Assembly (NCBI RefSeq): GCF_006345805.1
Contig: NC_043026.1
Location: 11,160,001 to 11,224,000 of the forward strand
Reading direction: 5' to 3'
Origin: Octopus sinensis
Lineage: Eukaryota
DNA length: 64,000 nt
The notes under the pieces are model-generated. The model had not been told where the DNA came from and made no database searches. It saw only the letters and a program-made list of their open reading frames with translations. Position 1 is the first letter of the stretch. Each line of letters starts with the position of its first letter. A program made the position numbers and the translations under genes. Positions 1 through 64,000 of this stretch are shown piece after piece.

Positions 1-210
1 AAATCAAATGGAGATTCCTTTTGATTTTGGTTTTGATGTACTTGACTTGGTAATTTCAACCAATCAATGACATGTAATCAGCTGAATAAAATTACTGCTG
101 TTGTTTGTCAACAACAACTATCGGCGGTGTATTTTTCGTTTGTCACTGTTATTTACGACATCATTTGTACGTTTGTACGGGTTTTAGCTTTAAGGTTTTA
201 GGGTTAGGGT
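1..210. repeat. Partial copy of an interspersed repeat containing telomere-like TTAGGG motifs
   Basis: Reverse-complement match to copies at ~43480-43730, 44225-44360, 45095-45340 and 45835-46000; ttagggttagggtt near 198-211. Confidence 0.7.
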
Positions 211-218
211 TATAATGT

Positions 219-605
219 GGAGGCGCAATGGCCCAGTGGTTAGGGCAGCGGACTCGCGGTCATAGGATCGCGGTTTCAATTCCCTGACCGGGCGTTGTGA
301 GTGTTTATTGAGCGAAAACACCTAAAGCTCCACGAGGCTCCGGCAGGGGATGGTGGTGATCCCTACTGTACTCTTTCACCACAACTTTCTCTCACTCTTA
401 CTTCCTGTTTCTGTTGTACCTGTATTTCAAAGGGCAGGCCTTGTCACTCTCTGTGTCACGCTGAATATCCCTGAGAACTACGTTAAGTGTACACGTGTCT
501 GTGGAGTGCTCAGCCACTTGCACGTTAATTTCACGAGCAGGCTGTTCCGTTGATTCGGATCAACCGGAACCCTTGTCGTCGTAACCGACGGAGTGCTTCC
601 ATTCC
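219..605 (+). mobile_element. tRNA-derived SINE, family A (head GGAGGCGCAATGGCCCAGTGG), tail type A
   Basis: tRNA-like A/B boxes; 13-bp TSD AGGGTTATAATGT at 206-218 and 606-618; near-identical copies at 33839, 42523 and 51801. Confidence 0.9.
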
Positions 606-908
606 AGGGTTATAATGTGTGTGTTGAGGAAAGTTACAACAATAATCCTTAGCAAGTAGAATGTGATGCAGGTTCGATTTTTGGATGAACCCCTTTACAA
701 TGATAATAATAATAATAATAATAATAATAACGAGAGTCTAATATTTATGAAAATATTTATTTGACATAATGAAAGAAGGCAAAAGATTGACGTCCTGGAA
801 TAATTCCAAAAACCATCAACGAATTTTCTGAAACATCAAAACCAAGAACTTCAAAGACTTCATTATCATCCCATCTCAGGAGTAAATAGTTTTGAATATT
901 TTCCGGTT

Positions 909-3900
909 TCAGGACTTCAATTTTTCAGATGTTTGCTGTTCAACATGCCCAGGTATTTGGTAAATACAGTTTGCTGTATCTATTATATAAACATATTCAC
1001 CAATTGTATGTAGATGAGGTGTTTGAATACAGAATTCCCCAACACAAAATTTGTCTTTTATTCTTATCCTCCTCACCAAAGACTTTTCCCTGAACCATTC
1101 CACAAAACAGAGATCATCAGCCCACTCTCCGTCCTCGTCCTCCTTCTTCCCCTCCCTCCTCACAACTACAACATCACCAAAAGATGTGACTCCCACATCA
1201 TCCACAAGCGCTTCTCCCTTCAACTTTTTATATCTTGCCATCTTCCCATGACACACTTCATCTTTACATTTCCCATCTTTGATATCAACTACATCGACAT
1301 AATAAGAGCCGTAGGCATCATTGTCATTGCAAAGGAAACAAAACTTCTCGTTGTACCATTTTTTTCTGTAGTTATTGTTTCTCTCGTCTTCAGTTAAGTC
1401 ACTGATATAATGACCACCACACACGAGTTGATTGTCGTTGTATTTATAAATCGTGCTGTAGTATTTCTCAGTTTTGATGGTATTTAAACAACACAGATCT
1501 CTATTGAAGACCATCATTTCTTTACCAAAGACAACTATGAATCGTTCATCTGTCCACCGACATATACCTAGTGGTTGTTGTTCTAGTTGTTTATGTTGAA
1601 GTATGTCGCCTGTTGTTGTTGTTGTTCTGATTAATGTGACACTTTCTCGAAACATCAACACACTCACATTCTCATCTAACTTAATTAGTTTACTGTTCAT
1701 GTCCCTGATGTCCCTAAAATCATAATCAACAGGTTCCTCGAATGCAGGAATGGAAAGAGGGACCATTGCTGTCCTATATGGAAGTCTCCTCACGGATATT
1801 TCATCAGTTCCTAACATACTCTCCGCTATGTAATTACCACATCTCACCTTTAATCTGCCTTTACCTATTATTTCACCTGATTTACCTCTTCTTCCTCCAT
1901 CTCCATCTCTTCCTCTGTATTCCAATTTATTAATTAATTCATTACTGAATATTTCCTTGTTCGTTTCAGATGTAATGGAAGGGAAATGAAGACCAGAATC
2001 AAGATTTAATGATGACACAGATTCCAGAATGTTCACTTGGTCCCCATCAATCTTTATGCAATGACATTCAATCAATTCAATAAGTACACACCAGTAAATA
2101 TTTCCCACTTTTCTCCATATTACACCATAAGGGATGAGACTTGGCCAAACTTTAGATTTCTGCAAATCTTCTCCATTCAGTTGAAATATTTCTTTTCTTT
2201 TAGGAACCGTGGCCATTATGTGTGAGTCTTGTGTAAAACACACACCACCAACTAAACTTGCAACATTTCTGTGACATAGCAACTGGCCGTCTTCATCGAA
2301 TATTTTAACATTTCCATTATTGGCTTTTTCACACACAACTGTCTTTCCTTCCTCAGAGACATCAAAATCTTTTACTTGAACAGGACATTCATCTGTTTGT
2401 AAACGAGCAACCTGGAAGCTGTCTCGATTCACCATAAACAACCCTTCAACATACAATTCATTCCTTCTTCTCCCTTTGGGGCTTCCAACAAACCTTGTTC
2501 CTTTACAGTTTATACTGAAAAATTCTACTTTATCTTTATAAATTCTTTTATTTAAAAATATTCTTTTGTATTCCCCATTCTGGGTCAAACACAAAATTTT
2601 TTCATAAGATGAATCGAAATGTTTACACCACTCACCCTGAATGTACAAAAAACTTTCATCAATTGTTATCCTATCATGTTGCCAATTAGTTTTCATGTAG
2701 TGTCTAACTGAATGTAAATACTGACCATCACTGTTGAAAAAAATTATGAATCTTCCATTGAGGACAGTGATGATATTGCCAGCAGTAACATTAATATCCT
2801 GGATGTCATTAATATAATTTCCATATTCTCTTCTCGTTAATAATGTTTCAGGTATGTCTATTTGTTTTGTGTCATTCACAGTCGACTGTATTTCATCAAT
2901 ATCAATGAAATACAAATAACATTCATGTTTCCATTTACTACTACAAACCAGTTGATTGTTTAATAAAGAAGCAATACATTCATATTCATTTCTTGTTTGG
3001 TAAATTACAAATGAAAATGGAAATTCTACTTTTAATATTAGCAGTTGGAATTTTCTACCAAATGAATACCCAATTGTAATAACCAGTTTTTCTGACTGCC
3101 ATCGACACATTTTTATAGTGTAAGAATCTTTGATTTTAATAGAATCCAAAAGTTCACCGTCAAATGTGAATATCTTAATGTTTCCATTATTCTCGTCACA
3201 TCCCACAATCAGGTTATTTTCAGTAATAACCAAGGAAGCAATCCTCAATGGTCGTTTGTCTCCAAAACCTTGAGAGACATGAATATGTCTGGCTTTATCA
3301 GAAACTGTCAGATCCTGTAGATATAAAGTAGAAGACAACATTTCACTGACAGAAATGTTTCTAGAAAATACATCTACCAGGTCGATATTAATATTAAGTT
3401 GATTATTTGTAACGAGATCATTAACCAACAAATTATGATCATTTATAGCAAACATACGGCTGTTGTCTATCAAATAAATGAACATTTTATCAATGGATCC
3501 ACCATAGAGATTGTAGGGGCGTATCACTTGAGACAGTAAATCACTGGGGACCATCTCAATACTACAAAGATGACCATCGCCATGACCACCACCACCTATT
3601 TTAGTGTTATACTTAAAAGCTTTTTCCCTAGTAACAATTAATAGCTTTAGCGTTTCTTTTTCTATTTCTAATGATTTCACTACAAAAGGAATATCAATTC
3701 TATGAATTACTTCAACTTGATTATATTTTTTAATGGCTAAAATACCTAAATGAGATGGTTTATCACAATAACAAACAATTTGACCTTCACCCAGCTTACA
3801 CACCCGTACATAAGGCTGTCTTAATAGCACAGTTCTAACTGTTTTTGATAGGTTTCCGATAACCCTTAATTGTTTCTCTAGGGGTAATGTGACACCTATA

Positions 3901-6212
3901 TGATTACAATCCCATCGACATATATCTGTGGCTATAGATGGCAGAGATAATCTGGACACAATGTCTCCTTCATTAGAAATGTATAACAAGCAATCGTGGT
4001 TGATGTCGGACACCACTAACTGTCCATTTGCCAGATGACGTATTTTGGCAATGAGAAGTTTGTCGTTCTCCTTTTCTTTGAGTCGTAGATTTAGATTTCT
4101 GATGTAAGGATTTTTCGTGTATAAATAACAGCCAGACGACCGGTCATGATTCTTGTAAATAAGAACCCTGTTGAGTTGAGTGTCCGGGACATAAAGAGTT
4201 CCTTGGAAAACAGCAATGTGAGGGTGAACAGTGAAAGGTAATTCCCACTGCCATTTAATTTCTCCATATATGTCGTAACATATCAGAATAGAGTGTCTCT
4301 TGAACAGAACATAAAAATAGATATTATCAGAGTAGATGTGATGAGGAAAGCCATAGAATGGAATGTATTTTTCAAAAAGTTCTTCACCTGATGTGGAATA
4401 AAATACCATTTTATTTTCGCTTCCATCTACAACTACAAAATTAATTGGAGTTGCAGCAATGCTGACATTATGATGTCCCAGAGAAATTATTTCTGCAATG
4501 TCAACTTTATCTTCGTTGATCAATAGGATATGGACCTCGCTTTTGTTTTCAGTGGTGGTCACAGCTAGACACTTATTTGATACAATATGACATATTTTCA
4601 TGTAACCAGTTTGCACCTTTATTAAAGGGCCTTTTCTTAGTTCAGGACAGGTGATATACTGAAATCCTTTCATTTCACAATAAAATACCAGGAATCTGTT
4701 TGCATTTATTCTACAACTGAAAGAAGGAACCTCAAGGAAAACTGAATTATTTTGGCTAATTATTTCCCCGTTATCAGTGAATAATTTAGCTTTCTTGTTT
4801 TTGTAAATTATTAATATAGAAGATGTAGACATAGGTAGAATATTTGTAATGTTGTAGCAATCCTCAATATCAATATAGTCTTTTAAACTGGGGGTATGTA
4901 GCTGGTAGTCGTATGACAGTTTGAGCCAAAAATCTTGATTTGTTTCAATGGCATGTGGTTTGCCACAATAATCTGTTACCAAAATGGTATCTTTACCAAC
5001 AGAAATAGAGCAGCATTTCCTGCCAATGTCCCTCTTTGTCACACTACCTTTAGCTGAAATCTTATAGATAATTTGTCCCTGGAGGACATAGAAATATCTT
5101 TGGTACAATGAGATTTTAGTTGGGAGGTGCAGAGAATGGGTCTCTACCTCCCATAACTGTTGGCCATCCAGTTTGTAACAGATTACTCTGTTAATACTGG
5201 AAAATGACATTAAAAGTATATTCTGGACCCCTACAGCAATATCTGTAGGTCTTTCTCTGGTAAGGAATTCATATCCAATTCTATTATCCTCCCAATCAAT
5301 TTGGTAAATAGTCTTACCAAACATTTCTACACCTATAAGTGTAGAATGTTCCAAGTAAGCAACCATATATAACCCCAACTGTATCCTTTTGATCTTGAAG
5401 GTTTTGGGGCTGATTAAAAGAATCATGTTTTTGAAGGGGAGGGTTGCTAGAACCATGTCTTCACCGATTCTGGTGAAATCGGTGACAGAAGATGGACAAT
5501 GGACATCATTTCTGTTACCGCCTTTTGTCATACAACATATTGTCATACAGTGGTGGGAATATGTTATCACACCCCACTGTATGACAATAATATTGGATAA
5601 CATTGTGCTTTTCTCAAATTCTTCTCCAGATTCATCAATTTTTGCTTCTCTGGTCACAATTGGGCAAAGAGGCCGGAATTTTGTTATTATTTTTGGTGGA
5701 TCAATGGTTTTGTTTTTGTCTTGTAGAATATTTCTTTGTAGATAGTGCTCCAGGAACAATTCTAATTTTCCAAAAATAATATATTCTTGATTGTAATTGT
5801 TTTCTTTAAGGTCTTCTGTTAAAATTTCTATTCTCTGTGTAAAATCTTTTAGAAACATATTTTCATCCATTCCGATACTTTTTAAAAAAGTACATATTTC
5901 TTTCCGAGAATTTATCAACAAATTCATTTTGTCCTCATAGGCATTGAATCTTGTATAAAATATGTGTTTGTCCAAAATATTTCGTCTTCCCATTATTTCC
6001 CAGTTTTTAGGGTCTCCTTTATGTTTTTTTCGTTTTGTTGTTGGCTGAGATGAAGCTTGTTTCTCGGACATTTCTCTCCTCGAACCATCGTCTCTCTCAT
6101 ATTTACACCTTTGATAGTCAACTCTTTCTTCATCACTTTTTGTTGTTGAGTCCCTTAAAGCTCTTTTCCGAAAGGCAAGTTTTCTTAAAGTATTTCCCGT
6201 GTCATCTTCCAT
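909..6212 (-). CDS. 1767-aa protein: charged N-terminus, helical/coiled-coil-like segment, ~6 tandem NHL/TolB-like beta-propeller modules
   Basis: 5.3-kb stop-free ORF in AT-rich DNA. Recurring module starts such as LANGQLVVSDINHDCLL..G..LSLPSIATDICRW...GVTLP, ITENNLIVGCDENNGNIKIFTFDGE and SEEGKTVVCEKANNGNVKIFDEDGQ resemble molluscan TRIM/B-box C-terminal propellers. Confidence 0.8.
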   Translation of the reverse strand: MEDDTGNTLRKLAFRKRALRDSTTKSDEERVDYQRCKYERDDGSRREMSEKQASSQPTTKRKKHKGDPKNWEIMGRRNILDKHIFYTRFNAYEDKMNLLINSRKEICTFLKSIGMDENMFLKDFTQRIEILTEDLKENNYNQEYIIFGKLELFLEHYLQRNILQDKNKTIDPPKIITKFRPLCPIVTREAKIDESGEEFEKSTMLSNIIVIQWGVITYSHHCMTICCMTKGGNRNDVHCPSSVTDFTRIGEDMVLATLPFKNMILLISPKTFKIKRIQLGLYMVAYLEHSTLIGVEMFGKTIYQIDWEDNRIGYEFLTRERPTDIAVGVQNILLMSFSSINRVICYKLDGQQLWEVETHSLHLPTKISLYQRYFYVLQGQIIYKISAKGSVTKRDIGRKCCSISVGKDTILVTDYCGKPHAIETNQDFWLKLSYDYQLHTPSLKDYIDIEDCYNITNILPMSTSSILIIYKNKKAKLFTDNGEIISQNNSVFLEVPSFSCRINANRFLVFYCEMKGFQYITCPELRKGPLIKVQTGYMKICHIVSNKCLAVTTTENKSEVHILLINEDKVDIAEIISLGHHNVSIAATPINFVVVDGSENKMVFYSTSGEELFEKYIPFYGFPHHIYSDNIYFYVLFKRHSILICYDIYGEIKWQWELPFTVHPHIAVFQGTLYVPDTQLNRVLIYKNHDRSSGCYLYTKNPYIRNLNLRLKEKENDKLLIAKIRHLANGQLVVSDINHDCLLYISNEGDIVSRLSLPSIATDICRWDCNHIGVTLPLEKQLRVIGNLSKTVRTVLLRQPYVRVCKLGEGQIVCYCDKPSHLGILAIKKYNQVEVIHRIDIPFVVKSLEIEKETLKLLIVTREKAFKYNTKIGGGGHGDGHLCSIEMVPSDLLSQVIRPYNLYGGSIDKMFIYLIDNSRMFAINDHNLLVNDLVTNNQLNINIDLVDVFSRNISVSEMLSSTLYLQDLTVSDKARHIHVSQGFGDKRPLRIASLVITENNLIVGCDENNGNIKIFTFDGELLDSIKIKDSYTIKMCRWQSEKLVITIGYSFGRKFQLLILKVEFPFSFVIYQTRNEYECIASLLNNQLVCSSKWKHECYLYFIDIDEIQSTVNDTKQIDIPETLLTRREYGNYINDIQDINVTAGNIITVLNGRFIIFFNSDGQYLHSVRHYMKTNWQHDRITIDESFLYIQGEWCKHFDSSYEKILCLTQNGEYKRIFLNKRIYKDKVEFFSINCKGTRFVGSPKGRRRNELYVEGLFMVNRDSFQVARLQTDECPVQVKDFDVSEEGKTVVCEKANNGNVKIFDEDGQLLCHRNVASLVGGVCFTQDSHIMATVPKRKEIFQLNGEDLQKSKVWPSLIPYGVIWRKVGNIYWCVLIELIECHCIKIDGDQVNILESVSSLNLDSGLHFPSITSETNKEIFSNELINKLEYRGRDGDGGRRGKSGEIIGKGRLKVRCGNYIAESMLGTDEISVRRLPYRTAMVPLSIPAFEEPVDYDFRDIRDMNSKLIKLDENVSVLMFRESVTLIRTTTTTGDILQHKQLEQQPLGICRWTDERFIVVFGKEMMVFNRDLCCLNTIKTEKYYSTIYKYNDNQLVCGGHYISDLTEDERNNNYRKKWYNEKFCFLCNDNDAYGSYYVDVVDIKDGKCKDEVCHGKMARYKKLKGEALVDDVGVTSFGDVVVVRREGKKEDEDGEWADDLCFVEWFREKSLVRRIRIKDKFCVGEFCIQTPHLHTIGEYVYIIDTANCIYQIPGHVEQQTSEKLKS

Positions 6213-6219
6213 TGTGAAT

Positions 6220-6240
6220 CTATAATGAAATAAAAGGAAA
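6220..6240 (-). promoter_or_regulatory. Candidate 3' splice acceptor just upstream of the propeller ORF ATG
   Basis: Minus strand tttccttttatttcattatAG|attcacaATG. Confidence 0.55.
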
Positions 6241-6290
6241 ACATTTAGCTTTGTAAAGATATCATAATTTCAGGAAGATGATGTTTACTT

Positions 6291-6880
6291 CATCATCATC
6301 ATCATTTAGCGTCCGCTTTCCATGCTAGCATGGGTTGGACGGTTCAACTGGGGTCTGTGAAGCCGGAAGGCCGCATCAGGCCCAGTCTGATCTGGCAGTG
6401 TTTCTACGGCTGAATGCCCTTCCTAACACCAACCACTCCATGAGTGTAGTGGGTGCTTTTTACGTGCCACCCACACAGGTGCCAGACGGAGCTGGCAAAC
6501 GGCCATGAACGGATGGTGCTTTTATGTGCCACCGGCACGGAGGCCAGGCGAGGCTGGCAAACGGCCATGAACGGATGGTGCTTTTACGTGCCACCGGCAC
6601 GGGGGCCAGGCGAGGCTGGCAACGGACACGAACGGATGGTGCTTTTACGTGCCACTGGCACGGGGGCCAGGCGAGGCTGGCAACGGACACGAACGGATGG
6701 TGCTTTTACGTGCCACCGGCACAGGGCCAGGCGGGGCTGGCAAACGGCCATGAACGGATGGTGCTTTTACGTGCCACTGGCACGGCTGGCAACAGACACG
6801 AACGGATGGTGCTTTTACGTGCTACCGGCACGAAGGCCAGGCGAGGCTGGCAATGGACACGAGTGGATGGTGCTTTTACG
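6291..6880 (-). mobile_element. RTE-clade LINE 3' UTR remnant with ~60-bp internal tandem repeats and (GAT)n tail
   Basis: Same sequence family as 14462-15218, which is continuous with an RTE-type ORF C-terminus; about 7-8 units, most carrying GTGCC-ACC-GGCAC. Confidence 0.75.
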
Positions 6881-6892
6881 GATGGTATTTTA

Positions 6893-7074
6893 GGGAAATA
6901 ATGGGAAAACAAAGTACTTTGGACAAAGCACATATTTTATACAAGATTCGAGGCATTTGAAGACAAAATGAATTTGTTGATAAATTCTCGAGAAGAAATG
7001 TGTACTTGTTTAAAAAGTATAGGAATGGATGAAAATATTTTTCAAAAAGATTTTACACAGAGAATAGAAATTTT
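6893..7074 (+). pseudogene. Inverted paralogous fragment of the N-terminal helical region of the 1767-aa ORF
   Basis: Translates HIFYTRFEAFEDKMNLLINSREEMCTCLKSIGMDENIFQKDFTQRIEI versus HIFYTRFNAYEDKMNLLINSRKEICTFLKSIGMDENMFLKDFTQRIEI; one extra G (GACAAAGCAC vs GACAAACAC) shifts the frame; runs into the N gap. Confidence 0.8.
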
Positions 7075-7174
7075 NNNNNNNNNNNNNNNNNNNNNNNNNN
7101 NNNNNNNNNNNNNNNNNNNNNNNNNNNNNNNNNNNNNNNNNNNNNNNNNNNNNNNNNNNNNNNNNNNNNNNNNN
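7075..7174. other. Assembly gap (100 N, probably unknown true size)
   Basis: Run of exactly 100 N. Confidence 0.99.
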
Positions 7175-7464
7175 CAATCAATTCATTTACTGTATTATAT
7201 GGGCAAAGGTAAAATGATTTACCACAAATTACTAATACAAGATAAGAAATGGAGAATACATCTAAATCAAATATCAATTACCAGATAATCTCAATCACAT
7301 ACTTTATTAAAACCACCACATAAGGACTATAGGGTTAAACAACAAAAAAGCAGAACAAATCAGTGTACATAGGAATGTACATAAAAAAGTGTACATACAA
7401 GAGTAATGTTGTATAATTAGTAGAATATATTAAAAGAAATATAAATATAAGTAAATATAAATAT

Positions 7465-7629
7465 ACGACAGGCTTCTTTCAGTTTCTGTCTACCAAATCC
7501 ACTCACAAGGCATTGGTCGACCCGGGGTTATAGTAGAAGATACTTGCCCAAGATGTCACGCAGTGGGACTGAACCCGGAACCATGTGGTTGGTTAGCAAG
7601 CTACTTACCACACAGCCACTCCTGCGCCT
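7465..7629 (-). mobile_element. CORE-like SINE (family B) 5' half
   Basis: Reverse complement of AGGAGTGGCTGTGTGGTAAGTAGC...CTTGGGCAAGT head seen at many loci. Confidence 0.85.
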
Positions 7630-7690
7630 ATTATCATCATCATCATTATTATTATTATTATTATTATTATCATCATCATCATCATCATCC

Positions 7691-7742
<52 letters not shown>

Positions 7743-7826
7743 CATCATCATCATCCTTATTATTATTATTATTATTATTATTATCATCATCATCATCATC
7801 CTTATTATTATTATTATTATTATTAT
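7629..7826. repeat. Compound (ATT)n/(ATC)n microsatellite
   Basis: Directly visible. Confidence 0.97.
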
Positions 7827-7828
7827 AT

Positions 7829-8010
7829 ACGGTGGCAAATTGGCAGAATCATTAGCACACTGGGTGAAATGCTTGACAGTATTTCGTCCTTTACATTCTG
7901 AGTTCAAATTCCGCCGAGGTCAACTTTACCTTTCATCCTTTCAGGGTCAGTAAAATAAGTACCAGTTGAGTACTGGTGGGGGTCAATGTAACCAACTTAA
8001 CCCCTCCCCC
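7829..8010 (+). mobile_element. Degenerate family C SINE (Meta-like domain TTCATCCTTTCGGGGTCGA)
   Basis: Matches family C copies at 18361, 22424 and 54150. Confidence 0.75.
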
Positions 8011-8444
8011 AAAATTTCAGGCCTTGTAGGCACAGGCGTGGCTGAGTGGTAAGTAGCTTGCTTACCAACCACATGGTAACGGGTTGTAGACTGAATCTAT
8101 CACCTAATTTAACACCATCACTTGGCCCTTGGTATGATTTTAGCAGAGGATTCCTCTGTTGTATGAATTCAAACCAGGTCTCTTGTTTTGAGAATATCTT
8201 TCTCCCACTCACCACTCTCGCAGACCCTGGAAAAGTCTAGGGTCATAGGCAGAGCCCTTCTCCTTTGACAAAGCTTTTTAAAAATGAATTTACGAAAAAC
8301 AACGAATTAATTTAACTGCCATAAAATTAATTTAAAAGTTTTAAATTTCAGTTCAGAAATAGAAATCCACTGTAAACTACCTAAAATCTTTCCGTTCCTT
8401 TAATTTCCATCAAATAGTTTTCACATAGTTATAACTAAACTATA

Positions 8445-8754
8445 CCGTGATCACCGTGACCGACCAGGCTATCAGATGTTGCAACACATTGCTGGTCACA
8501 ATGCGCTTTGCATTGTTTTAGCCTTCAAATGATGCCACCCTGCTGGCTAAGCAAGCAGGCCAACAGAAGAAGGAGTGAGAGAAAGTTGTGGCAAAAGAGT
8601 ACAGCAGGGATTCGCCACCACCCCCTGCCGGAGCCTCGTTGAGCTTTACGTGTTTTCGCTCAATAAACACACACAACGCCCGGTCTGGGAATCGAAACTG
8701 TGATCCTACGACCACGAGTCCGCTGCCCTAACAACTAGGCCATTGCACCTCCAC
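8445..8754 (-). mobile_element. Family A SINE head with alternative tail B
   Basis: 14-bp TSD ATAACTAAACTATA at 8431-8444 and 8755-8768; same head as 219-605 but different 3' half. Confidence 0.85.
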
Positions 8755-8848
8755 ATAACTAAACTATACATTATATTATATTCTGGAAATGAAATGTTTA
8801 CTTGTAATCTAAAACTGTAAATTGTTTAAACAATTTCTAACTATAAAA

Positions 8849-9844
8849 TTATGGAGATGTACTTGCATAGCAAGTGACTTGATCTGAGATCGTATGCTGA
8901 AACGAAAACAACTGCAGTGTGGAAGGTGTTTGTAAGCCATTTAAGAAACACACAAAAGACGTTCGATTCACTTCAACATTTAAGTTTAATTTGTCAAAAT
9001 ATTTTCGTCGCTTTGAGACCGCGACCTCTTCACTGACAAAACTTCGTGCTGCATCTCAGTAAATTTAGTCTTGACGTTTGTCCCTTCTTTAGGTTTAGTG
9101 CTTCGACTGTATGATAAATCCTTTTTGGGTAAACCTTCAGTGAGATGCAATGTCTAATGAAATGAAGCTGTTGCTTAGCTGTTATTCTTCTCAAGCAACA
9201 AGTAACGGCTGTCCTCAGAGTTTTGGTAGCCTGGCTCAAGCTTTCGGAATTACGGAGATGTACTTGCATAGCAAGTGACTTAATCTGACAAAAATCCATG
9301 CTGCATCTCAAAAATCCATGCTGCTGAGATGCAGCATGGATTTTTGTCAGTGAACAGGTCGCGGTCTTAAAGCGATGAAAATATTTTGACAAATTAAACT
9401 TAAATGTTGAAGTGAATTGAACGGATTTTGTGTGTTTCTTAAATGGCTTATAAACACCTTCCACACTGCAATTGTATATATATATATAAACCTTATTCAG
9501 CATGGATTTTTGTCAGTGAACAGGTCGCGCTTAAAGCGATGAAAATATTTTGACAATTAAACTTAAATGTTGAAGTGAATCGAACGGATTTTGTGTGTTT
9601 CTTAATGGCTTACAAACACCTTCCACGCTGCAATTGTATATATCTATATATATATATATATATAATATTATATATATATATAAACCTTATTCAGCATGGA
9701 TTTTTGTCAGTGAACAGGTCGTGGTCTTAAAGCGATGAAAATATTTTGACAAATTAAACTTAATGTTGAAGTGAATCGAACAGATTTTGTGTGTTTCTTA
9801 AATGGCTTACAAACACCTTCCACGCTGCAATTGTATATATATAT

Positions 9845-9875
<31 letters not shown>

Positions 9876-10029
9876 TATATATAAACCTTATTCAGCATGG
9901 ATTTGTGTCAGTGAACAGGTCGCGGTCTTAAAGCGATGAAAAATTTTGACAAATTAAACTTAAATGTTGAAGTGAATCGACGGATTTTTGTGTGTTTCTT
10001 AAATGGCTTACAAACCCTTCCACGCTGCA

Positions 10030-10101
<72 letters not shown>

Positions 10102-10880
10102 TTAATCAGCATGGATTTTTGTCAGTGAACAGGTCGCGGTTTAAAGCGACGAAAATATTTTGACAAATTAACTTAAATGTTGAAGTGAATCGAACGGATT
10201 TTGTGTGTTTCTTAAATGGCTTACAAACACCTTCCACGCTGCAATTGTATATATATATATTATATATATATATATATATAAACCTTATTCAGCATGGATT
10301 TTTGTCAGTGAACAGGTCGCGGTCTTAAAGCGATGAAAATATTTTGACAAATTAAACTTAAATGTTGAAGTGAATCGAACGGATTTTGTGTGTTTCTTAA
10401 ATGGCTTACAAACACCTTACACGCTGCAATTGTATATATATATATAAACCTTATTCAGCATGGATTTTTGTCAGTGAACAGGTCGCGGTCTTAAAGCGAC
10501 GAAAATATTTTGACAAATTAAACTTAAATGTTGAAGTGAATCAAACGGATTTTGTGTGTTTCTTAAATGGCTTACAAACACCTTCCACGCTGCAATTGTA
10601 TATATATATATATATATGTATATATAAACCTTATTCAGCATGGATTTTTGTCAGTGAACAGGTCGCGGTCTTAAAGCGATGAAAATATTTTGACAAATTA
10701 AACTTAAATGTTGAAGTGAATCGAACGGCTTTTGTGTGTTTCATAAATGGCTTACAAACACCTTCCACACTGCAATTGTATATATATATATATATATATA
10801 TATAAACATTATTCAGCATGGATTTTTGTCAGTGAACAGGTCACGGTCTTAAAGCGACAAAAATATTTTGACAAATTAAA
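8849..10880. repeat. Satellite-like array (9 units, ~150-bp core plus variable (TA)n) preceded by an inverted full monomer; Helitron/HINE-like
   Basis: Unit starts near 9332, 9498, 9692, 9893, 10107, 10290, 10456, 10636, 10814; inverted monomer 8849-9059 carries hairpin CTTGC-ATA-GCAAG; solo copy at 62120-62321. Confidence 0.8.
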
Positions 10881-11868
10881 CTTAACTATAAAATGGTATT
10901 GTGAAAATAAAACAATATCCATTTAAGAGTATATTTACGTTTATAACATACGAGTAGTCCTAATGAATGTTTAACAATGTAAATCTGTTGGTAAATTTTG
11001 TGTTAAATAAATATGTATCAGAAGAATATTATTTACCAGAGTCAGTAGTTGGGCTGAGATTTTGGCTTGATGTCTTTCTGTCTTAGAAATATTCTGTGAG
11101 TCTGCTTCTTTCGCACAGCAATGAAAATATGGCAACAGTTAAGAGGATACTTATAATATATCCGGGAGTAGTAGCATTGCCTCGTGTGTGTGTGTGTGTG
11201 TAGATAGATAGATATGCACATTTATGTATATACATATATATAATATATATATATATAATGTATATATAAACCTTATTCAGCATGGATTTTTGTCAGTGAA
11301 CAGGTCGCGGTCTTAAAGCGATGAAAATATTTTGACAAATTAAACTTAAATGTTGAAGTGAATCGAACGGCTTTTGTGTGTTTCATAAATGGCTTACAAA
11401 CACCTTCCACACTGCAATTGTATATATATATATATATATATATATAAACATTATTCAGCATGGATTTTTGTCAGTGAACAGGTCACGGTCTTAAAGCGAC
11501 AAAAATATTTTGACAAATTAAACTTAACTATAAAATGGTATTGTGAAAATAAAACAATATCCATTTAAGAGTATATTTACGTTTATAACATACGAGTAGT
11601 CCTAATGAATGTTTAACAATGTAAATCTGTTGGTAAATTTTGTGTTAAATAAATATGTATCAGAAGAATATTATTACCAGAGTCAGTAGTTGGGCTGAGA
11701 TTTTGGCTTGATGTCTTTCTGTCTTAGAAATATTCTGTGAGTCTGCTTCTTTCGCACAGCAATGAAAATATGGCAACAGTTAAGAGGATACTTATAATAT
11801 ATCCGGGAGTAGTAGGCATTGCCTCGTGTGTGTGTGTGTGTGTAGATAGATAGATATGCACATTTATG

Positions 11869-11900
<32 letters not shown>
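10629..11900 (+). repeat. ~642-bp direct tandem duplication at the end of the satellite array
   Basis: Identical ORFs at 10631 and 11273; flanking unique sequence repeated near-identically. Confidence 0.85.
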
Positions 11901-11914
<14 letters not shown>

Positions 11915-12072
11915 TGTGTGTGTATATATATGTATATATGTGTGTGTGTATGAGCCAATGAGGGAGAACTTTACATGCTATCAAAACTTGTTAGAAATAA
12001 CAAACAAATTTTCTTCAAACAACATATTTCCTTTTCATAAACACACATACAAATATATGTGTGTGTGTGTGA

Positions 12073-12460
12073 GTAGGAGTGGCTGTGTGGTAAGTAGCTT
12101 GCTTAATAATCATATGGTCTGGGTTTGGTCCCATTGCGTGGCACCTTGGGCAAGTGTCTTCTACTGTAGCCTTGAGCTATAGAGTTGTGCGGATTTGGTA
12201 GACAGAAACTGGAAGAAGCCTGTCATATATGTGTGTGTGTGTGTATATATGTTTGTGTGTCTGTGTTTGTCCACCCACCACACTATTGCTTGACAACCGA
12301 TGCTGGTGTGTTCACGTTCCCATAACTTAGTGGTTCAGCAAAAGAGACTGATAAAATAAGTATTGGACTTACAAAGAATGAGTCCTTGGGGGTCGATTTG
12401 CTCGATTAAAGGTGGTGCTCCAGCACGGCCACAGTTAAATGACTGAAACAAGTAACAGAT
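12073..12460 (+). mobile_element. CORE-like SINE (family B)
   Basis: Head, CCTTGGGCAAGTG core, internal (TG/TA)n and tail ...GACTGAAACAAGTAA. Confidence 0.85.
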
Positions 12461-12872
12461 TACCACAAATACACTCTTGTTATTTGGATTTGATTTTTCA
12501 CTTCCTCCCTCTTAAGATCTAACAATCCATTTTGAAATAATTCCACTTGTTTGCAACTGATAAAAGCATTCATTTACATTTACTCAACAACTCGAGTGTT
12601 TTGTTTACACATTGGTCCTCCAAATGAAAATATTCATACCACCAGAACCAAAACTACTACCATCATCATCATCATCATCAACATCATAATATTCGCCATT
12701 TTCAACCCTATGCACCTGGATATATCACTGCAAACAATAACCCTTTACTCGAATGGGTTATGGTGTCCACAGAATAACTGTAATATGAAACATATTAATT
12801 GAAAGAAATACAGAACATCTCAACAGAAATATGGTAACAAGAGGGTTAAAATATAATAGAGAAACAATTTTT

Positions 12873-13100
12873 AACCCTTTCGATACCAACCCGGCTGAAA
12901 CCGCCTCTGGCTCTGTAGTACAAATGTCTTGTTTTCATAAGTTTTGGATTAAAATCTTCCACCGAATCTTAGTCACAATTTATGTTCCTAACACTAGCTT
13001 AATAATAACTAAGTTATTTTACTAAATTCTTTGTTATATTTAAAATTAATTGAAAGAAATACAGAACATTCCAAAATAAATACGGTAATGAAAGGGTTAA
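12873..13100. mobile_element. piggyBac-like MITE (TTAA-flanked), with partial second unit upstream
   Basis: TTAA-CCCTTT...AAAGGG-TTAA termini; same spacer (AAAATATATAATAGAGAAACAATT) as the composite at 59592. Confidence 0.8.
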
Positions 13101-13216
13101 GTGCTGTTTCCAAGTGGTTTCTATTAAGTTAACCATAGACCTGGGTAGTCCTAGCTGAAACTTATCTAAGTATATATGTATACATATATAAATACATATG
13201 TGTAAGCACATATAGG

Positions 13217-13570
13217 CGTAGGAGTGGTTGTGTGGTAAGTAGCTTGCTAACAAACCACATGGCTCCGGGTTCACTCCCACTGCGTGGCACCTTGGGCAAG
13301 TGTCTTCTACTATAGCCTCGGGCCAACCAAATTCTTGTGAGAGAATTTGGTAGACAGAAACTGAAAGAAGCCCATCGTATATATGTATGTGTGTGTATAT
13401 GTTTGTGTGTCTATGTTTGTCCCCCCCAACATCACTCAACAACCGATGCTGGTATGTTTACATCCCCATAACTTAGCTGTTCGGCAAAGAGACCGATAGA
13501 ATAAGTACTAGGCTTACAAAGAATAAGTCCTGGGGTCAATTTGGTCACTGTCACATTACTAAAACAAGTT
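13217..13570 (+). mobile_element. CORE-like SINE (family B)
   Basis: Same head, core and tail as other family B copies. Confidence 0.85.
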
Positions 13571-14461
13571 AAAGAGTAAAGAGCACACACACACACATAA
13601 CAATCAGTCTAGTTTGTATTGTTGGTCTTCAAATTTGTCAATCCTCAATGTTTATTGCACACAATTACTTACTCTGTTACTTGTTTCAGTCATTTGACTG
13701 CGGCCATGCTAGAGCACCGCCTTTAGTCGAGCAAATCGACCCCGGGACTTATTCTTTGTAAGCCCAGTACTTATCCTATCGGCCTCTTTTGCCGAACCGC
13801 TAATACTTGGTGTATTGTTTTTATTTTCGTTCCCCCCATCCCTGTACACTACCTTATTCTTTACTTTCTCTCTATCTCTCTCCCCACTTATCTCTCTTCA
13901 AATAATCACTCTGAAATCATTTGACCATTGTTGTTCTTTTGATTTCGTTTCGTTTCCCCTCCCTCCCTCTCAACATCCAACAATCTGCTTTTGTGTCACA
14001 ATGGCTAAGCTGCCTTTAGACAAAAATAAATATAATTGAAACCTCTTTGCAAACTGATAACACATTCATTTACAGATTCAGGGTCATCTCAAGGGTTTTG
14101 TTTTGAAAACCCTTAGAAACTGTGGTTTTTCTAATGAATATGCATTGTTCAGTATAAATTTCACTTTCTTTAGTATCAATGCAAATACTTACACCAACAT
14201 CACCACCACCACCACCATCTCCAACAACAAAAGCATTATCATCTTCATCTTTATCATCATCATCATCGCTATCATTCTGTTCATTATTTTGAATTATTAT
14301 TTATTAAAAATAAATTTATTTATTCTTTTTATTTTTATTTTCTTCTACTGTCCAGTTATTAAAAAGGTGAAGCAGCACCCCTGGGTGGTTTTCTTTTTCC
14401 TATCAGAAAGCATTCTTGGCTTTTGGGGTATGTGTGTGTATGTGTATATATATATATATAT

Positions 14462-15218
14462 CATCATCATCATCGTTTAACATCTGTTTTCTGTGCTAGC
14501 ACAGGTTGGACGGTTCGACCAGGGTCTGGGAAGCCAGGAGGCTGCACCAGGCTCCAGTCTTGATCTGGCAGTGTTTCTACAGCTGGATGCCCTTCCTAAC
14601 GCCAACCACTCCGTGAGTGTAGTGGGTGCTTTTTATGTGCCACCGGCACAGGTGCCAGGGGAGGATGGCAATGGGCACGATCGGTTGGTGCTTTTTACGT
14701 GCCACCGGCACAGAAGCCAGTCAAGGCGGTGCTGGCAAACGGCCACGATCGATGGTGCTTTTTACGTTCCACCGGCAAGGGGGCCAGGCGAGGCTGGCAA
14801 CGACCATGATCGGATGGTGCCTTTTACGTGCCACCGGCACGAGGCCAGTCGGGGCAGCGCTGGCAACGGCCACGTTCGGATGGTTCTCTTACATACCACC
14901 GGCACTGATATCACAGCTGCAATTTCCATTGATGTTGATCGATTTCGATTTTCACTTGCCTCTTCAGGTCTTCACAAGTAGAGTTTTGTGTCCCAAGAAG
15001 GAAAGGTATGCATAAGTGGACTGGCTACGGGTTATGGTCTCACTTGTCCTGCCGGGTCTTCTCACGCACAGCATACTTCCAAAGGTCTCGGTCTCTAGTC
15101 ATTTCCTTGGTGAGACCTAAAGTTCAAAAGTCGTGCTTCACCACCTCGTCCCAGGTTTTCCTGGGTCTGCCTCTTCCACAAGTTCCCTCTACCGCTAGGG
15201 TGTGGCACTTTTTCGATG
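14462..15218 (-). mobile_element. 5'-truncated RTE-clade LINE (ORF C-terminus plus 3' UTR)
   Basis: Minus strand ~15213-15040 reads KKCHTLAVEGTCGRGRPRKTWDEVVKHDF*TLGLTKEMTRDRDLWKYAVREKTRQDK*, an RTE-type C-terminus, followed by the repeat-bearing UTR and (GAT)n tail. Confidence 0.8.
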
Positions 15219-16409
15219 GAGCTCTGAACTCTACCCATTTTTTTTTTCATTCTCTCTCAATTTATTTCTTCTTACACCTTTTTGTTGAATTTAGATATAT
15301 TTTGAAAAGTGAAAATAATCAAATTGGACATTAGTGTGGAAAAGAATATTGATCGTTAAGCACCAGGAATTATCCAGATATTTTATTAGCAAACTCAATT
15401 ACAATCAGGTCAATGTTTAGGAAAATTTTCTTCAAAGATAAGTACCTCTCACCTAATTATATTTCAGACTCCCTCAACTTCAACAACGATACCTACGCTG
15501 ACCAATTTTGGATCAGCATGCAAAACTATATCAAAAGTAGGGAGAGTTTACGAAAAACAAAAGATGAAGTCAGGTGGTGTACAAAGCAAACAGATGTATT
15601 AGTATAACGGTCAGGAATAGAAAAAGTCTTTTATGTTTCAAGCCTACGCTCTTCTACAGAAAGGAACACAGAAAAAACAAGGAGATAAAAAAATGTGTGT
15701 AGTGGCTAACGATCTGTCAAAAATACATTTTTTGAAAATTTTGAGATTAAAATTTGCGGTTGCAAGAAAACATAAACAAGCCTGACTCATTTTTTTTTTG
15801 TACAGTTTCATGTGTTGGGTTGCTGACAATGTCTTTGATGTGCTGGAGATTGCAAAACAATCAAATCTTCTTTCCCTTTCTCTCTCACTCACATACACAC
15901 ACACACACAAACATATATGTGAAGGCACATGTTTAGAGGGTCAGGATCACAATCATGAAGTAGTGAGTCCGATTCCCCGGACCGGGTTGAGTGTTGTGTT
16001 CTTGAGCAAGACACTTTATTTCACTTTGATCCGAATTCACTCAGCTGTAGAAATGAGTTGCAACATCACTGGTGCCAAGCTATATCGGCCTTTGTTTTAC
16101 CTTTCACTTGCTCCAGTCATTGGACTGCAGCCATGCAGGGGCATCACTTTGAAGAGTTGAGTCAAACAGATCAAATCTAAGACTTATCTTACAAGTCTGG
16201 CTCTGACTCCATCCGTTTCTTTTGCTGACTTGTTCAGTTACAAGGACACAAACCAGTAGCAGTTATCAATTAGTAGTACAGGACACAGTCACACACAAGA
16301 TTCTTTTAGTTTCCATCAACCAAATTCACTCACAAGGCTTTGATTGGCCTGGGGCAACAGTACAACACATCCCAGGGTGCCATGCAGTGGGACTGAACCA
16401 AGAACAATT

Positions 16410-16680
16410 TCTGGATCTGACATTCTTTTGATGAATCTGTCAGAGAAATCCTTCCTGCAGATTGCACTGTAAATGGTTTTTGCAATAATATCATGTCTTA
16501 AGGGTAGGTGGTAGTATCTCAGACATTTTATACTAGTCACTGATAATGTTGAACTCTCAAGAGTTCTTTCCTGTTCGGTAGCTCTTGTCTCAGGGAAGTA
16601 ATGCAGCATCCAGGTTCTTTCCACTGACGTAATGTCTCTGATTTTATCTCACTTCAGCAGAAAAATGTGGCACATCACAC
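16410..16680 (-). mobile_element. Fragment of RLE-type non-LTR retrotransposon C-terminal region
   Basis: YHLPLRHDIIAKTIYSAICRK (RHD motif after the CCHC knuckle); inverted copy of ~26850-27122. Confidence 0.7.
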
Positions 16681-17127
16681 ACCTGCACAGGAAATGATCA
16701 TTTGAAGGAGAAAGTGGCCTTTTTGAGAAAAGTTTTTTTTTCTTGCTCTGTTCCGTAACAGGTGCAGAAACCGATGGCAGTTATTAAGTAGTAGTAGGGG
16801 ACACAGATAGTCCACACACACAAGCTTCTTTTAGTTTCCATCAACCAAATTCACTCACAAGGCTTTGATTGGCCTGGGGCTACAGTATGACACGTCCCAG
16901 GGTGCCATGCAGAGGGACTGAACCAAGAACAATTTGGTTAAGAAACATACTTCTTAGCATAAAGCCATAGAATGAATTTTGACATTGCTACAGTTATTCA
17001 TTTATATGAATACATATGCATCAAGTTAAGTGACTAATTTTCAGTGATTTACTAAAAGTACTAGTTATGTGTTTTTACTGCAACGTGAATACATTACTGG
17101 TTCACCAACTTTGCAGTGAGTGATTTA

Positions 17128-18264
17128 CTATTGACAGGGATTTTCTCTAGAATGTATGTCCTCATGTCTCCTTAAGATTCTTCGATCTGAGAATGACTTA
17201 CCACAAGTATGACAACGATAGGGTTTCTCTCCTGTATGAGTACGTTTGTGTTTAGTTACATCACTGTTTTGAGAGAATGATTTGCCACAGATATCACAGT
17301 GAAATGGCTTCTCTCCTGTATGAATATATCTGTGAATGGTTAAGTGATTGGTTTGAGAGAATGATTTACCACATGTGTCACAACTATATGGTTTCTCTCC
17401 AGTATGAGTGCGTTTGTGAATATTCAAGTGACCTTTTTGAGAAAATGATTTATCACAGATGTCACAATGATATGGCTTCTCTCCTGTGTGAACGCGTTTG
17501 TGATTGATTAAGTGACTTCTTTCAGAAAATGCTTTGCCACAGATATTACAGTGGTATGGCTTTTCTCCAGTATGAACACGTTTGTGTGATATTAAGTAAC
17601 TGGCTTCAGAGAAAGACTTACCACAAAAATCACAATGATGTGGTTTCTCTTGTGGACGAATGCGCTTCTCTTCGGAATGGATACGTTTGATGTGTACATT
17701 CAGGTAACTTGTTTGAGAAAACGATTTCCCACAGACCCCACAACGATACGGCCTCTCTCCAGTATGGACACGTTTATGATTGGTTAAATGACAACTTTCA
17801 GAGAAAGCTTTACCACAGATTTCGCAGTGATATGGCTTCTCTCCCGTATGAATACGTTCGTGAGAAGTTACCTGAGATTTTTCAAGGAATGATTTACCAC
17901 AGATATTACATTGATATGGCTTCTCTCCTGTATGAATGCGTTTGTGTTTAATTAAGGTGCTGCCTACAGAGAATGCCTTCTCACAGATATCACACTGATA
18001 TGGTTTTTCTCCTGTGTGAATACGTTGGTGACTAATTAATACACTACTTCTAGCGAATGATTTACCACAGACATCACAGTGATATGGTTTTTCCCCTGTA
18101 TGAATACGCAGGTGAGTGGAAAAATTACCTTTTTGAGTGAATGATTTATCACATATATCACAATGGTATGATGACTTTTCTTTCTGCTTCAGTACCATCT
18201 CTTCAGTAATATCAATCATTTTAGGTTGCGTTATGCGTTTCGAGTCACTTATACCACTTTCCAT
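17128..18264 (-). CDS. C2H2 zinc-finger protein A1, 378 aa, 12 fingers
   Basis: 12 CxxC-x12-HxxxH units with TGEKP linkers; paralog of A2/A3 lacking exactly one 28-aa finger. Confidence 0.93.
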
Positions 18265-18360
18265 TATAATTTTATGATTTGCATTTTTATATTTTATACT
18301 TAATAAATATTTGTATTGTTATATTTTCACCAACTGCAAACGGTATTTTAAGATGCTGCA

Positions 18361-18777
18361 AGGGCGGCGAGCAGTCAGAATCGTTAACACGCCGGGCGAA
18401 ATGCTTAGCAGTAGTTCGTCTGCCGCTACGTTCTGAGTTCAAATTCCGCCGAGGTCGACTTTGCCTTTTGGGGTCGATTAAATAAGTACCAGTTACGCAC
18501 TGGTGTCGATATAATCACCTTAAACCGTTTCTCTGTCCTTGCTTGTCCTGTCTGTGTTTAGCCCCTTGTGGGTAGTAAAGAAATAGGTATTTCGTCTGCC
18601 GCTACGTTCTGAGTTCAAATTCCGCCGAGGTTGACTTTGCCTTTCATCCTTTCAGGGTCGATTAAATAAGTACCAGTTACGCACTGGTGTCGATCTAATC
18701 GACTTAATCCGTTTGTCTCTCCTTGTTTGTCCTCTCCGTGGTTGGTTAGCCCCTTGTGGGTAGTAAAGAAATAGGTA
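18361..18777 (+). mobile_element. Family C SINE head-to-tail dimer upstream of ZNF-A1
   Basis: Two consecutive units; also present in the A2 and A3 units. Confidence 0.85.
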
Positions 18778-19027
18778 TTTTAAGATGCTGCAAAATCATT
18801 TAAAATGTTGTCCGAGTTTGGTCAGAATGCAAAATTCTTTCACGCACATTCCAGACAGTAAATCCAAGCACAGATCTATGAAAAGAAGCATATATCAGTT
18901 CTGTTATAAAAGAATATAGTTTCAGCTTCGTGTGAATGTGGAGCAATCTTTTATAAAGGATATTATTGTAAACGTGCGGAGCGATCGAGAAGGTGCGTGA
19001 AACACAACAAAAGATGGAAGCGAAAGT

Positions 19028-19044
19028 ACTTCCTGCGCATGCGT
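19028..19044. promoter_or_regulatory. Composite ETS (ACTTCCTG) + NRF1/EWG-like (TGCGCATGCG) motif, candidate ZNF-A1 promoter
   Basis: ACTTCCTGCGCATGCGT ~770 bp upstream of the ATG; conserved in all three paralogs. Confidence 0.55.
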
Positions 19045-19230
19045 ATGCATACATGGGCGCTGGCCAGTGAATGTATATCATTGTTTTGATGGACCATATT
19101 TAGGGAAGCTAACTCTCATTAAATCCCCTTTTCTTCTATATTTCTGATTTTTAACTTTTTTTTATCTTTTGTTTCGTTCACCGGAATGGTACCCATGCTG
19201 GAAGGATTTTTTGTCAAATAAATAAAGCTT

Positions 19231-19272
<42 letters not shown>

Positions 19273-19423
19273 GGGCATTACTATACATAAATGCCTCGCG
19301 CTAGGAGGGACTTTTAAGATCAAAACTACCATAGTAAATAAATAAATAATTTATTTATTTATTACGGTAGTGTTGACTTTAAGAGTCCCTCCTAGCGCGA
19401 GGCATTTATGTATAGAGATGCCC
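19273..19423. repeat. ~150-bp foldback (inverted repeat)
   Basis: Perfect 32-bp arms CTATACATAAATGCCTCGCGCTAGGAGGGACT / reverse complement; inner arms imperfect. Confidence 0.9.
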
Positions 19424-19509
19424 TTAATATAAATAAATACATTTAAGCGGAATGATTAATAAATTTTTACCCTTATGAGGTTTTTTCACGCTAACAACTT
19501 GATAAATTC

Positions 19510-21119
19510 TTATAAAAATTTTATCCTGTTTTTCAATTGTGTATGTATTTCCCCCTTTTGAGAATCATTACATCACATTTCTCGATCCCAAATTCCATGC
19601 CAATATCTTTGCTAACCATCTGCACAGTTGCCATCAAACTCTCGATATCTTTCTTAGTCTTACCAAATAACTTTAGGTCATCCATAAATCACAGATTGTT
19701 TACTTTCACCCTGCCTAGCATCTACCCCACACACATCTTTCTTAAAACGTTCGTTAATGGCAATATGCCGACAACAAATAGGAGAAGTGACAGACTGTCC
19801 CCTTGAAAGATTCCTCTTTTGATATTTACCTCTCCCAGCTTATCTCCCCAAGCTGTGAGTTCAGTTCGCCACGTTGTCATTGAATTTTGTATTAAATCCA
19901 GGATATTGTGTGAGACCTTAAACAGTTTAAGGCATCCAATAATCAACGAGTGTGGGAATATGCCATATGCTGTCCTGTAGTCCACCCATGCCATCACCAA
20001 ATTTTTGTGTCTCTTCCTGCAATCAGCCAGGATAGTCTTATTGATCAGTAATTGATACTTCATTCCTCTGCTCTTACGTCTACACCCTTCTTGTTCCACT
20101 AGTAGTAGCTCGTTCTCATCTAGATACTTATAGATGCTGTTTAATATGATGCCCATCATCAGTTTCTACATCAATGGCAAACAAGATATTGGTCGGAAAA
20201 ATCCAACCGCATTTCCTTTACTGGGATCCTTCTGCCATAGTACTGATCCTCGTTTTGTCATCCAGGCCGGTACTCGGATGCCACTACTCAGTATTTCATC
20301 CAGCTGTCTCGCAATTCTCCTATGCAGAGCTGTCAAGTTTTTAAGCCAAATTCCCTGAACCCTATCTGGGCCAGGCGCTTTCCAGTTAGGAATTTTCCTG
20401 CACTGATCTCTAATCATCTCAGTTATTCTCAAAACCTCCTGCTGATACACTCCACTCTCGTCCTTGAGTGTCTTTAACGATTCTGCTTCAATTTCGTGTT
20501 GTTTTTCCTCAGACCATATGTTTGACCAGAATCTTTTGCTTTCTTCAGCATCTGGCACGAATTTTTGACCTTTTTCTTTCCCATCCAGTTCCTTATAGAC
20601 ACACTTCTGATTCTGTTCATTAAATCTGTTTATATCTCTTTAGTTTGTGTTTTAGCTTTCAACCTCTGTTTTAATTCCTCAATCACATTAATTTCCTTTC
20701 TCTTCACCCTGTATTTCCTCTCTAGCCCAACATATTTCTCTCACTGAACTTCGTTTCCCTTTTTCCATTCAAGAATATTACTATGCTTTCTGGGCTCATT
20801 AATAGACTGCGTTATTCTCCTTTTCCTCCATAGTTCCTTCAGGTTATGTTGACATTTACCTTTGGCTTTCAAACCCAGCTACCAGGCTATAAAGATCAAG
20901 ATGGCATTTATCAAATTGTTGGTCTTTGATGATGTCAGTCCTGATATCACCAGTGATACCATTTATCTTCCTGACCCATTCATTGACTTTCTTTCTGTCT
21001 ACTTTTTTAAACCCCCGTATGAAAGCTCTGTTCACCAAAGGTTCAAATATCAATGATTTCATTTAAAATGGATATCTGCTCCTCGGTTCTCTCATCGCTT
21101 TCCTGATCAATCGTTTTCC
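19510..21119 (-). mobile_element. Decayed R4/Dong-like non-LTR retrotransposon RT fragment
   Basis: IPNWKAPGPD, FRPISCLP, MAWVDY..AY, IKRGIFQGDSLS and FMDDLKLF motifs across frameshifted ORFs at 20166-20558 and 19722-20159. Confidence 0.85.
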
Positions 21120-22326
21120 TGTCTCTAGAATGAATGTCCTCGTGTTTCCTTAAGATTCTTCGATCTGAGAATGATTTACCACAAGTATGACATCTATAGG
21201 GTTTCTCTCCTGTATGAGTACGTTTGTGTTTAGTTACATCACTGTTTTGAGAGAATGACTTTCCACATATATCACAGTGATTTGGTTTCTCTCCTGTATG
21301 AATATATCTGTGAATGGTTAAATGAATATTTTGAGAGAATGATTTACCACATGTGTCACAACTATATGGTTTCTCTCCAGTATGAGTGCGTTTGTGAATA
21401 TTTAAGTGACCTTTTTGAGAAAATGATTTATCACAGACGTCACAATGATATGGCTTCTCTCCTGTGTGAACGCGTTTGTGGTTGATTAAGTGACTTCTTT
21501 CAGAAAATGCTTTGCCGCAGATATTACAGTGGTATGGCTTTTCTCCAGTATGAACACGTTTGTGTGACAACAAGTAACTGGCTTCAGAGAAAGACTTACC
21601 ACAAAAATCACAGTGATGTGGTTTCTCTTGTGAACGAATGCGCTTCTCTCCAGAATGAAGACGTTTGTTGTGTTCATTCAAATAACTTGTTTGAGAAAAC
21701 GATTTCCCACAGACCCCACAACGATACGGCCTCTCTCCTGTGTGGATACGTTTATGGTTGGTTAAGTGACATTTTTCTGTGAAAGCTTTACCACAGATTT
21801 CGCAGTGATATGGCTTCTCTCCCGTATGAATACGTTCGTGAGAAGTTAAGTGAGATCTTTGAAGAAATGATTTACCACAGATATTACATTGATGTGGCTT
21901 CTCTCCTGTATGAATGCGTTTGTGTCCAGCTAAGTTCCTGCCTGCTGCGAACGTCTTACCACAGATATCGCAGCGATATGGTTTATCGCCTGTATGAATA
22001 CGTTTGTGACTAATTAATATACTACTTCTGGCGAACGATTTACCACAGGCATCACAATGAAATGGTTTTTCTCCCGTATGAATACGTATGTGAGTAGTTA
22101 AGTAATTTTGGGTAGAGAACGATTTTCCACAGACATCACAATGATATGGTTTTTCCCCTGTATGAATGCGCAGGTGAATGGAAAAATTACCTTTTTGAGT
22201 GAATGATTTATCACATATATCACAATGGTATGATGACTTTTCTTTCTGCTTCAGTACCATCTCTTCAGTAATATCAATCATTTTAGGTTGCGTTATGCGT
22301 TTCGAGTCTCTTAATCCACTTTCCAT
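21043..22326 (-). CDS. C2H2 zinc-finger protein A2, 427 aa, 13 fingers, LINE-derived 25-aa C-terminus
   Basis: 13 fingers; diverges from A3 after HSRD at 21120. Confidence 0.92.
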
Positions 22327-22423
22327 TATAATTTTATGATTAGCATTTCTATATTTTATACTTAATAAAATATTTGTATTGTTATATTTTCATCAATGCA
22401 AACGGTATTTTAAGATGCTGCAA

Positions 22424-22849
22424 AGGCGGCGAGCTGGCAGAATCGTTAGCACGCCGGGCGAAATGTTTAGCAGTATTTCGTCTGCCGCTACGTTCTGAGT
22501 TCAAATTCCACCGAGGTCGACTTTGCCTTTCATCCTTTCGGGGTCGATTAAATAAGTACCAGTTACGCACTGGGGTCGATGTAATCGACTTAATCCGTTT
22601 GTCTCTCCTTGCTTGTCCTCTCTGTGTTTAGCCCCTTGTGGGTAGTAAAGAAATAGGTATTTCGTCTGCCGCTACGTTCTGAGTTCAAATTCCGCCGAGG
22701 TTGACTTTGCCTTTCATCCTTTCAGGGTCGATTAAATAAGTACCAGTTACGCACTGGTGTCGATCTAATCGACTTAATCCGTTTGTCTCTCCTTGTTTGT
22801 CCTCTCCGTGGTTGGTTAGCCCCTTGTGGGTAGTAAAGAAATAGGTATT
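22424..22849 (+). mobile_element. Family C SINE dimer upstream of ZNF-A2
   Basis: Same dimer as 18361-18777. Confidence 0.85.
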
Positions 22850-23114
22850 TTAAGATGCTGCAAAATCATTTAAAATGTTGTCCGAGTTTGGTCAGAATGC
22901 AAAATTCTTTCACGCACATTCCAGACAGTAAATCCAAGCACAGATCTAAGAAAAGAAGCATATATCAGTTCTGTATAGACAGTTCTGTTATAAAAGAATA
23001 TAGTTTCAGCTTCGTGTGAATGTGGGGCAATCTTTTATAAAGGATATTATTGTAAACGTACGGAGCGATCGAGAAGGTGCGTGAAACACAACAACAAAAG
23101 ATGGAAGCGAAAGT

Positions 23115-23131
23115 ACTTCCTGCGCATGCGT
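23115..23131. promoter_or_regulatory. ETS + NRF1-like composite motif, candidate ZNF-A2 promoter
   Basis: ACTTCCTGCGCATGCGT. Confidence 0.55.
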
Positions 23132-23284
23132 ATGTATGCATGCGCGCGCGAGAGAGAGAGCGCGCTTGTAGGTATGCCTATAGTCCCTCGTCAGACCATA
23201 TTTAGGGGAGCTAACTCTCATTAAACCCCCTTCCTTTCACTCTATATCTTATTTTAAATACATCTGTTGTCCATAGGGCTGCGA

Positions 23285-23760
23285 GATGGCAGATTCGTTA
23301 GCATACCAGGCGAAATGCTTAGTGTTCTGAGTTCAAGTTCCGCCGATGTCGACTTTGTGTTTCATCCTTTCGGGGTCGATTAATTAAGTACCAGTTACGC
23401 ACTGGTGTCGATATAATCGACTAGTACTCTCACATCAAATTCCAGGCCTTATGCCTTTAGTAGAAAGGTTTAAATAAGTACCAGTTACGCACTGGGGTCG
23501 ATGTAATCGACTAGTTCTCTCCCACCAAATTCCAGGCCTTATGCCTTTAGTAGAAAGGTTTAAATAAGTACCAGTTACGCACTGGGGTCGATGTAATCGA
23601 CTAGTACTCTCCCACCAAATTCCAGGCCTTATGCCTTTAGTAGAAAGGTTTAAATAAGTACCAGCTACGCACTGGGGTCGATGTAATCGACTTAATCCTT
23701 TGTCTATCCTTGTTTGTCCCCTCTATGTTTATCCCCCTGTGGGCAATAAAGAAATAAATA
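23285..23760 (+). mobile_element. Family C SINE with internal 90-bp tandem triplication
   Basis: TAGAAAGGTT recurs at 23461, 23551 and 23641. Confidence 0.8.
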
Positions 23761-23873
23761 TATCTTTCATCTTTTACTTGATTCTCTTTTTTTCTGAAGC
23801 CTCATACATATTCTATCATGCCATTATACTGAACCGCTAAGTTACGAGGACGTGAACAAACCAACACTGTGTG

Positions 23874-24101
23874 TACATACATACATACATACACACACAC
23901 ACATACATACATACATACATACATACATACATACATACATACATACATACATACATACATACATACATACATACATACACACACACAAACATACACACAC
24001 ACATACATACATACATACACACACACATACACACATACATACATACATACATACATACATACATACATACATACATACATACATACATACATACACACAC
24101 A
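23874..24101. repeat. (TACA)n/(CA)n microsatellite in the spacer between divergent ZNF-A2 and A3
   Basis: Directly visible. Confidence 0.97.
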
Positions 24102-24376
24102 TATGAGTACGTGTGTATGTTTTATATGTGTGTATATATGAACCTGATAGAATAAGTATCAGTCTTCAAAAAGAAAAAAATCCTAGGGTTAATTCATTTG
24201 ACTAAAAATTCCTTCACGGCTGTGCCCCAGCATGGGCGGCACTCCGATGAATGAAACAAGTAAAAAATAAAAGATCTATCGATAATTGGAAATATAGAGA
24301 AAGGGGATTTAATGAGAGGTAGCTTCCTTAAACATGGTCCCCCGTAAAAGACTTTTGACACGCGCGCATACTTAGT

Positions 24377-24394
24377 TGCGCATGCGCAGGAAGT
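24377..24394. promoter_or_regulatory. Perfect NRF1-like palindrome + ETS motif, candidate ZNF-A3 promoter
   Basis: TGCGCATGCGCAGGAAGT ~790 bp upstream of the ATG. Confidence 0.6.
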
Positions 24395-24662
24395 ACTTTC
24401 GCTTCCATCTTTTGTTGTTGTGTTTCACGCACCTTCTCGATCGCTCCGCACGTTTACAATAATATCCTTTATAAAAGATTGCCCCACATTCACACGAAGC
24501 TGAAACTATATTCTTTTATAACAGAACTGTCTATACAGAACTGATATATGCTTCTTTTCATAGATCTGTGCTTGGATTTACTGTCTGGAATGTGCGTGAA
24601 AGAATTTTGCATTCTGACCAAACTCGGACAACATTTTAAATGATTTTGCAGCATCTTAAAAT

Positions 24663-25087
24663 ACCTATTTCTTTACTACCCACAAGGGGCTAACCAACCA
24701 CGGAGAGGACAAACAAGGAGAGACAAACGGATTAAGTCGATTAGATCGACCCCAGTGCTTAACTGGTACTTATTTAATCGACCCCCGAAAGGATGAAAGG
24801 CAAAGTCGACCTCGGCGGAATTTGAACTCAGAACGTAGCGGCAGACGAAATACCTATTTCTTTACTACCCACAAGGGGCTAAACACAGAGAGGACAAGCA
24901 AGGAGAGACAAATGGATTAAGTCGATTACATCGACCCCAGTGCGTAACTGGTACTTATTTAATCGACCCCCGAAAGGATGAAAGGCAAAGTCGACCTCGG
25001 CGGAATTTGAACTCAGAACGTAGTGGCAGACGAAATACTGCTAAGCATTTCGCCCGGCGTGCTAAAGATTCTGCCAGCTCGCCGCCT
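24663..25087 (-). mobile_element. Family C SINE dimer upstream of ZNF-A3
   Basis: Inverted copy of the A1/A2 dimer. Confidence 0.85.
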
Positions 25088-25183
25088 TTGCAGCATCTTA
25101 AAATACCGTTTGCATTGATGAAAATATAACAATACAAATATTTATTAAGTATAAAGTATAAAAATGCAAATCATAAAATTATA

Positions 25184-26404
25184 ATGGAAAGTGGATTAAG
25201 AGACTCGAAACGCATAACGCAACCTAAAATGATTGATATTACTGAAGAGATGGTACTGAAGCAGAAAGAAAAGTCATCATACCATTGTGATATATGTGAT
25301 AAATCATTCACTCAAAAAGGTAATTTTTCCACTCACCTGCGTATTCATTCAGGGGAAAAACCATATCATTGTGATGTCTGTGGAAAATCGTTTTCTGCCC
25401 AAACTTACTTAACTACTCACATACGTATTCATACGGGAGAAAAACCATATCGCTGTGAAGCTTGTGGTAAATCATTTGCTGCAAGAAGTATACTAATTAG
25501 TCACAAACGTATTCATACTGGCGATAAACCATATCGGTGTGATATCTGTGATAAATCATTCTCTGTAGGCAGCACCTTAACTAAACACAAACGCATTCAT
25601 ACAGGAGAGAAACCATATCAGTGTGATATCTGTGGGAAATCATTCTTTCAAAGAGCTCACTTAACTTCTCACGGACGTATTCATACGGGAGAGAAGCCAT
25701 ATCACTGTGAAATCTGTGGTAAAGCTTTCTCTGAAAGTTGTCATTTAACCAATCATAAACGTGTCCATACTGGAGAGAGGCCGTATCGTTGTGGGGTCTG
25801 TGGGAAATCGTTTTCTCAAACAAGTTACCTGAATGTACACATCAAACGTATCCATTCCGAAGAGAAGCGCATTCGTCCACAAGAGAAACCACATCATTGT
25901 GATTTTTGTGGTAAGTCTTTCTCTGAAGCCAGTTACTTAATATCACACAAACGTGTTCATACAGGAGAAAAGCCATACCACTGTAATATCTGCGGCAAAG
26001 CATTTTCTGAAAGAAGTCACTTAATCAATCACAAACGTATTCACACAGGAGAGAAGCCATATCATTGTGACGTCTGTGATAAATCATTTTCTCAAAAAGG
26101 CCACTTGAATATTCACAAACGCACTCATACTGGAGAGAAACCATATAGTTGTGACACATGTGGTAAATCATTCTCTCAAACCAATCACTTAACCATTCAC
26201 AGATATATTCATACAGGAGAGAAACCGAATCACTGTGATATCTGTGGCAAGTCATTCTCTCAAAACAGTGATATAACTAAACACAAACGTACTCATACAG
26301 GAGAGAAACCCTATAGTTGCCATACTTGTGGTAAGTCATTCTCAGATCGAAGAACCTTAAGGAAACACGAGGACATTCATTCTAGAGACAATCCCTGTCA
26401 ATAG
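25184..26404 (+). CDS. C2H2 zinc-finger protein A3, 406 aa, 13 fingers
   Basis: 13 fingers; inverted paralog of A1/A2. Confidence 0.93.
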
Positions 26405-26879
26405 TAAATCACTCACTGCAAAGTTGGTGAACCAGTAATGTATTCACGTTGCAGTAAAAACACATAACTAGTACTTTTAGTAAATCACTGAAAATTAGTC
26501 ACTTAACTTGATGCATATGTATTCATATAAATGAATAACTGTAGCAATGTCAAAATTCATTCTATGGCTGTATGCTAAGAAGTATGTTTCTTAACCAAGT
26601 TGTTCTTGGTTCAGTCCCTCTGCATGGCACCCTGGGACGTGTCATACTGTAGCCCCAGGCCAATCAAAGCCTTGTGAGTGAATTTGGTTGATGGAAACTA
26701 AAAGAAGCTTGTGTGTGTGACTATCTGTGTCCCCTACTACTACTTAATAACTGCCATCGGTTTCTGCACCTGTTACGGAACAGAGCAAGAAAAAAAAACT
26801 TTTCTCAAAAAGGCCACTTTCTCCTTCAAATGATCATTTCCTGTGCAGGTGTGTGATGTGCCACATTTTCCTGCTGAAG

Positions 26880-27848
26880 TGAGATAAAATCAGAGACATT
26901 ACGTCAGTGGAAAGAACCTTTGGATGCTGCATTACTTCCCTGAGACAAGAGCTACCGAACAGGAAAGAACTCTTGAGAGTTCAACATTATCAGTGACTAG
27001 TATAAAATGTCTGAGATACTACCACCTACCCTTAAGACATGATATTATTGCAAAAACCATTTACAGTGCAATCTGCAGGAAGGATTTCTCTGACAGATAC
27101 ATCAAAAGAATGCCAGATCCAGAACGAACTCACACTTTTAAAAACATGGAACACTAGTGTAGTACTCCAATAAAAACAGCAATCCGGTGCAAGAAGAACA
27201 GATCTGATGTTGTTCTATCAGACAAGAAACAATACCCTGCTCTCTTTTAGAGGTTCGCTTCCGAGCAGATGTGAATGCATTTCAAAAGTCCAAAAAAAAA
27301 GAAAAGACAATATTTCTGGTGCTTTAATGCAGAACTTACATTCTTGCATCTGAGTACAAATTTGTGTTTGTATCTATCATCACAGGTGCATTAAGCTATG
27401 TATCTACAAATTTACGTGCAAACCAAGAAATTCAAGGTTTCTGAAAGCAAGAGCAAAATAAAATTCAATCTATTTAGTGACACAGAAAATATTTGTCACA
27501 CATGTAGCAGACTCAAGACCCGGAATCAACAAATTGCTAAGTCCTAGTCATTTCACATGATTGGCCAATCAACTGACCAATCAGCATTGAGCTGTCACGT
27601 GATGCAAACTTCTAGACCATATCCAAACGAAACTTATAAATAGACGAGTTTTGGGTGTCAACCCTAACTCCCCCTCCTCACTCCATCCGTAATGTCTTCG
27701 GTCTGTCCTACCATTCGATTTTATTATATTTTCTTATTTTTGTAAAATTTTTCATGTCATCTTTTTTGTATAATCATTCGCTCATTTGACCCCAAAATCA
27801 GATTGTATTGTCCCCTCTTTGTTGGCCCCTTGTGGGTAATAAAAAAAA
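26880..27848 (+). mobile_element. Decayed 3' end of an RLE-type non-LTR retrotransposon (RHD motif, endonuclease region, 3' UTR, A-tail)
   Basis: RHDIIAKTIYSAICRK, TPIKTAIRCKKNRSDVVL and EYKFVFVSIITGALSYV; ends GCCCCTTGTGGGTAATAAAAAAAA. Confidence 0.72.
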
Positions 27849-28294
27849 TCGAAGTATTGGGAGTTGCTGTCATAAAATCTCATTCTTCAACATGTAACAG
27901 TTCTTTTATCAAATTCTTATTAAACTCAACAGACACGGTAGTACTGTCGTGAACTGAGCATGTCTTGTCTTAGTCTTGAATGCGTATTCACAGAGATTAT
28001 TTAAGCATTTATTTTGTTATAAATACAGAGCTATTTCTCCAGAGTGTATACTTTGTTATTTCAAAAAAATGCATCCGGGTTGAAGTACTTGACCGTACTG
28101 AGCAGACTTCCTCTGCTCTGGTTCTCCCAGGGAGTCACATAGTGGGTGATGGCATGCAATCCTATAAAAACATTGGAAGCCAAAATGGTAGTGTGTACAC
28201 TCACGAAGTGAATGTGCATCAACTTTGTTGATCCGGCAAATAAGGATGTTCATACGCAAAATGTGGAAAACTTGTGGATGCGTGTTAAAAGACA

Positions 28295-28831
28295 GGCGAT
28301 CCTTCGGTATAAGTACCGTAAGTGGCTTTGTTTACATTTCTTAAGGTAACAGAGACCCTTTTCTCCCACCCCTAACCCTAACCTCTCTTTTACTCGTTTC
28401 AGTCATTTGACTGCGGCCATGCTGGAGCACCGCCTTTAGTCGAACAAATCGACCCCGGCACTTATTCTTTGTAAGCCCAGTACTTATTCTATCGGTCTGT
28501 TTTTGCCGAACCGCTAAGTAACGGGGACATAAACACACCAGCATCGGTTGTCAAGCAATGCTAGGGGGACAAACACAAACACACACACATATATATATAT
28601 ACATATATACGACGGGCTTCTTTCAGTTTCCGTCTACCAAATCCACTCACAAGGTTTTGGTCTGCCCGAGGCTATAGTAGAAGACACTTGCCCAAGATGC
28701 CACGCAGTGGGACTGAACCCGGAACCATGTGGTTGGAAAGCAAGCTACTTACCACACAGCCACTGCTGCCTCATATATATATAAAAAACACTTTCTTGAA
28801 ATGTATCTGGTACTTATACCGAAGTTACGTC
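28295..28831. mobile_element. MITE with ~23-bp TIR and 8-bp TSD (Merlin-like), itself carrying a SINE
   Basis: TIR GGCGATCCTTCGGTATAAGTACC / GGTACTTATACCGAAGTTACGTC; TSD AAAAGACA at 28287-28294 and 28832-28839. Confidence 0.88.
28384..28771 (-). mobile_element. CORE-like SINE (family B), full length, nested in the MITE
   Basis: Complete head-to-tail match to family B; absent from the second MITE copy. Confidence 0.88.
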
Positions 28832-29120
28832 AAAAGACAGTTACGATGTTCATTTGGAATGTCAGATAATTTGTCCGAGTCATATATTTACCCGAATTTA
28901 AATGGAGGAATTCTAAACCGAAGGGAAAGACGCTTCGGTTGCCATATTTAATGTCTACGCCTTTTGACAATAAGCTGACTTATTTATTTCCCCTTTAATT
29001 TTTATTGAATTTTATTACATTTCCCATATAGAAGGATTACCTAAAGAGAAATATAAAATCTTCTCCGTAAATTGCTTAACACCATGATGCATCTGCTGAA
29101 AATCAAAACATTTGTCAGTT

Positions 29121-30028
29121 ACCTATTTCTTTATTACCCACAAGGGGCTAAACACAGAGGGGACAAACAAGGACAGACATAGGTATTAAGTCGATTATAT
29201 CGACCCCAGTGCGTAACTGGTACTTAATTTATCGACCACGAAAGGATGAAAGGCAAAGTCGACCTCGGCGGAATTTGAACTCACAACGTAACGCAGACGA
29301 AATACCGCTGAGCATTTCGCCCGGCGTGCTAACGTTTCTGCCAGTATACCTATTTCTTTACTACCCACAAGGGGCTAAACATAGAGGGGACAAACAAGGA
29401 CAGACATAGGTATTAAGTCGATTATATCGACCTCAGTGCGTAACTGGTACTTAATTTATCGACCCCGAAAGGATGAAAGGCAAAGTCGACCTCGGCGGAA
29501 TTTGAACTCACAACGTAACGCAGACGAAATACCGCTGAGCATTTCGCCCGGCGTGCTAACGTTTCTGCCAGTATACCTATTTCTTTACTACCCACAAGGG
29601 GCTAAACATAGAGGGGACAAACAAGGACAGACATAGGTATTAAGTCGATTATATCGACCCCAGTGCGTAACTGGTACTTAATTTATCGACCACGAAAGGA
29701 TGAAAGGCAAAGTCGACCTCGGCGGAATTTGAACTCACAACGTAACGCAGACGAAATACCGCTAAGCATTTCGCCCGGCGTGCTAACGTTTCTGCCAGTA
29801 TACCTATTTCTTTACTACCCACAAGGGGCTAAACATAGAGGGGACAAACAAGGACAGACATAGGTATTAAGTCGATTATATCGACCTCAGTGCGTAACTG
29901 GTACTTAATTTATCGACCACGAAAGGATGAAAGGCAAAGTCGACCTCGGCGGAATTTGAACTCACAACGTAACGCAGACGAAATACCGCTGAGCATTTCG
30001 CCCGGCGTGCTAACGATTCTGCCAGCTC
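29121..30028 (-). repeat. Four head-to-tail family C SINE units, 227-bp period
   Basis: Unit starts 29121, 29348, 29575, 29802; identical ORFs at 29209/29436/29663. Confidence 0.93.
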
Positions 30029-30239
30029 TAAATAAATAAAGAATAATATAGCTTAAACCTTTGTCAGTTACCGTTTATTTCCTCGTTTAATTTTCACCCC
30101 GGATTAAATAATCTAGCCATTTATAGCACACTCACTCGTGTTTCAAGTTCAATGGTTTCCCATATAAGGAATATCACTTCCGTTTTACTATCACATGTAT
30201 CCTGGTTGTGTCTATGAAAGTTTGAGATATATCATTCTC

Positions 30240-31680
30240 TATTTATTTAGACTGTCTTAGTAATAACAGATTATTTAGACTGTCTTAGCACAACATATGG
30301 TTAATGTTAATTAATCATAAGTGACAAATACAGATATGTTGTAAGAAATAGTTGAAACTTGTGCTAAATATATCAAAGTCCTCATAAATTTCAAAGCCTT
30401 CCTGCTTCAGTTTGTCCCTCGTTATTTCACCTTAAAGCTACAATCACTCTGTAAGTATCGTTTTCGTTCTTTCTCACTAATTTCTGTCTTCATTTAAACA
30501 ATTTAATTAATCTAATTTTCAGAAAATATATCTCCATAGGTTGTGTGAATTCCGAAATTCACTTTGCGACGAACGGAAAAATGTGTCGAAGCTCGTTGTA
30601 CGTTTTCGTGTTTTTCCCCCAACAATTCTTGACGAACGGTGTTCGTTTGTTTATGCCCCTCTTACGCAGCGATTCGGCAAAAGTAATAGATAATAAACGT
30701 AAGGCGAGTTTGATGACGGCCCGCCCGCCTTAAAAACTGGTTCAGTGACAGGTCGGACGGGTTAGTAAAGTTTTAACGTTGTTGGTAACAACATATTCTC
30801 TTTTCTAATTAAATATTGAAAAAGAGAGAAAATGCAAGGGAAATTAAGTTTGGCGGTACTTGTTTCATTAAAAAGAATTCAAAATTCTTTAATTAAAAAG
30901 AAATTCAGAGGTGTAACGTTGCGCAAATTCATTATTCCCTTGTGTTTTTCACGCACATGTTAGGTTGCCGATAAACATATTTCGTTACAACGTAAAAACA
31001 TGTATTCAAATACGACTAACAAAGAAAAACTAACAAAAAAAGATAGGGTGTGGCACAACCTATTTCTGACTTATTCTACTCCTATTTCACTTTGTAGTCA
31101 TTGTTGGTTGGTGAAATTCGAGCGGCTGAGAAAGTTCGTGCTGTAAACGAATACAATAATATCACATCCGTTTTGTCAGTAGCACTCATTTTGTCTACGA
31201 ACGTTAGAGATATATTATTCTTTGTTTATTTAGGCTAACTTAGTAATAACTAATTAGCACAACAGATGGTTAATGTTAATTAATCATAAGTGACAAATAG
31301 AGATATGTTGTAAGAAATAATTGAAAGTTGTGCTAAATATATCAAAGTCCTCATAAATTTCAAAGCCTTCCTGCTTCAGTTTGTCCCTCGTTATTTCACC
31401 TTAAAGCTACAATCGCTCTGTAAGTATCGTCTTTGTTCTTTCTCACTAATTTCTGTCTTCATTTAAACAATTTAATTAATCCAATTTTCAGAAAATATAT
31501 TTCATAAGTTGTGTAAATTCTGAAATCCACTTTGCGATTTGTGTAGAAGCTCGTCGTGTGATTTCGTGTTTGTCTCCAACAATTCATTTTGTCCCCAAAA
31601 GTTCATTTGTTTGTGTCCCTCTAACGCAGCGGTTCGGCAAAAGTGGTCGATTGAGTAAGAGACTTAAAAAAGAAGTTACT
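30240..31680 (+). repeat. Locally duplicated low-copy non-coding block (30240-30700 ~ 31220-31660)
   Basis: Shared sequence includes cttcctgcttcAG|...ctct|GTAAGT; further homology at 42285-42400 and 43200-43315. Confidence 0.65.
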
Positions 31681-31713
31681 AGTGGTGATTAGTTTAACTA
31701 AACTCTTCAACAT

Positions 31714-31876
31714 AGGCGCAAGAGTGGCTGTGTGGTAAGTAGCTTGTTTACCAACCACATGGTTCCGGGTTCAGGCCTGCTGCGTGGCATCTTGGGCAAG
31801 TGTCTTCTGCTATAGCCCCGGGCCGACCAATGCCTTGTGAGTGGATTTGGTAGGCGGAAACTGAAAGAAGCCCGTC

Positions 31877-31926
<50 letters not shown>

Positions 31927-32235
31927 TTGTGTTTGTCCCCCTAGCATTGCTTGACAACCGATGCTGGTGTGTTTACGTCCCCGTCACTTAGCGGTTCGGC
32001 AAAAACAGACCGATAGAATAAGTACTGGGCTTACAAAGAATAAGTCCCGGGGTCGATTTGCTCGACTAAAGGCGGTGCTCCAGCATGGCCGCAGTCAAAT
32101 GACTGAAACAAGTAAAAGAGACCGATAGAATAAGTACTGGGCTTACAAAGAATAAGTCCCGGGGTCGATTTGCTTGACTAAAGGCGATGCTCCAGCATGG
32201 CCGCAGTCAAATGACTGAAACGAGTAAAAGAGAGT
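31714..32235 (+). mobile_element. CORE-like SINE (family B) with duplicated tail
   Basis: Tail segment repeated at ~32000-32120 and 32120-32235. Confidence 0.85.
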
Positions 32236-32438
32236 ATGGCCGCAGTCCAATAACTATAACAAATAACAGCTTAATCGAAGCTATTTTCTTTTAATCTGTT
32301 CTTGTTTTTTTCACATCTTTTATTTTAAAACAATTTTTTCTTCATATAAATTTCGTTGTTGATCTGGTTTTTATCTTTTGCGTGTTGCTTGTTGCAGTCT
32401 TTGAACTGCAGCCATGCTGGAGCACAGCCTTGAATAGT

Positions 32439-33293
32439 TTAACCCTTTCGTTACTGCATTTATTTTGAGATGCTCCGTGTTTCTTCCAATTACTTTAAAT
32501 ATAACAAAGAATTAAGTAAAATAACATCGTTATCATCAAGCTAGTGTTAGGGACATAAATTGTGACTAAGGATTGGTGGAAGATTTTAATTCAAAACTTA
32601 TGAAAACAAGACATTTGTACTACAGAGCCAGAGCCGGTTTCAGCCGGGTTGGTATTGAAAGGGTTAAAAACATCTCTACATTTCAGCAGATGGACATTAG
32701 AAGCAGTTGAAAGGGTGGGGATTGAAAGAAATTTAGGCTATTATTTCTAGGATACAGAGTGACCACATTGAGGTCTCCTTCTCTCATATCTTCTGCTGAT
32801 TATTTTTCTTCTTAACCCTTTTGTTACCATATTTCTATTAAGATGCTCTGTGTTTCTTTCAATTACTTTAAATATAATAAAGAATTTAGTAAAATAACTT
32901 AGTTATCATTCAGCTAGTGTTAGGGACATAAATTGTGACTAAGATTCGGTGGAAGATTTTAATCCCAAACTTATGAAAACAAGACATTTGTACTACAGAA
33001 CCAGAGGTGGTTTCAACCAGGTTGGTATCGAAAGGGTTAAGAATTGTTTCTCTATTATATATTTTAACCCTCTTGTTACCATATTTCTGTTGAGATGCTC
33101 TGTATTTCTTTCAATTAATTTTAAATATAACAAAGAATTTAGTAAAATAACATCGTTATCATCAAGCTAGTGTTAGGGACATAGATTGTGTCTAAGGTTT
33201 GGTGAAAGATTTTAATTCAGAACTTCTGAAAACAAGACATTTGTACTAAAGAGCCAGAGCCAGTTTCAGCCGGGTTGGTAACAAAAGGGTTAA
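32439..33293. mobile_element. Composite of three TTAA-flanked piggyBac-like MITEs with spacers
   Basis: Colinear reverse complement of 59592-60439 including both spacers; outer flanks unrelated. Confidence 0.82.
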
Positions 33294-33421
33294 TCAGAAA
33301 AAGTCAACCCCATTATGTTTTTTTCTATTATTTATCACTACAGAAATACAGTATAATTTCTACTTTTGTAGTTTTACTGTCTAAGTATATTGTATGTCTT
33401 CAATTTATTTTTATTTTGTAG

Positions 33422-33536
33422 CACAGGCGCTGGTGAGGCCAGTACGGACCTGGAAGACATTTCAACTGAGTGGGGTGAAGCACTAAGCAACAAGAAAGTA
33501 AGACAGATTGACAGAAGCAAGGGTCTTGTTGAAGAG
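33422..33536 (+). other. Candidate 115-nt exon upstream of ZNF-B
   Basis: ttttattttgtAG| ... gaagag|GTgaat; one open frame TGAGEASTDLEDISTEWGEALSNKKVRQIDRSKGLVEE. Confidence 0.4.
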
Positions 33537-33838
33537 GTGAATACATTGTTTGGCCATATATATGTATCATCAATATTTCTTAACTTTTTAAAGATTGAAT
33601 GTTTTACAGAACAGACTTAACCCTTTAGCATTTAAACTGACCATATCCGGCCAAAAGTATTCTGCGTGTTTTATGTTCAAACTGGCCAGATCTGGTCTCT
33701 CACACCAACCCTATAATATCGTTTGTTGAGTGAAAAGTTGGACATGAGGCATCAGATGCAGCATGCAAGAGAGGAGACTACTTTGGGTTGGAATGTGATG
33801 CAAATGAATGAATGAAGACAGCTGTGTAAAGCAGTACT

Positions 33839-34210
33839 GGAGGCGCAATGGCCCAGTGGTTAGGGCAGCGGACTCGCGGTCATAGGATCGTGGTTTCGAT
33901 TCCCAGACCGGGCGTTGTGAGTGTTTATTGAGCGAAAACACCTAAAAAAACTCCACGAGGCTCCGGCAGAGGATGGTGTACTCTTTCACCACAACTTTCT
34001 CTCACTCTTACTTCCTGTTTCTGTTGTACCTGTATTTCAAGGGGCCAGCCTTGTCACTCTCTGTGTCACGCTGAATATGCCCGAGAACTACGTTAAGGGT
34101 ACACGTGTCTGTGGAGTGCTCAGCCACTTACACGTTAATTTCACGAGCAGGCTGTTCCGTTGATTCGGATCAACCGGAACCCTCGTCGTCGTAACCGACG
34201 GAGTGCTTCC
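33839..34210 (+). mobile_element. Family A SINE, tail A
   Basis: TSD AAAGCAGTACT at 33828-33838 and 34211-34221. Confidence 0.9.
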
Positions 34211-34370
34211 AAAGCAGTACTGGTCACTGAAAGTGGATGGCACCTGTGGAAGAGAGATGAAGTGTTGAGGATTGATCTCAGGATGTTAGGGGTCATTGCA
34301 CTCGCATAGGATCTTACCATGTCCCTCCTTTTCAGCAGCACACTTGTTTCTGTTCTCCTACCTGTTAACG

Positions 34371-34586
34371 CTCTCTCTCTCTCTCTCTCTCTCCCTCCCT
34401 CTCTCTCTCTATCTTTCTCTCTCTCTCCCTCCTTCCCTCTCTTTCTCTCTCTCTCCCTCTCTCTTTCTTTCTTTCTCGCTCTATCTCTCTCTATCTTTCT
34501 CTCTCTTTCTCTCCCTCCCTCTCTCGCTCGCTCTCTCTCTCCCTCCCTCTCTCTCTCTTTCTCTCTCTCTCGCTTGCTCTCTCTCT

Positions 34587-34624
<38 letters not shown>
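34371..34624. repeat. Degenerate (CT)n polypyrimidine tract
   Basis: Directly visible. Confidence 0.97.
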
Positions 34625-35046
34625 GGCTGGGTAACTGTTGACCTCCCCTGTAGCAAGACAGTTGTTTCTGCCTCTCTGTTACACTAATCTTTCATCATCC
34701 GACCCAAGATCAATTCCTCCAATTCCCCCACTCCCTTCTCAAAGAGTCTGTGATTGCAAAGTCACTTGGTGACCTTGCCAATGCAGGTGTCACTTAAAAA
34801 GCACCCAGTCCACACTGTAAGGCATTTGGCATTTGGAAGGGCATCCAGCTATAAAAATCACATCAGAACTCGTGAATGCCATGTGAAACACACTCGGCCC
34901 ACTCTATGGAGTTGTTGGTGTTAGGAAGGGCATCCACCCATAGAAACCATTCCAAAACACACAGAAGCATGGCACAGGCTCTTGCCTGACCAACTCCTGT
35001 CAAACCATCCAACCCATGCCAGCATAGAATGACAATGTTAAACAAT

Positions 35047-35706
35047 GCACAGGAGTGGCTGTGTGGTAAGTAGCTTGCTAACCAACCACATGGTTCCGGG
35101 TTCAGTCCCACGGCGTGGCATCTTGGGCAAGTGTCTTCTGCTATAGCCTCGGGCTGACCAAAGCCTTGTGAGTGGATTTGGTAGATGAAAACCGAAAGAA
35201 GCCCGTCGTATATATATATATATATATATAATATTAATTAGAGACAAAACCACTATTATGCAAATCAAATAAAGATGAATGTCCATAAAAGTGACAAGAA
35301 ACGATCGTAGTGGATATCTTAATTATATTTAATTTATATAAAATTTTTTATGTATTGGATTAAGTCTTTCTTTATTTGATTTGCATAATAGTAGTTTTGT
35401 CTCTAATTAATATTACATTATATTTTACTATAAAATTGGATTCAATCCTAAATCTGATTTTTCCCTGTAAATTTGGATTTATTCCCTAATATTTATTATG
35501 TGTGTGTGTGTGTGTGTTTGTCCCCCTAGCATTGCTTGACAACCGATGCTGGTGTGTTTACGTCCCCGTCACTTAGCGGTTCGGCAAAAGAGACCGATAG
35601 AATAAGTACTGGGCTTACAAAAGAATAAGTCCCTGGGGTCGATTTGCTCGACTAAAGGCGGTGCTCCAGCACGACCGCAGTCAAATGACTGAAACAAGTA
35701 AAAGAG
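35047..35706 (+). mobile_element. CORE-like SINE (family B) split at its internal microsatellite by a foldback-containing insert
   Basis: Head 35047-35210, tail ~35500-35706. Confidence 0.8.
35230..35414. repeat. 46-bp inverted repeat (1 mismatch) with ~93-nt spacer
   Basis: Arms 35230-35275 and 35369-35414. Confidence 0.88.
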
Positions 35707-36280
35707 TTAATGCTGATGATTTTGTGATGTTTGTCAGTACAGAAATACAATATAATTTTCACTTTTGTAGTTTTACTGTTAAAGCATGTTGTTTACCTTC
35801 AATTCTTGCTTCTCTGTTGTTGTTTCAGATTATCAAACAACATTGGAAGAACTGTTTACCTGAGATTTTCATCATCATCGTTTTTTTGATGTCTACTTTT
35901 TCAAGCTGACAACTGTCGAACAGTTTGACACGAACAAATGAACCAGAGAACTCAGTCTTGCTGTAGATGTGAATTCGTGGCTTGCTCACGTGTACATCAT
36001 CGATATTTCTTATTTGTTTTAAAGACGAAGTGTTCTTCATACACATTTATGATAGAAATAGCATTAAGATATTTTTTGTGAACTAAGCTTCATAGAAACA
36101 TTTTTCTATTTCACTGGCTGCTATATTCAGAAAAAAGATTTTGTATTTTAATTGAACTTTAATTATAAAAGGGTTCAGAGCATCCTCAGATATTATCAAA
36201 GATCACAGCAGTATTTAGTGAGTATAAAATACAACAAAAAATTGCTTCATATTTTGATAAGAAAAGAAAAATAATAGAAA

Positions 36281-38221
36281 ATGAATTCTGTGAGAACAAA
36301 GTTACCTTTAAAAGGCAGAAAAAAAAATATTCGTTCTTCTAATAGGAAAAAAAACAAAGGTAAAAGATCATCATCATCATCATCATCATATCACTGTGAT
36401 ATCTGTGGCAAATCATTCTCTCATCATCCTAACTTAACTAGACACAAACGTATTCACACAGGCGAGAACCCATATCGCTGTGACATCTGTGGTAAATCAT
36501 TCTCTCAAAATGGTAACTTAACTATACATAAACGGATCCATTCAGGAGAGGAACCATATCACTGTGATGTATGTGGCAAATCATTCTCACAAAATGCCAA
36601 TTTAGCTACACACAAGCAAATTCATTCAGGAAAGAAGCCATATCGCTGTGATATCTGTGGTAAATCGTTCTCACAAAATTCCAATTTAACTAGACACAAA
36701 CATATTCATAAAGGAGACAAACCCCATCACACTCCTACCAGTGATAAATCATTCCCAGAAAAGAGTATTTTAACTACGCACAACTGTATTCACACAGGGA
36801 AGAAGAAGCCATATCGCTGTGATATCTGTGGTGAAACAGTCTCTCGAAATGATCGCTTAAGTTCTAACAAGCGAATTCCTAGAGGAAAGAAACCAAATAA
36901 CCGTGGTAAATCATCCTCTCAAAATAGTAGCGTAAGTACTCACAAACGGGTTCTTAGAGGAGAGAAGCCATATCGATGTGATATCTGTGGTAAATCATTC
37001 TCTCAAAATAAATTAAGTACTCACAAACGAACTCATTCAGGTGAGAAGCCATACCAATGTGATATCTGTGGTAAATCATTCTCTCAAAATAGTAGCTTAA
37101 TTACTCACAAACGAATTCATAGAAGTGAAAAGCCATACCACTGTGATATCTGTGGTAAATCATTCTCCCAAAATGTTAACTTAAGGACTCACAAACGAAT
37201 TCATTCAGGCGAGAAGCCATATCAATGTGATATCTGTGGTAAATCATTCTCTCAAAATAGTAGCTTAATTACTCACAAACGAATTCATAGAAGTGAAAAG
37301 CCATACCACTGTGATATCTGTGGTAAATCATTCTCTCAAAATGGTAGCTTAAATATTCACAAACGAATTCATTCAGGAGATAAGCCGTATCACTGTGATA
37401 TCTGTGGTCAATCCTTCTCACAGAATTGCAATTTGGTTAGACACAAACATCTTCATACAGAAAAGAAACCATATTGCTGTGGTATCTGTGGTAAATCATT
37501 TTCACCAAATGGCAATTTAACTACACACAAATATATTTATAGAGGAAAGAAGCCATACTGTGATATCTGTTGTCAATCATTCCCTCAAAATGATCACTTA
37601 AGTGCTGACAAACGAATTCATAGAGGTAAAAAGCCATATCACTGTGATATCTGTGGTAAATCATTCTCTGTAAGTTGTAAATTAACTAAACATACACGTA
37701 TTCATACAGGAGAGAAACCATATCATTGTGATATCTGTGGTAAATCATTCTCTCAAAATGGTACCTTAAGTACCCACAAACGAATTCATTCAGGATATAA
37801 GCCGTATCACTGTGATATCTGTGGTCAATCCTTCTCACAGAATTGCAATTTACTTAGACACAAACATATTCATACAGGAACGAAGCCATATCGTTGTGAT
37901 ATCTGTGGTAAATCATTCTCACAAAGTGGCAATTTGGCTACCCACAAATATGTTCATATAGCAAACAAACCATGTCGCTGCGATATTTGTGGTCGATCAT
38001 TCCCTCGAAACGATCACCTACGTACTCACAAACGGGTTCATAGAGGAGAGAAACCATATCGCTGTAACATCTGTGGTAAATCATTCTCACAAAATTGCAA
38101 TTTAACTAAACATACACGTATTCATACAGGTGAGAAACCATATCGCTGTGATATCTGTGGTAAATCATTCTCACAAAACATCCACTTAAGTAAGCATAAA
38201 ACTATCCATAAATCAGTGTAA
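36281..38221 (+). CDS. C2H2 zinc-finger protein B, 646 aa, ~22 finger units (5 degenerate), basic N-terminus
   Basis: Tandem fingers; units 5-7, 14 and 15 lack Cys/His ligands; Lys/Arg-rich leader. Confidence 0.9.
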
Positions 38222-38514
38222 ATATATCCACAGTCAAATTTACTTACTTAATCCTTTCACTCCCTACAAAGCATAGGCCTTGAATGACTTTTCTTTATTA
38301 TTCTCAAGTTATCTTGCTTTTGAAATTTATGTTGATGTTCCTATAAGTTGCTTTTGTCTAGTAGGGGTATTGGCTCTACACATAGACTTATTTTTATCTC
38401 TAGTTGGAGGTTGTCCCAATAAGTTTGGCTCCTGTCTTTTGACCTGTCCTGCATGAGATGCTTTGCCAGTTGCCTTTGGCTCTACTGGTATAGATTCTAG
38501 AATTATTGAGTCAC

Positions 38515-38741
38515 TTAACCCTTTTGTTACTAACCCGGCCAAAACCGGCTCTGGCTCTGTGGTAAAATGTCTTGTTTTCATAAGTTTTGAATTAAAATCT
38601 TCCACCAAACCTTAGTCACAATTTATGTTCCTAACATCAGCTTAATCATAACTAAGTTGTTTTACTAAATTCTTTGTTATATTTAAAGTAATTGAAAGAA
38701 ACACAGAGTATCTCAAAATAATACAGTAACAAAAGGGTTAA
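38515..38741. mobile_element. Solo piggyBac-like MITE
   Basis: TTAA at 38515-38518 and 38738-38741 with CCCTTT/AAAGGG termini. Confidence 0.85.
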
Positions 38742-38789
38742 GGCCCTACATAACGATAAAGGACTTGAACTTGCAGTGGAATATTAATA

Positions 38790-38934
38790 CAGTAGTACCA
38801 CAGTTTTCGAACGACTCTGATCACGAATAAATCGTGCTTTATCTTCTATCTTTCTCATATTCATTTAATACACTAGTACCTCCATTTATGAACACTTCCG
38901 ATCACAAAAAATCATGCCTTATATACATCTCTGT

Positions 38935-38981
<47 letters not shown>

Positions 38982-39670
38982 GAGGCGTAATGGCTCAGTA
39001 GTTAGGGCAGTGGACTCGCGGTTTCGATTCCCAGACCGGGCGTTGTGTGTGTGTTTATTGGGCGAAAACACCTAAAGCTCCACAAGGCTCTGGCAGGGGG
39101 TGGTGTCGACCCCTGTTGTACTCTTTCATCCCAACTTTCTCTCACTCTTTCTTCCTGCTTCTTGAGTAATGCTGCGATGGATTGGCGTCCCGTCCAGCTG
39201 GGGGGGGGGGGACACATACGTCATAGAAACCGGGAAACTGGACCCATAAGCCTCACTGGGCTTTAAAAGGGCGCATTTATTTTTGTGGAGGCGCAATGGC
39301 CCAGTGGTTAGGGCAGTGGACTCGCAATCGTAGGATCGCGGTTTCCATTCCCAGACCGGCCATTGTGTGTGTGTTTATTGAGCGAAAACACCTAAAGCTC
39401 CACGAGGCTCCGGCAGGGGGTGGTGTCGACCCCTGTTGTACTCTTTCGCCCCCGACTTTCTCTCACTCTTTCTTCCTGTTTCTTGAGTAACGCTGCGATG
39501 GACTGGCGTCCCGTCCAGCTGGGGGGAACACATACGCCATAGAAACCCGGAAACTGGGCCCACGAGCCTGGCTAGGCTTGAAAAGGGCACATAAATAATA
39601 AAAATATATATAGATATATATATAAAGCACGATTTATTTGTGATCAGAGTTCGAAAACCAAGGTACTACT
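38790..39670. mobile_element. TIR-bounded element (~50-bp imperfect inverted repeats) hosting two nested SINEs
   Basis: AGTAGTACC...TCTGATCACGAATAAATCGTGCTTTA at ~38791-38841 versus its reverse complement at ~39622-39670. Confidence 0.5.
38981..39592 (+). mobile_element. Two tandem family A SINE heads with tail C (V-domain-like GCGATGGACTGGCGTCCCGTCCAG)
   Basis: Copies 38981-39276 and 39287-39592. Confidence 0.8.
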
Positions 39671-39869
39671 TTTTATGTGCTAAATACATTACAGTAAGTG
39701 TAATATTCAAGTTGTTTTGATTAAATAAAGTTGTTTGTTTTCTCATGCCTATAATTTGTCATTTTATGAACTCTGATACACATGTACAGGATCATCTAGT
39801 AATTAATGTTTCCTACTATAGGCATATAACACTACCATATAATAGTGTTATATGTTATATGGTAGTGAA

Positions 39870-40245
39870 ACATGGGTACCACAAAGAGAGAAGAGCAAAG
39901 ACTGGTAACGGCTCAAGGAGCCATGGAAAGGTCAATGCTTGGTATCTCGTTGAGAGAGCACATAAGTAGCGAGATCATCAGAAAGAAGTCTGGCGTGAGG
40001 GATGTCATCGCAGAGTTTAGATGGGCTGGACACGTCACCCAGCTCACCGATAATCGGTGGACGCACACAGTTGTCGAGTGGTACCCGCGCCGGCGGAAAA
40101 GACCTCCACGACGGTGGAGTTAGGATTTCAGGAGGACGATTGGGATCACGTGGATGAGAAAGGCGCGATCCAGAGAGAAGTGGACAAGTGCTGTGACCAG
40201 CGGTGTCAAATGGACGCCTGATGGACTGGTCGGTCAAGGTGACTA
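39870..40245 (+). mobile_element. RTE-clade LINE ORF C-terminal fragment (second RTE family)
   Basis: QRLVTAQGAMERSMLGISLREHI..EIIRKKSGVRDV...RWAGHV..LTDNRWT..VVEWYP. Confidence 0.85.
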
Positions 40246-40339
40246 TAGGTATAAGGTCTGAAACTTTTAGAAGTAATTTAACTAGATGAATGTATTTGTG
40301 ATGGGATTCTGTTATTAAATTAAGTTAATTTTTTGGCTC

Positions 40340-40515
40340 AAAAAGCAAAAGGCAAGGCCATGTAGGGGGACATGGAGTTATGTATAGGGGTGTTCATACA
40401 AACAGTTCAGGCCATTTCTGGTCAAGAGAGACTTTGAACCGAGCGGTCATCGGCAGCTTATTCCACGGATCTGCAACCCGGACAGAGAAAGGCCCTCTCC
40501 TTCGATTGAGATGAA
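40340..40515 (-). mobile_element. CR1/L2-like LINE 3' fragment
   Basis: HLNRRRGPFSVRVADPWNKLP..RFKVSLDQKW resembles the CR1 ORF2 C-terminus. Confidence 0.65.
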
Positions 40516-40840
40516 TTTGTTGTGATACCAGTGGCACGTAAGAGAACCATCCGAACGTGGCCGTTGCCAGCGCCGCCCTTCCTGGCCTCGTGCTGGTGGC
40601 ACATAAAATGCACCAACCGATTGTGACCGTTGCCAGCCTCACCTGGCCCCCGTGCCGGTGGCATGTAAAAGCACCTACTACACTCACGGAGTGGTTGGCG
40701 TTAGGAAGGGCATCCAGCCGTAGAAACATTGCCAGATCAGCCTGGTGCAGCCTTCTGGCTTCCCAGACCCCAGTTGAACCGTCCAACCCATGCCAGCATG
40801 GAAAGTGGATGCTAAACGATGATGATGATGATGATGATGA
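40516..40840 (+). mobile_element. RTE 3' UTR remnant
   Basis: GTTGGCGTTAGGAAGGGCATCCAGC...AAACGATGATGATG. Confidence 0.8.
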
Positions 40841-41899
40841 TCAAATGTTTGTGTTGTATATTAGCTCCTTCCATCAAGTTGACATTGCTTGTACTGGTGC
40901 CCAGTATGCTGTGTGTCACATCATTATCATTTAATGTCTGTGTTCTATTGTGGCACAAGTTGGATGGAGGTGACAGCATCCAGCAAGCTGCATCACAACA
41001 TTGAACTCCAGCGTCTATTTCGACATGGTTTACTGTCATTTTTTTACAGGTGCACAGTGTGCTGCATGTCAGATGTCATTATCATTTAATATCTGTGGTC
41101 CATGGTGCACAGGTTGGATGGGCGGGACAGGATCCATCAAGGATATAAGTACATATATACGATGGGCTTCTTTTCAGTTTCCGTCTACCAAATCCACTCA
41201 CAAGGCTTTGGTCGGCCCGAGGCTATAGTAGAAGACACTTGCCCAAGGTGCCATGCAGTGGGACTGAACCCGGAACCATGTGGTTCGTAAGCAAGCTACT
41301 TACCACACAGCCACTCCTACTCAACATTGAGCTCCAGTGACAGTTTTGACAAGGTTTCTATGGTTGGATGTCCTTCCTAATGTACAACACTTTGCACAAT
41401 GTACAGGATGCCTTTTTCAGGTTAGTAGCTGGCGCTCTTAACCATTACGCTATATGCCGTGGGCATATGTTCAAAATTTTATTTTAAAATATCCATTTTT
41501 CTGAAAGTTATGAAGAAACAAAGTCAAAGGGGCACACTTGTGTAGGAATACCTACAAAGTATGTAGTTTATCGGAAATTTGGCTGTTATTTCTAGCATGT
41601 GGAGAGAGTGCTTGAAGGCCTATTTAATGCGTGGGGTTGCAACACCCCTACGCATGCACAATGACTGAAAGGGTTTTAAAACATCCTGTATATGCTGTAC
41701 AGTCGCGAGGGGTCAATTTCAGTGTCGTAATATGTGTATTTCGCGCCCCCAAAAAAAAAAATTCTGGAAAAAGTGAAAAATTAAGAAACTGGTAGGGAGA
41801 GGGCATTGAAATTTTGAAATACCAATTTTTTTTTTCAAATTCACAATCTCCATAGTCGAAAACGTGGATTTCTGTAGAAAAATAAATAGATAATAAACA

Positions 41900-42271
41900 T
41901 AGGCGCAGGAGTGGCTGTGTGGTAAGTAGCTGGTTTACCAACCACATGGTTCCGGGTTCAGTCCCACTGCGTGGTACCTTGGGCAAGTGTCTTCTACTAT
42001 AGCCTCGGGCCGACCAAAGCCTTGTGAGTGGATTTGGTAGAGGGAAACTGAAAGAAGCCTGTCGCATGTGTGTGTCTGTGTTTGTCCCCCTAGCATTGCT
42101 TGACAACCGATGCTGGTGTGTTTATGTCCCCGTTACTTAGCAGTTCGGCAAAAGAGAGACCGATAGAATAAGTACTGGGCTTACAAAAGAATAAGTCCCA
42201 GGGTCGAGTTGCTCGATTAAAGGCGGTGCTCCAGCATGGCCGCAGTCAAATGACCGAAACAAGTAAAAGAG
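41900..42271 (+). mobile_element. CORE-like SINE (family B)
   Basis: Full head-core-tail match. Confidence 0.87.
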
Positions 42272-42522
42272 TATAAGGCCGTTTTGGTGACCGCCCGCCT
42301 TAAAAACTGGTTCAGTGACAGGTCGGACGGGTTTGTAAAGTTTTATTGTTGTTGGTAACAACATATTCTCTTTTCGGCCTAATTTCGTTATAGCTATACT
42401 CCACAACCCACGAAAATACCCAAACTGAAATGTTTTGATTTTGTCGAGTTATATCGAAAGAGTGCCCTTTATTTAATTAGACTGCGTTTAGTAATAACTA
42501 ATTAAGACTTATTACTATCACT

Positions 42523-43177
42523 GGTGGAAGCACTCCGTCGGTTACGATGACGTGGGTTCCGGTTGATCCGAATCAACGGAACAGCCTGCTCGTGAAATTA
42601 ATGTGTAAGTGGCTGAGTACTCCACAGACACGCGCACCCTTAACGTAGTTCTCGGGGATATTCAGCGTGACACAGAGAGTGACAAGGCCAGCCCTTTGAA
42701 ATACAGGTACAACAGAAACAGGAAGTAAGAGTGAGAGAAAGTTGTGGTGAAAGAGTACAGCAGGGATCACCACCATCCCCTGCTGGAGCTCGGATGGAAG
42801 CACTCAGTCGGTTACGACGACGAGGGTTCCGGTTGATCCGAATCAACGGAACAGCCTGCTCGTGAAATTAACGTGTAAGTGGCTGAGCACTCCACAGACA
42901 CGCGCACCCTTAACGTAGTTCTCGGGGATATTCAGCGTGACACAGAGAGTAACAAGGCCGGCCCCTTGAAATACAGGTACAACAGAAACAGGAAGTAAGA
43001 GTGAGAGAAAGTTGTGGTGAAAGAGTACAGCAGGGATCACCACCATCCCCTGCCGGAGCCTCGTGGAGCTTTTTAGGTGTTTTCGCTCAATAAACACTCA
43101 CAACGCCCGGTCTGGGAATCGAAACCGCGATCCTATGACTGCGAGTCCGCTGCCCTAACCACTGGGCCATTGCGCCT
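42523..43177 (-). mobile_element. Family A SINE with tandemly duplicated 3' portion
   Basis: Near-identical ORFs at 42573-42803 and 42843-43097. Confidence 0.87.
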
Positions 43178-43303
43178 AGAATCATAATTGACCAGCAAAA
43201 GCAGATACAGATGGGACATAAGAAACAGTTGAAAGTTGTGCTAAATATATCATTGTCCTCATTTATTTAAAGTCCTCCTACTTCAGTCAACCTTATTTCA
43301 CCT

Positions 43304-45974
43304 AAACAGTATCGTTTACATATTTTCTTGAGTGTCACTACTTGAACATAGCTTTCATTGTTTCATTTTACGACTTTATTAAGTGTCATTGGCCGAGTCG
43401 TTGGCGGAGGTAAAGCATGTGGACCACACCCATTTCAGTTTTATGGGGTTGTTTTTTTTCTACAGAAACCGGATCTCTTCCAGCGGTGTATATTTCATTT
43501 GTCACTGTTATTTATGACAACCCTAAAACCTTGACCCTAAAATCCTAACCCTAACCCTAAAACCTTAAAACCAGTACAAACGCACAAACGATGTCATAAA
43601 TAACAGTGACTAACGAAAAATACACCACCTAAAGTTGTTGTTGACAAACAACAGCAGTAATTTTATTCAGCTGAATACACGTCATTGATTGGCTGAAATT
43701 ACTGAAATACGAGAACTTTGACATGAAATCATCATCATCGTTTAACGTTCGTTCTCCATGCTAGCATGGGTTGGACGGTTCGACCGGGGATCTGGGAAGC
43801 CAGAAGGCTGCACCAGGCCAGTCAGATCTGGCAGTGTTTCTACAGCTGGATGCCCTTCCTAATGCCAACCACTCCGAGAGTGTAGTGGGTGATTTTATAT
43901 GCCACCAACACAGGTGCCAGACGAGGCTGGCGAACGGCCACGCTCGGATGGTGTTTTTTATGTGCCACCGACACAGGTGCCAGATGAGGCTGGCAGACGG
44001 CCACACTCGGATGGTGTTTTTTATGTGCCACCGACACAGGTGCCAGATGAGGCTGGCGAACGGCCACGATCGGATGGTGTTTGTTACGTGCCCACAGCAC
44101 GGAACCCAGCCGATGTGGTACTGGCTACGGCCACGTTCGGATAGTTTTCTTGTGTGCCACCGGCACTGGTACCACAAAGATACAAATTCCATTGATGTTC
44201 ATCTATTTTGATTTGGTTTGATTTTATTGTCATAAATAACAGTGACTAACGAAAAATACACCACCAATAGTTGTTGACAAACAATAGCAGTAATTTTATT
44301 CAGTTGAATACACATCATTGATTGGCTGAAATTACCGAAATACGAGAACTTTGACGTGAAATCATCATCATCGTTTAACGTCCGTTCTCCATGCTAGCAT
44401 GGGTTGGACGGTTCGACCGGGGATCTGGGAAGCCAGAAGGCTGCATCAGGCTCCAGTCTTATCTGGCATTGTTTCTACAGCTGGATGCCCTTCCTAACGC
44501 CAACCACTCCGTGAGTGTAGTGGGTGCTTTTTACGTGCCACCCGCACAGGTGCCAGACAGAGCTGGCAAACAGCCACGAACGGATGGTGCTTTTTATGTG
44601 CCACCGGCACGGGGGCCAGGCGAGGCTGGCAACGGACACAAACGGATGGTGCTTTTTATGTGCCACCGACACGAGGCCAGTCGGGGCGGCGCTGGTAATG
44701 GTCGCGAAACAGAAGGTTCTCTTACATGCCACCGGCACTGGTAATAAATCTGCAATTTCCATTGATCGATTTCGATTCTGATCCTTACTTGCCTCAACAG
44801 GTCTTCACAAGTAGAGTTTTGTGTCCCAAGAAGGGAAGGTATGCATACGTAGGCTGGCTCCATCCCATGTAGAAGGCCACGGGTTATGGACTCACTTGTC
44901 CTGCCGAGTCTTCTCGCGCACAGCACAAATATGTAAACAGTATCGTTTACATGTTTTCTTGAGTGTCACTACTTGAACATAGCTTTCATTGTTTCATTTT
45001 ATGACTTTATTAAGTGTCATTGGCGGAGGTAAAGCATGTGGACCACACCCGTTTCAGTTTTATGGGGTTGTTTTTTTTCTACAGAAACCGGATCTCTTCC
45101 AGCGGTGTATATTTCATTTGTCACTGTTATTTATGACAACCCTAAAACCTTGACCCTAAAATCCTAACCCCAACCCTAAAACCAGTACAAATGCACAAAC
45201 AATGTCATAAATTACAGTGACTAACGAAATATACACCACCTAAAGTTGTTGTTGACAAACAACAGCAGTAATTTTATTCAGCTGAATACACGTCATTGAT
45301 TGGCTGAAATTACTGAAATACGAGAACTTTGACATGAAATCATCATCATCGTCATCATCGTTTAACGTCCGTTCTCCATGCTAGCATGGGTTGGACAGTT
45401 CAACTGGGGTCTGCACCAGGCCAGTCAGATCTGGCAGTGTTTCTACAGCTGGATGCCCTTCCTAACGCCAACCACTCCGAGAGTGTAGTGGGTGATTTTA
45501 TGTGCCACCGACACAGGTGCCAGACGAGGCTGGCGAACGGCCACGCTCGGATGGTGTTTTTTATGTGCCACCGACACAGGTGCCAGACGAGGCTGGCAGA
45601 CGGCCACGCTCGGATGGTGTTTTTTATGTGCCACCGACACAGGTGCCAGATGAGGCTGGCGAACGGCCACGATCAGATGGTGTTTGTTACGTGCCCACAG
45701 CACGGAGGCCAGTCGATGCGGTACTGGCTACGGCCACGTTCGGATGGTTTTCTTATGTGCCACCAGCACTGGTACCACAAAGATACAAATTCCATTGATG
45801 TTCATCTATTTTGATTTGGTTTGATTTTATTGATTTTATTGTCATAAATTACAGTGACTAACGAAAAATACACCACCAATAGTTGTTGACAAACAACAGC
45901 AGTAATTTTATTCAGTTGAATACACGTCATTGATTGGTTGAAATTACCGAAATACGAGAACTTTGACGTGAAAT
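43304..45974 (+). repeat. Direct duplication of ~1.05 kb (43304-44362 ~ 44935-45974), ~1.63-kb offset, including telomere-like foldback and RTE UTR
   Basis: Colinear near-identity from AAACAGTATCG to ACTTTGACGTGAAAT. Confidence 0.85.
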
Positions 45975-46712
45975 AACTTTGTAAATATAAGTTTTTCTCA
46001 AAAATGCTAAGAGTAAAAGATGTTTTATATGACACATTCTGTAACCTAGCAGTTCAGCAAAAGAGACCAATAGAATAAGCACCAGGCTTAAGAAAAATAA
46101 GGCCTGGGGTTGATGCATTCGGCTAAAATTTCACCAGAGCAGTACTCCAGTATGGTCGCAGTTTAATGACTGAAAGAAGTAAGAAAATAAAAGATAAATA
46201 CATAAAAATTTAAGAAAAAAACATTTTCTCATATTTTATTAAAAATAAAGATTGAAAATTTCCACTACAAAAATAAGCATTTTTTAACACAATGATAAAG
46301 ACCCAAAGTCAGCTTGGTGGACACAGTTCTGTATTTATGCCAGATTGTATGGGGGGAAGCCTGGGCTGGCAATAGTACCAAATAATACCATCAATTACTG
46401 CATCAAGTGAGACCAACCATAGTGATATCACTGATATAGTTCACATTGAAATAGTCTTCGTCCAGCATGGATTAATATGTCAACTTAGCAGTTCGGCAAA
46501 AGAGAGACCGATAGAATAAGTCCTGGGGTCGAGTTGCTCGATTAAAGGCGGTGCTCCAGCATGGCCGCAGTCAAATGACTGAAACAAGTAAAAGAGTGGT
46601 GGTTTCTGATATATTTCACAATGATAGACGTGGCCTAATGTGTACTTGTTGGTGGACAACGTAAGATTTTCAAGAAAAGTGATTCTCATGTTTCACTGTT
46701 GAAAGATTTCTT

Positions 46713-46953
46713 TCAAGTATGTATTTGCTCGTGTCTGTTTAAGTAACTGTTGTGGACAAATGACTTCTCACATATAAGGTTGTCCCAAAAGTTCGTAGAA
46801 AGTCTTGGAAAATAATGGTCTTTATTTTGAGGAATAATTTTTGTTGTTTTTGTTAGTACTTGGCGAGTAAAAATTCAATTTTCGCGAGTGTTTACGAACT
46901 TTTGGGACAACCTAATAATTCACAATGGAAGGGCTTTTCCCCAGTGTGTCTAT
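46713..46953 (-). pseudogene. Duplicated last finger and stop of ZNF-C (with 3' UTR back to ~46480), disrupted by a MITE
   Basis: Matches 49319-49416 (HKQIHT* vs HEQIHT*). Confidence 0.85.
46775..46915. mobile_element. Mariner-like MITE, 141 bp
   Basis: TIR TAAGGTTGTCCCAAAAGTTCGTA / TACGAACTTTTGGGACAACCTAA; TA TSD; the empty site is visible in ZNF-C at ~49379. Confidence 0.88.
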
Positions 46954-47075
46954 GCGTTGGACTCCTGATTGTAAGATTGTGGTTTCGATTTCTGGACCAG
47001 GCAAATAACTCACAAATAGACTTCCTAAATATTTTGGCAAAACAGTTTCTCTCAAACAATATAAGCACAATAATA

Positions 47076-47545
47076 GTGAGTGGTTGGCGTTAGGAAGGGC
47101 ATCCAGCTGTGGAAACACTGCCAGATCAGACTGGAGCCTGGTGCAGCCTCCTGGCTTCCCAGACCCCGGTCGAACCGTCCAACCCGTGCTAGCGTGGAAA
47201 ATGGACGTTAAACGATGATGATGATGATGAATAGTGAGTGGTTGGCATTAGGAAGGGCATCCACTGTAGAAACTCTGTCAGATCAGATTGGAGCCTGGTG
47301 CAGCCTCCTGGCTTCCCAGACCCCGGTGAAACTGTCCAACCCGTGCTAGCACGGAAAAAGGACGTTAAACGATGATGATGATGATGATGATGAATAGTGA
47401 GTGGTTGGCGTTAGGAAGGGCATCCAGCTGTAGAAACTCTGTCAGATCAGATTGGAGTCTGGTGCAGCCATCTGGTTCGCCAGCCCTCAGTCAAATGGCC
47501 CGACCCATGCCAGCATGGAAAGCGGACGTTAAACGATGATGAATA
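47076..47545 (+). repeat. Three head-to-tail RTE 3' tails
   Basis: AATAGTGAGTGGTTGGC...GATGATGA unit repeated three times. Confidence 0.85.
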
Positions 47546-48616
47546 GCAAGAGCACACAGACAACGCAAACCTCTGCCAAGGCAACACCATTGTCCTCTCA
47601 ATGATTAGCCAGAGATGATTTTTAAAATGAGAATATCTGAAATAAACTCGACTGCTCTCCTCGTGCCGGTGACACGTAAAAAGCACCATCCATTCGTGGC
47701 CGTTGCCAGCCTCGTCTGGCACCTGTGCCGGTGGCACACAAAAAGCACCCACTACACTCATGGAGTGGTTGGCATTAGGAAGGGTATCCAGCCGTAGACT
47801 GGTGCAGCCTTCTGGCTTCCCAGACCCCAGTTGAACCGTCCAACCCATGCTAGCATGGAGAACGGATGCTAAACAATGATGATGATGATGTAGCATGGTG
47901 GGTTCATGCCAGATGTAGAAGTGATCATAGAGCAACACGGGATGAAATCTTTCACTCAAGAAGACAAAGCACAACTCAGTCTGATAATCACAATCATGAG
48001 TGCAACACCCTAACCACTAGGCCAAACCATAACGTATTTGTAAACATCAAGGTGGAGGCACATGGCTTAGTGGCTAGGGCGTTGGACTCCTGATTGTAAG
48101 ATTGTGGTTTCGATTCCTGGACCGGGGGCGACGCGTTGTGTTCTTGAGCGAAACACTTCATTTCACATTGCTCCAGTCCACTCAGCTGGTAAAAATAAGT
48201 AATCCTGCAAGAGTGTAATGGGTGCTATTATGTACCACCAGCACAGGTGTTATTTGCACAACACCAGTATCTGTAACGACTGTGATTTTACTTGACTTGA
48301 TGGGTTTTCTCAAGCACGACATAAAGCCAAAGTCTTAGTCATTCGTCATTGTCTCTGTGAGACCCAACACTCAAAAGGAGCTTTTCACGTGCCACGGGCA
48401 TTGGCTGCTTTGTCTCCGTGTGGCCCAACGCTTGAAAGGGGCTTTTTACATGCCAGTAACACGACACCATCACTGGCCACGACGACGATTGACGGGTCTT
48501 CTCAAGCACATCATATCACCACCATAGCAACCAGGAAATTGGCCCAAGAGTCTATGGCTCAGGAAGAAACTTTACTCTACTTAAACATCAAGATGAAAAA
48601 AAAATTCAAGAGATAG

Positions 48617-48774
48617 CAGGAGTGGCTGTGTGGTAAGTAGCTTGCTTACCAACCACATGGTTCCGGGTTCAGTCCCACTGCATGGCACCATGGGCAAGGG
48701 TCTTCTACTATAGCCTCAGGCCGACCAAAGCCTTGTGAGTGGATTTGGTAGACAGAAACTGAAAGAAGCCTGTC

Positions 48775-48830
<56 letters not shown>

Positions 48831-49202
48831 GTATGTATATATATGTATTGGCCTGTTCGCTTAGCCAGCGGGGTGACGTCGTTCGAAGGCTAAAACAATG
48901 TGAACGCATTGTGACCAGCGATGTGTAGCAACATCTGATGGTCTGGTCGGTCACATGATATATGTGTGTGTGTGTGTGTGTGTGTGCATGCGTGTATGTT
49001 TGTGTGTCTGTGTTTGTCCCCCTAGCATTGCTTGACAACCGATGCTGGTGTGTTTATGTCCCCGTCACTTAGAGGTTCGGCAAAAGAGAGACCGATAGAA
49101 TAAGTACTGGGCTTACAAAGAATAAGTCCCGGGGTCGAGTTGCTCGATTAGAGGCGGTGCTCCAGCATGGCCGCAGTCAAATGACTGAAACAAGTAAAAG
49201 AG
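48617..49202 (+). mobile_element. CORE-like SINE (family B) with a nested tail-B fragment, in the ZNF-C 3' flank
   Basis: Insert ~48848-48960 matches the reverse complement of 8455-8565. Confidence 0.82.
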
Positions 49203-49318
49203 TGGTGGTTTCTGATATATTTCACAATGATAGACGTGGCCTAATGTGTACTTGTTGGTGGACAACGTAAGATTTTCAAGAAAAGTGATTCTCATGTTTC
49301 ACTGTTGAAAGATTTCTT

Positions 49319-50797
49319 TCAAGTATGTATTTGTTTGTGTCTGTTTAAGTAACTGTTGTGGACAAATGACTTCTCACATAATTCACAATGGAAGGGCTTT
49401 TCCCCAGTGTGTCTACGATTGTGGATAACAAGACCAGAATTCCGTACGAAAGATTTCCCGCAGATTCTACAATGGAACGGTTTTTCTCCCGTGTGTGTCC
49501 GTACATGCTTTGTTAAGTCACCGTTTGAAACAAAAGACCTGCCACAGGTCTCACAGTTGAAGGGCTTTTCGCCAGTGTGACTACGTATGTGGGTGACAAG
49601 ATTTGAATTATCGGTGAACGATTTGCCGCAAGTCTCACAAAAGAACGGTTTTTCTCCAGTATGTAGTCTTCTATGAACAACGAGGTTAGAACCATCAGAG
49701 AAAGATTTACCACAAATATCACACTGATACGGTTTTTCCCCAGTGTGGACTCGTTGATGAGATCCAAGACTATAAATATCACAGAATGATTTTCCGCATA
49801 TTTTGCAGTGAAACGGTTTTTGTCCGCTGTGTAATAGTTTGTGTTTGTTTAAAACACTATTGGAGACAAATGCTTTATGACACACGTCACAACGATAGGG
49901 TTTCTCTCCAGTATGACTCCGTTTGTGGATAATGAGATTCGAATTATTAATAAAAGACTTGCCGCATATGTCACAATGAAACGATTTTTCTCCAGAGTGG
50001 ATTATTTTATGCGTTTTTAAGTTATTGTTCGTGGTGAAAGATTTCCCACACGTTTCACAGCGGAACGGTTTCTCTCCCGTGTGGACCCTTCTGTGACTCG
50101 TCAAATGACCGTTAGTAATAAAAGATTTCCCGCACGTTTCACAAGGGAACGGTTTCTCCCCGGTGTGGCTACGTTTGTGAATAACAAGAGTAGAATTGTC
50201 AGAGAATGATTTACCGCACATTTCACAGCGAAACGGGGTTTCCGTAACGTGCGTCATTTTGTGCCTGTACAAATTGCTGTTACTAACGAAAGATTTCCCG
50301 CACATTTCACAAGAGAACTGTCTCTGTCCCGTATGAATTCGTTTGTGAACTGCAAGATGTGAGCTCTGAATGAAAGATTTACCACATATTTTACAATTAT
50401 AAGGCTTTTCTCCGGTGTGAATTCGTTTGTGTTTGGTTAAATCGCTGCTGGAGACGAAGGACTTGCCGCATATTCTACAAAAGAATGGCTTTTGTCCAGA
50501 GTGCCTTCTCCTGTGATTTATTAAATTACAGTTAGAAACAAAATACTTTCCACATATTTTACACTGGAAAGGAGTTTCCTTGTTGTGTGTTTCTTTGTGT
50601 ACGAAGCACTCGTGTTCCGAAGGGAATATCTTCTTACAAATCTCACAGCGATGTTTGGTAACATTTCCCTCTAATGATCTTTGTTTAGTTAATGTCTCAA
50701 CGTGTAACAGTTCTTCATCAGTGTCTGCCTTTGTAACTCTATCAGAATCGTTAAAATCATTTGTGTAAGAAGTGTCCAAGCAATTAACACTTTCCAT
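49319..50797 (-). CDS. C2H2 zinc-finger protein C, 492 aa, 16 fingers, acidic 48-aa leader
   Basis: 16 intact fingers; distinct codon and linker usage (F-x-C, CGKSFV) from A/B/D. Confidence 0.93.
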   Translation of the reverse strand: MESVNCLDTSYTNDFNDSDRVTKADTDEELLHVETLTKQRSLEGNVTKHRCEICKKIFPSEHECFVHKETHNKETPFQCKICGKYFVSNCNLINHRRRHSGQKPFFCRICGKSFVSSSDLTKHKRIHTGEKPYNCKICGKSFIQSSHLAVHKRIHTGQRQFSCEMCGKSFVSNSNLYRHKMTHVTETPFRCEMCGKSFSDNSTLVIHKRSHTGEKPFPCETCGKSFITNGHLTSHRRVHTGEKPFRCETCGKSFTTNNNLKTHKIIHSGEKSFHCDICGKSFINNSNLIIHKRSHTGEKPYRCDVCHKAFVSNSVLNKHKLLHSGQKPFHCKICGKSFCDIYSLGSHQRVHTGEKPYQCDICGKSFSDGSNLVVHRRLHTGEKPFFCETCGKSFTDNSNLVTHIRSHTGEKPFNCETCGRSFVSNGDLTKHVRTHTGEKPFHCRICGKSFVRNSGLVIHNRRHTGEKPFHCELCEKSFVHNSYLNRHKQIHT

Positions 50798-50804
50798 AGT
50801 AATT

Positions 50805-50879
50805 CTCCAGAAAGTATCAAAAGTTGGGGAACGTGTGTGATTACAATACGGAATCTCGTCTTTGATGTTTTCTACTTAC
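50805..50879 (-). other. Candidate 75-nt 5' UTR intron of ZNF-C
   Basis: Minus strand ctggtgg|GTAAGT ... cttttgatactttctggAG|aattactATG. Confidence 0.55.
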
Positions 50880-51105
50880 CACCAGAATGTTCATCGTTAA
50901 GTAGTAATGTTCAAATGATAAATGAATGGGCATCTCATTAAAGCAGAGCCGAGCAAGTTCAGAAACAAAACATTCCTTTGATTGCCCTGACCTCAAGTAG
51001 ACGGTGCCATAGACAATTTTCGCTTCTCTAAAATTACGCCGGTGTCACAAGTTAAAAATCCCTAGCAAAATTAAATTATAAAACGACTGCAATAATTTTT
51101 TCTGG

Positions 51106-51146
51106 GGCGTAACTTCGGTATAAGTACCGGATACATTTCAAGAAAG

Positions 51147-51194
<48 letters not shown>

Positions 51195-51294
51195 GGGGTT
51201 AGGGTTGGGGGTGGGAGAAAAGGGTTTCTGTTATCTCCAGAAATGTAAACAAAGTCACTTCCGGTACTTACGGTACCTATACCGAAGGATCGCC
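51106..51294. mobile_element. Second copy of the Merlin-like MITE, upstream of ZNF-C
   Basis: TIR GGCGTAACTTCGGTATAAGTACC / GGTACCTATACCGAAGGATCGCC; 8-bp TSD TTTTCTGG at 51098-51105 and 51295-51302. Confidence 0.9.
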
Positions 51295-51800
51295 TTTTCT
51301 GGTTTCAAAATTTTGCGGGAAAGATGGAAGGCTAAGACAACTTCAACGAAATTTGAACACAGAACGTAAAGCCAGTAGAAGTGCCGCATCAGTCGGTTCC
51401 TTCACTCGTAATCAACCCTTCTTTTACTTGTCTCAGCCATTAGACTATGGCCATACTGGAGCACCGTCTTGAAGAATTATAGTCGAACAAATCGACTCAA
51501 TCTTTCAATTGATTAAAGAAGTAAATAAAATTTAAAGGTGGAAATGACAACTAAGGGAGATAATTAGGTTCCCATTCTCTGATGTGTCTTATGCCTAACT
51601 TTTCTCTCAAGATGCTTACACTCTGTCGAACATGCACATCCAGTGGAGCATACTGGCTTCATTTCTTTCAAGCCTATGCATGTCCTCATCTGTCACAGCC
51701 CATGTTTCACTGCCATGCAGCATAGCTGTTTGCACAGAAGCATCATACAGTCTGCCTTTCACTCTGAGAGAGAGAGAGACCTTTTGTTAACAGCAGAGGT

Positions 51801-52188
51801 GGTGGAAGCACAACGTCGGTTACGACGACGAGGGTTCCGGTTGATCCGAATCAACGGAACAGCCTGCTCGTGAAATTAACGTGTAAGTGGCTGAGCACTC
51901 CACAGACACGTGTACCCTTAACATAGTTCTCGGGGATATTCAGCATGACACAGAGAGTGACAAGGCCGGCCCTTTGAAATACAGGTACAACAGAAACAGG
52001 AAGTAAGAGTGAGAGAAAGTTGTGGCGAAAGAGTACAGCAGGGATCACCACCATCCCCTGCCGGAGCCTCGTGGAGCTTTTAGGTGTTTTCGCTCAATAA
52101 ACACTCACAACGCCTGGTCTGAGAATCAAAACCGCGATCCTATGACCACGAGTCCGCTGCCCTAACCACTGGGCCATTGCGCCTCCAC
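51801..52188 (-). mobile_element. Family A SINE, tail A
   Basis: 13-bp TSD TAACAGCAGAGGT at 51788-51800 and 52189-52201. Confidence 0.9.
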
Positions 52189-53390
52189 TAACAGCAGAGG
52201 TAGGAGCTCACTAAACTTTGCCCAGCCTTATCTTATTCTCACATCTATGCCCTTGGAGCACCCCAGTCCACTGCTAACTTGGTCACCTAGATAATGAATG
52301 TTATGCCTCCCCACTACCCGGCATTTGACGGGAGTCTGTTTTCAGCATTTATTGTACCTGTGTATTTTCCATATGCAAAAGCTAGTTTTCCTTTTAACCT
52401 TCTTTGGATATTGCTGCACCTTTTATGCATCCAAAGCTTACACTTTGTGCATCTTATGGAGTTTCTACCTTTGCCTTTTCTACAGCTTAAGCAGGGCCAT
52501 CTACCTGAAGGGAATATTGTGATTTGTCTGCCTTCCTATTTACTAAGACTTTGACTTTTGCTAGGTTAGCTCTAAGGCCTGTGGCCGATTTTCATTCAAG
52601 CATGGGGCCTCACAGAGACAAAGTGGCTGAGTTCCTTTCAAACATTGGGCCTCACAGAGGTAATGATCAAGATCTTTGGCACTGTCATACTTGAGAAGAA
52701 GACCCAGCAAGCCGAGCAAAATCACAGTTGCAGCAGATACCGGTGTCACGCAAATGGCACTTGTGCCAGTGGCACATAAAAGTACTCATTACACTCTGAG
52801 AGTGCTTGGTGTTAGGAAGGTTATCCAGCCATAGAAAAACCATGCCAAATCAGACTGGAGTCTGGTGCAGCCTTCCCAATCCTGGTCAATTCATCCAACC
52901 CAATGGACGTTAAATGATTATATATATATGTATGTATATATATAATCATGTCAAAGGGAAATGGAATTTAATTAAAATTAAAACATTCAATCAAAATTTA
53001 CATTTCCAGTGGTCTAACGTGCAAAAAAAAAATTAGTCAAGAAGACTATATATTAGTCATACGATATAGTGTATATTTATACACATAAGGAATCCACTTG
53101 AAGGGAATTCAACACATTAGAAAGAACAGCTAGGTTCTGTAAACCACAAAAATAAGGGATAAAATTCGACAGGAATAAATTTGGAAATGAAAAACATTTA
53201 CCATCTAGTACCCTGGACCAATTGGTTTCTGATCATCCTTTAGTGAGTCAAGGGGAACTCACAAGGTCTGATTTTCTTCAGCAAGGTCCAACCTAGGGTT
53301 AAACATATCCAACACGAGACAAACAAGGCGACTTGTCTCGCGTTTATACAAACTAACTTTTCAAATTTTACTGCGCAGATATATAAATAT

Positions 53391-53750
53391 CATCATCGTT
53401 TAACGTCTGTTTTCCATGCTAGCATGGGTTGGACGGTTCTACCGGGGTCTGGGAAGCCAGGAGGCTGCACCAGGCTCCAGTCTGATCTGGCAGTGTTTCT
53501 ACAGCTGGATGCCCTTCCTAACACCAACCACTCCGTGAGTGCTTTTTACATGCCACTGGCATAGGTGCCAGGGGAGGCTGGCAACAGCCACGATCGGTTG
53601 GTGGTTTTTACGTGCCACCGACATGGAAGCCAGTCAAGGCGGCGCTGGCATCGGCCACATACGGATGGTGCTTTTTACATGCCAGGTTAGGCTGGCAATG
53701 GCCACGAATGGTTGGTGCTTTTTATGTGCCACCGGCATGGAAGCCAACGG
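53391..53750 (-). mobile_element. RTE 3' UTR remnant
   Basis: Same family as 6291 and 14462. Confidence 0.8.
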
Positions 53751-54149
53751 GAGTCGTCTAAGAGACCATAAGTCAGAGAAATGATTCACACATATATCTG
53801 TCAGTAGAATGGCTATATTATCTGAAATGTATAGTATTAAATGTCCATCATGGCTGAGACTGATCTTACCAGTCAGTTTCACATAAAGAATTCAATGGAG
53901 TGTTAAGTAACCAACCGCTTGTATAACTTTACACTCATCAGAGGTAGCCGATATGGAAGGAAATATGGCAATGGCTCTCTATTGTTGGAAATGGATTTGC
54001 ACAACTGCTGTGAAAAAGGGGCCAGGGGATTGGTTTAGGGGTTATATTTCTTGGCTGGTATGCTGTGAAGCTGGCAAGAGTTGTCTTGAGGTGAGGAAAG
54101 TGTGTATTATTAATGTGGAACTCCTGTGTGGATGAGGTGTATGGTAAGG

Positions 54150-54548
54150 CTGCGAGCTGGCAGAAACGTTACCATGGCAGGCGAAATGCGTAGCCGTATT
54201 TCGTCTGCCGTTACGTTCTGAGTTCAAATTCCGCCGAGGTCGACTTTGCCTTTCATCCTTTCGGGGTCAATAAATAAAGTACCAGTTATGCACTGGGGTC
54301 GATGTAATCGACTTAATCCTTTTATCCCCTGTGTTTAGCCCCTTGTGGGTAGTAAAGAAATAGATATTTCGTCTGCAGCTACGTTCGAAGTTCAAATTCC
54401 GCCGAGGTCAACTTTGCCTTTCATCCTTTCGGGGTTGATAAATAAAGTACCAGTTACGCACTGGGGTCGACGTAATCGACTTAATCCGTTTGTCTGTTCT
54501 TGTTCGTCCCCTCTGTGTTTAGCCCCTTGTGGGTAGCAAAGAAATAGG
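54150..54548 (+). mobile_element. Family C SINE dimer
   Basis: Two units ending GCCCCTTGTGGGTAGTAAAGAAATAG. Confidence 0.85.
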
Positions 54549-55039
54549 TGTGTAGCAGTGTCATTTCGTGCTTGTGGGAGGAAGGTGCTGGTCTAGTGCA
54601 CTAAAGAAAATGCCATGTAGGTTGGATGCAATGTTCAATGAAAAAGGAGGGCTCAACCTTATACTCCACTCGCATGCTCAGTTATTCCGCTTTCTATGCT
54701 GTAGAACAGAGCATCCCACAATAGCTTGCTTACTGGTATCAGGGTTATCTCATAGATGTAGTTCATTTGTTCACAAGATTTTCATTATGGGCTAATTTCT
54801 TAGTAACCATGTTCGTGGAGTGTTGTGTATCTATCCTATATCCTTGAGGACATAAAACTGTGCTGCCTAGCGTATGCGCATGCTTACTTAACTCAGTGTT
54901 GGGAGGTATCCAAGAGTAGTATGTATGCAACCTTCTCTCTGTACCCAGACCTGGCCAATGCTTCATTGTAGGACCCAGTACTACAATGGTTTGTCTCCAT
55001 TTTGGATTAAAGCATTAAAAAAATCACAGGAATTCACAA

Positions 55040-55428
55040 CAGGCGCAGGAGTGGCTGTGTGGTAAGTAGCTTGCTAACCAACCACATGGTTCCGGGTTCA
55101 GTCCCACTGCGTGGCATCTTGGGCAAGTGTCTTCTGCTATAGCCCCGGGCCGACCAATGCCTGTGAGTGGATTTGGTAGACGGAAACTGAAAGAAGCCTG
55201 TCGTATATATCTATATATATATATGTATGTGTGTGTGTTTGTTCCCCTAGCATTGCTTGACAACCGATGCTGGTGTGTTTACGTCCCCGTCACTTAGCGG
55301 TTTGGCAAAAAGAGACCGATAGAATTTGTACTGGGCTTACAAAAAGAATAAGTCCCGGGGTCGAGTTGCTCAACTAAAGGCGGTGCTTCAGCATGGCTGC
55401 AGTCAAATGACTGAAACAAGTAAAGAGT
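55040..55428 (+). mobile_element. CORE-like SINE (family B)
   Basis: Full match. Confidence 0.87.
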
Positions 55429-55548
55429 CTCACAAACAAAACAATTGAGTGGGGTGTGAATCTTGGTGGATAAAAATTCAAAGTAGTGCAGGGCATTTAT
55501 TCTCATTGTTTGATATTTACATATATATACATAAATAGATAGATAGAT

Positions 55549-55636
55549 ATTAAAATTATAATTAAGGGTATCTAAGAGATACCACCATGCTAGAAATAGG
55601 TGGTATCTCTTAGATACCCTTAATTATAATTTTAAT
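55549..55636. repeat. Perfect 38-bp inverted repeat, 12-nt loop
   Basis: Arms 55549-55586 and 55599-55636. Confidence 0.92.
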
Positions 55637-55974
55637 AATTAATTATTTACCTTTGAGGTTTTTATTCCCATGCTAGCCACCTGATAAGATCGGTATTTTA
55701 AATAACGATCTTATCCTTATTTATATAAATTTATTACATAACGAAGACATGACACGATGTAGGTAAAGAAATTTGAGAAATTTGAAAAGTTTACATGAAA
55801 CAGGTTATTTCTCCAAAAACTATGTTACTATAGATAAAATTTTATAACATTTTTCTAACATAACGACTTAAATATATTCTTTAACCTTATAAAACAAGCC
55901 TTCTGTGTTTTTTTTCACTCTTTTGTATTTTTTATACACCCAACCATGTGCTTTCACACACCAACTTTCCCACC

Positions 55975-56005
<31 letters not shown>

Positions 56006-56112
56006 TATATATAAAATAATATAGGGTGAAATTAATTAATTTGGAATAATCATCAATTTCACCAAGTAGATTTCGGCATGTAAAAGCCCCATTCAAGGAA
56101 GGTTTAAGTAAT

Positions 56113-56484
56113 ACTAAGTAATTAAGGGTTTAGCAACGATTTGCCTCACCACACACCGAATTTAGAAATAGCAGTCAAAAGAGTTTTGGCTATTCTTTCT
56201 ACTTAAAAGGGAGATCCCAGTAAAACCATAGCACTTAAAAGGCAAACAACGCAGGCAAAAGAGAAAGAAATGACGATAATCATTCTACATTAAGTCACCT
56301 ACGGACGTACGTTTCGGAATTAAGCCATAGGAAAGCATAAAAATTAAATAATTATGTCTTACCCAATTATGTCTTACTGGGATCTCCCTTTTAAGTAGAA
56401 AGAATAGCCAAAACTCTTTTGACTGCTATTTCTAAATTCGGTGTGTGGTGAGGCAAATCGTTGCTAAACCCTTAATTACTTAGT
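56113..56484. repeat. 111-bp inverted repeat with 150-nt spacer
   Basis: Arms 56113-56223 and 56374-56484. Confidence 0.92.
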
Positions 56485-56504
56485 GTGTGTATATATATAT
56501 ATAT

Positions 56505-56560
<56 letters not shown>

Positions 56561-56570
56561 CTTTCTTTTA

Positions 56571-57566
56571 TTAGCCACACAGGGCTGAATACAAGCTTGG
56601 TGTAAGTTGGAGTTCATCTGAGTGAAGAGTTAGCGTTGAGAAATGTCTAGCTAACTCTTCGGTGTAGAAAACAACTTGTATGTGGGCAAATTTGTTCCAC
56701 CAGGTTACATATTCTTTGTGATCCCAGATGGGTTTCAAGCACTTCTCTATTTTGCTTGTGTTGGCCTTCTCTGGGATTTTTGTTTTTTTGTTAACTATTT
56801 TATAAATGATTGTTCGTCTTTTTTCATTTTCCAAAATATCTTCTGGTATGTTTATTTGTACTATACCTTCTGATTCTGTTATTTTGATGTTCGTGTCCTG
56901 TATTTGTTGAGCCGTAAAGTATATTGTTTTTTTTTCTTTAATCGCCTCAGCGAAATTTGTTGTTGTTTTGTTATTGTTGTTGCTTGTGGTGATGTTGTTG
57001 TTGGCTGCAGTTTGTAAAATTGGTGTGTTTGGTTCGATCGTGCTAGTAGGAAGGGGTGGAAAATTGCCTGCGTACTTTAGTCCTGCACTAGGGCAAAATT
57101 CGACATTTCGTTTGCTTGTCGTCGTTATTTTTTCACTTGTTGGTGATGGAGTGAGCAGTGGTTGAAGGGAATTGTTGTTGTCGTCGTTGTTGTTGTTGTT
57201 ATTGTCGTTCTTGGTGACGGCGGTGGTGTTGGTAGTATTAGTAGCATTGACGGCACGGTCTTTGGTGGCGGTGATGGTGATGTTGGTGTTGTTATTGGTG
57301 GCGATATCTTTAGTAGGGATAGCAGTTTTAGTAGCAGATTCTGCCATGGTGTTGGTGGTGGTGGTGGACTCACTGATGGTGTTGACGGTGCTTGGCCTTG
57401 CGACCTTTGTTTTGTATTTGTTGCTGTTGGTGGTGGTGGAGTTGTCAGGTTCGGCGTATGCTAACAGAGCATCCTGTTTTTCTGTTTCTGCGTCACGCTT
57501 CACTTGCAACTCAGCCTCGTGGTGGCCAGTGGCCATTTTGGAAATAAAATGGCTAAATGAAACCAC
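56571..57566 (-). mobile_element. 331-aa ORF, probable LINE ORF1 (L1/Tx1-like) of an internally deleted element
   Basis: Thr/Asn low-complexity N-half plus globular C-half (EKRRTIIYKIV...KIEKCLKPIW..IQVVFYTEELA); ends directly in CAGCCCTGTGTGGCTAATAAAAGAAA and (TATC)n; 5' end abuts (TC)n. Confidence 0.5.
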
Positions 57567-57749
57567 GAAGGCTATGAGAATTTTTTCTTTTAAATTTTGC
57601 CCACAAGGGGCAAAATTTTGTGTCGATATTTATCAAAGGTTTACAGTGGATGTTGTTGCACAACTTTTAAGCACAAAATGTTTGTCAATATACACTTTTA
57701 AATGGTCAAAATAAATGATTACCTTCGGAGCTGAAACGACATCACATCC

Positions 57750-57752
<3 letters not shown>

Positions 57753-57789
<37 letters not shown>

Positions 57790-57804
57790 GATAGAGAGAT
57801 AGAT

Positions 57805-57846
<42 letters not shown>

Positions 57847-57853
57847 TAGATAG

Positions 57854-57893
<40 letters not shown>

Positions 57894-57918
57894 CAGATAG
57901 ATAGACAGCTAGATAGAC

Positions 57919-57949
<31 letters not shown>

Positions 57950-57979
57950 AAGACAGACAGACAGATAGATAGACAGATA
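57753..57979. repeat. Compound (GA)n/(GATA)n/(GACA)n microsatellite
   Basis: Directly visible. Confidence 0.97.
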
Positions 57980-58260
57980 AGATCCAAGGATTCAAGGTGC
58001 AGGGAGAAAGTTAAGCAATCCATAGTAAATATAAAAAACAACTTTCAGGGACAATAGTGGTTTATTGAAATGGAAGGTTGTGGACTTTTTTGTACTGACA
58101 TATGATAAACTGAAAAAAGTTCTTTTTATATTTCACAGTAGGCAACTAGTGTTGCAGAGTATGCAAATAAGAATACAAGAGTTAAGGAACGGAGAAGATA
58201 AGATCCAGTGGACGTTAAACGATGATGGTGATGATACAAAATATGAAGAAAAATCCACAT

Positions 58261-58630
58261 ATAGGCACAGGAGTGGCTGTGTGGTAAGTAGCTTGTTTAC
58301 CAACCACATGGTTCTGGGTTCAGTCCCACTGCGTGGCACCTTCGGCAAGTGTCTTCTACTATAGCCTCGGGCCGACCAATGCCTTGTGAGTGGATTTGGT
58401 AGACGGAAACTGAAAGAAGCCCGTCGTATATATATATGTGTGTGTGTGTTTGTGTGCCTGTGTTTGTCCCCCTAGCATTGCTTGACAACCGATGCTGGTG
58501 TGTTTACGTCCCCGTCACTTAGCGGTTCGGCAAAAGAGACCGATAGAATAAGTACTGGGCTTACAAAGAATAAGTCCCGGGGTCGAGTTGCTCGACTAAA
58601 GGCGGTGCTCCAGCATGGCCGCAGTCAAAT
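58261..58630 (+). mobile_element. CORE-like SINE (family B)
   Basis: Full match. Confidence 0.87.
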
Positions 58631-58874
58631 GACTGAAACAAGTAAAAGAGTATATAATGACAAATTTGTAAAGGCTTTCTCTCACCTGACAACACAGTTC
58701 AAATTGTGCAATATTTTGAACAAATTGTTTGCATTTTGAAAGAATGCAGATATGAAAGTAATTTATTTATTATTAAATATAAGTTATTTACATGTTTTTG
58801 AGTAACGAAAGAAATTTGCCATGATATCTGGATTTTCCTTTTGTTAAATAAAAATTCATCTTAGTATTTCTTTG

Positions 58875-59436
58875 TCGTTTAACGTCTGTTTTCCGCGCTA
58901 GTACGGGTTGGACAGTTCGACCGGGGTCTGGGAAGCCAGAAGGCTGCACCAGGCTCCAGTCTGATCTGGCAGTGTTTCTACAGCTGGATGCCCTTCCTAA
59001 CGCCAACCACTCCGCAAGTGTAGTGGGTGCTTTTTACGTGCCACCGGCACAGGGTTCAAGGCAGTCTGGCAGCGGCCACGATCGGTTGGTGCTTTTAACG
59101 TGCCACCGGCACGGAAGCCAGTCAAGGCGGCGCTTATATATATATACATAAAATAGTTTTCAGAAGTTGTTACCACACACTGTTATACATCATCTTGTGT
59201 GTGAATACATTTATGGTTACTTATGATATTTTTCTCATAAGAAAAAAAAATTTGACAAACTGGTGGACGGTTCGACCAGGGCTCTGGGAAGCCAGAAGGC
59301 TGCACCAGGCTCCAGCTGTAGAAACACTGCCAGTTCAGACAGGAGCCTGGCGCAGCCTCCTGGCTTCCCAGATCCCCAGTCAAACCGTCCAACCCATGCT
59401 AGCATGGAGAACGGACGTTAAACGATGATGATGATG
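58875..59436. mobile_element. Two RTE 3' UTR remnants (58875-59135 and 59270-59436), the second internally rearranged
   Basis: Family motifs CTGGGAAGCCAGAAGGCTGCACCAGG in both orientations. Confidence 0.7.
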
Positions 59437-59591
59437 TATATATTCCTTTATGTCTTAAAAGACAACTAAACATTTTAGGCTAGGTAAAATGATCATAAAA
59501 CAACCAAAAAGAGAACCTTGATAAGTATGGTAAATATCTTAAGCCTAAAAGGTCAAGTCCCCATTTTAGCAGTAGGAAACATTTTGAAAGG

Positions 59592-60439
59592 TTAACCTTT
59601 CATTACCAACCCGGCTGTAACCGCCTCTGGTCTGTAGTATAAATGTCTTGCTTTCGTAAGTTTTGAATTAAAATCTTCCACCAAACCTTAGTCACAGTTT
59701 ATGTTCCTAACTCTAGCTGAATGATAACTAAGTTATTTTACTAAATTCTTTGTTATATTTAAAAGTAATTGAAAAAAACACAGAGCATCTCAACAGAAAT
59801 ACAGTAACGAAAGGGTTAAAATATATAATAGAGAAACAATTCTTAACCCTTTTGATACCAACCTGGTTGAAACCACCTCTGGCTCTGTAGTACAAATGTC
59901 TTGTTTTCATAAGTTTTGAATTAAAATCTTCCACCAAACTTTAGTCACAATTTATGTTCCTAACTCTAGCTGAATGATAACTAAGTTATTTTACTAAATT
60001 CTTTGTTATATTTAAAGTAATTGAAAAAAACACAGAGCATCTTAATAGAAATATTGTAACAAAAGGGTTAAGAAGAAAAATAATCAGCAGAAGACATGAG
60101 AGAAGGAGACCTCAATGTGGTCACTGTATGCTAGAAATAATAGCCTAAATTTCTTTCAATCCCCACCCTTTCAACTGCTTCTAATGTCCATCTGCCCAAA
60201 TGTAGAGATGTTTTTAACCCTTTCAATACCAACCCGGCTGAAACCAGCCCTGACTGAGTACAAATGTCTTGTTTTCATAAGTTTTGAATTAAAATCTTCC
60301 ACCAAATCTTAGTCACAATTTATGTTCCTAACACTAGCTTAATGATAACTAAGTTAGTTTACTAAATTCTTTGTTATATTTAAAATAATTGAAAGAAACA
60401 CAGAGCATCTCAAAATAAATATGCTAATGAAAGGGTTAA
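59592..60439. mobile_element. Composite of three TTAA-flanked piggyBac-like MITEs, just 3' of ZNF-D
   Basis: Reverse complement of 32439-33293. Confidence 0.82.
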
Positions 60440-60473
60440 TTGTATGAAGTAATTAAGTTTGATACGAATACAG

Positions 60474-61757
60474 TTACTCTTCTGTATGAATAGCTACATG
60501 TGCAATTAAGTTACTACTTTTTGAAAAGGATTTGTCACAGATATCACAGTGATATGGTTTTTCTCCTGTATGAATACGTTGGTGTATAGTTAAGTTACTG
60601 CTTCCAGAGAAGGATTTACCACAGATGTCACAGTGATGTGGTTTCTCTCCTGTATGAATACGTCTGTGTTTATTCAAATTACTACTTCCAGAGAAAGATT
60701 TGTCGCAGATATCACAGTTATATGGTTTTTCGCCTGTGTGGATTCGTTTGTGTTTGGTTAAGTCACTGCTACAAGAAAATGATTTACCACAAATATCACA
60801 GCTGTATGGTTTTTCTCCTCTATGTATACGTTTGTGTTTAGTTAAGTCTCCGTTTCGAGAGAATAATTTACCACAGATATCGCAATCATACGGCTTCTCT
60901 CCCGTATGAATGCGTATGTGCCTACTCAAGTTACTGCTTCCAGAGAATGATTTGTCACAGATATTACAGTGATATGGTTTCTCTCCTGTGTGAATACGTT
61001 TATGAGTACTTAAGTCACTACTTTGAGAGAACACTTTATCGCAGATATCACAGCTATACGGCTTCTCTCCTGTATGAAAACGCTTATGTTTAGTCAGGTT
61101 ACTACTTCCAGAGAATGACTTGCCACAGACTCCACAGTGATATGGCTTCTCTCCTGTATGAACACGTTTATGCAAAGTTACTTTATCATTTCGAGAGAAC
61201 GATTTACCACAGATATCACAGTGATATGGCTTCTCTTCTGTATGTGCACACCTGTGTTTACTTAAGGTACTTATACGAGCAAACGACTTGCCACACATAT
61301 CACAATGATATGGCTTCTCTCCCGCACGGAAGCATTTGTGTGTAGTTAATTTCCCACTCTGGGTGAACGACTTGCCACAGTTACTGCAATGATACGGTCT
61401 CTCTCCGGTATGAATGCGTTTGTGTTCAATCAAGTGGTGATTCAGAGAGAATGATTTACCACAGACATCACAGTCGTACGGTCTCTCACCTGTATGAACT
61501 CGTTTGTGCGTACTTAGGTTACCTTTCTGAGTGTACGATTTACCACAGACATCACACTGGTAAGGCTTCTCTCCTGTATGGATATGCCTGTGCTTAGTTA
61601 AGTCACTGCTTCCAGAGAAGGACTTACCGCAGATATCACAGTGATATGGCTTCTCTCCTGTATGGATACGTTTGTGCTTAACAAGGTTACCTTTTTGAGA
61701 GAATGACTTTTTACAGATATCACACGGGTATGATGATTCTCCAGCCTCATCCGACAT
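60474..61757 (-). CDS. C2H2 zinc-finger protein D, 427 aa, 15 fingers (finger 5 degenerate)
   Basis: 9-aa leader then 15 units; recurrent GSSNL/xSSDL helices; candidate acceptor AG at 61821-61820. Confidence 0.93.
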
Positions 61758-61939
61758 CTTCTCAGCTGAACTCAGTCCTTTCTCACAAACTCATGATACA
61801 AATATCTTCCTTCTTGTATCTGTTTATATAATTAATTCTTTATATATATATATATATTTCAAAATGTGACCTCGTGTGTACTGTTGGCGATTTTTTTCCT
61901 CTGTCTTCCCTTCTCTGGATCTTTCCTTCTCCTATGTTT

Positions 61940-61971
61940 CCGACGAAGAGCTCCGCTCGAAACATTAAGCC
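61940..61971 (+). ncRNA. Degenerate minimal hammerhead-like motif of the Penelope-like type
   Basis: CCGACGA-A-GAGC-TCC-GCTC-GAAAC-ATTAA-GCC; differs from the CUGANGA/GUC core at two positions; no clear stem I. Confidence 0.3.
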
Positions 61972-62066
61972 CTCCTTCTTTCCTGAGCGTCCAATAATCC
62001 AATAATACTATATTTGTCCCACGTCCTCGTGTTGTTGTGTCTTTTTGTGCTTTCTTGTTTGGATTA

Positions 62067-62119
<53 letters not shown>

Positions 62120-62321
62120 CAGCACGGATCTTTTTCAGTGAACAGGTTGCGGTCTTAAAGCGACGAAAATGTTTTGACAAATTAAACTTAAATGTTGAAG
62201 TGAATCGAACGGCTTTTGTGTGTTTCTTAAATGGCTTACAAACACCTTCCACGCTGCAAATGTTTTCGTTTCAGCACACAATCTCAGATCAAATCACTTG
62301 CTATGCAAGTACATCTCCGTA
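62120..62321 (+). mobile_element. Solo copy of the satellite-forming element, in (TA)n
   Basis: Core matches the 9.3-10.9 kb units; terminal hairpin ACTTGC-TAT-GCAAGT at 62296-62310. Confidence 0.78.
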
Positions 62322-63169
62322 ATATATATATATATTTCTACTGCTATATTTTATCATCAACACGGATTGCCATTGATATCTGTAGAAGATGTAAGAGCCT
62401 TTGTCAAATTATCCAAATGTTTTTAGTTAAGAGCAGTATGCAAACTCATCTTGTAATTATTTTCTACAGTGAAAGTAAAGATTTTTTGCTTTTCTTATCT
62501 TAGTTCAGAAGCAACTTTTCACATAAATTCTCCCATGGATTTATACACACAAGGTTATTTCTATTTCAATATTTTGCATAACCTCTGTAGATGATTTTTC
62601 TGATGTAAATGATTCTTTGGGCCATCAGCCAATCTGAAATTATAAATAAACAGTGTAAGATACGCAGGTTACTACATTTATATACTGATAAACTATTACC
62701 TCAATACTTATTTTTTTAAATTTACACAAATTGCATGAACCCAAGATGACTGCTAGTTGACCAAAGCATTGTAAGTAGATACAGTAAACGGAAACTGAAA
62801 GAAGCCCATCAAACATGGCACCTTGGGGCAATGTCTTTTACGATTGCCTAGGGCTAAGTAGATTTGGTAAATAGAAACTGAAAGAAGCCCTTTGTATGTA
62901 TGTAGCGCCGAGTTTACAATTCTCTAAATAATAATAACGGTATTTTTATATAAGCTTAAAGCTTTTGGCGATCACTGTGCAATGACTAAGGAAAGTAGTT
63001 TAATAAAGGGGCATATAAGCCCTCGACAGTAAAAAGGCTTTCCTATCCATGTTGGAGTCGAACCCATATCCCTTTGTTAGTGTCGAGGGAATGTGAACTA
63101 AATGTTTTTTTTTTTTTGGAACAGTGAATCTCGAAACATAATACTATAAATATTAGTTTCAAATTTTGG

Positions 63170-63366
63170 CACAAGGCCAGCAAGGTTGGGGGAAGGAGTA
63201 AGTCGATTACATCGATCCCAGTGCTCAACTGACTCCCATTTTATCGATCTCCAGAGGATGAAAGGCAAAGTAGAACCCGGCGGAATTTGAACTCAGAACT
63301 TTAAAATGGGCGAAATGCCGCTAAGCATTTGGCCCGGCGTGCCAACGATTCTGCCAGCTCGCCGCC
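63170..63366 (-). mobile_element. Degenerate family C SINE
   Basis: Reverse complement of the GGCGGCGAGCTGGCAGAATCG head and Meta-like domain. Confidence 0.75.
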
Positions 63367-64000
63367 CTATGTTTCGAGATCCATTGTTCCAAAAAAGAAT
63401 TATACCTGCAAAATATTTTTTTCTGATTATTTCCCCCCTCGCGTAATCGTATTCTACATCATTTAAAAGTAATCTCTGGAAAAATTAATGAGAGAGAAAA
63501 AAAAAACAACAAAAAACATTTCAAAGAAAGTTCTGAGCAAACAAGATCAGATGGGGGGATTATCCGAAACTGGTTGGAATTTTTTTTTTTTGTTTTACAA
63601 TTTTTCTCTCAGTATAATCGCAATCTAGATTATCTACAACGTATGTGAAAAATTTCGTTAAAAAATATGCATTTTAAAGCAAGCTGTGAGGAATCAGAAT
63701 CGGGGAGGGGGATTATTTGAAGCTTCGTGAAAAATTTAGATTTTACAATTTTTTCCTCTATATATAATCGTAATCTTCTTAATCTGAAATGTACCCTGAA
63801 CAAAAAATCGTTAAAAAACGTGCGATTTGAAGAAAGTTATAGGGAAACAAAGTCAAAGAGTCAGTCACACCTTTGTAGTTCTACATAATCATCACCATAC
63901 TTCGGTAAGTATAGTGAAGGCTACATATTTAATACTAGTTGTATTATACAATCAATGAAATCAGTTATTACTTTCCCACTGCTGGCTAAAATAATTATTT

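What the first reader, a model, noticed from the sequence alone, without database searches (positions are those of the whole stretch)
909..6212. Giant single-exon protein with ~6 tandem NHL-like propeller modules beside a ZNF cluster
Seen: a 5.3-kb stop-free ORF with module starts spaced ~250-290 aa apart (near aa 205, 455, 725, 1000, 1290, 1530). The modules share a scaffold (hydrophobic-x-NG/EG-VV-D/E, KIF-DG, ICRW/MCRW, TLP/TVP) but are highly diverged from each other. They follow a charged region with KRKKHK and a helical segment. Established: TRIM-NHL-type proteins normally carry one C-terminal six-bladed propeller after RING/B-box/coiled-coil, and molluscs have expanded such families. 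Inference: a RING/B-box-less, propeller-multiplied derivative that could act as a multivalent RNA/ligand/pathogen sensor. The acceptor 7 nt upstream of the ATG has no intervening stop, so unseen upstream exons could add N-terminal domains.
Basis: partly seen in the sequence, partly recalled or inferred. Interest (0 to 1): 0.72.

Follow-up and report, generated by a model that had tools for sequence, protein, structure and literature searches.

The report
Octopus protein with six NHL propellers
This octopus gene encodes a roughly 205-kDa protein made of six copies in a row of the ring-shaped "NHL propeller" domain that normally occurs once at the end of TRIM-NHL proteins, and it belongs to an undescribed family of dozens of copies found only in octopods, whose function is unknown.

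Summary
ORF 909..6212 (-) is real (1767 aa), and the other five frames carry 88-179 stops. Each module matches the single propeller of molluscan RING/B-box/NHL proteins (93-98.6%; reversed or shuffled controls <=1.9%). The family profile's top 12 PDB sequence hits are all TRIM-NHL propellers. AlphaFold models have low confidence overall but are all-beta. Module 4 has 24 strands (6 blades x 4), and fold search returns multi-propeller proteins. No member has a RING or B-box. Upstream exons in annotated paralogs add only 2-31 residues. The family is restricted to octopods (three Octopus species and Argonauta), is tandemly expanded, evolves fast (dN/dS 0.5-0.65) and has mosaic dS that suggests gene conversion. 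It is labelled "uncharacterized" everywhere, and I found no literature on it. So the true gene is about 760..6212, and this copy may be truncated or mis-assembled. A role as a multivalent binder is inferred, not shown.

The parts
6220..6221 (-). Splice acceptor AG (tattatAG|A), phase 2, 7 nt upstream of the ATG
   Evidence: Sequence read. Paralog models read x-F-T-M-E-D with a variable x (R/L/K), as expected for a codon split at this junction. The exon maps of P0003 and P0006 show an 11-17 kb intron ending at the same point.
6009..6212 (-). aa 1-68: disordered, basic N-terminal region (pI 9.6) with KRKKHK at aa 60-65 (nt 6018-6035), a possible nuclear localisation signal (inferred)
   Evidence: AF2 shows no secondary structure and pLDDT 21-33. 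Composition is. dN/dS is about 1.0-1.65.
5691..6008 (-). aa 69-174: helical region (helices 69-101, 103-112, 117-137, 143-162) plus a linker. It is the most variable part among paralogs and occurs in at least three sequence classes.
   Evidence: AF2 DSSP with pLDDT about 50-59. Pairwise identity among paralogs is about 0.4. There is no detectable homology to the TRIM RING/B-box/coiled-coil parts, at <1% probability.
4851..5690 (-). Module 1 (aa 175-454): NHL-type propeller; beta strands start at aa 207
   Evidence: hhalign against the outside TRIM-like propeller gives 94.2%, E 1.2e-7. Against M2 it gives 78%. AF2 predicts 16 regular strands over aa 207-357 at pLDDT 55-74, and the rest is low confidence.
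4041..4850 (-). Module 2 (aa 455-724): NHL-type propeller
   Evidence: hhalign against the outside propeller gives 93.0%, E 3.5e-7. Against M3 and M4 it gives 93-94%. AF2 predicts about 22 strands at pLDDT 50-75.
3216..4040 (-). Module 3 (aa 725-999): NHL-type propeller, the most conserved module. It carries a variable GGGGHG loop at aa ~868-890.
   Evidence: hhalign against the outside propeller gives 98.6%, E 6.8e-16. TRIM2/TRIM71 NHL blades align to it. The local window aa 729-788 has dN/dS 0.24, while the module-wide value is 0.49-0.60. AF2 confidence is low in both models.
2346..3215 (-). Module 4 (aa 1000-1289): NHL-type propeller, the best-modelled module
   Evidence: hhalign against the outside propeller gives 98.6%, E 5.1e-16. 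The deep search aligned this region to the NHL region of the cuttlefish RING-B-box-NHL protein P0060 at E 1.4e-6. AF2 pLDDT is 70-84, with 24 strands, which fits 6 blades of 4.
1626..2345 (-). Module 5 (aa 1290-1529): NHL-type propeller, the most divergent from its sister modules. A Gly/Arg-rich segment lies at aa ~1440-1465.
   Evidence: hhalign against the outside propeller gives 96.8%, E 2.9e-10. Against M4 it gives 60%. The blade VSEEGKTVVCEKANNGNVKIFDEDGQLLC aligns to TRIM71 NHL blades. AF2 confidence is very low.
912..1625 (-). Module 6 (aa 1530-1767): NHL-type propeller, cut short in this copy
   Evidence: hhalign against the outside propeller gives 95.9%, E 6.4e-9. Against M3 and M4 it gives 94-95%. 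AF2 pLDDT is about 70-84 with about 21 strands.
921..926 (-). Frameshift site: a 1-nt deletion relative to the intact P0003-type sequence, in the run GAAAAA. It produces the TGA stop at 909-911.
   Evidence: tblastn shows a frame change from -3 to -2. The sequence was read and aligned with three intact paralogs.
760..921 (-). The family's conserved 54-aa C-terminal tail (…NYLLLRWDDNEVFEVLGFDVSENSLMVFGIIPGRQSFAFFHYVK), out of frame (-2) in this copy. Its stop is at 757-759 and overlaps an AATAAA. It probably supplies the last blade of module 6 (inferred).
   Evidence: Translation. The tail is 70-81% identical to the tails of P0006, P0008 and P0018. The tail is present in nearly all full-length homologs.

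Best explanation
This is one copy of a previously undescribed, tandemly expanded gene family known only from octopods. Essentially the whole protein is encoded in one 5.4-kb exon that follows a short 5' exon. The protein is about 205 kDa. By eye it has no signal peptide, and it has no membrane-spanning segment. It consists of a disordered basic N-terminus, a variable helical region of about 100 aa, and six consecutive six-bladed NHL-type beta-propellers. Each propeller is homologous to the single C-terminal propeller of molluscan TRIM-NHL-like (RING-B-box-NHL) proteins. The RING and B-box are absent, so the protein should have no E3 ligase activity of its own. These points are shown: the ORF is real, the six modules are homologous to each other and to NHL propellers, RING and B-box are absent, the family is octopod-restricted and arranged in tandem, and it evolves fast but under constraint. 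The rest is inferred. The protein most likely works as an intracellular multivalent binding platform, presenting six differently diverged propeller faces to protein or RNA ligands, as single NHL propellers do in Brat, LIN-41 and Mei-P26. The helical N-terminal region may mediate self-association or partner choice. The window's copy carries a 1-nt deletion that takes the conserved 54-aa C-terminal tail out of frame. That tail is probably the last blade of propeller 6. So this copy is either slightly truncated or contains an assembly error.
For: The ORF is real and maintained. Six modules are mutually homologous at profile level. Every module matches the propeller of the outside RING/B-box/NHL proteins at 93-98.6% probability, E 1e-7 to 5e-16, while reversed and shuffled controls give <=1.9%. 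A deep profile search of 1.84e9 representatives found only family members plus a few molluscan RING/B-box/NHL proteins at E 1.4e-6 to 5e-4. P0060's own relatives are RING+B-box+Filamin+NHL. The family profile's top 12 PDB hits are all TRIM71, Brat, TRIM2, TRIM3 or Thin NHL propellers, best E 1.3e-4. The AF2 models are all-beta after aa 207, and module 4 has 24 strands at pLDDT 70-84. Foldseek's top hits are multi-propeller proteins such as DDB1, LRP2 and IFT-A at E 1e-11 to 1e-17. No RING or B-box Pfam hit appears in 18 members. Upstream exons of paralogs add only 2-31 aa. There is no TM-like stretch. dN/dS is 0.50-0.65. The family occurs in O. vulgaris, O. sinensis, O. bimaculoides and Argonauta hians, with many copies on one 29-Mb chromosome and tandem neighbours.
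Against: Both structure models have low mean confidence (pLDDT 49.7 and 43.8), and modules 3 and 5 are essentially unmodelled, so six closed propellers are not shown structurally. No coordinates were available, so blade geometry was judged from strand counts alone. Pfam's NHL model does not reach its threshold on the window protein or on any family member, so NHL membership rests on transitive profile evidence. No ligand, expression or localisation data were obtained. Module pI values are near neutral (5.6-8.6), which gives no particular support for RNA binding. The frameshift and the decayed copies nearby leave open that this copy is non-functional.
Confidence: 0.7

Rival explanations
1. The window's copy is a recently inactivated pseudogene within a birth-and-death gene cluster. 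The family is real, but this locus makes no functional protein.
For: A 1-nt deletion removes the conserved 54-aa tail from the frame. No gene with exactly this product is on record. A partial inverted paralog fragment and an assembly gap lie just upstream. The O. vulgaris cluster holds a copy with several frameshifts right next to intact ones.
Against: 1767 codons upstream of the lesion are intact, although even 3% neutral change would add about 8 stops. dN/dS against paralogs is 0.50-0.65 rather than about 1. The lesion lies in a short A-run within an indel-prone segment, so it could be a sequencing or assembly error. A protein lacking only the last blade could keep five intact propellers.
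Confidence: 0.25
2. The repeated modules are beta-propellers of another class, such as WD40-like, YWTD/LDLR-type or SGL-type enzymatic propellers. On this view the NHL/TRIM resemblance is generic propeller similarity.
For: The window protein's only Pfam hits are sub-threshold matches to IFT140- and WD-type propeller models. The Foldseek top hits are WD40 and YWTD multi-propeller proteins. P0061 has a weak SGL hit.
Against: Sequence-profile evidence points specifically to NHL. The top 12 PDB sequence hits are all TRIM-NHL domains. The outside relatives pass Pfam's NHL threshold and carry RING and B-box. The shared motif block (…VVsD..n..l..f..dG…iC.W….vTLP..kQl) is collinear between the modules and those proteins. 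Module length (240-290 aa) and 24 strands fit six blades rather than the seven typical of WD40. The Foldseek ranking is driven by multi-domain length, and its TM-scores are only about 0.15.
Confidence: 0.07
3. The ORF belongs to a mobile or selfish genetic element, and its high copy number reflects transposition rather than gene duplication.
For: Dozens of copies exist at 50-80% identity. Some public gene models fuse members to transposase-like parts (P0011 with DUF4371). Repeats are abundant around the ORF.
Against: No transposase, integrase or reverse-transcriptase domain is present. The 145-nt inverted sequences flanking the ORF are copies of a common interspersed repeat found throughout the window, not element termini. 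Copies lie in tandem and are concentrated on one chromosome. Divergent members are conserved as orthologs at single loci in three species. The gene has a spliced 5' exon.
Confidence: 0.04

Closest known systems
Class VII TRIM-NHL proteins (TRIM2, TRIM3, TRIM71/LIN-41, Brat, Mei-P26, Thin/TRIM32)
   Same: They share the six-bladed NHL-type propeller with the blade signature 'G.ivVaD..N.rI.vF..dG.l'. The family profile's top 12 PDB hits are all these propellers. In those proteins the propeller is the ligand-binding module, and it binds RNA directly in Brat and Mei-P26 (PMC4015489, PMC9070667).
   Different: The octopod protein has no RING, B-box or filamin domain, and its N-terminal helical region shows no detectable homology to the TRIM coiled-coil. 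It has six propellers in one chain instead of one. Pfam's NHL model does not reach threshold. It should have no E3 ligase activity of its own.
Molluscan RING/B-box + NHL-like propeller proteins (e.g. P0060 from the cuttlefish Acanthosepion pharaonis; P0064 from the mussel Potamilus streckersoni)
   Same: These are the nearest relatives outside the family. Their propellers share the collinear motif block '…VVsD…f..dG…L.lps.p..iC.W….v.VTLP..kQl..i' and match every module at 93-98.6% hhalign probability.
   Different: They are 440-660 aa long, with one propeller after the RING/B-box and a coiled-coil. Identity to the modules is only about 20%.
Multi-propeller scaffold proteins (DDB1, CPSF160, SF3B3; LRP/megalin YWTD arrays; IFT-A WD proteins)
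   Same: They have the same overall body plan of several beta-propellers strung along one chain and used as a binding platform. They are the top Foldseek matches to both models.
   Different: Their propellers belong to other classes (7-bladed WD40-like or extracellular YWTD). There is no sequence relationship, TM-scores are only about 0.15, and the resemblance is architectural rather than evidence of family membership.

Membership tests
TRIM / RBCC family | N-terminal RING finger | tested here: not met
   No RING-type Pfam hit at E<=10 in the window protein, or at E<=1 in the 18 family members. Upstream exons of annotated paralogs add only 2-31 residues.
TRIM / RBCC family | One or two B-box zinc fingers | tested here: not met
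   No zf-B_box hit in any member. The N-terminal 174 aa holds only 2 Cys.
TRIM / RBCC family | Coiled-coil after the B-box | tested here: inconclusive
   A helical region at aa 69-162 is predicted at pLDDT about 50-59. hhalign against the N-terminal parts of the RING/B-box relatives gives <1% probability.
NHL-repeat six-bladed beta-propeller (Pfam PF01436) | Match to the Pfam NHL model at its gathering score | tested here: not met
   The window protein has no NHL hit. Only 2 of 18 members have one, the best at 18.5 bits against a cut-off of 20.
NHL-repeat six-bladed beta-propeller (Pfam PF01436) | Profile-level homology to bona fide NHL propellers | tested here: met
   Each module matches propellers of proteins that pass the NHL threshold (P0060 at 29.1 bits, P0061 at 22.2 bits) with 93-98.6% probability, and the controls are clean. 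The family profile's PDB hits are led by 12 TRIM-NHL domains, best E 1.3e-4.
NHL-repeat six-bladed beta-propeller (Pfam PF01436) | Six four-stranded blades closing into a ring, in each module | tested here: inconclusive
   Module 4 has 24 strands at pLDDT 70-84. Module 2 has about 22 strands, and module 6 about 21 plus the out-of-frame tail. Modules 3 and 5 are not modelled with any confidence. No coordinates were available to check ring closure.
Octopod six-propeller family (unnamed; 'uncharacterized protein LOC…' in RefSeq) | Collinear full-length similarity, one giant coding exon and the conserved C-terminal tail | tested here: met
   Identity is 59-81% over up to 100% of the query, and 30-44% to the divergent orthogroups and Argonauta. 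P0012 is a single exon of 5352 nt. The tail is present but frameshifted in the window copy.
Transposable element protein | Transposase, integrase or RT domain, and element termini | tested here: not met
   No such domains are present. The flanking inverted 145-nt sequences are copies of a common interspersed repeat.

The most novel reading that the evidence does not exclude
The family could be an octopod-specific, rapidly diversifying intracellular recognition system. Dozens of six-propeller proteins, reshuffled by gene conversion and varying mainly in the N-terminal region, in parts of propeller 4 and in propeller 6, would act as multivalent sensors or restriction factors for viral or transposon-derived RNA or protein. 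That would make it an independent invention comparable to the TRIM5/finTRIM or NLR expansions of vertebrates, possibly co-evolving with the neighbouring C2H2 zinc-finger clusters.
Probability: 0.2. Interest if true: 0.8.

Novelty: new variant of a known kind. Interest (0 to 1): 0.6.

Why it matters
The NHL propeller is a well-known RNA- and protein-binding module, but as far as my searches reach it is known as one propeller per protein. Here it has been amplified sixfold within one polypeptide, has lost its ubiquitin-ligase partner domains, and the whole gene has then multiplied to dozens of copies in octopods only. Standard domain annotation misses it, so the family sits in the databases as "uncharacterized". 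It adds a large, lineage-restricted family to the short list of known octopus gene expansions (protocadherins, C2H2 zinc fingers, GPCRs). It is also a natural case for studying how multi-propeller proteins arise by whole-domain duplication. If the family turns out to be an immune or genome-defence system, it would be a new example of convergent evolution of expanded sensor families.

Tried and rejected
- Self-BLASTP of the ORF at E<=10 with word size 2 found no internal repeat. The repeat appears only with family profiles, and convincingly only after Argonauta and the divergent orthogroups were added (one search compared).
- Pfam, NCBIfam and single-sequence PDB searches gave nothing significant.
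- The first deep-search job failed because its profile exceeded 1,200 positions. It was repeated with trimmed sequences covering aa 175-1330 only, so the region from aa 1331 to the end was not searched without a word index.
- Terminal inverted repeats around the ORF were rejected, because the 145-nt arms are a dispersed repeat.
- Homology of the N-terminal helical region to the TRIM RING/B-box/coiled-coil was not detected.
- An exact-product look-up of the window protein found nothing on record, so the source species was not identified.
- Sliding-window dN/dS on four sequences found no window clearly above 1 outside the disordered N-terminus. With gene conversion and so few sequences, this is not a proper test of positive selection.
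- Literature searches for the family, its LOC identifiers and multi-NHL architectures found nothing relevant.
- Foldseek on whole multi-domain models returns only generic multi-propeller hits.
Full report
**1. Observation.** It is not a chance ORF. The sequence is 35% G+C, the other five frames of the same stretch contain 88-179 stops, and simulated neutral change of only 3% per site introduces about 8 stops, with 0 of 300 simulations staying open. KRKKHK is at aa 60-65. The motifs NGQLVVSD, KIFTFDG, KIFDEDG, ICRW, MCRW, VTLP and ATVP recur in register at the proposed module starts. A tattatAG acceptor lies 7 nt before the ATG, and the nearest in-frame upstream stop is beyond it at 6272-6270. 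Six C2H2 zinc-finger array ORFs lie between 17 kb and 62 kb.

**2. A correction to the gene's extent.** Homologs end with a conserved tail of about 54 aa (…KYLLLR..DNEVFEVLG.D.S.NS.MVFGIIPGRQSFAFF..K) that the window ORF lacks. The tail is present in the window at 921..760, but in frame -2 rather than -3, and its stop at 757-759 overlaps an AATAAA. Nucleotide alignment with three intact paralogs shows a single-base deletion in a short A-run at about 921-926. The surrounding segment also carries in-frame 24-nt length differences between paralogs. So the coding unit is about 760..6212. This copy is either truncated by one probable blade or carries an assembly error.

**3. The repeat.** Self-BLASTP finds nothing. 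With a profile built only from close paralogs, the modules match weakly and locally.
- M2-M3 93%
- M2-M4 94%
- M3-M4 92%
- M3-M6 95%
- M4-M6 94%
- M1-M2 78%
- M2-M6 69%
- M4-M5 60%

So there are six homologous modules of about 240-290 aa. M1 and M5 are the most divergent.

**4. What the modules are.** Pfam and NCBIfam see nothing significant. A profile search without a word index, covering aa 175-1330 against 1.84 billion representatives, found only 31 proteins. About 25 are family members. The few outsiders, at E 1.4e-6 to 5e-4, matched over their propeller regions. They include a cuttlefish RING + B-box + NHL protein (P0060), a B-box + NHL protein, an NHL fragment and a mussel RING + B-box protein. 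P0060's own relatives are RING + B-box + Filamin + NHL, the canonical class VII TRIM-NHL architecture. Each of the six modules matches an alignment of those outside propellers:

| Module | hhalign probability | E-value |
|---|---|---|
| M1 | 94.2% | 1.2e-7 |
| M2 | 93.0% | 3.5e-7 |
| M3 | 98.6% | 6.8e-16 |
| M4 | 98.6% | 5.1e-16 |
| M5 | 96.8% | 2.9e-10 |
| M6 | 95.9% | 6.4e-9 |

The N-terminal 174 aa does not match. Reversed and column-shuffled controls give at most 1.9%. The family profile searched against PDB sequences returns TRIM71, Brat, TRIM3, TRIM2 and Thin NHL propellers as its top 12 hits, best E 1.3e-4. The canonical NHL blade motif aligns to blades of modules 3, 4 and 5.

**5. Structure.** The protein exceeds the size limit, so two overlapping pieces were modelled from alignments of 25-26 paralogs. 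Both models have low mean confidence, 49.7 and 43.8. What they show:
- aa 1-68 is disordered.
- aa 69-162 forms four helices.
- From aa 207 onward the chain is regular short beta strands.
- Module 4 is modelled at pLDDT 70-84 with 24 strands, which fits six four-stranded blades.
- Module 6 reaches about 70-84 with about 21 strands. The missing strands plausibly lie in the out-of-frame tail.
- Module 2 has about 22 strands at pLDDT 50-75.
- Modules 3 and 5 are not modelled with any confidence.

Foldseek places both models among multi-propeller proteins (DDB1, LRP2, CPSF160, SF3B3, IFT-A, UTP proteins) at E 1e-11 to 1e-17. Global TM-scores are only about 0.15, so this supports "several propellers" and no more.

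**6. What is absent.** No RING or B-box is detected in the window protein or in 17 other members, including the 30%-identical orthogroup and Argonauta. The acceptor before the ATG is used in annotated paralogs, but their upstream exons add only 2 aa (P0006) or 31 aa (P0003), across introns of 11-17 kb. O. bimaculoides P0012 is annotated as one exon of 5352 nt. The helical N-terminal region shows no detectable homology to TRIM N-terminal parts. By eye the highly charged N-terminus has no signal-peptide-like hydrophobic stretch, and the maximum 19-aa hydropathy is 1.31, so no TM segment is likely. The predicted mass is 205 kDa.

**7. Family and evolution.**
- All named members come from O. vulgaris, O. 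sinensis, O. bimaculoides or Argonauta hians, and all are labelled uncharacterized or hypothetical.
- Many O. vulgaris copies lie on one 29.2-Mb chromosome. One 43-kb stretch holds two intact copies in tandem plus an inverted copy broken by several frameshifts.
- Two divergent lineages (P0044/P0065/P0066 and P0039/P0068/P0069) are kept as orthologs in all three Octopus species on other chromosomes. This suggests a few old singletons plus a younger expanding cluster.
- No squid, cuttlefish or other molluscan protein with the six-module architecture was found.
- dN/dS between the window copy and three paralogs is 0.50-0.65. It is about 1.0-1.65 in the disordered N-terminus and falls to 0.23-0.29 in 60-codon windows within modules 1-3.
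- Synonymous divergence is mosaic. Against the same paralog it is 0.07 in module 5 and 0.64 in module 1, which is best explained by gene conversion or recombination among paralogs.
- Among paralogs the most variable parts are aa 1-160, aa ~1120-1200 and aa ~1600-1767. The most conserved is aa ~560-840.
- Several public gene models are evident mergers: P0001 joins two copies, P0002 joins a ZNF array to a copy, and P0011 joins transposase-like parts to a copy.

**8. Mechanism.** The architecture and ancestry above are shown. The rest is inferred. Single NHL propellers are ligand-binding discs, binding RNA in Brat and Mei-P26 (PMC4015489, PMC9070667) and proteins in others. A chain of six diverged propellers without a RING would therefore act as a multivalent binding scaffold with no ligase activity of its own. 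The variable helical N-terminus is a candidate oligomerisation or partner-selection region, and KRKKHK is a candidate NLS. Fast evolution, tandem birth-and-death and gene conversion fit families involved in recognition, such as immunity or genome defence, but they do not prove it. I put about 0.85 on the architecture and ancestry and about 0.3 on the specific functional reading.

**9. Rivals.**
- This copy is a pseudogene (0.25). The frameshift and decayed neighbours favour it. The 1767 intact codons and dN/dS below 1 argue against it.
- The propellers belong to another class (0.07). The specificity of the sequence-profile evidence argues against it.
- The ORF belongs to a mobile element (0.04). 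It has no mobility domains or termini, the copies are tandem and chromosome-restricted, and it has orthologous singletons and a spliced 5' exon.

**10. Novelty.** The domain is known. The six-propeller, RING-less architecture and the octopod-restricted expansion are, as far as these searches reach, undescribed. I rate it a new variant of a known kind, with interest 0.6.

Noticed in passing
window 6896-7072 (+), next to the N gap at 7075-7174: An inverted partial copy of the family's N-terminal region (aa ~69-130; 73% aa and 91% nt identity to 5821-5969), lying head-to-head with the ORF and ending at a 100-N assembly gap. It is either a truncated paralog or a copy lost in the gap.
   Followed up: partly
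window 6300-6900; also 14471-14905, 40528-40821, 43736-45769, 47078-47873, 53394-53737, 58875-59427: A dispersed SINE-like repeat with an internal tandem unit of about 61 nt (TTTTACGTGCCACCGGCACGGGGGCCAGGCGAGGCTGGCAA…). It occurs in many copies in both orientations and generates spurious 125-175 aa ORFs.
   Followed up: partly
window 215-359, 8612-8756, 33838-33978, 39284-39425, 43037-43177, 52045-52188: A second interspersed repeat of about 145 nt, 90-96% identical between copies. The two copies flanking the ORF are inverted, but they are not element termini.
   Followed up: yes
window 17128-18264 (-), 21043-22326 (-), 25184-26404 (+): Three C2H2 zinc-finger ORFs share an almost identical N-terminus (MESG.(S/R)[36 protein letters not shown]) and finger order. 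This indicates recent local duplication, including one inversion.
   Followed up: no
window 7600-7835 and 9300-11940: A long (ATT/ATC)n microsatellite, and a satellite array with a 166-214 nt period and embedded (TA)n and (TG)n runs, including two 100%-identical segments about 642 nt apart.
   Followed up: no
window 56571-57566 (-): A 331-aa ORF rich in Asn/Thr low-complexity sequence, with no Pfam match. Its nature is unknown.
   Followed up: partly
paralog loci L002 and L003 (O. vulgaris OX597841.1) compared with window 909-6212: Synonymous divergence between the window copy and a given paralog varies about ninefold along the gene (dS 0.07 to 0.64). This mosaic suggests gene conversion or unequal recombination. 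Several public models have internal deletions whose junctions join equivalent blade motifs (e.g. …LDSIK|NGEYKRIF…).
   Followed up: partly
public proteins P0001, P0002, P0011: These public gene models appear to be mergers: two family copies fused (2526 aa), a seven-finger C2H2 array fused to a family member, and DUF4371/transposase-like parts fused to a member. Annotation of this cluster is unreliable.
   Followed up: partly
L003 3903-9346 (-): An inverted family copy in O. vulgaris is broken by at least three frame changes, and part of it is annotated as a 411-aa gene. The cluster therefore contains decaying members next to intact ones.
   Followed up: partly
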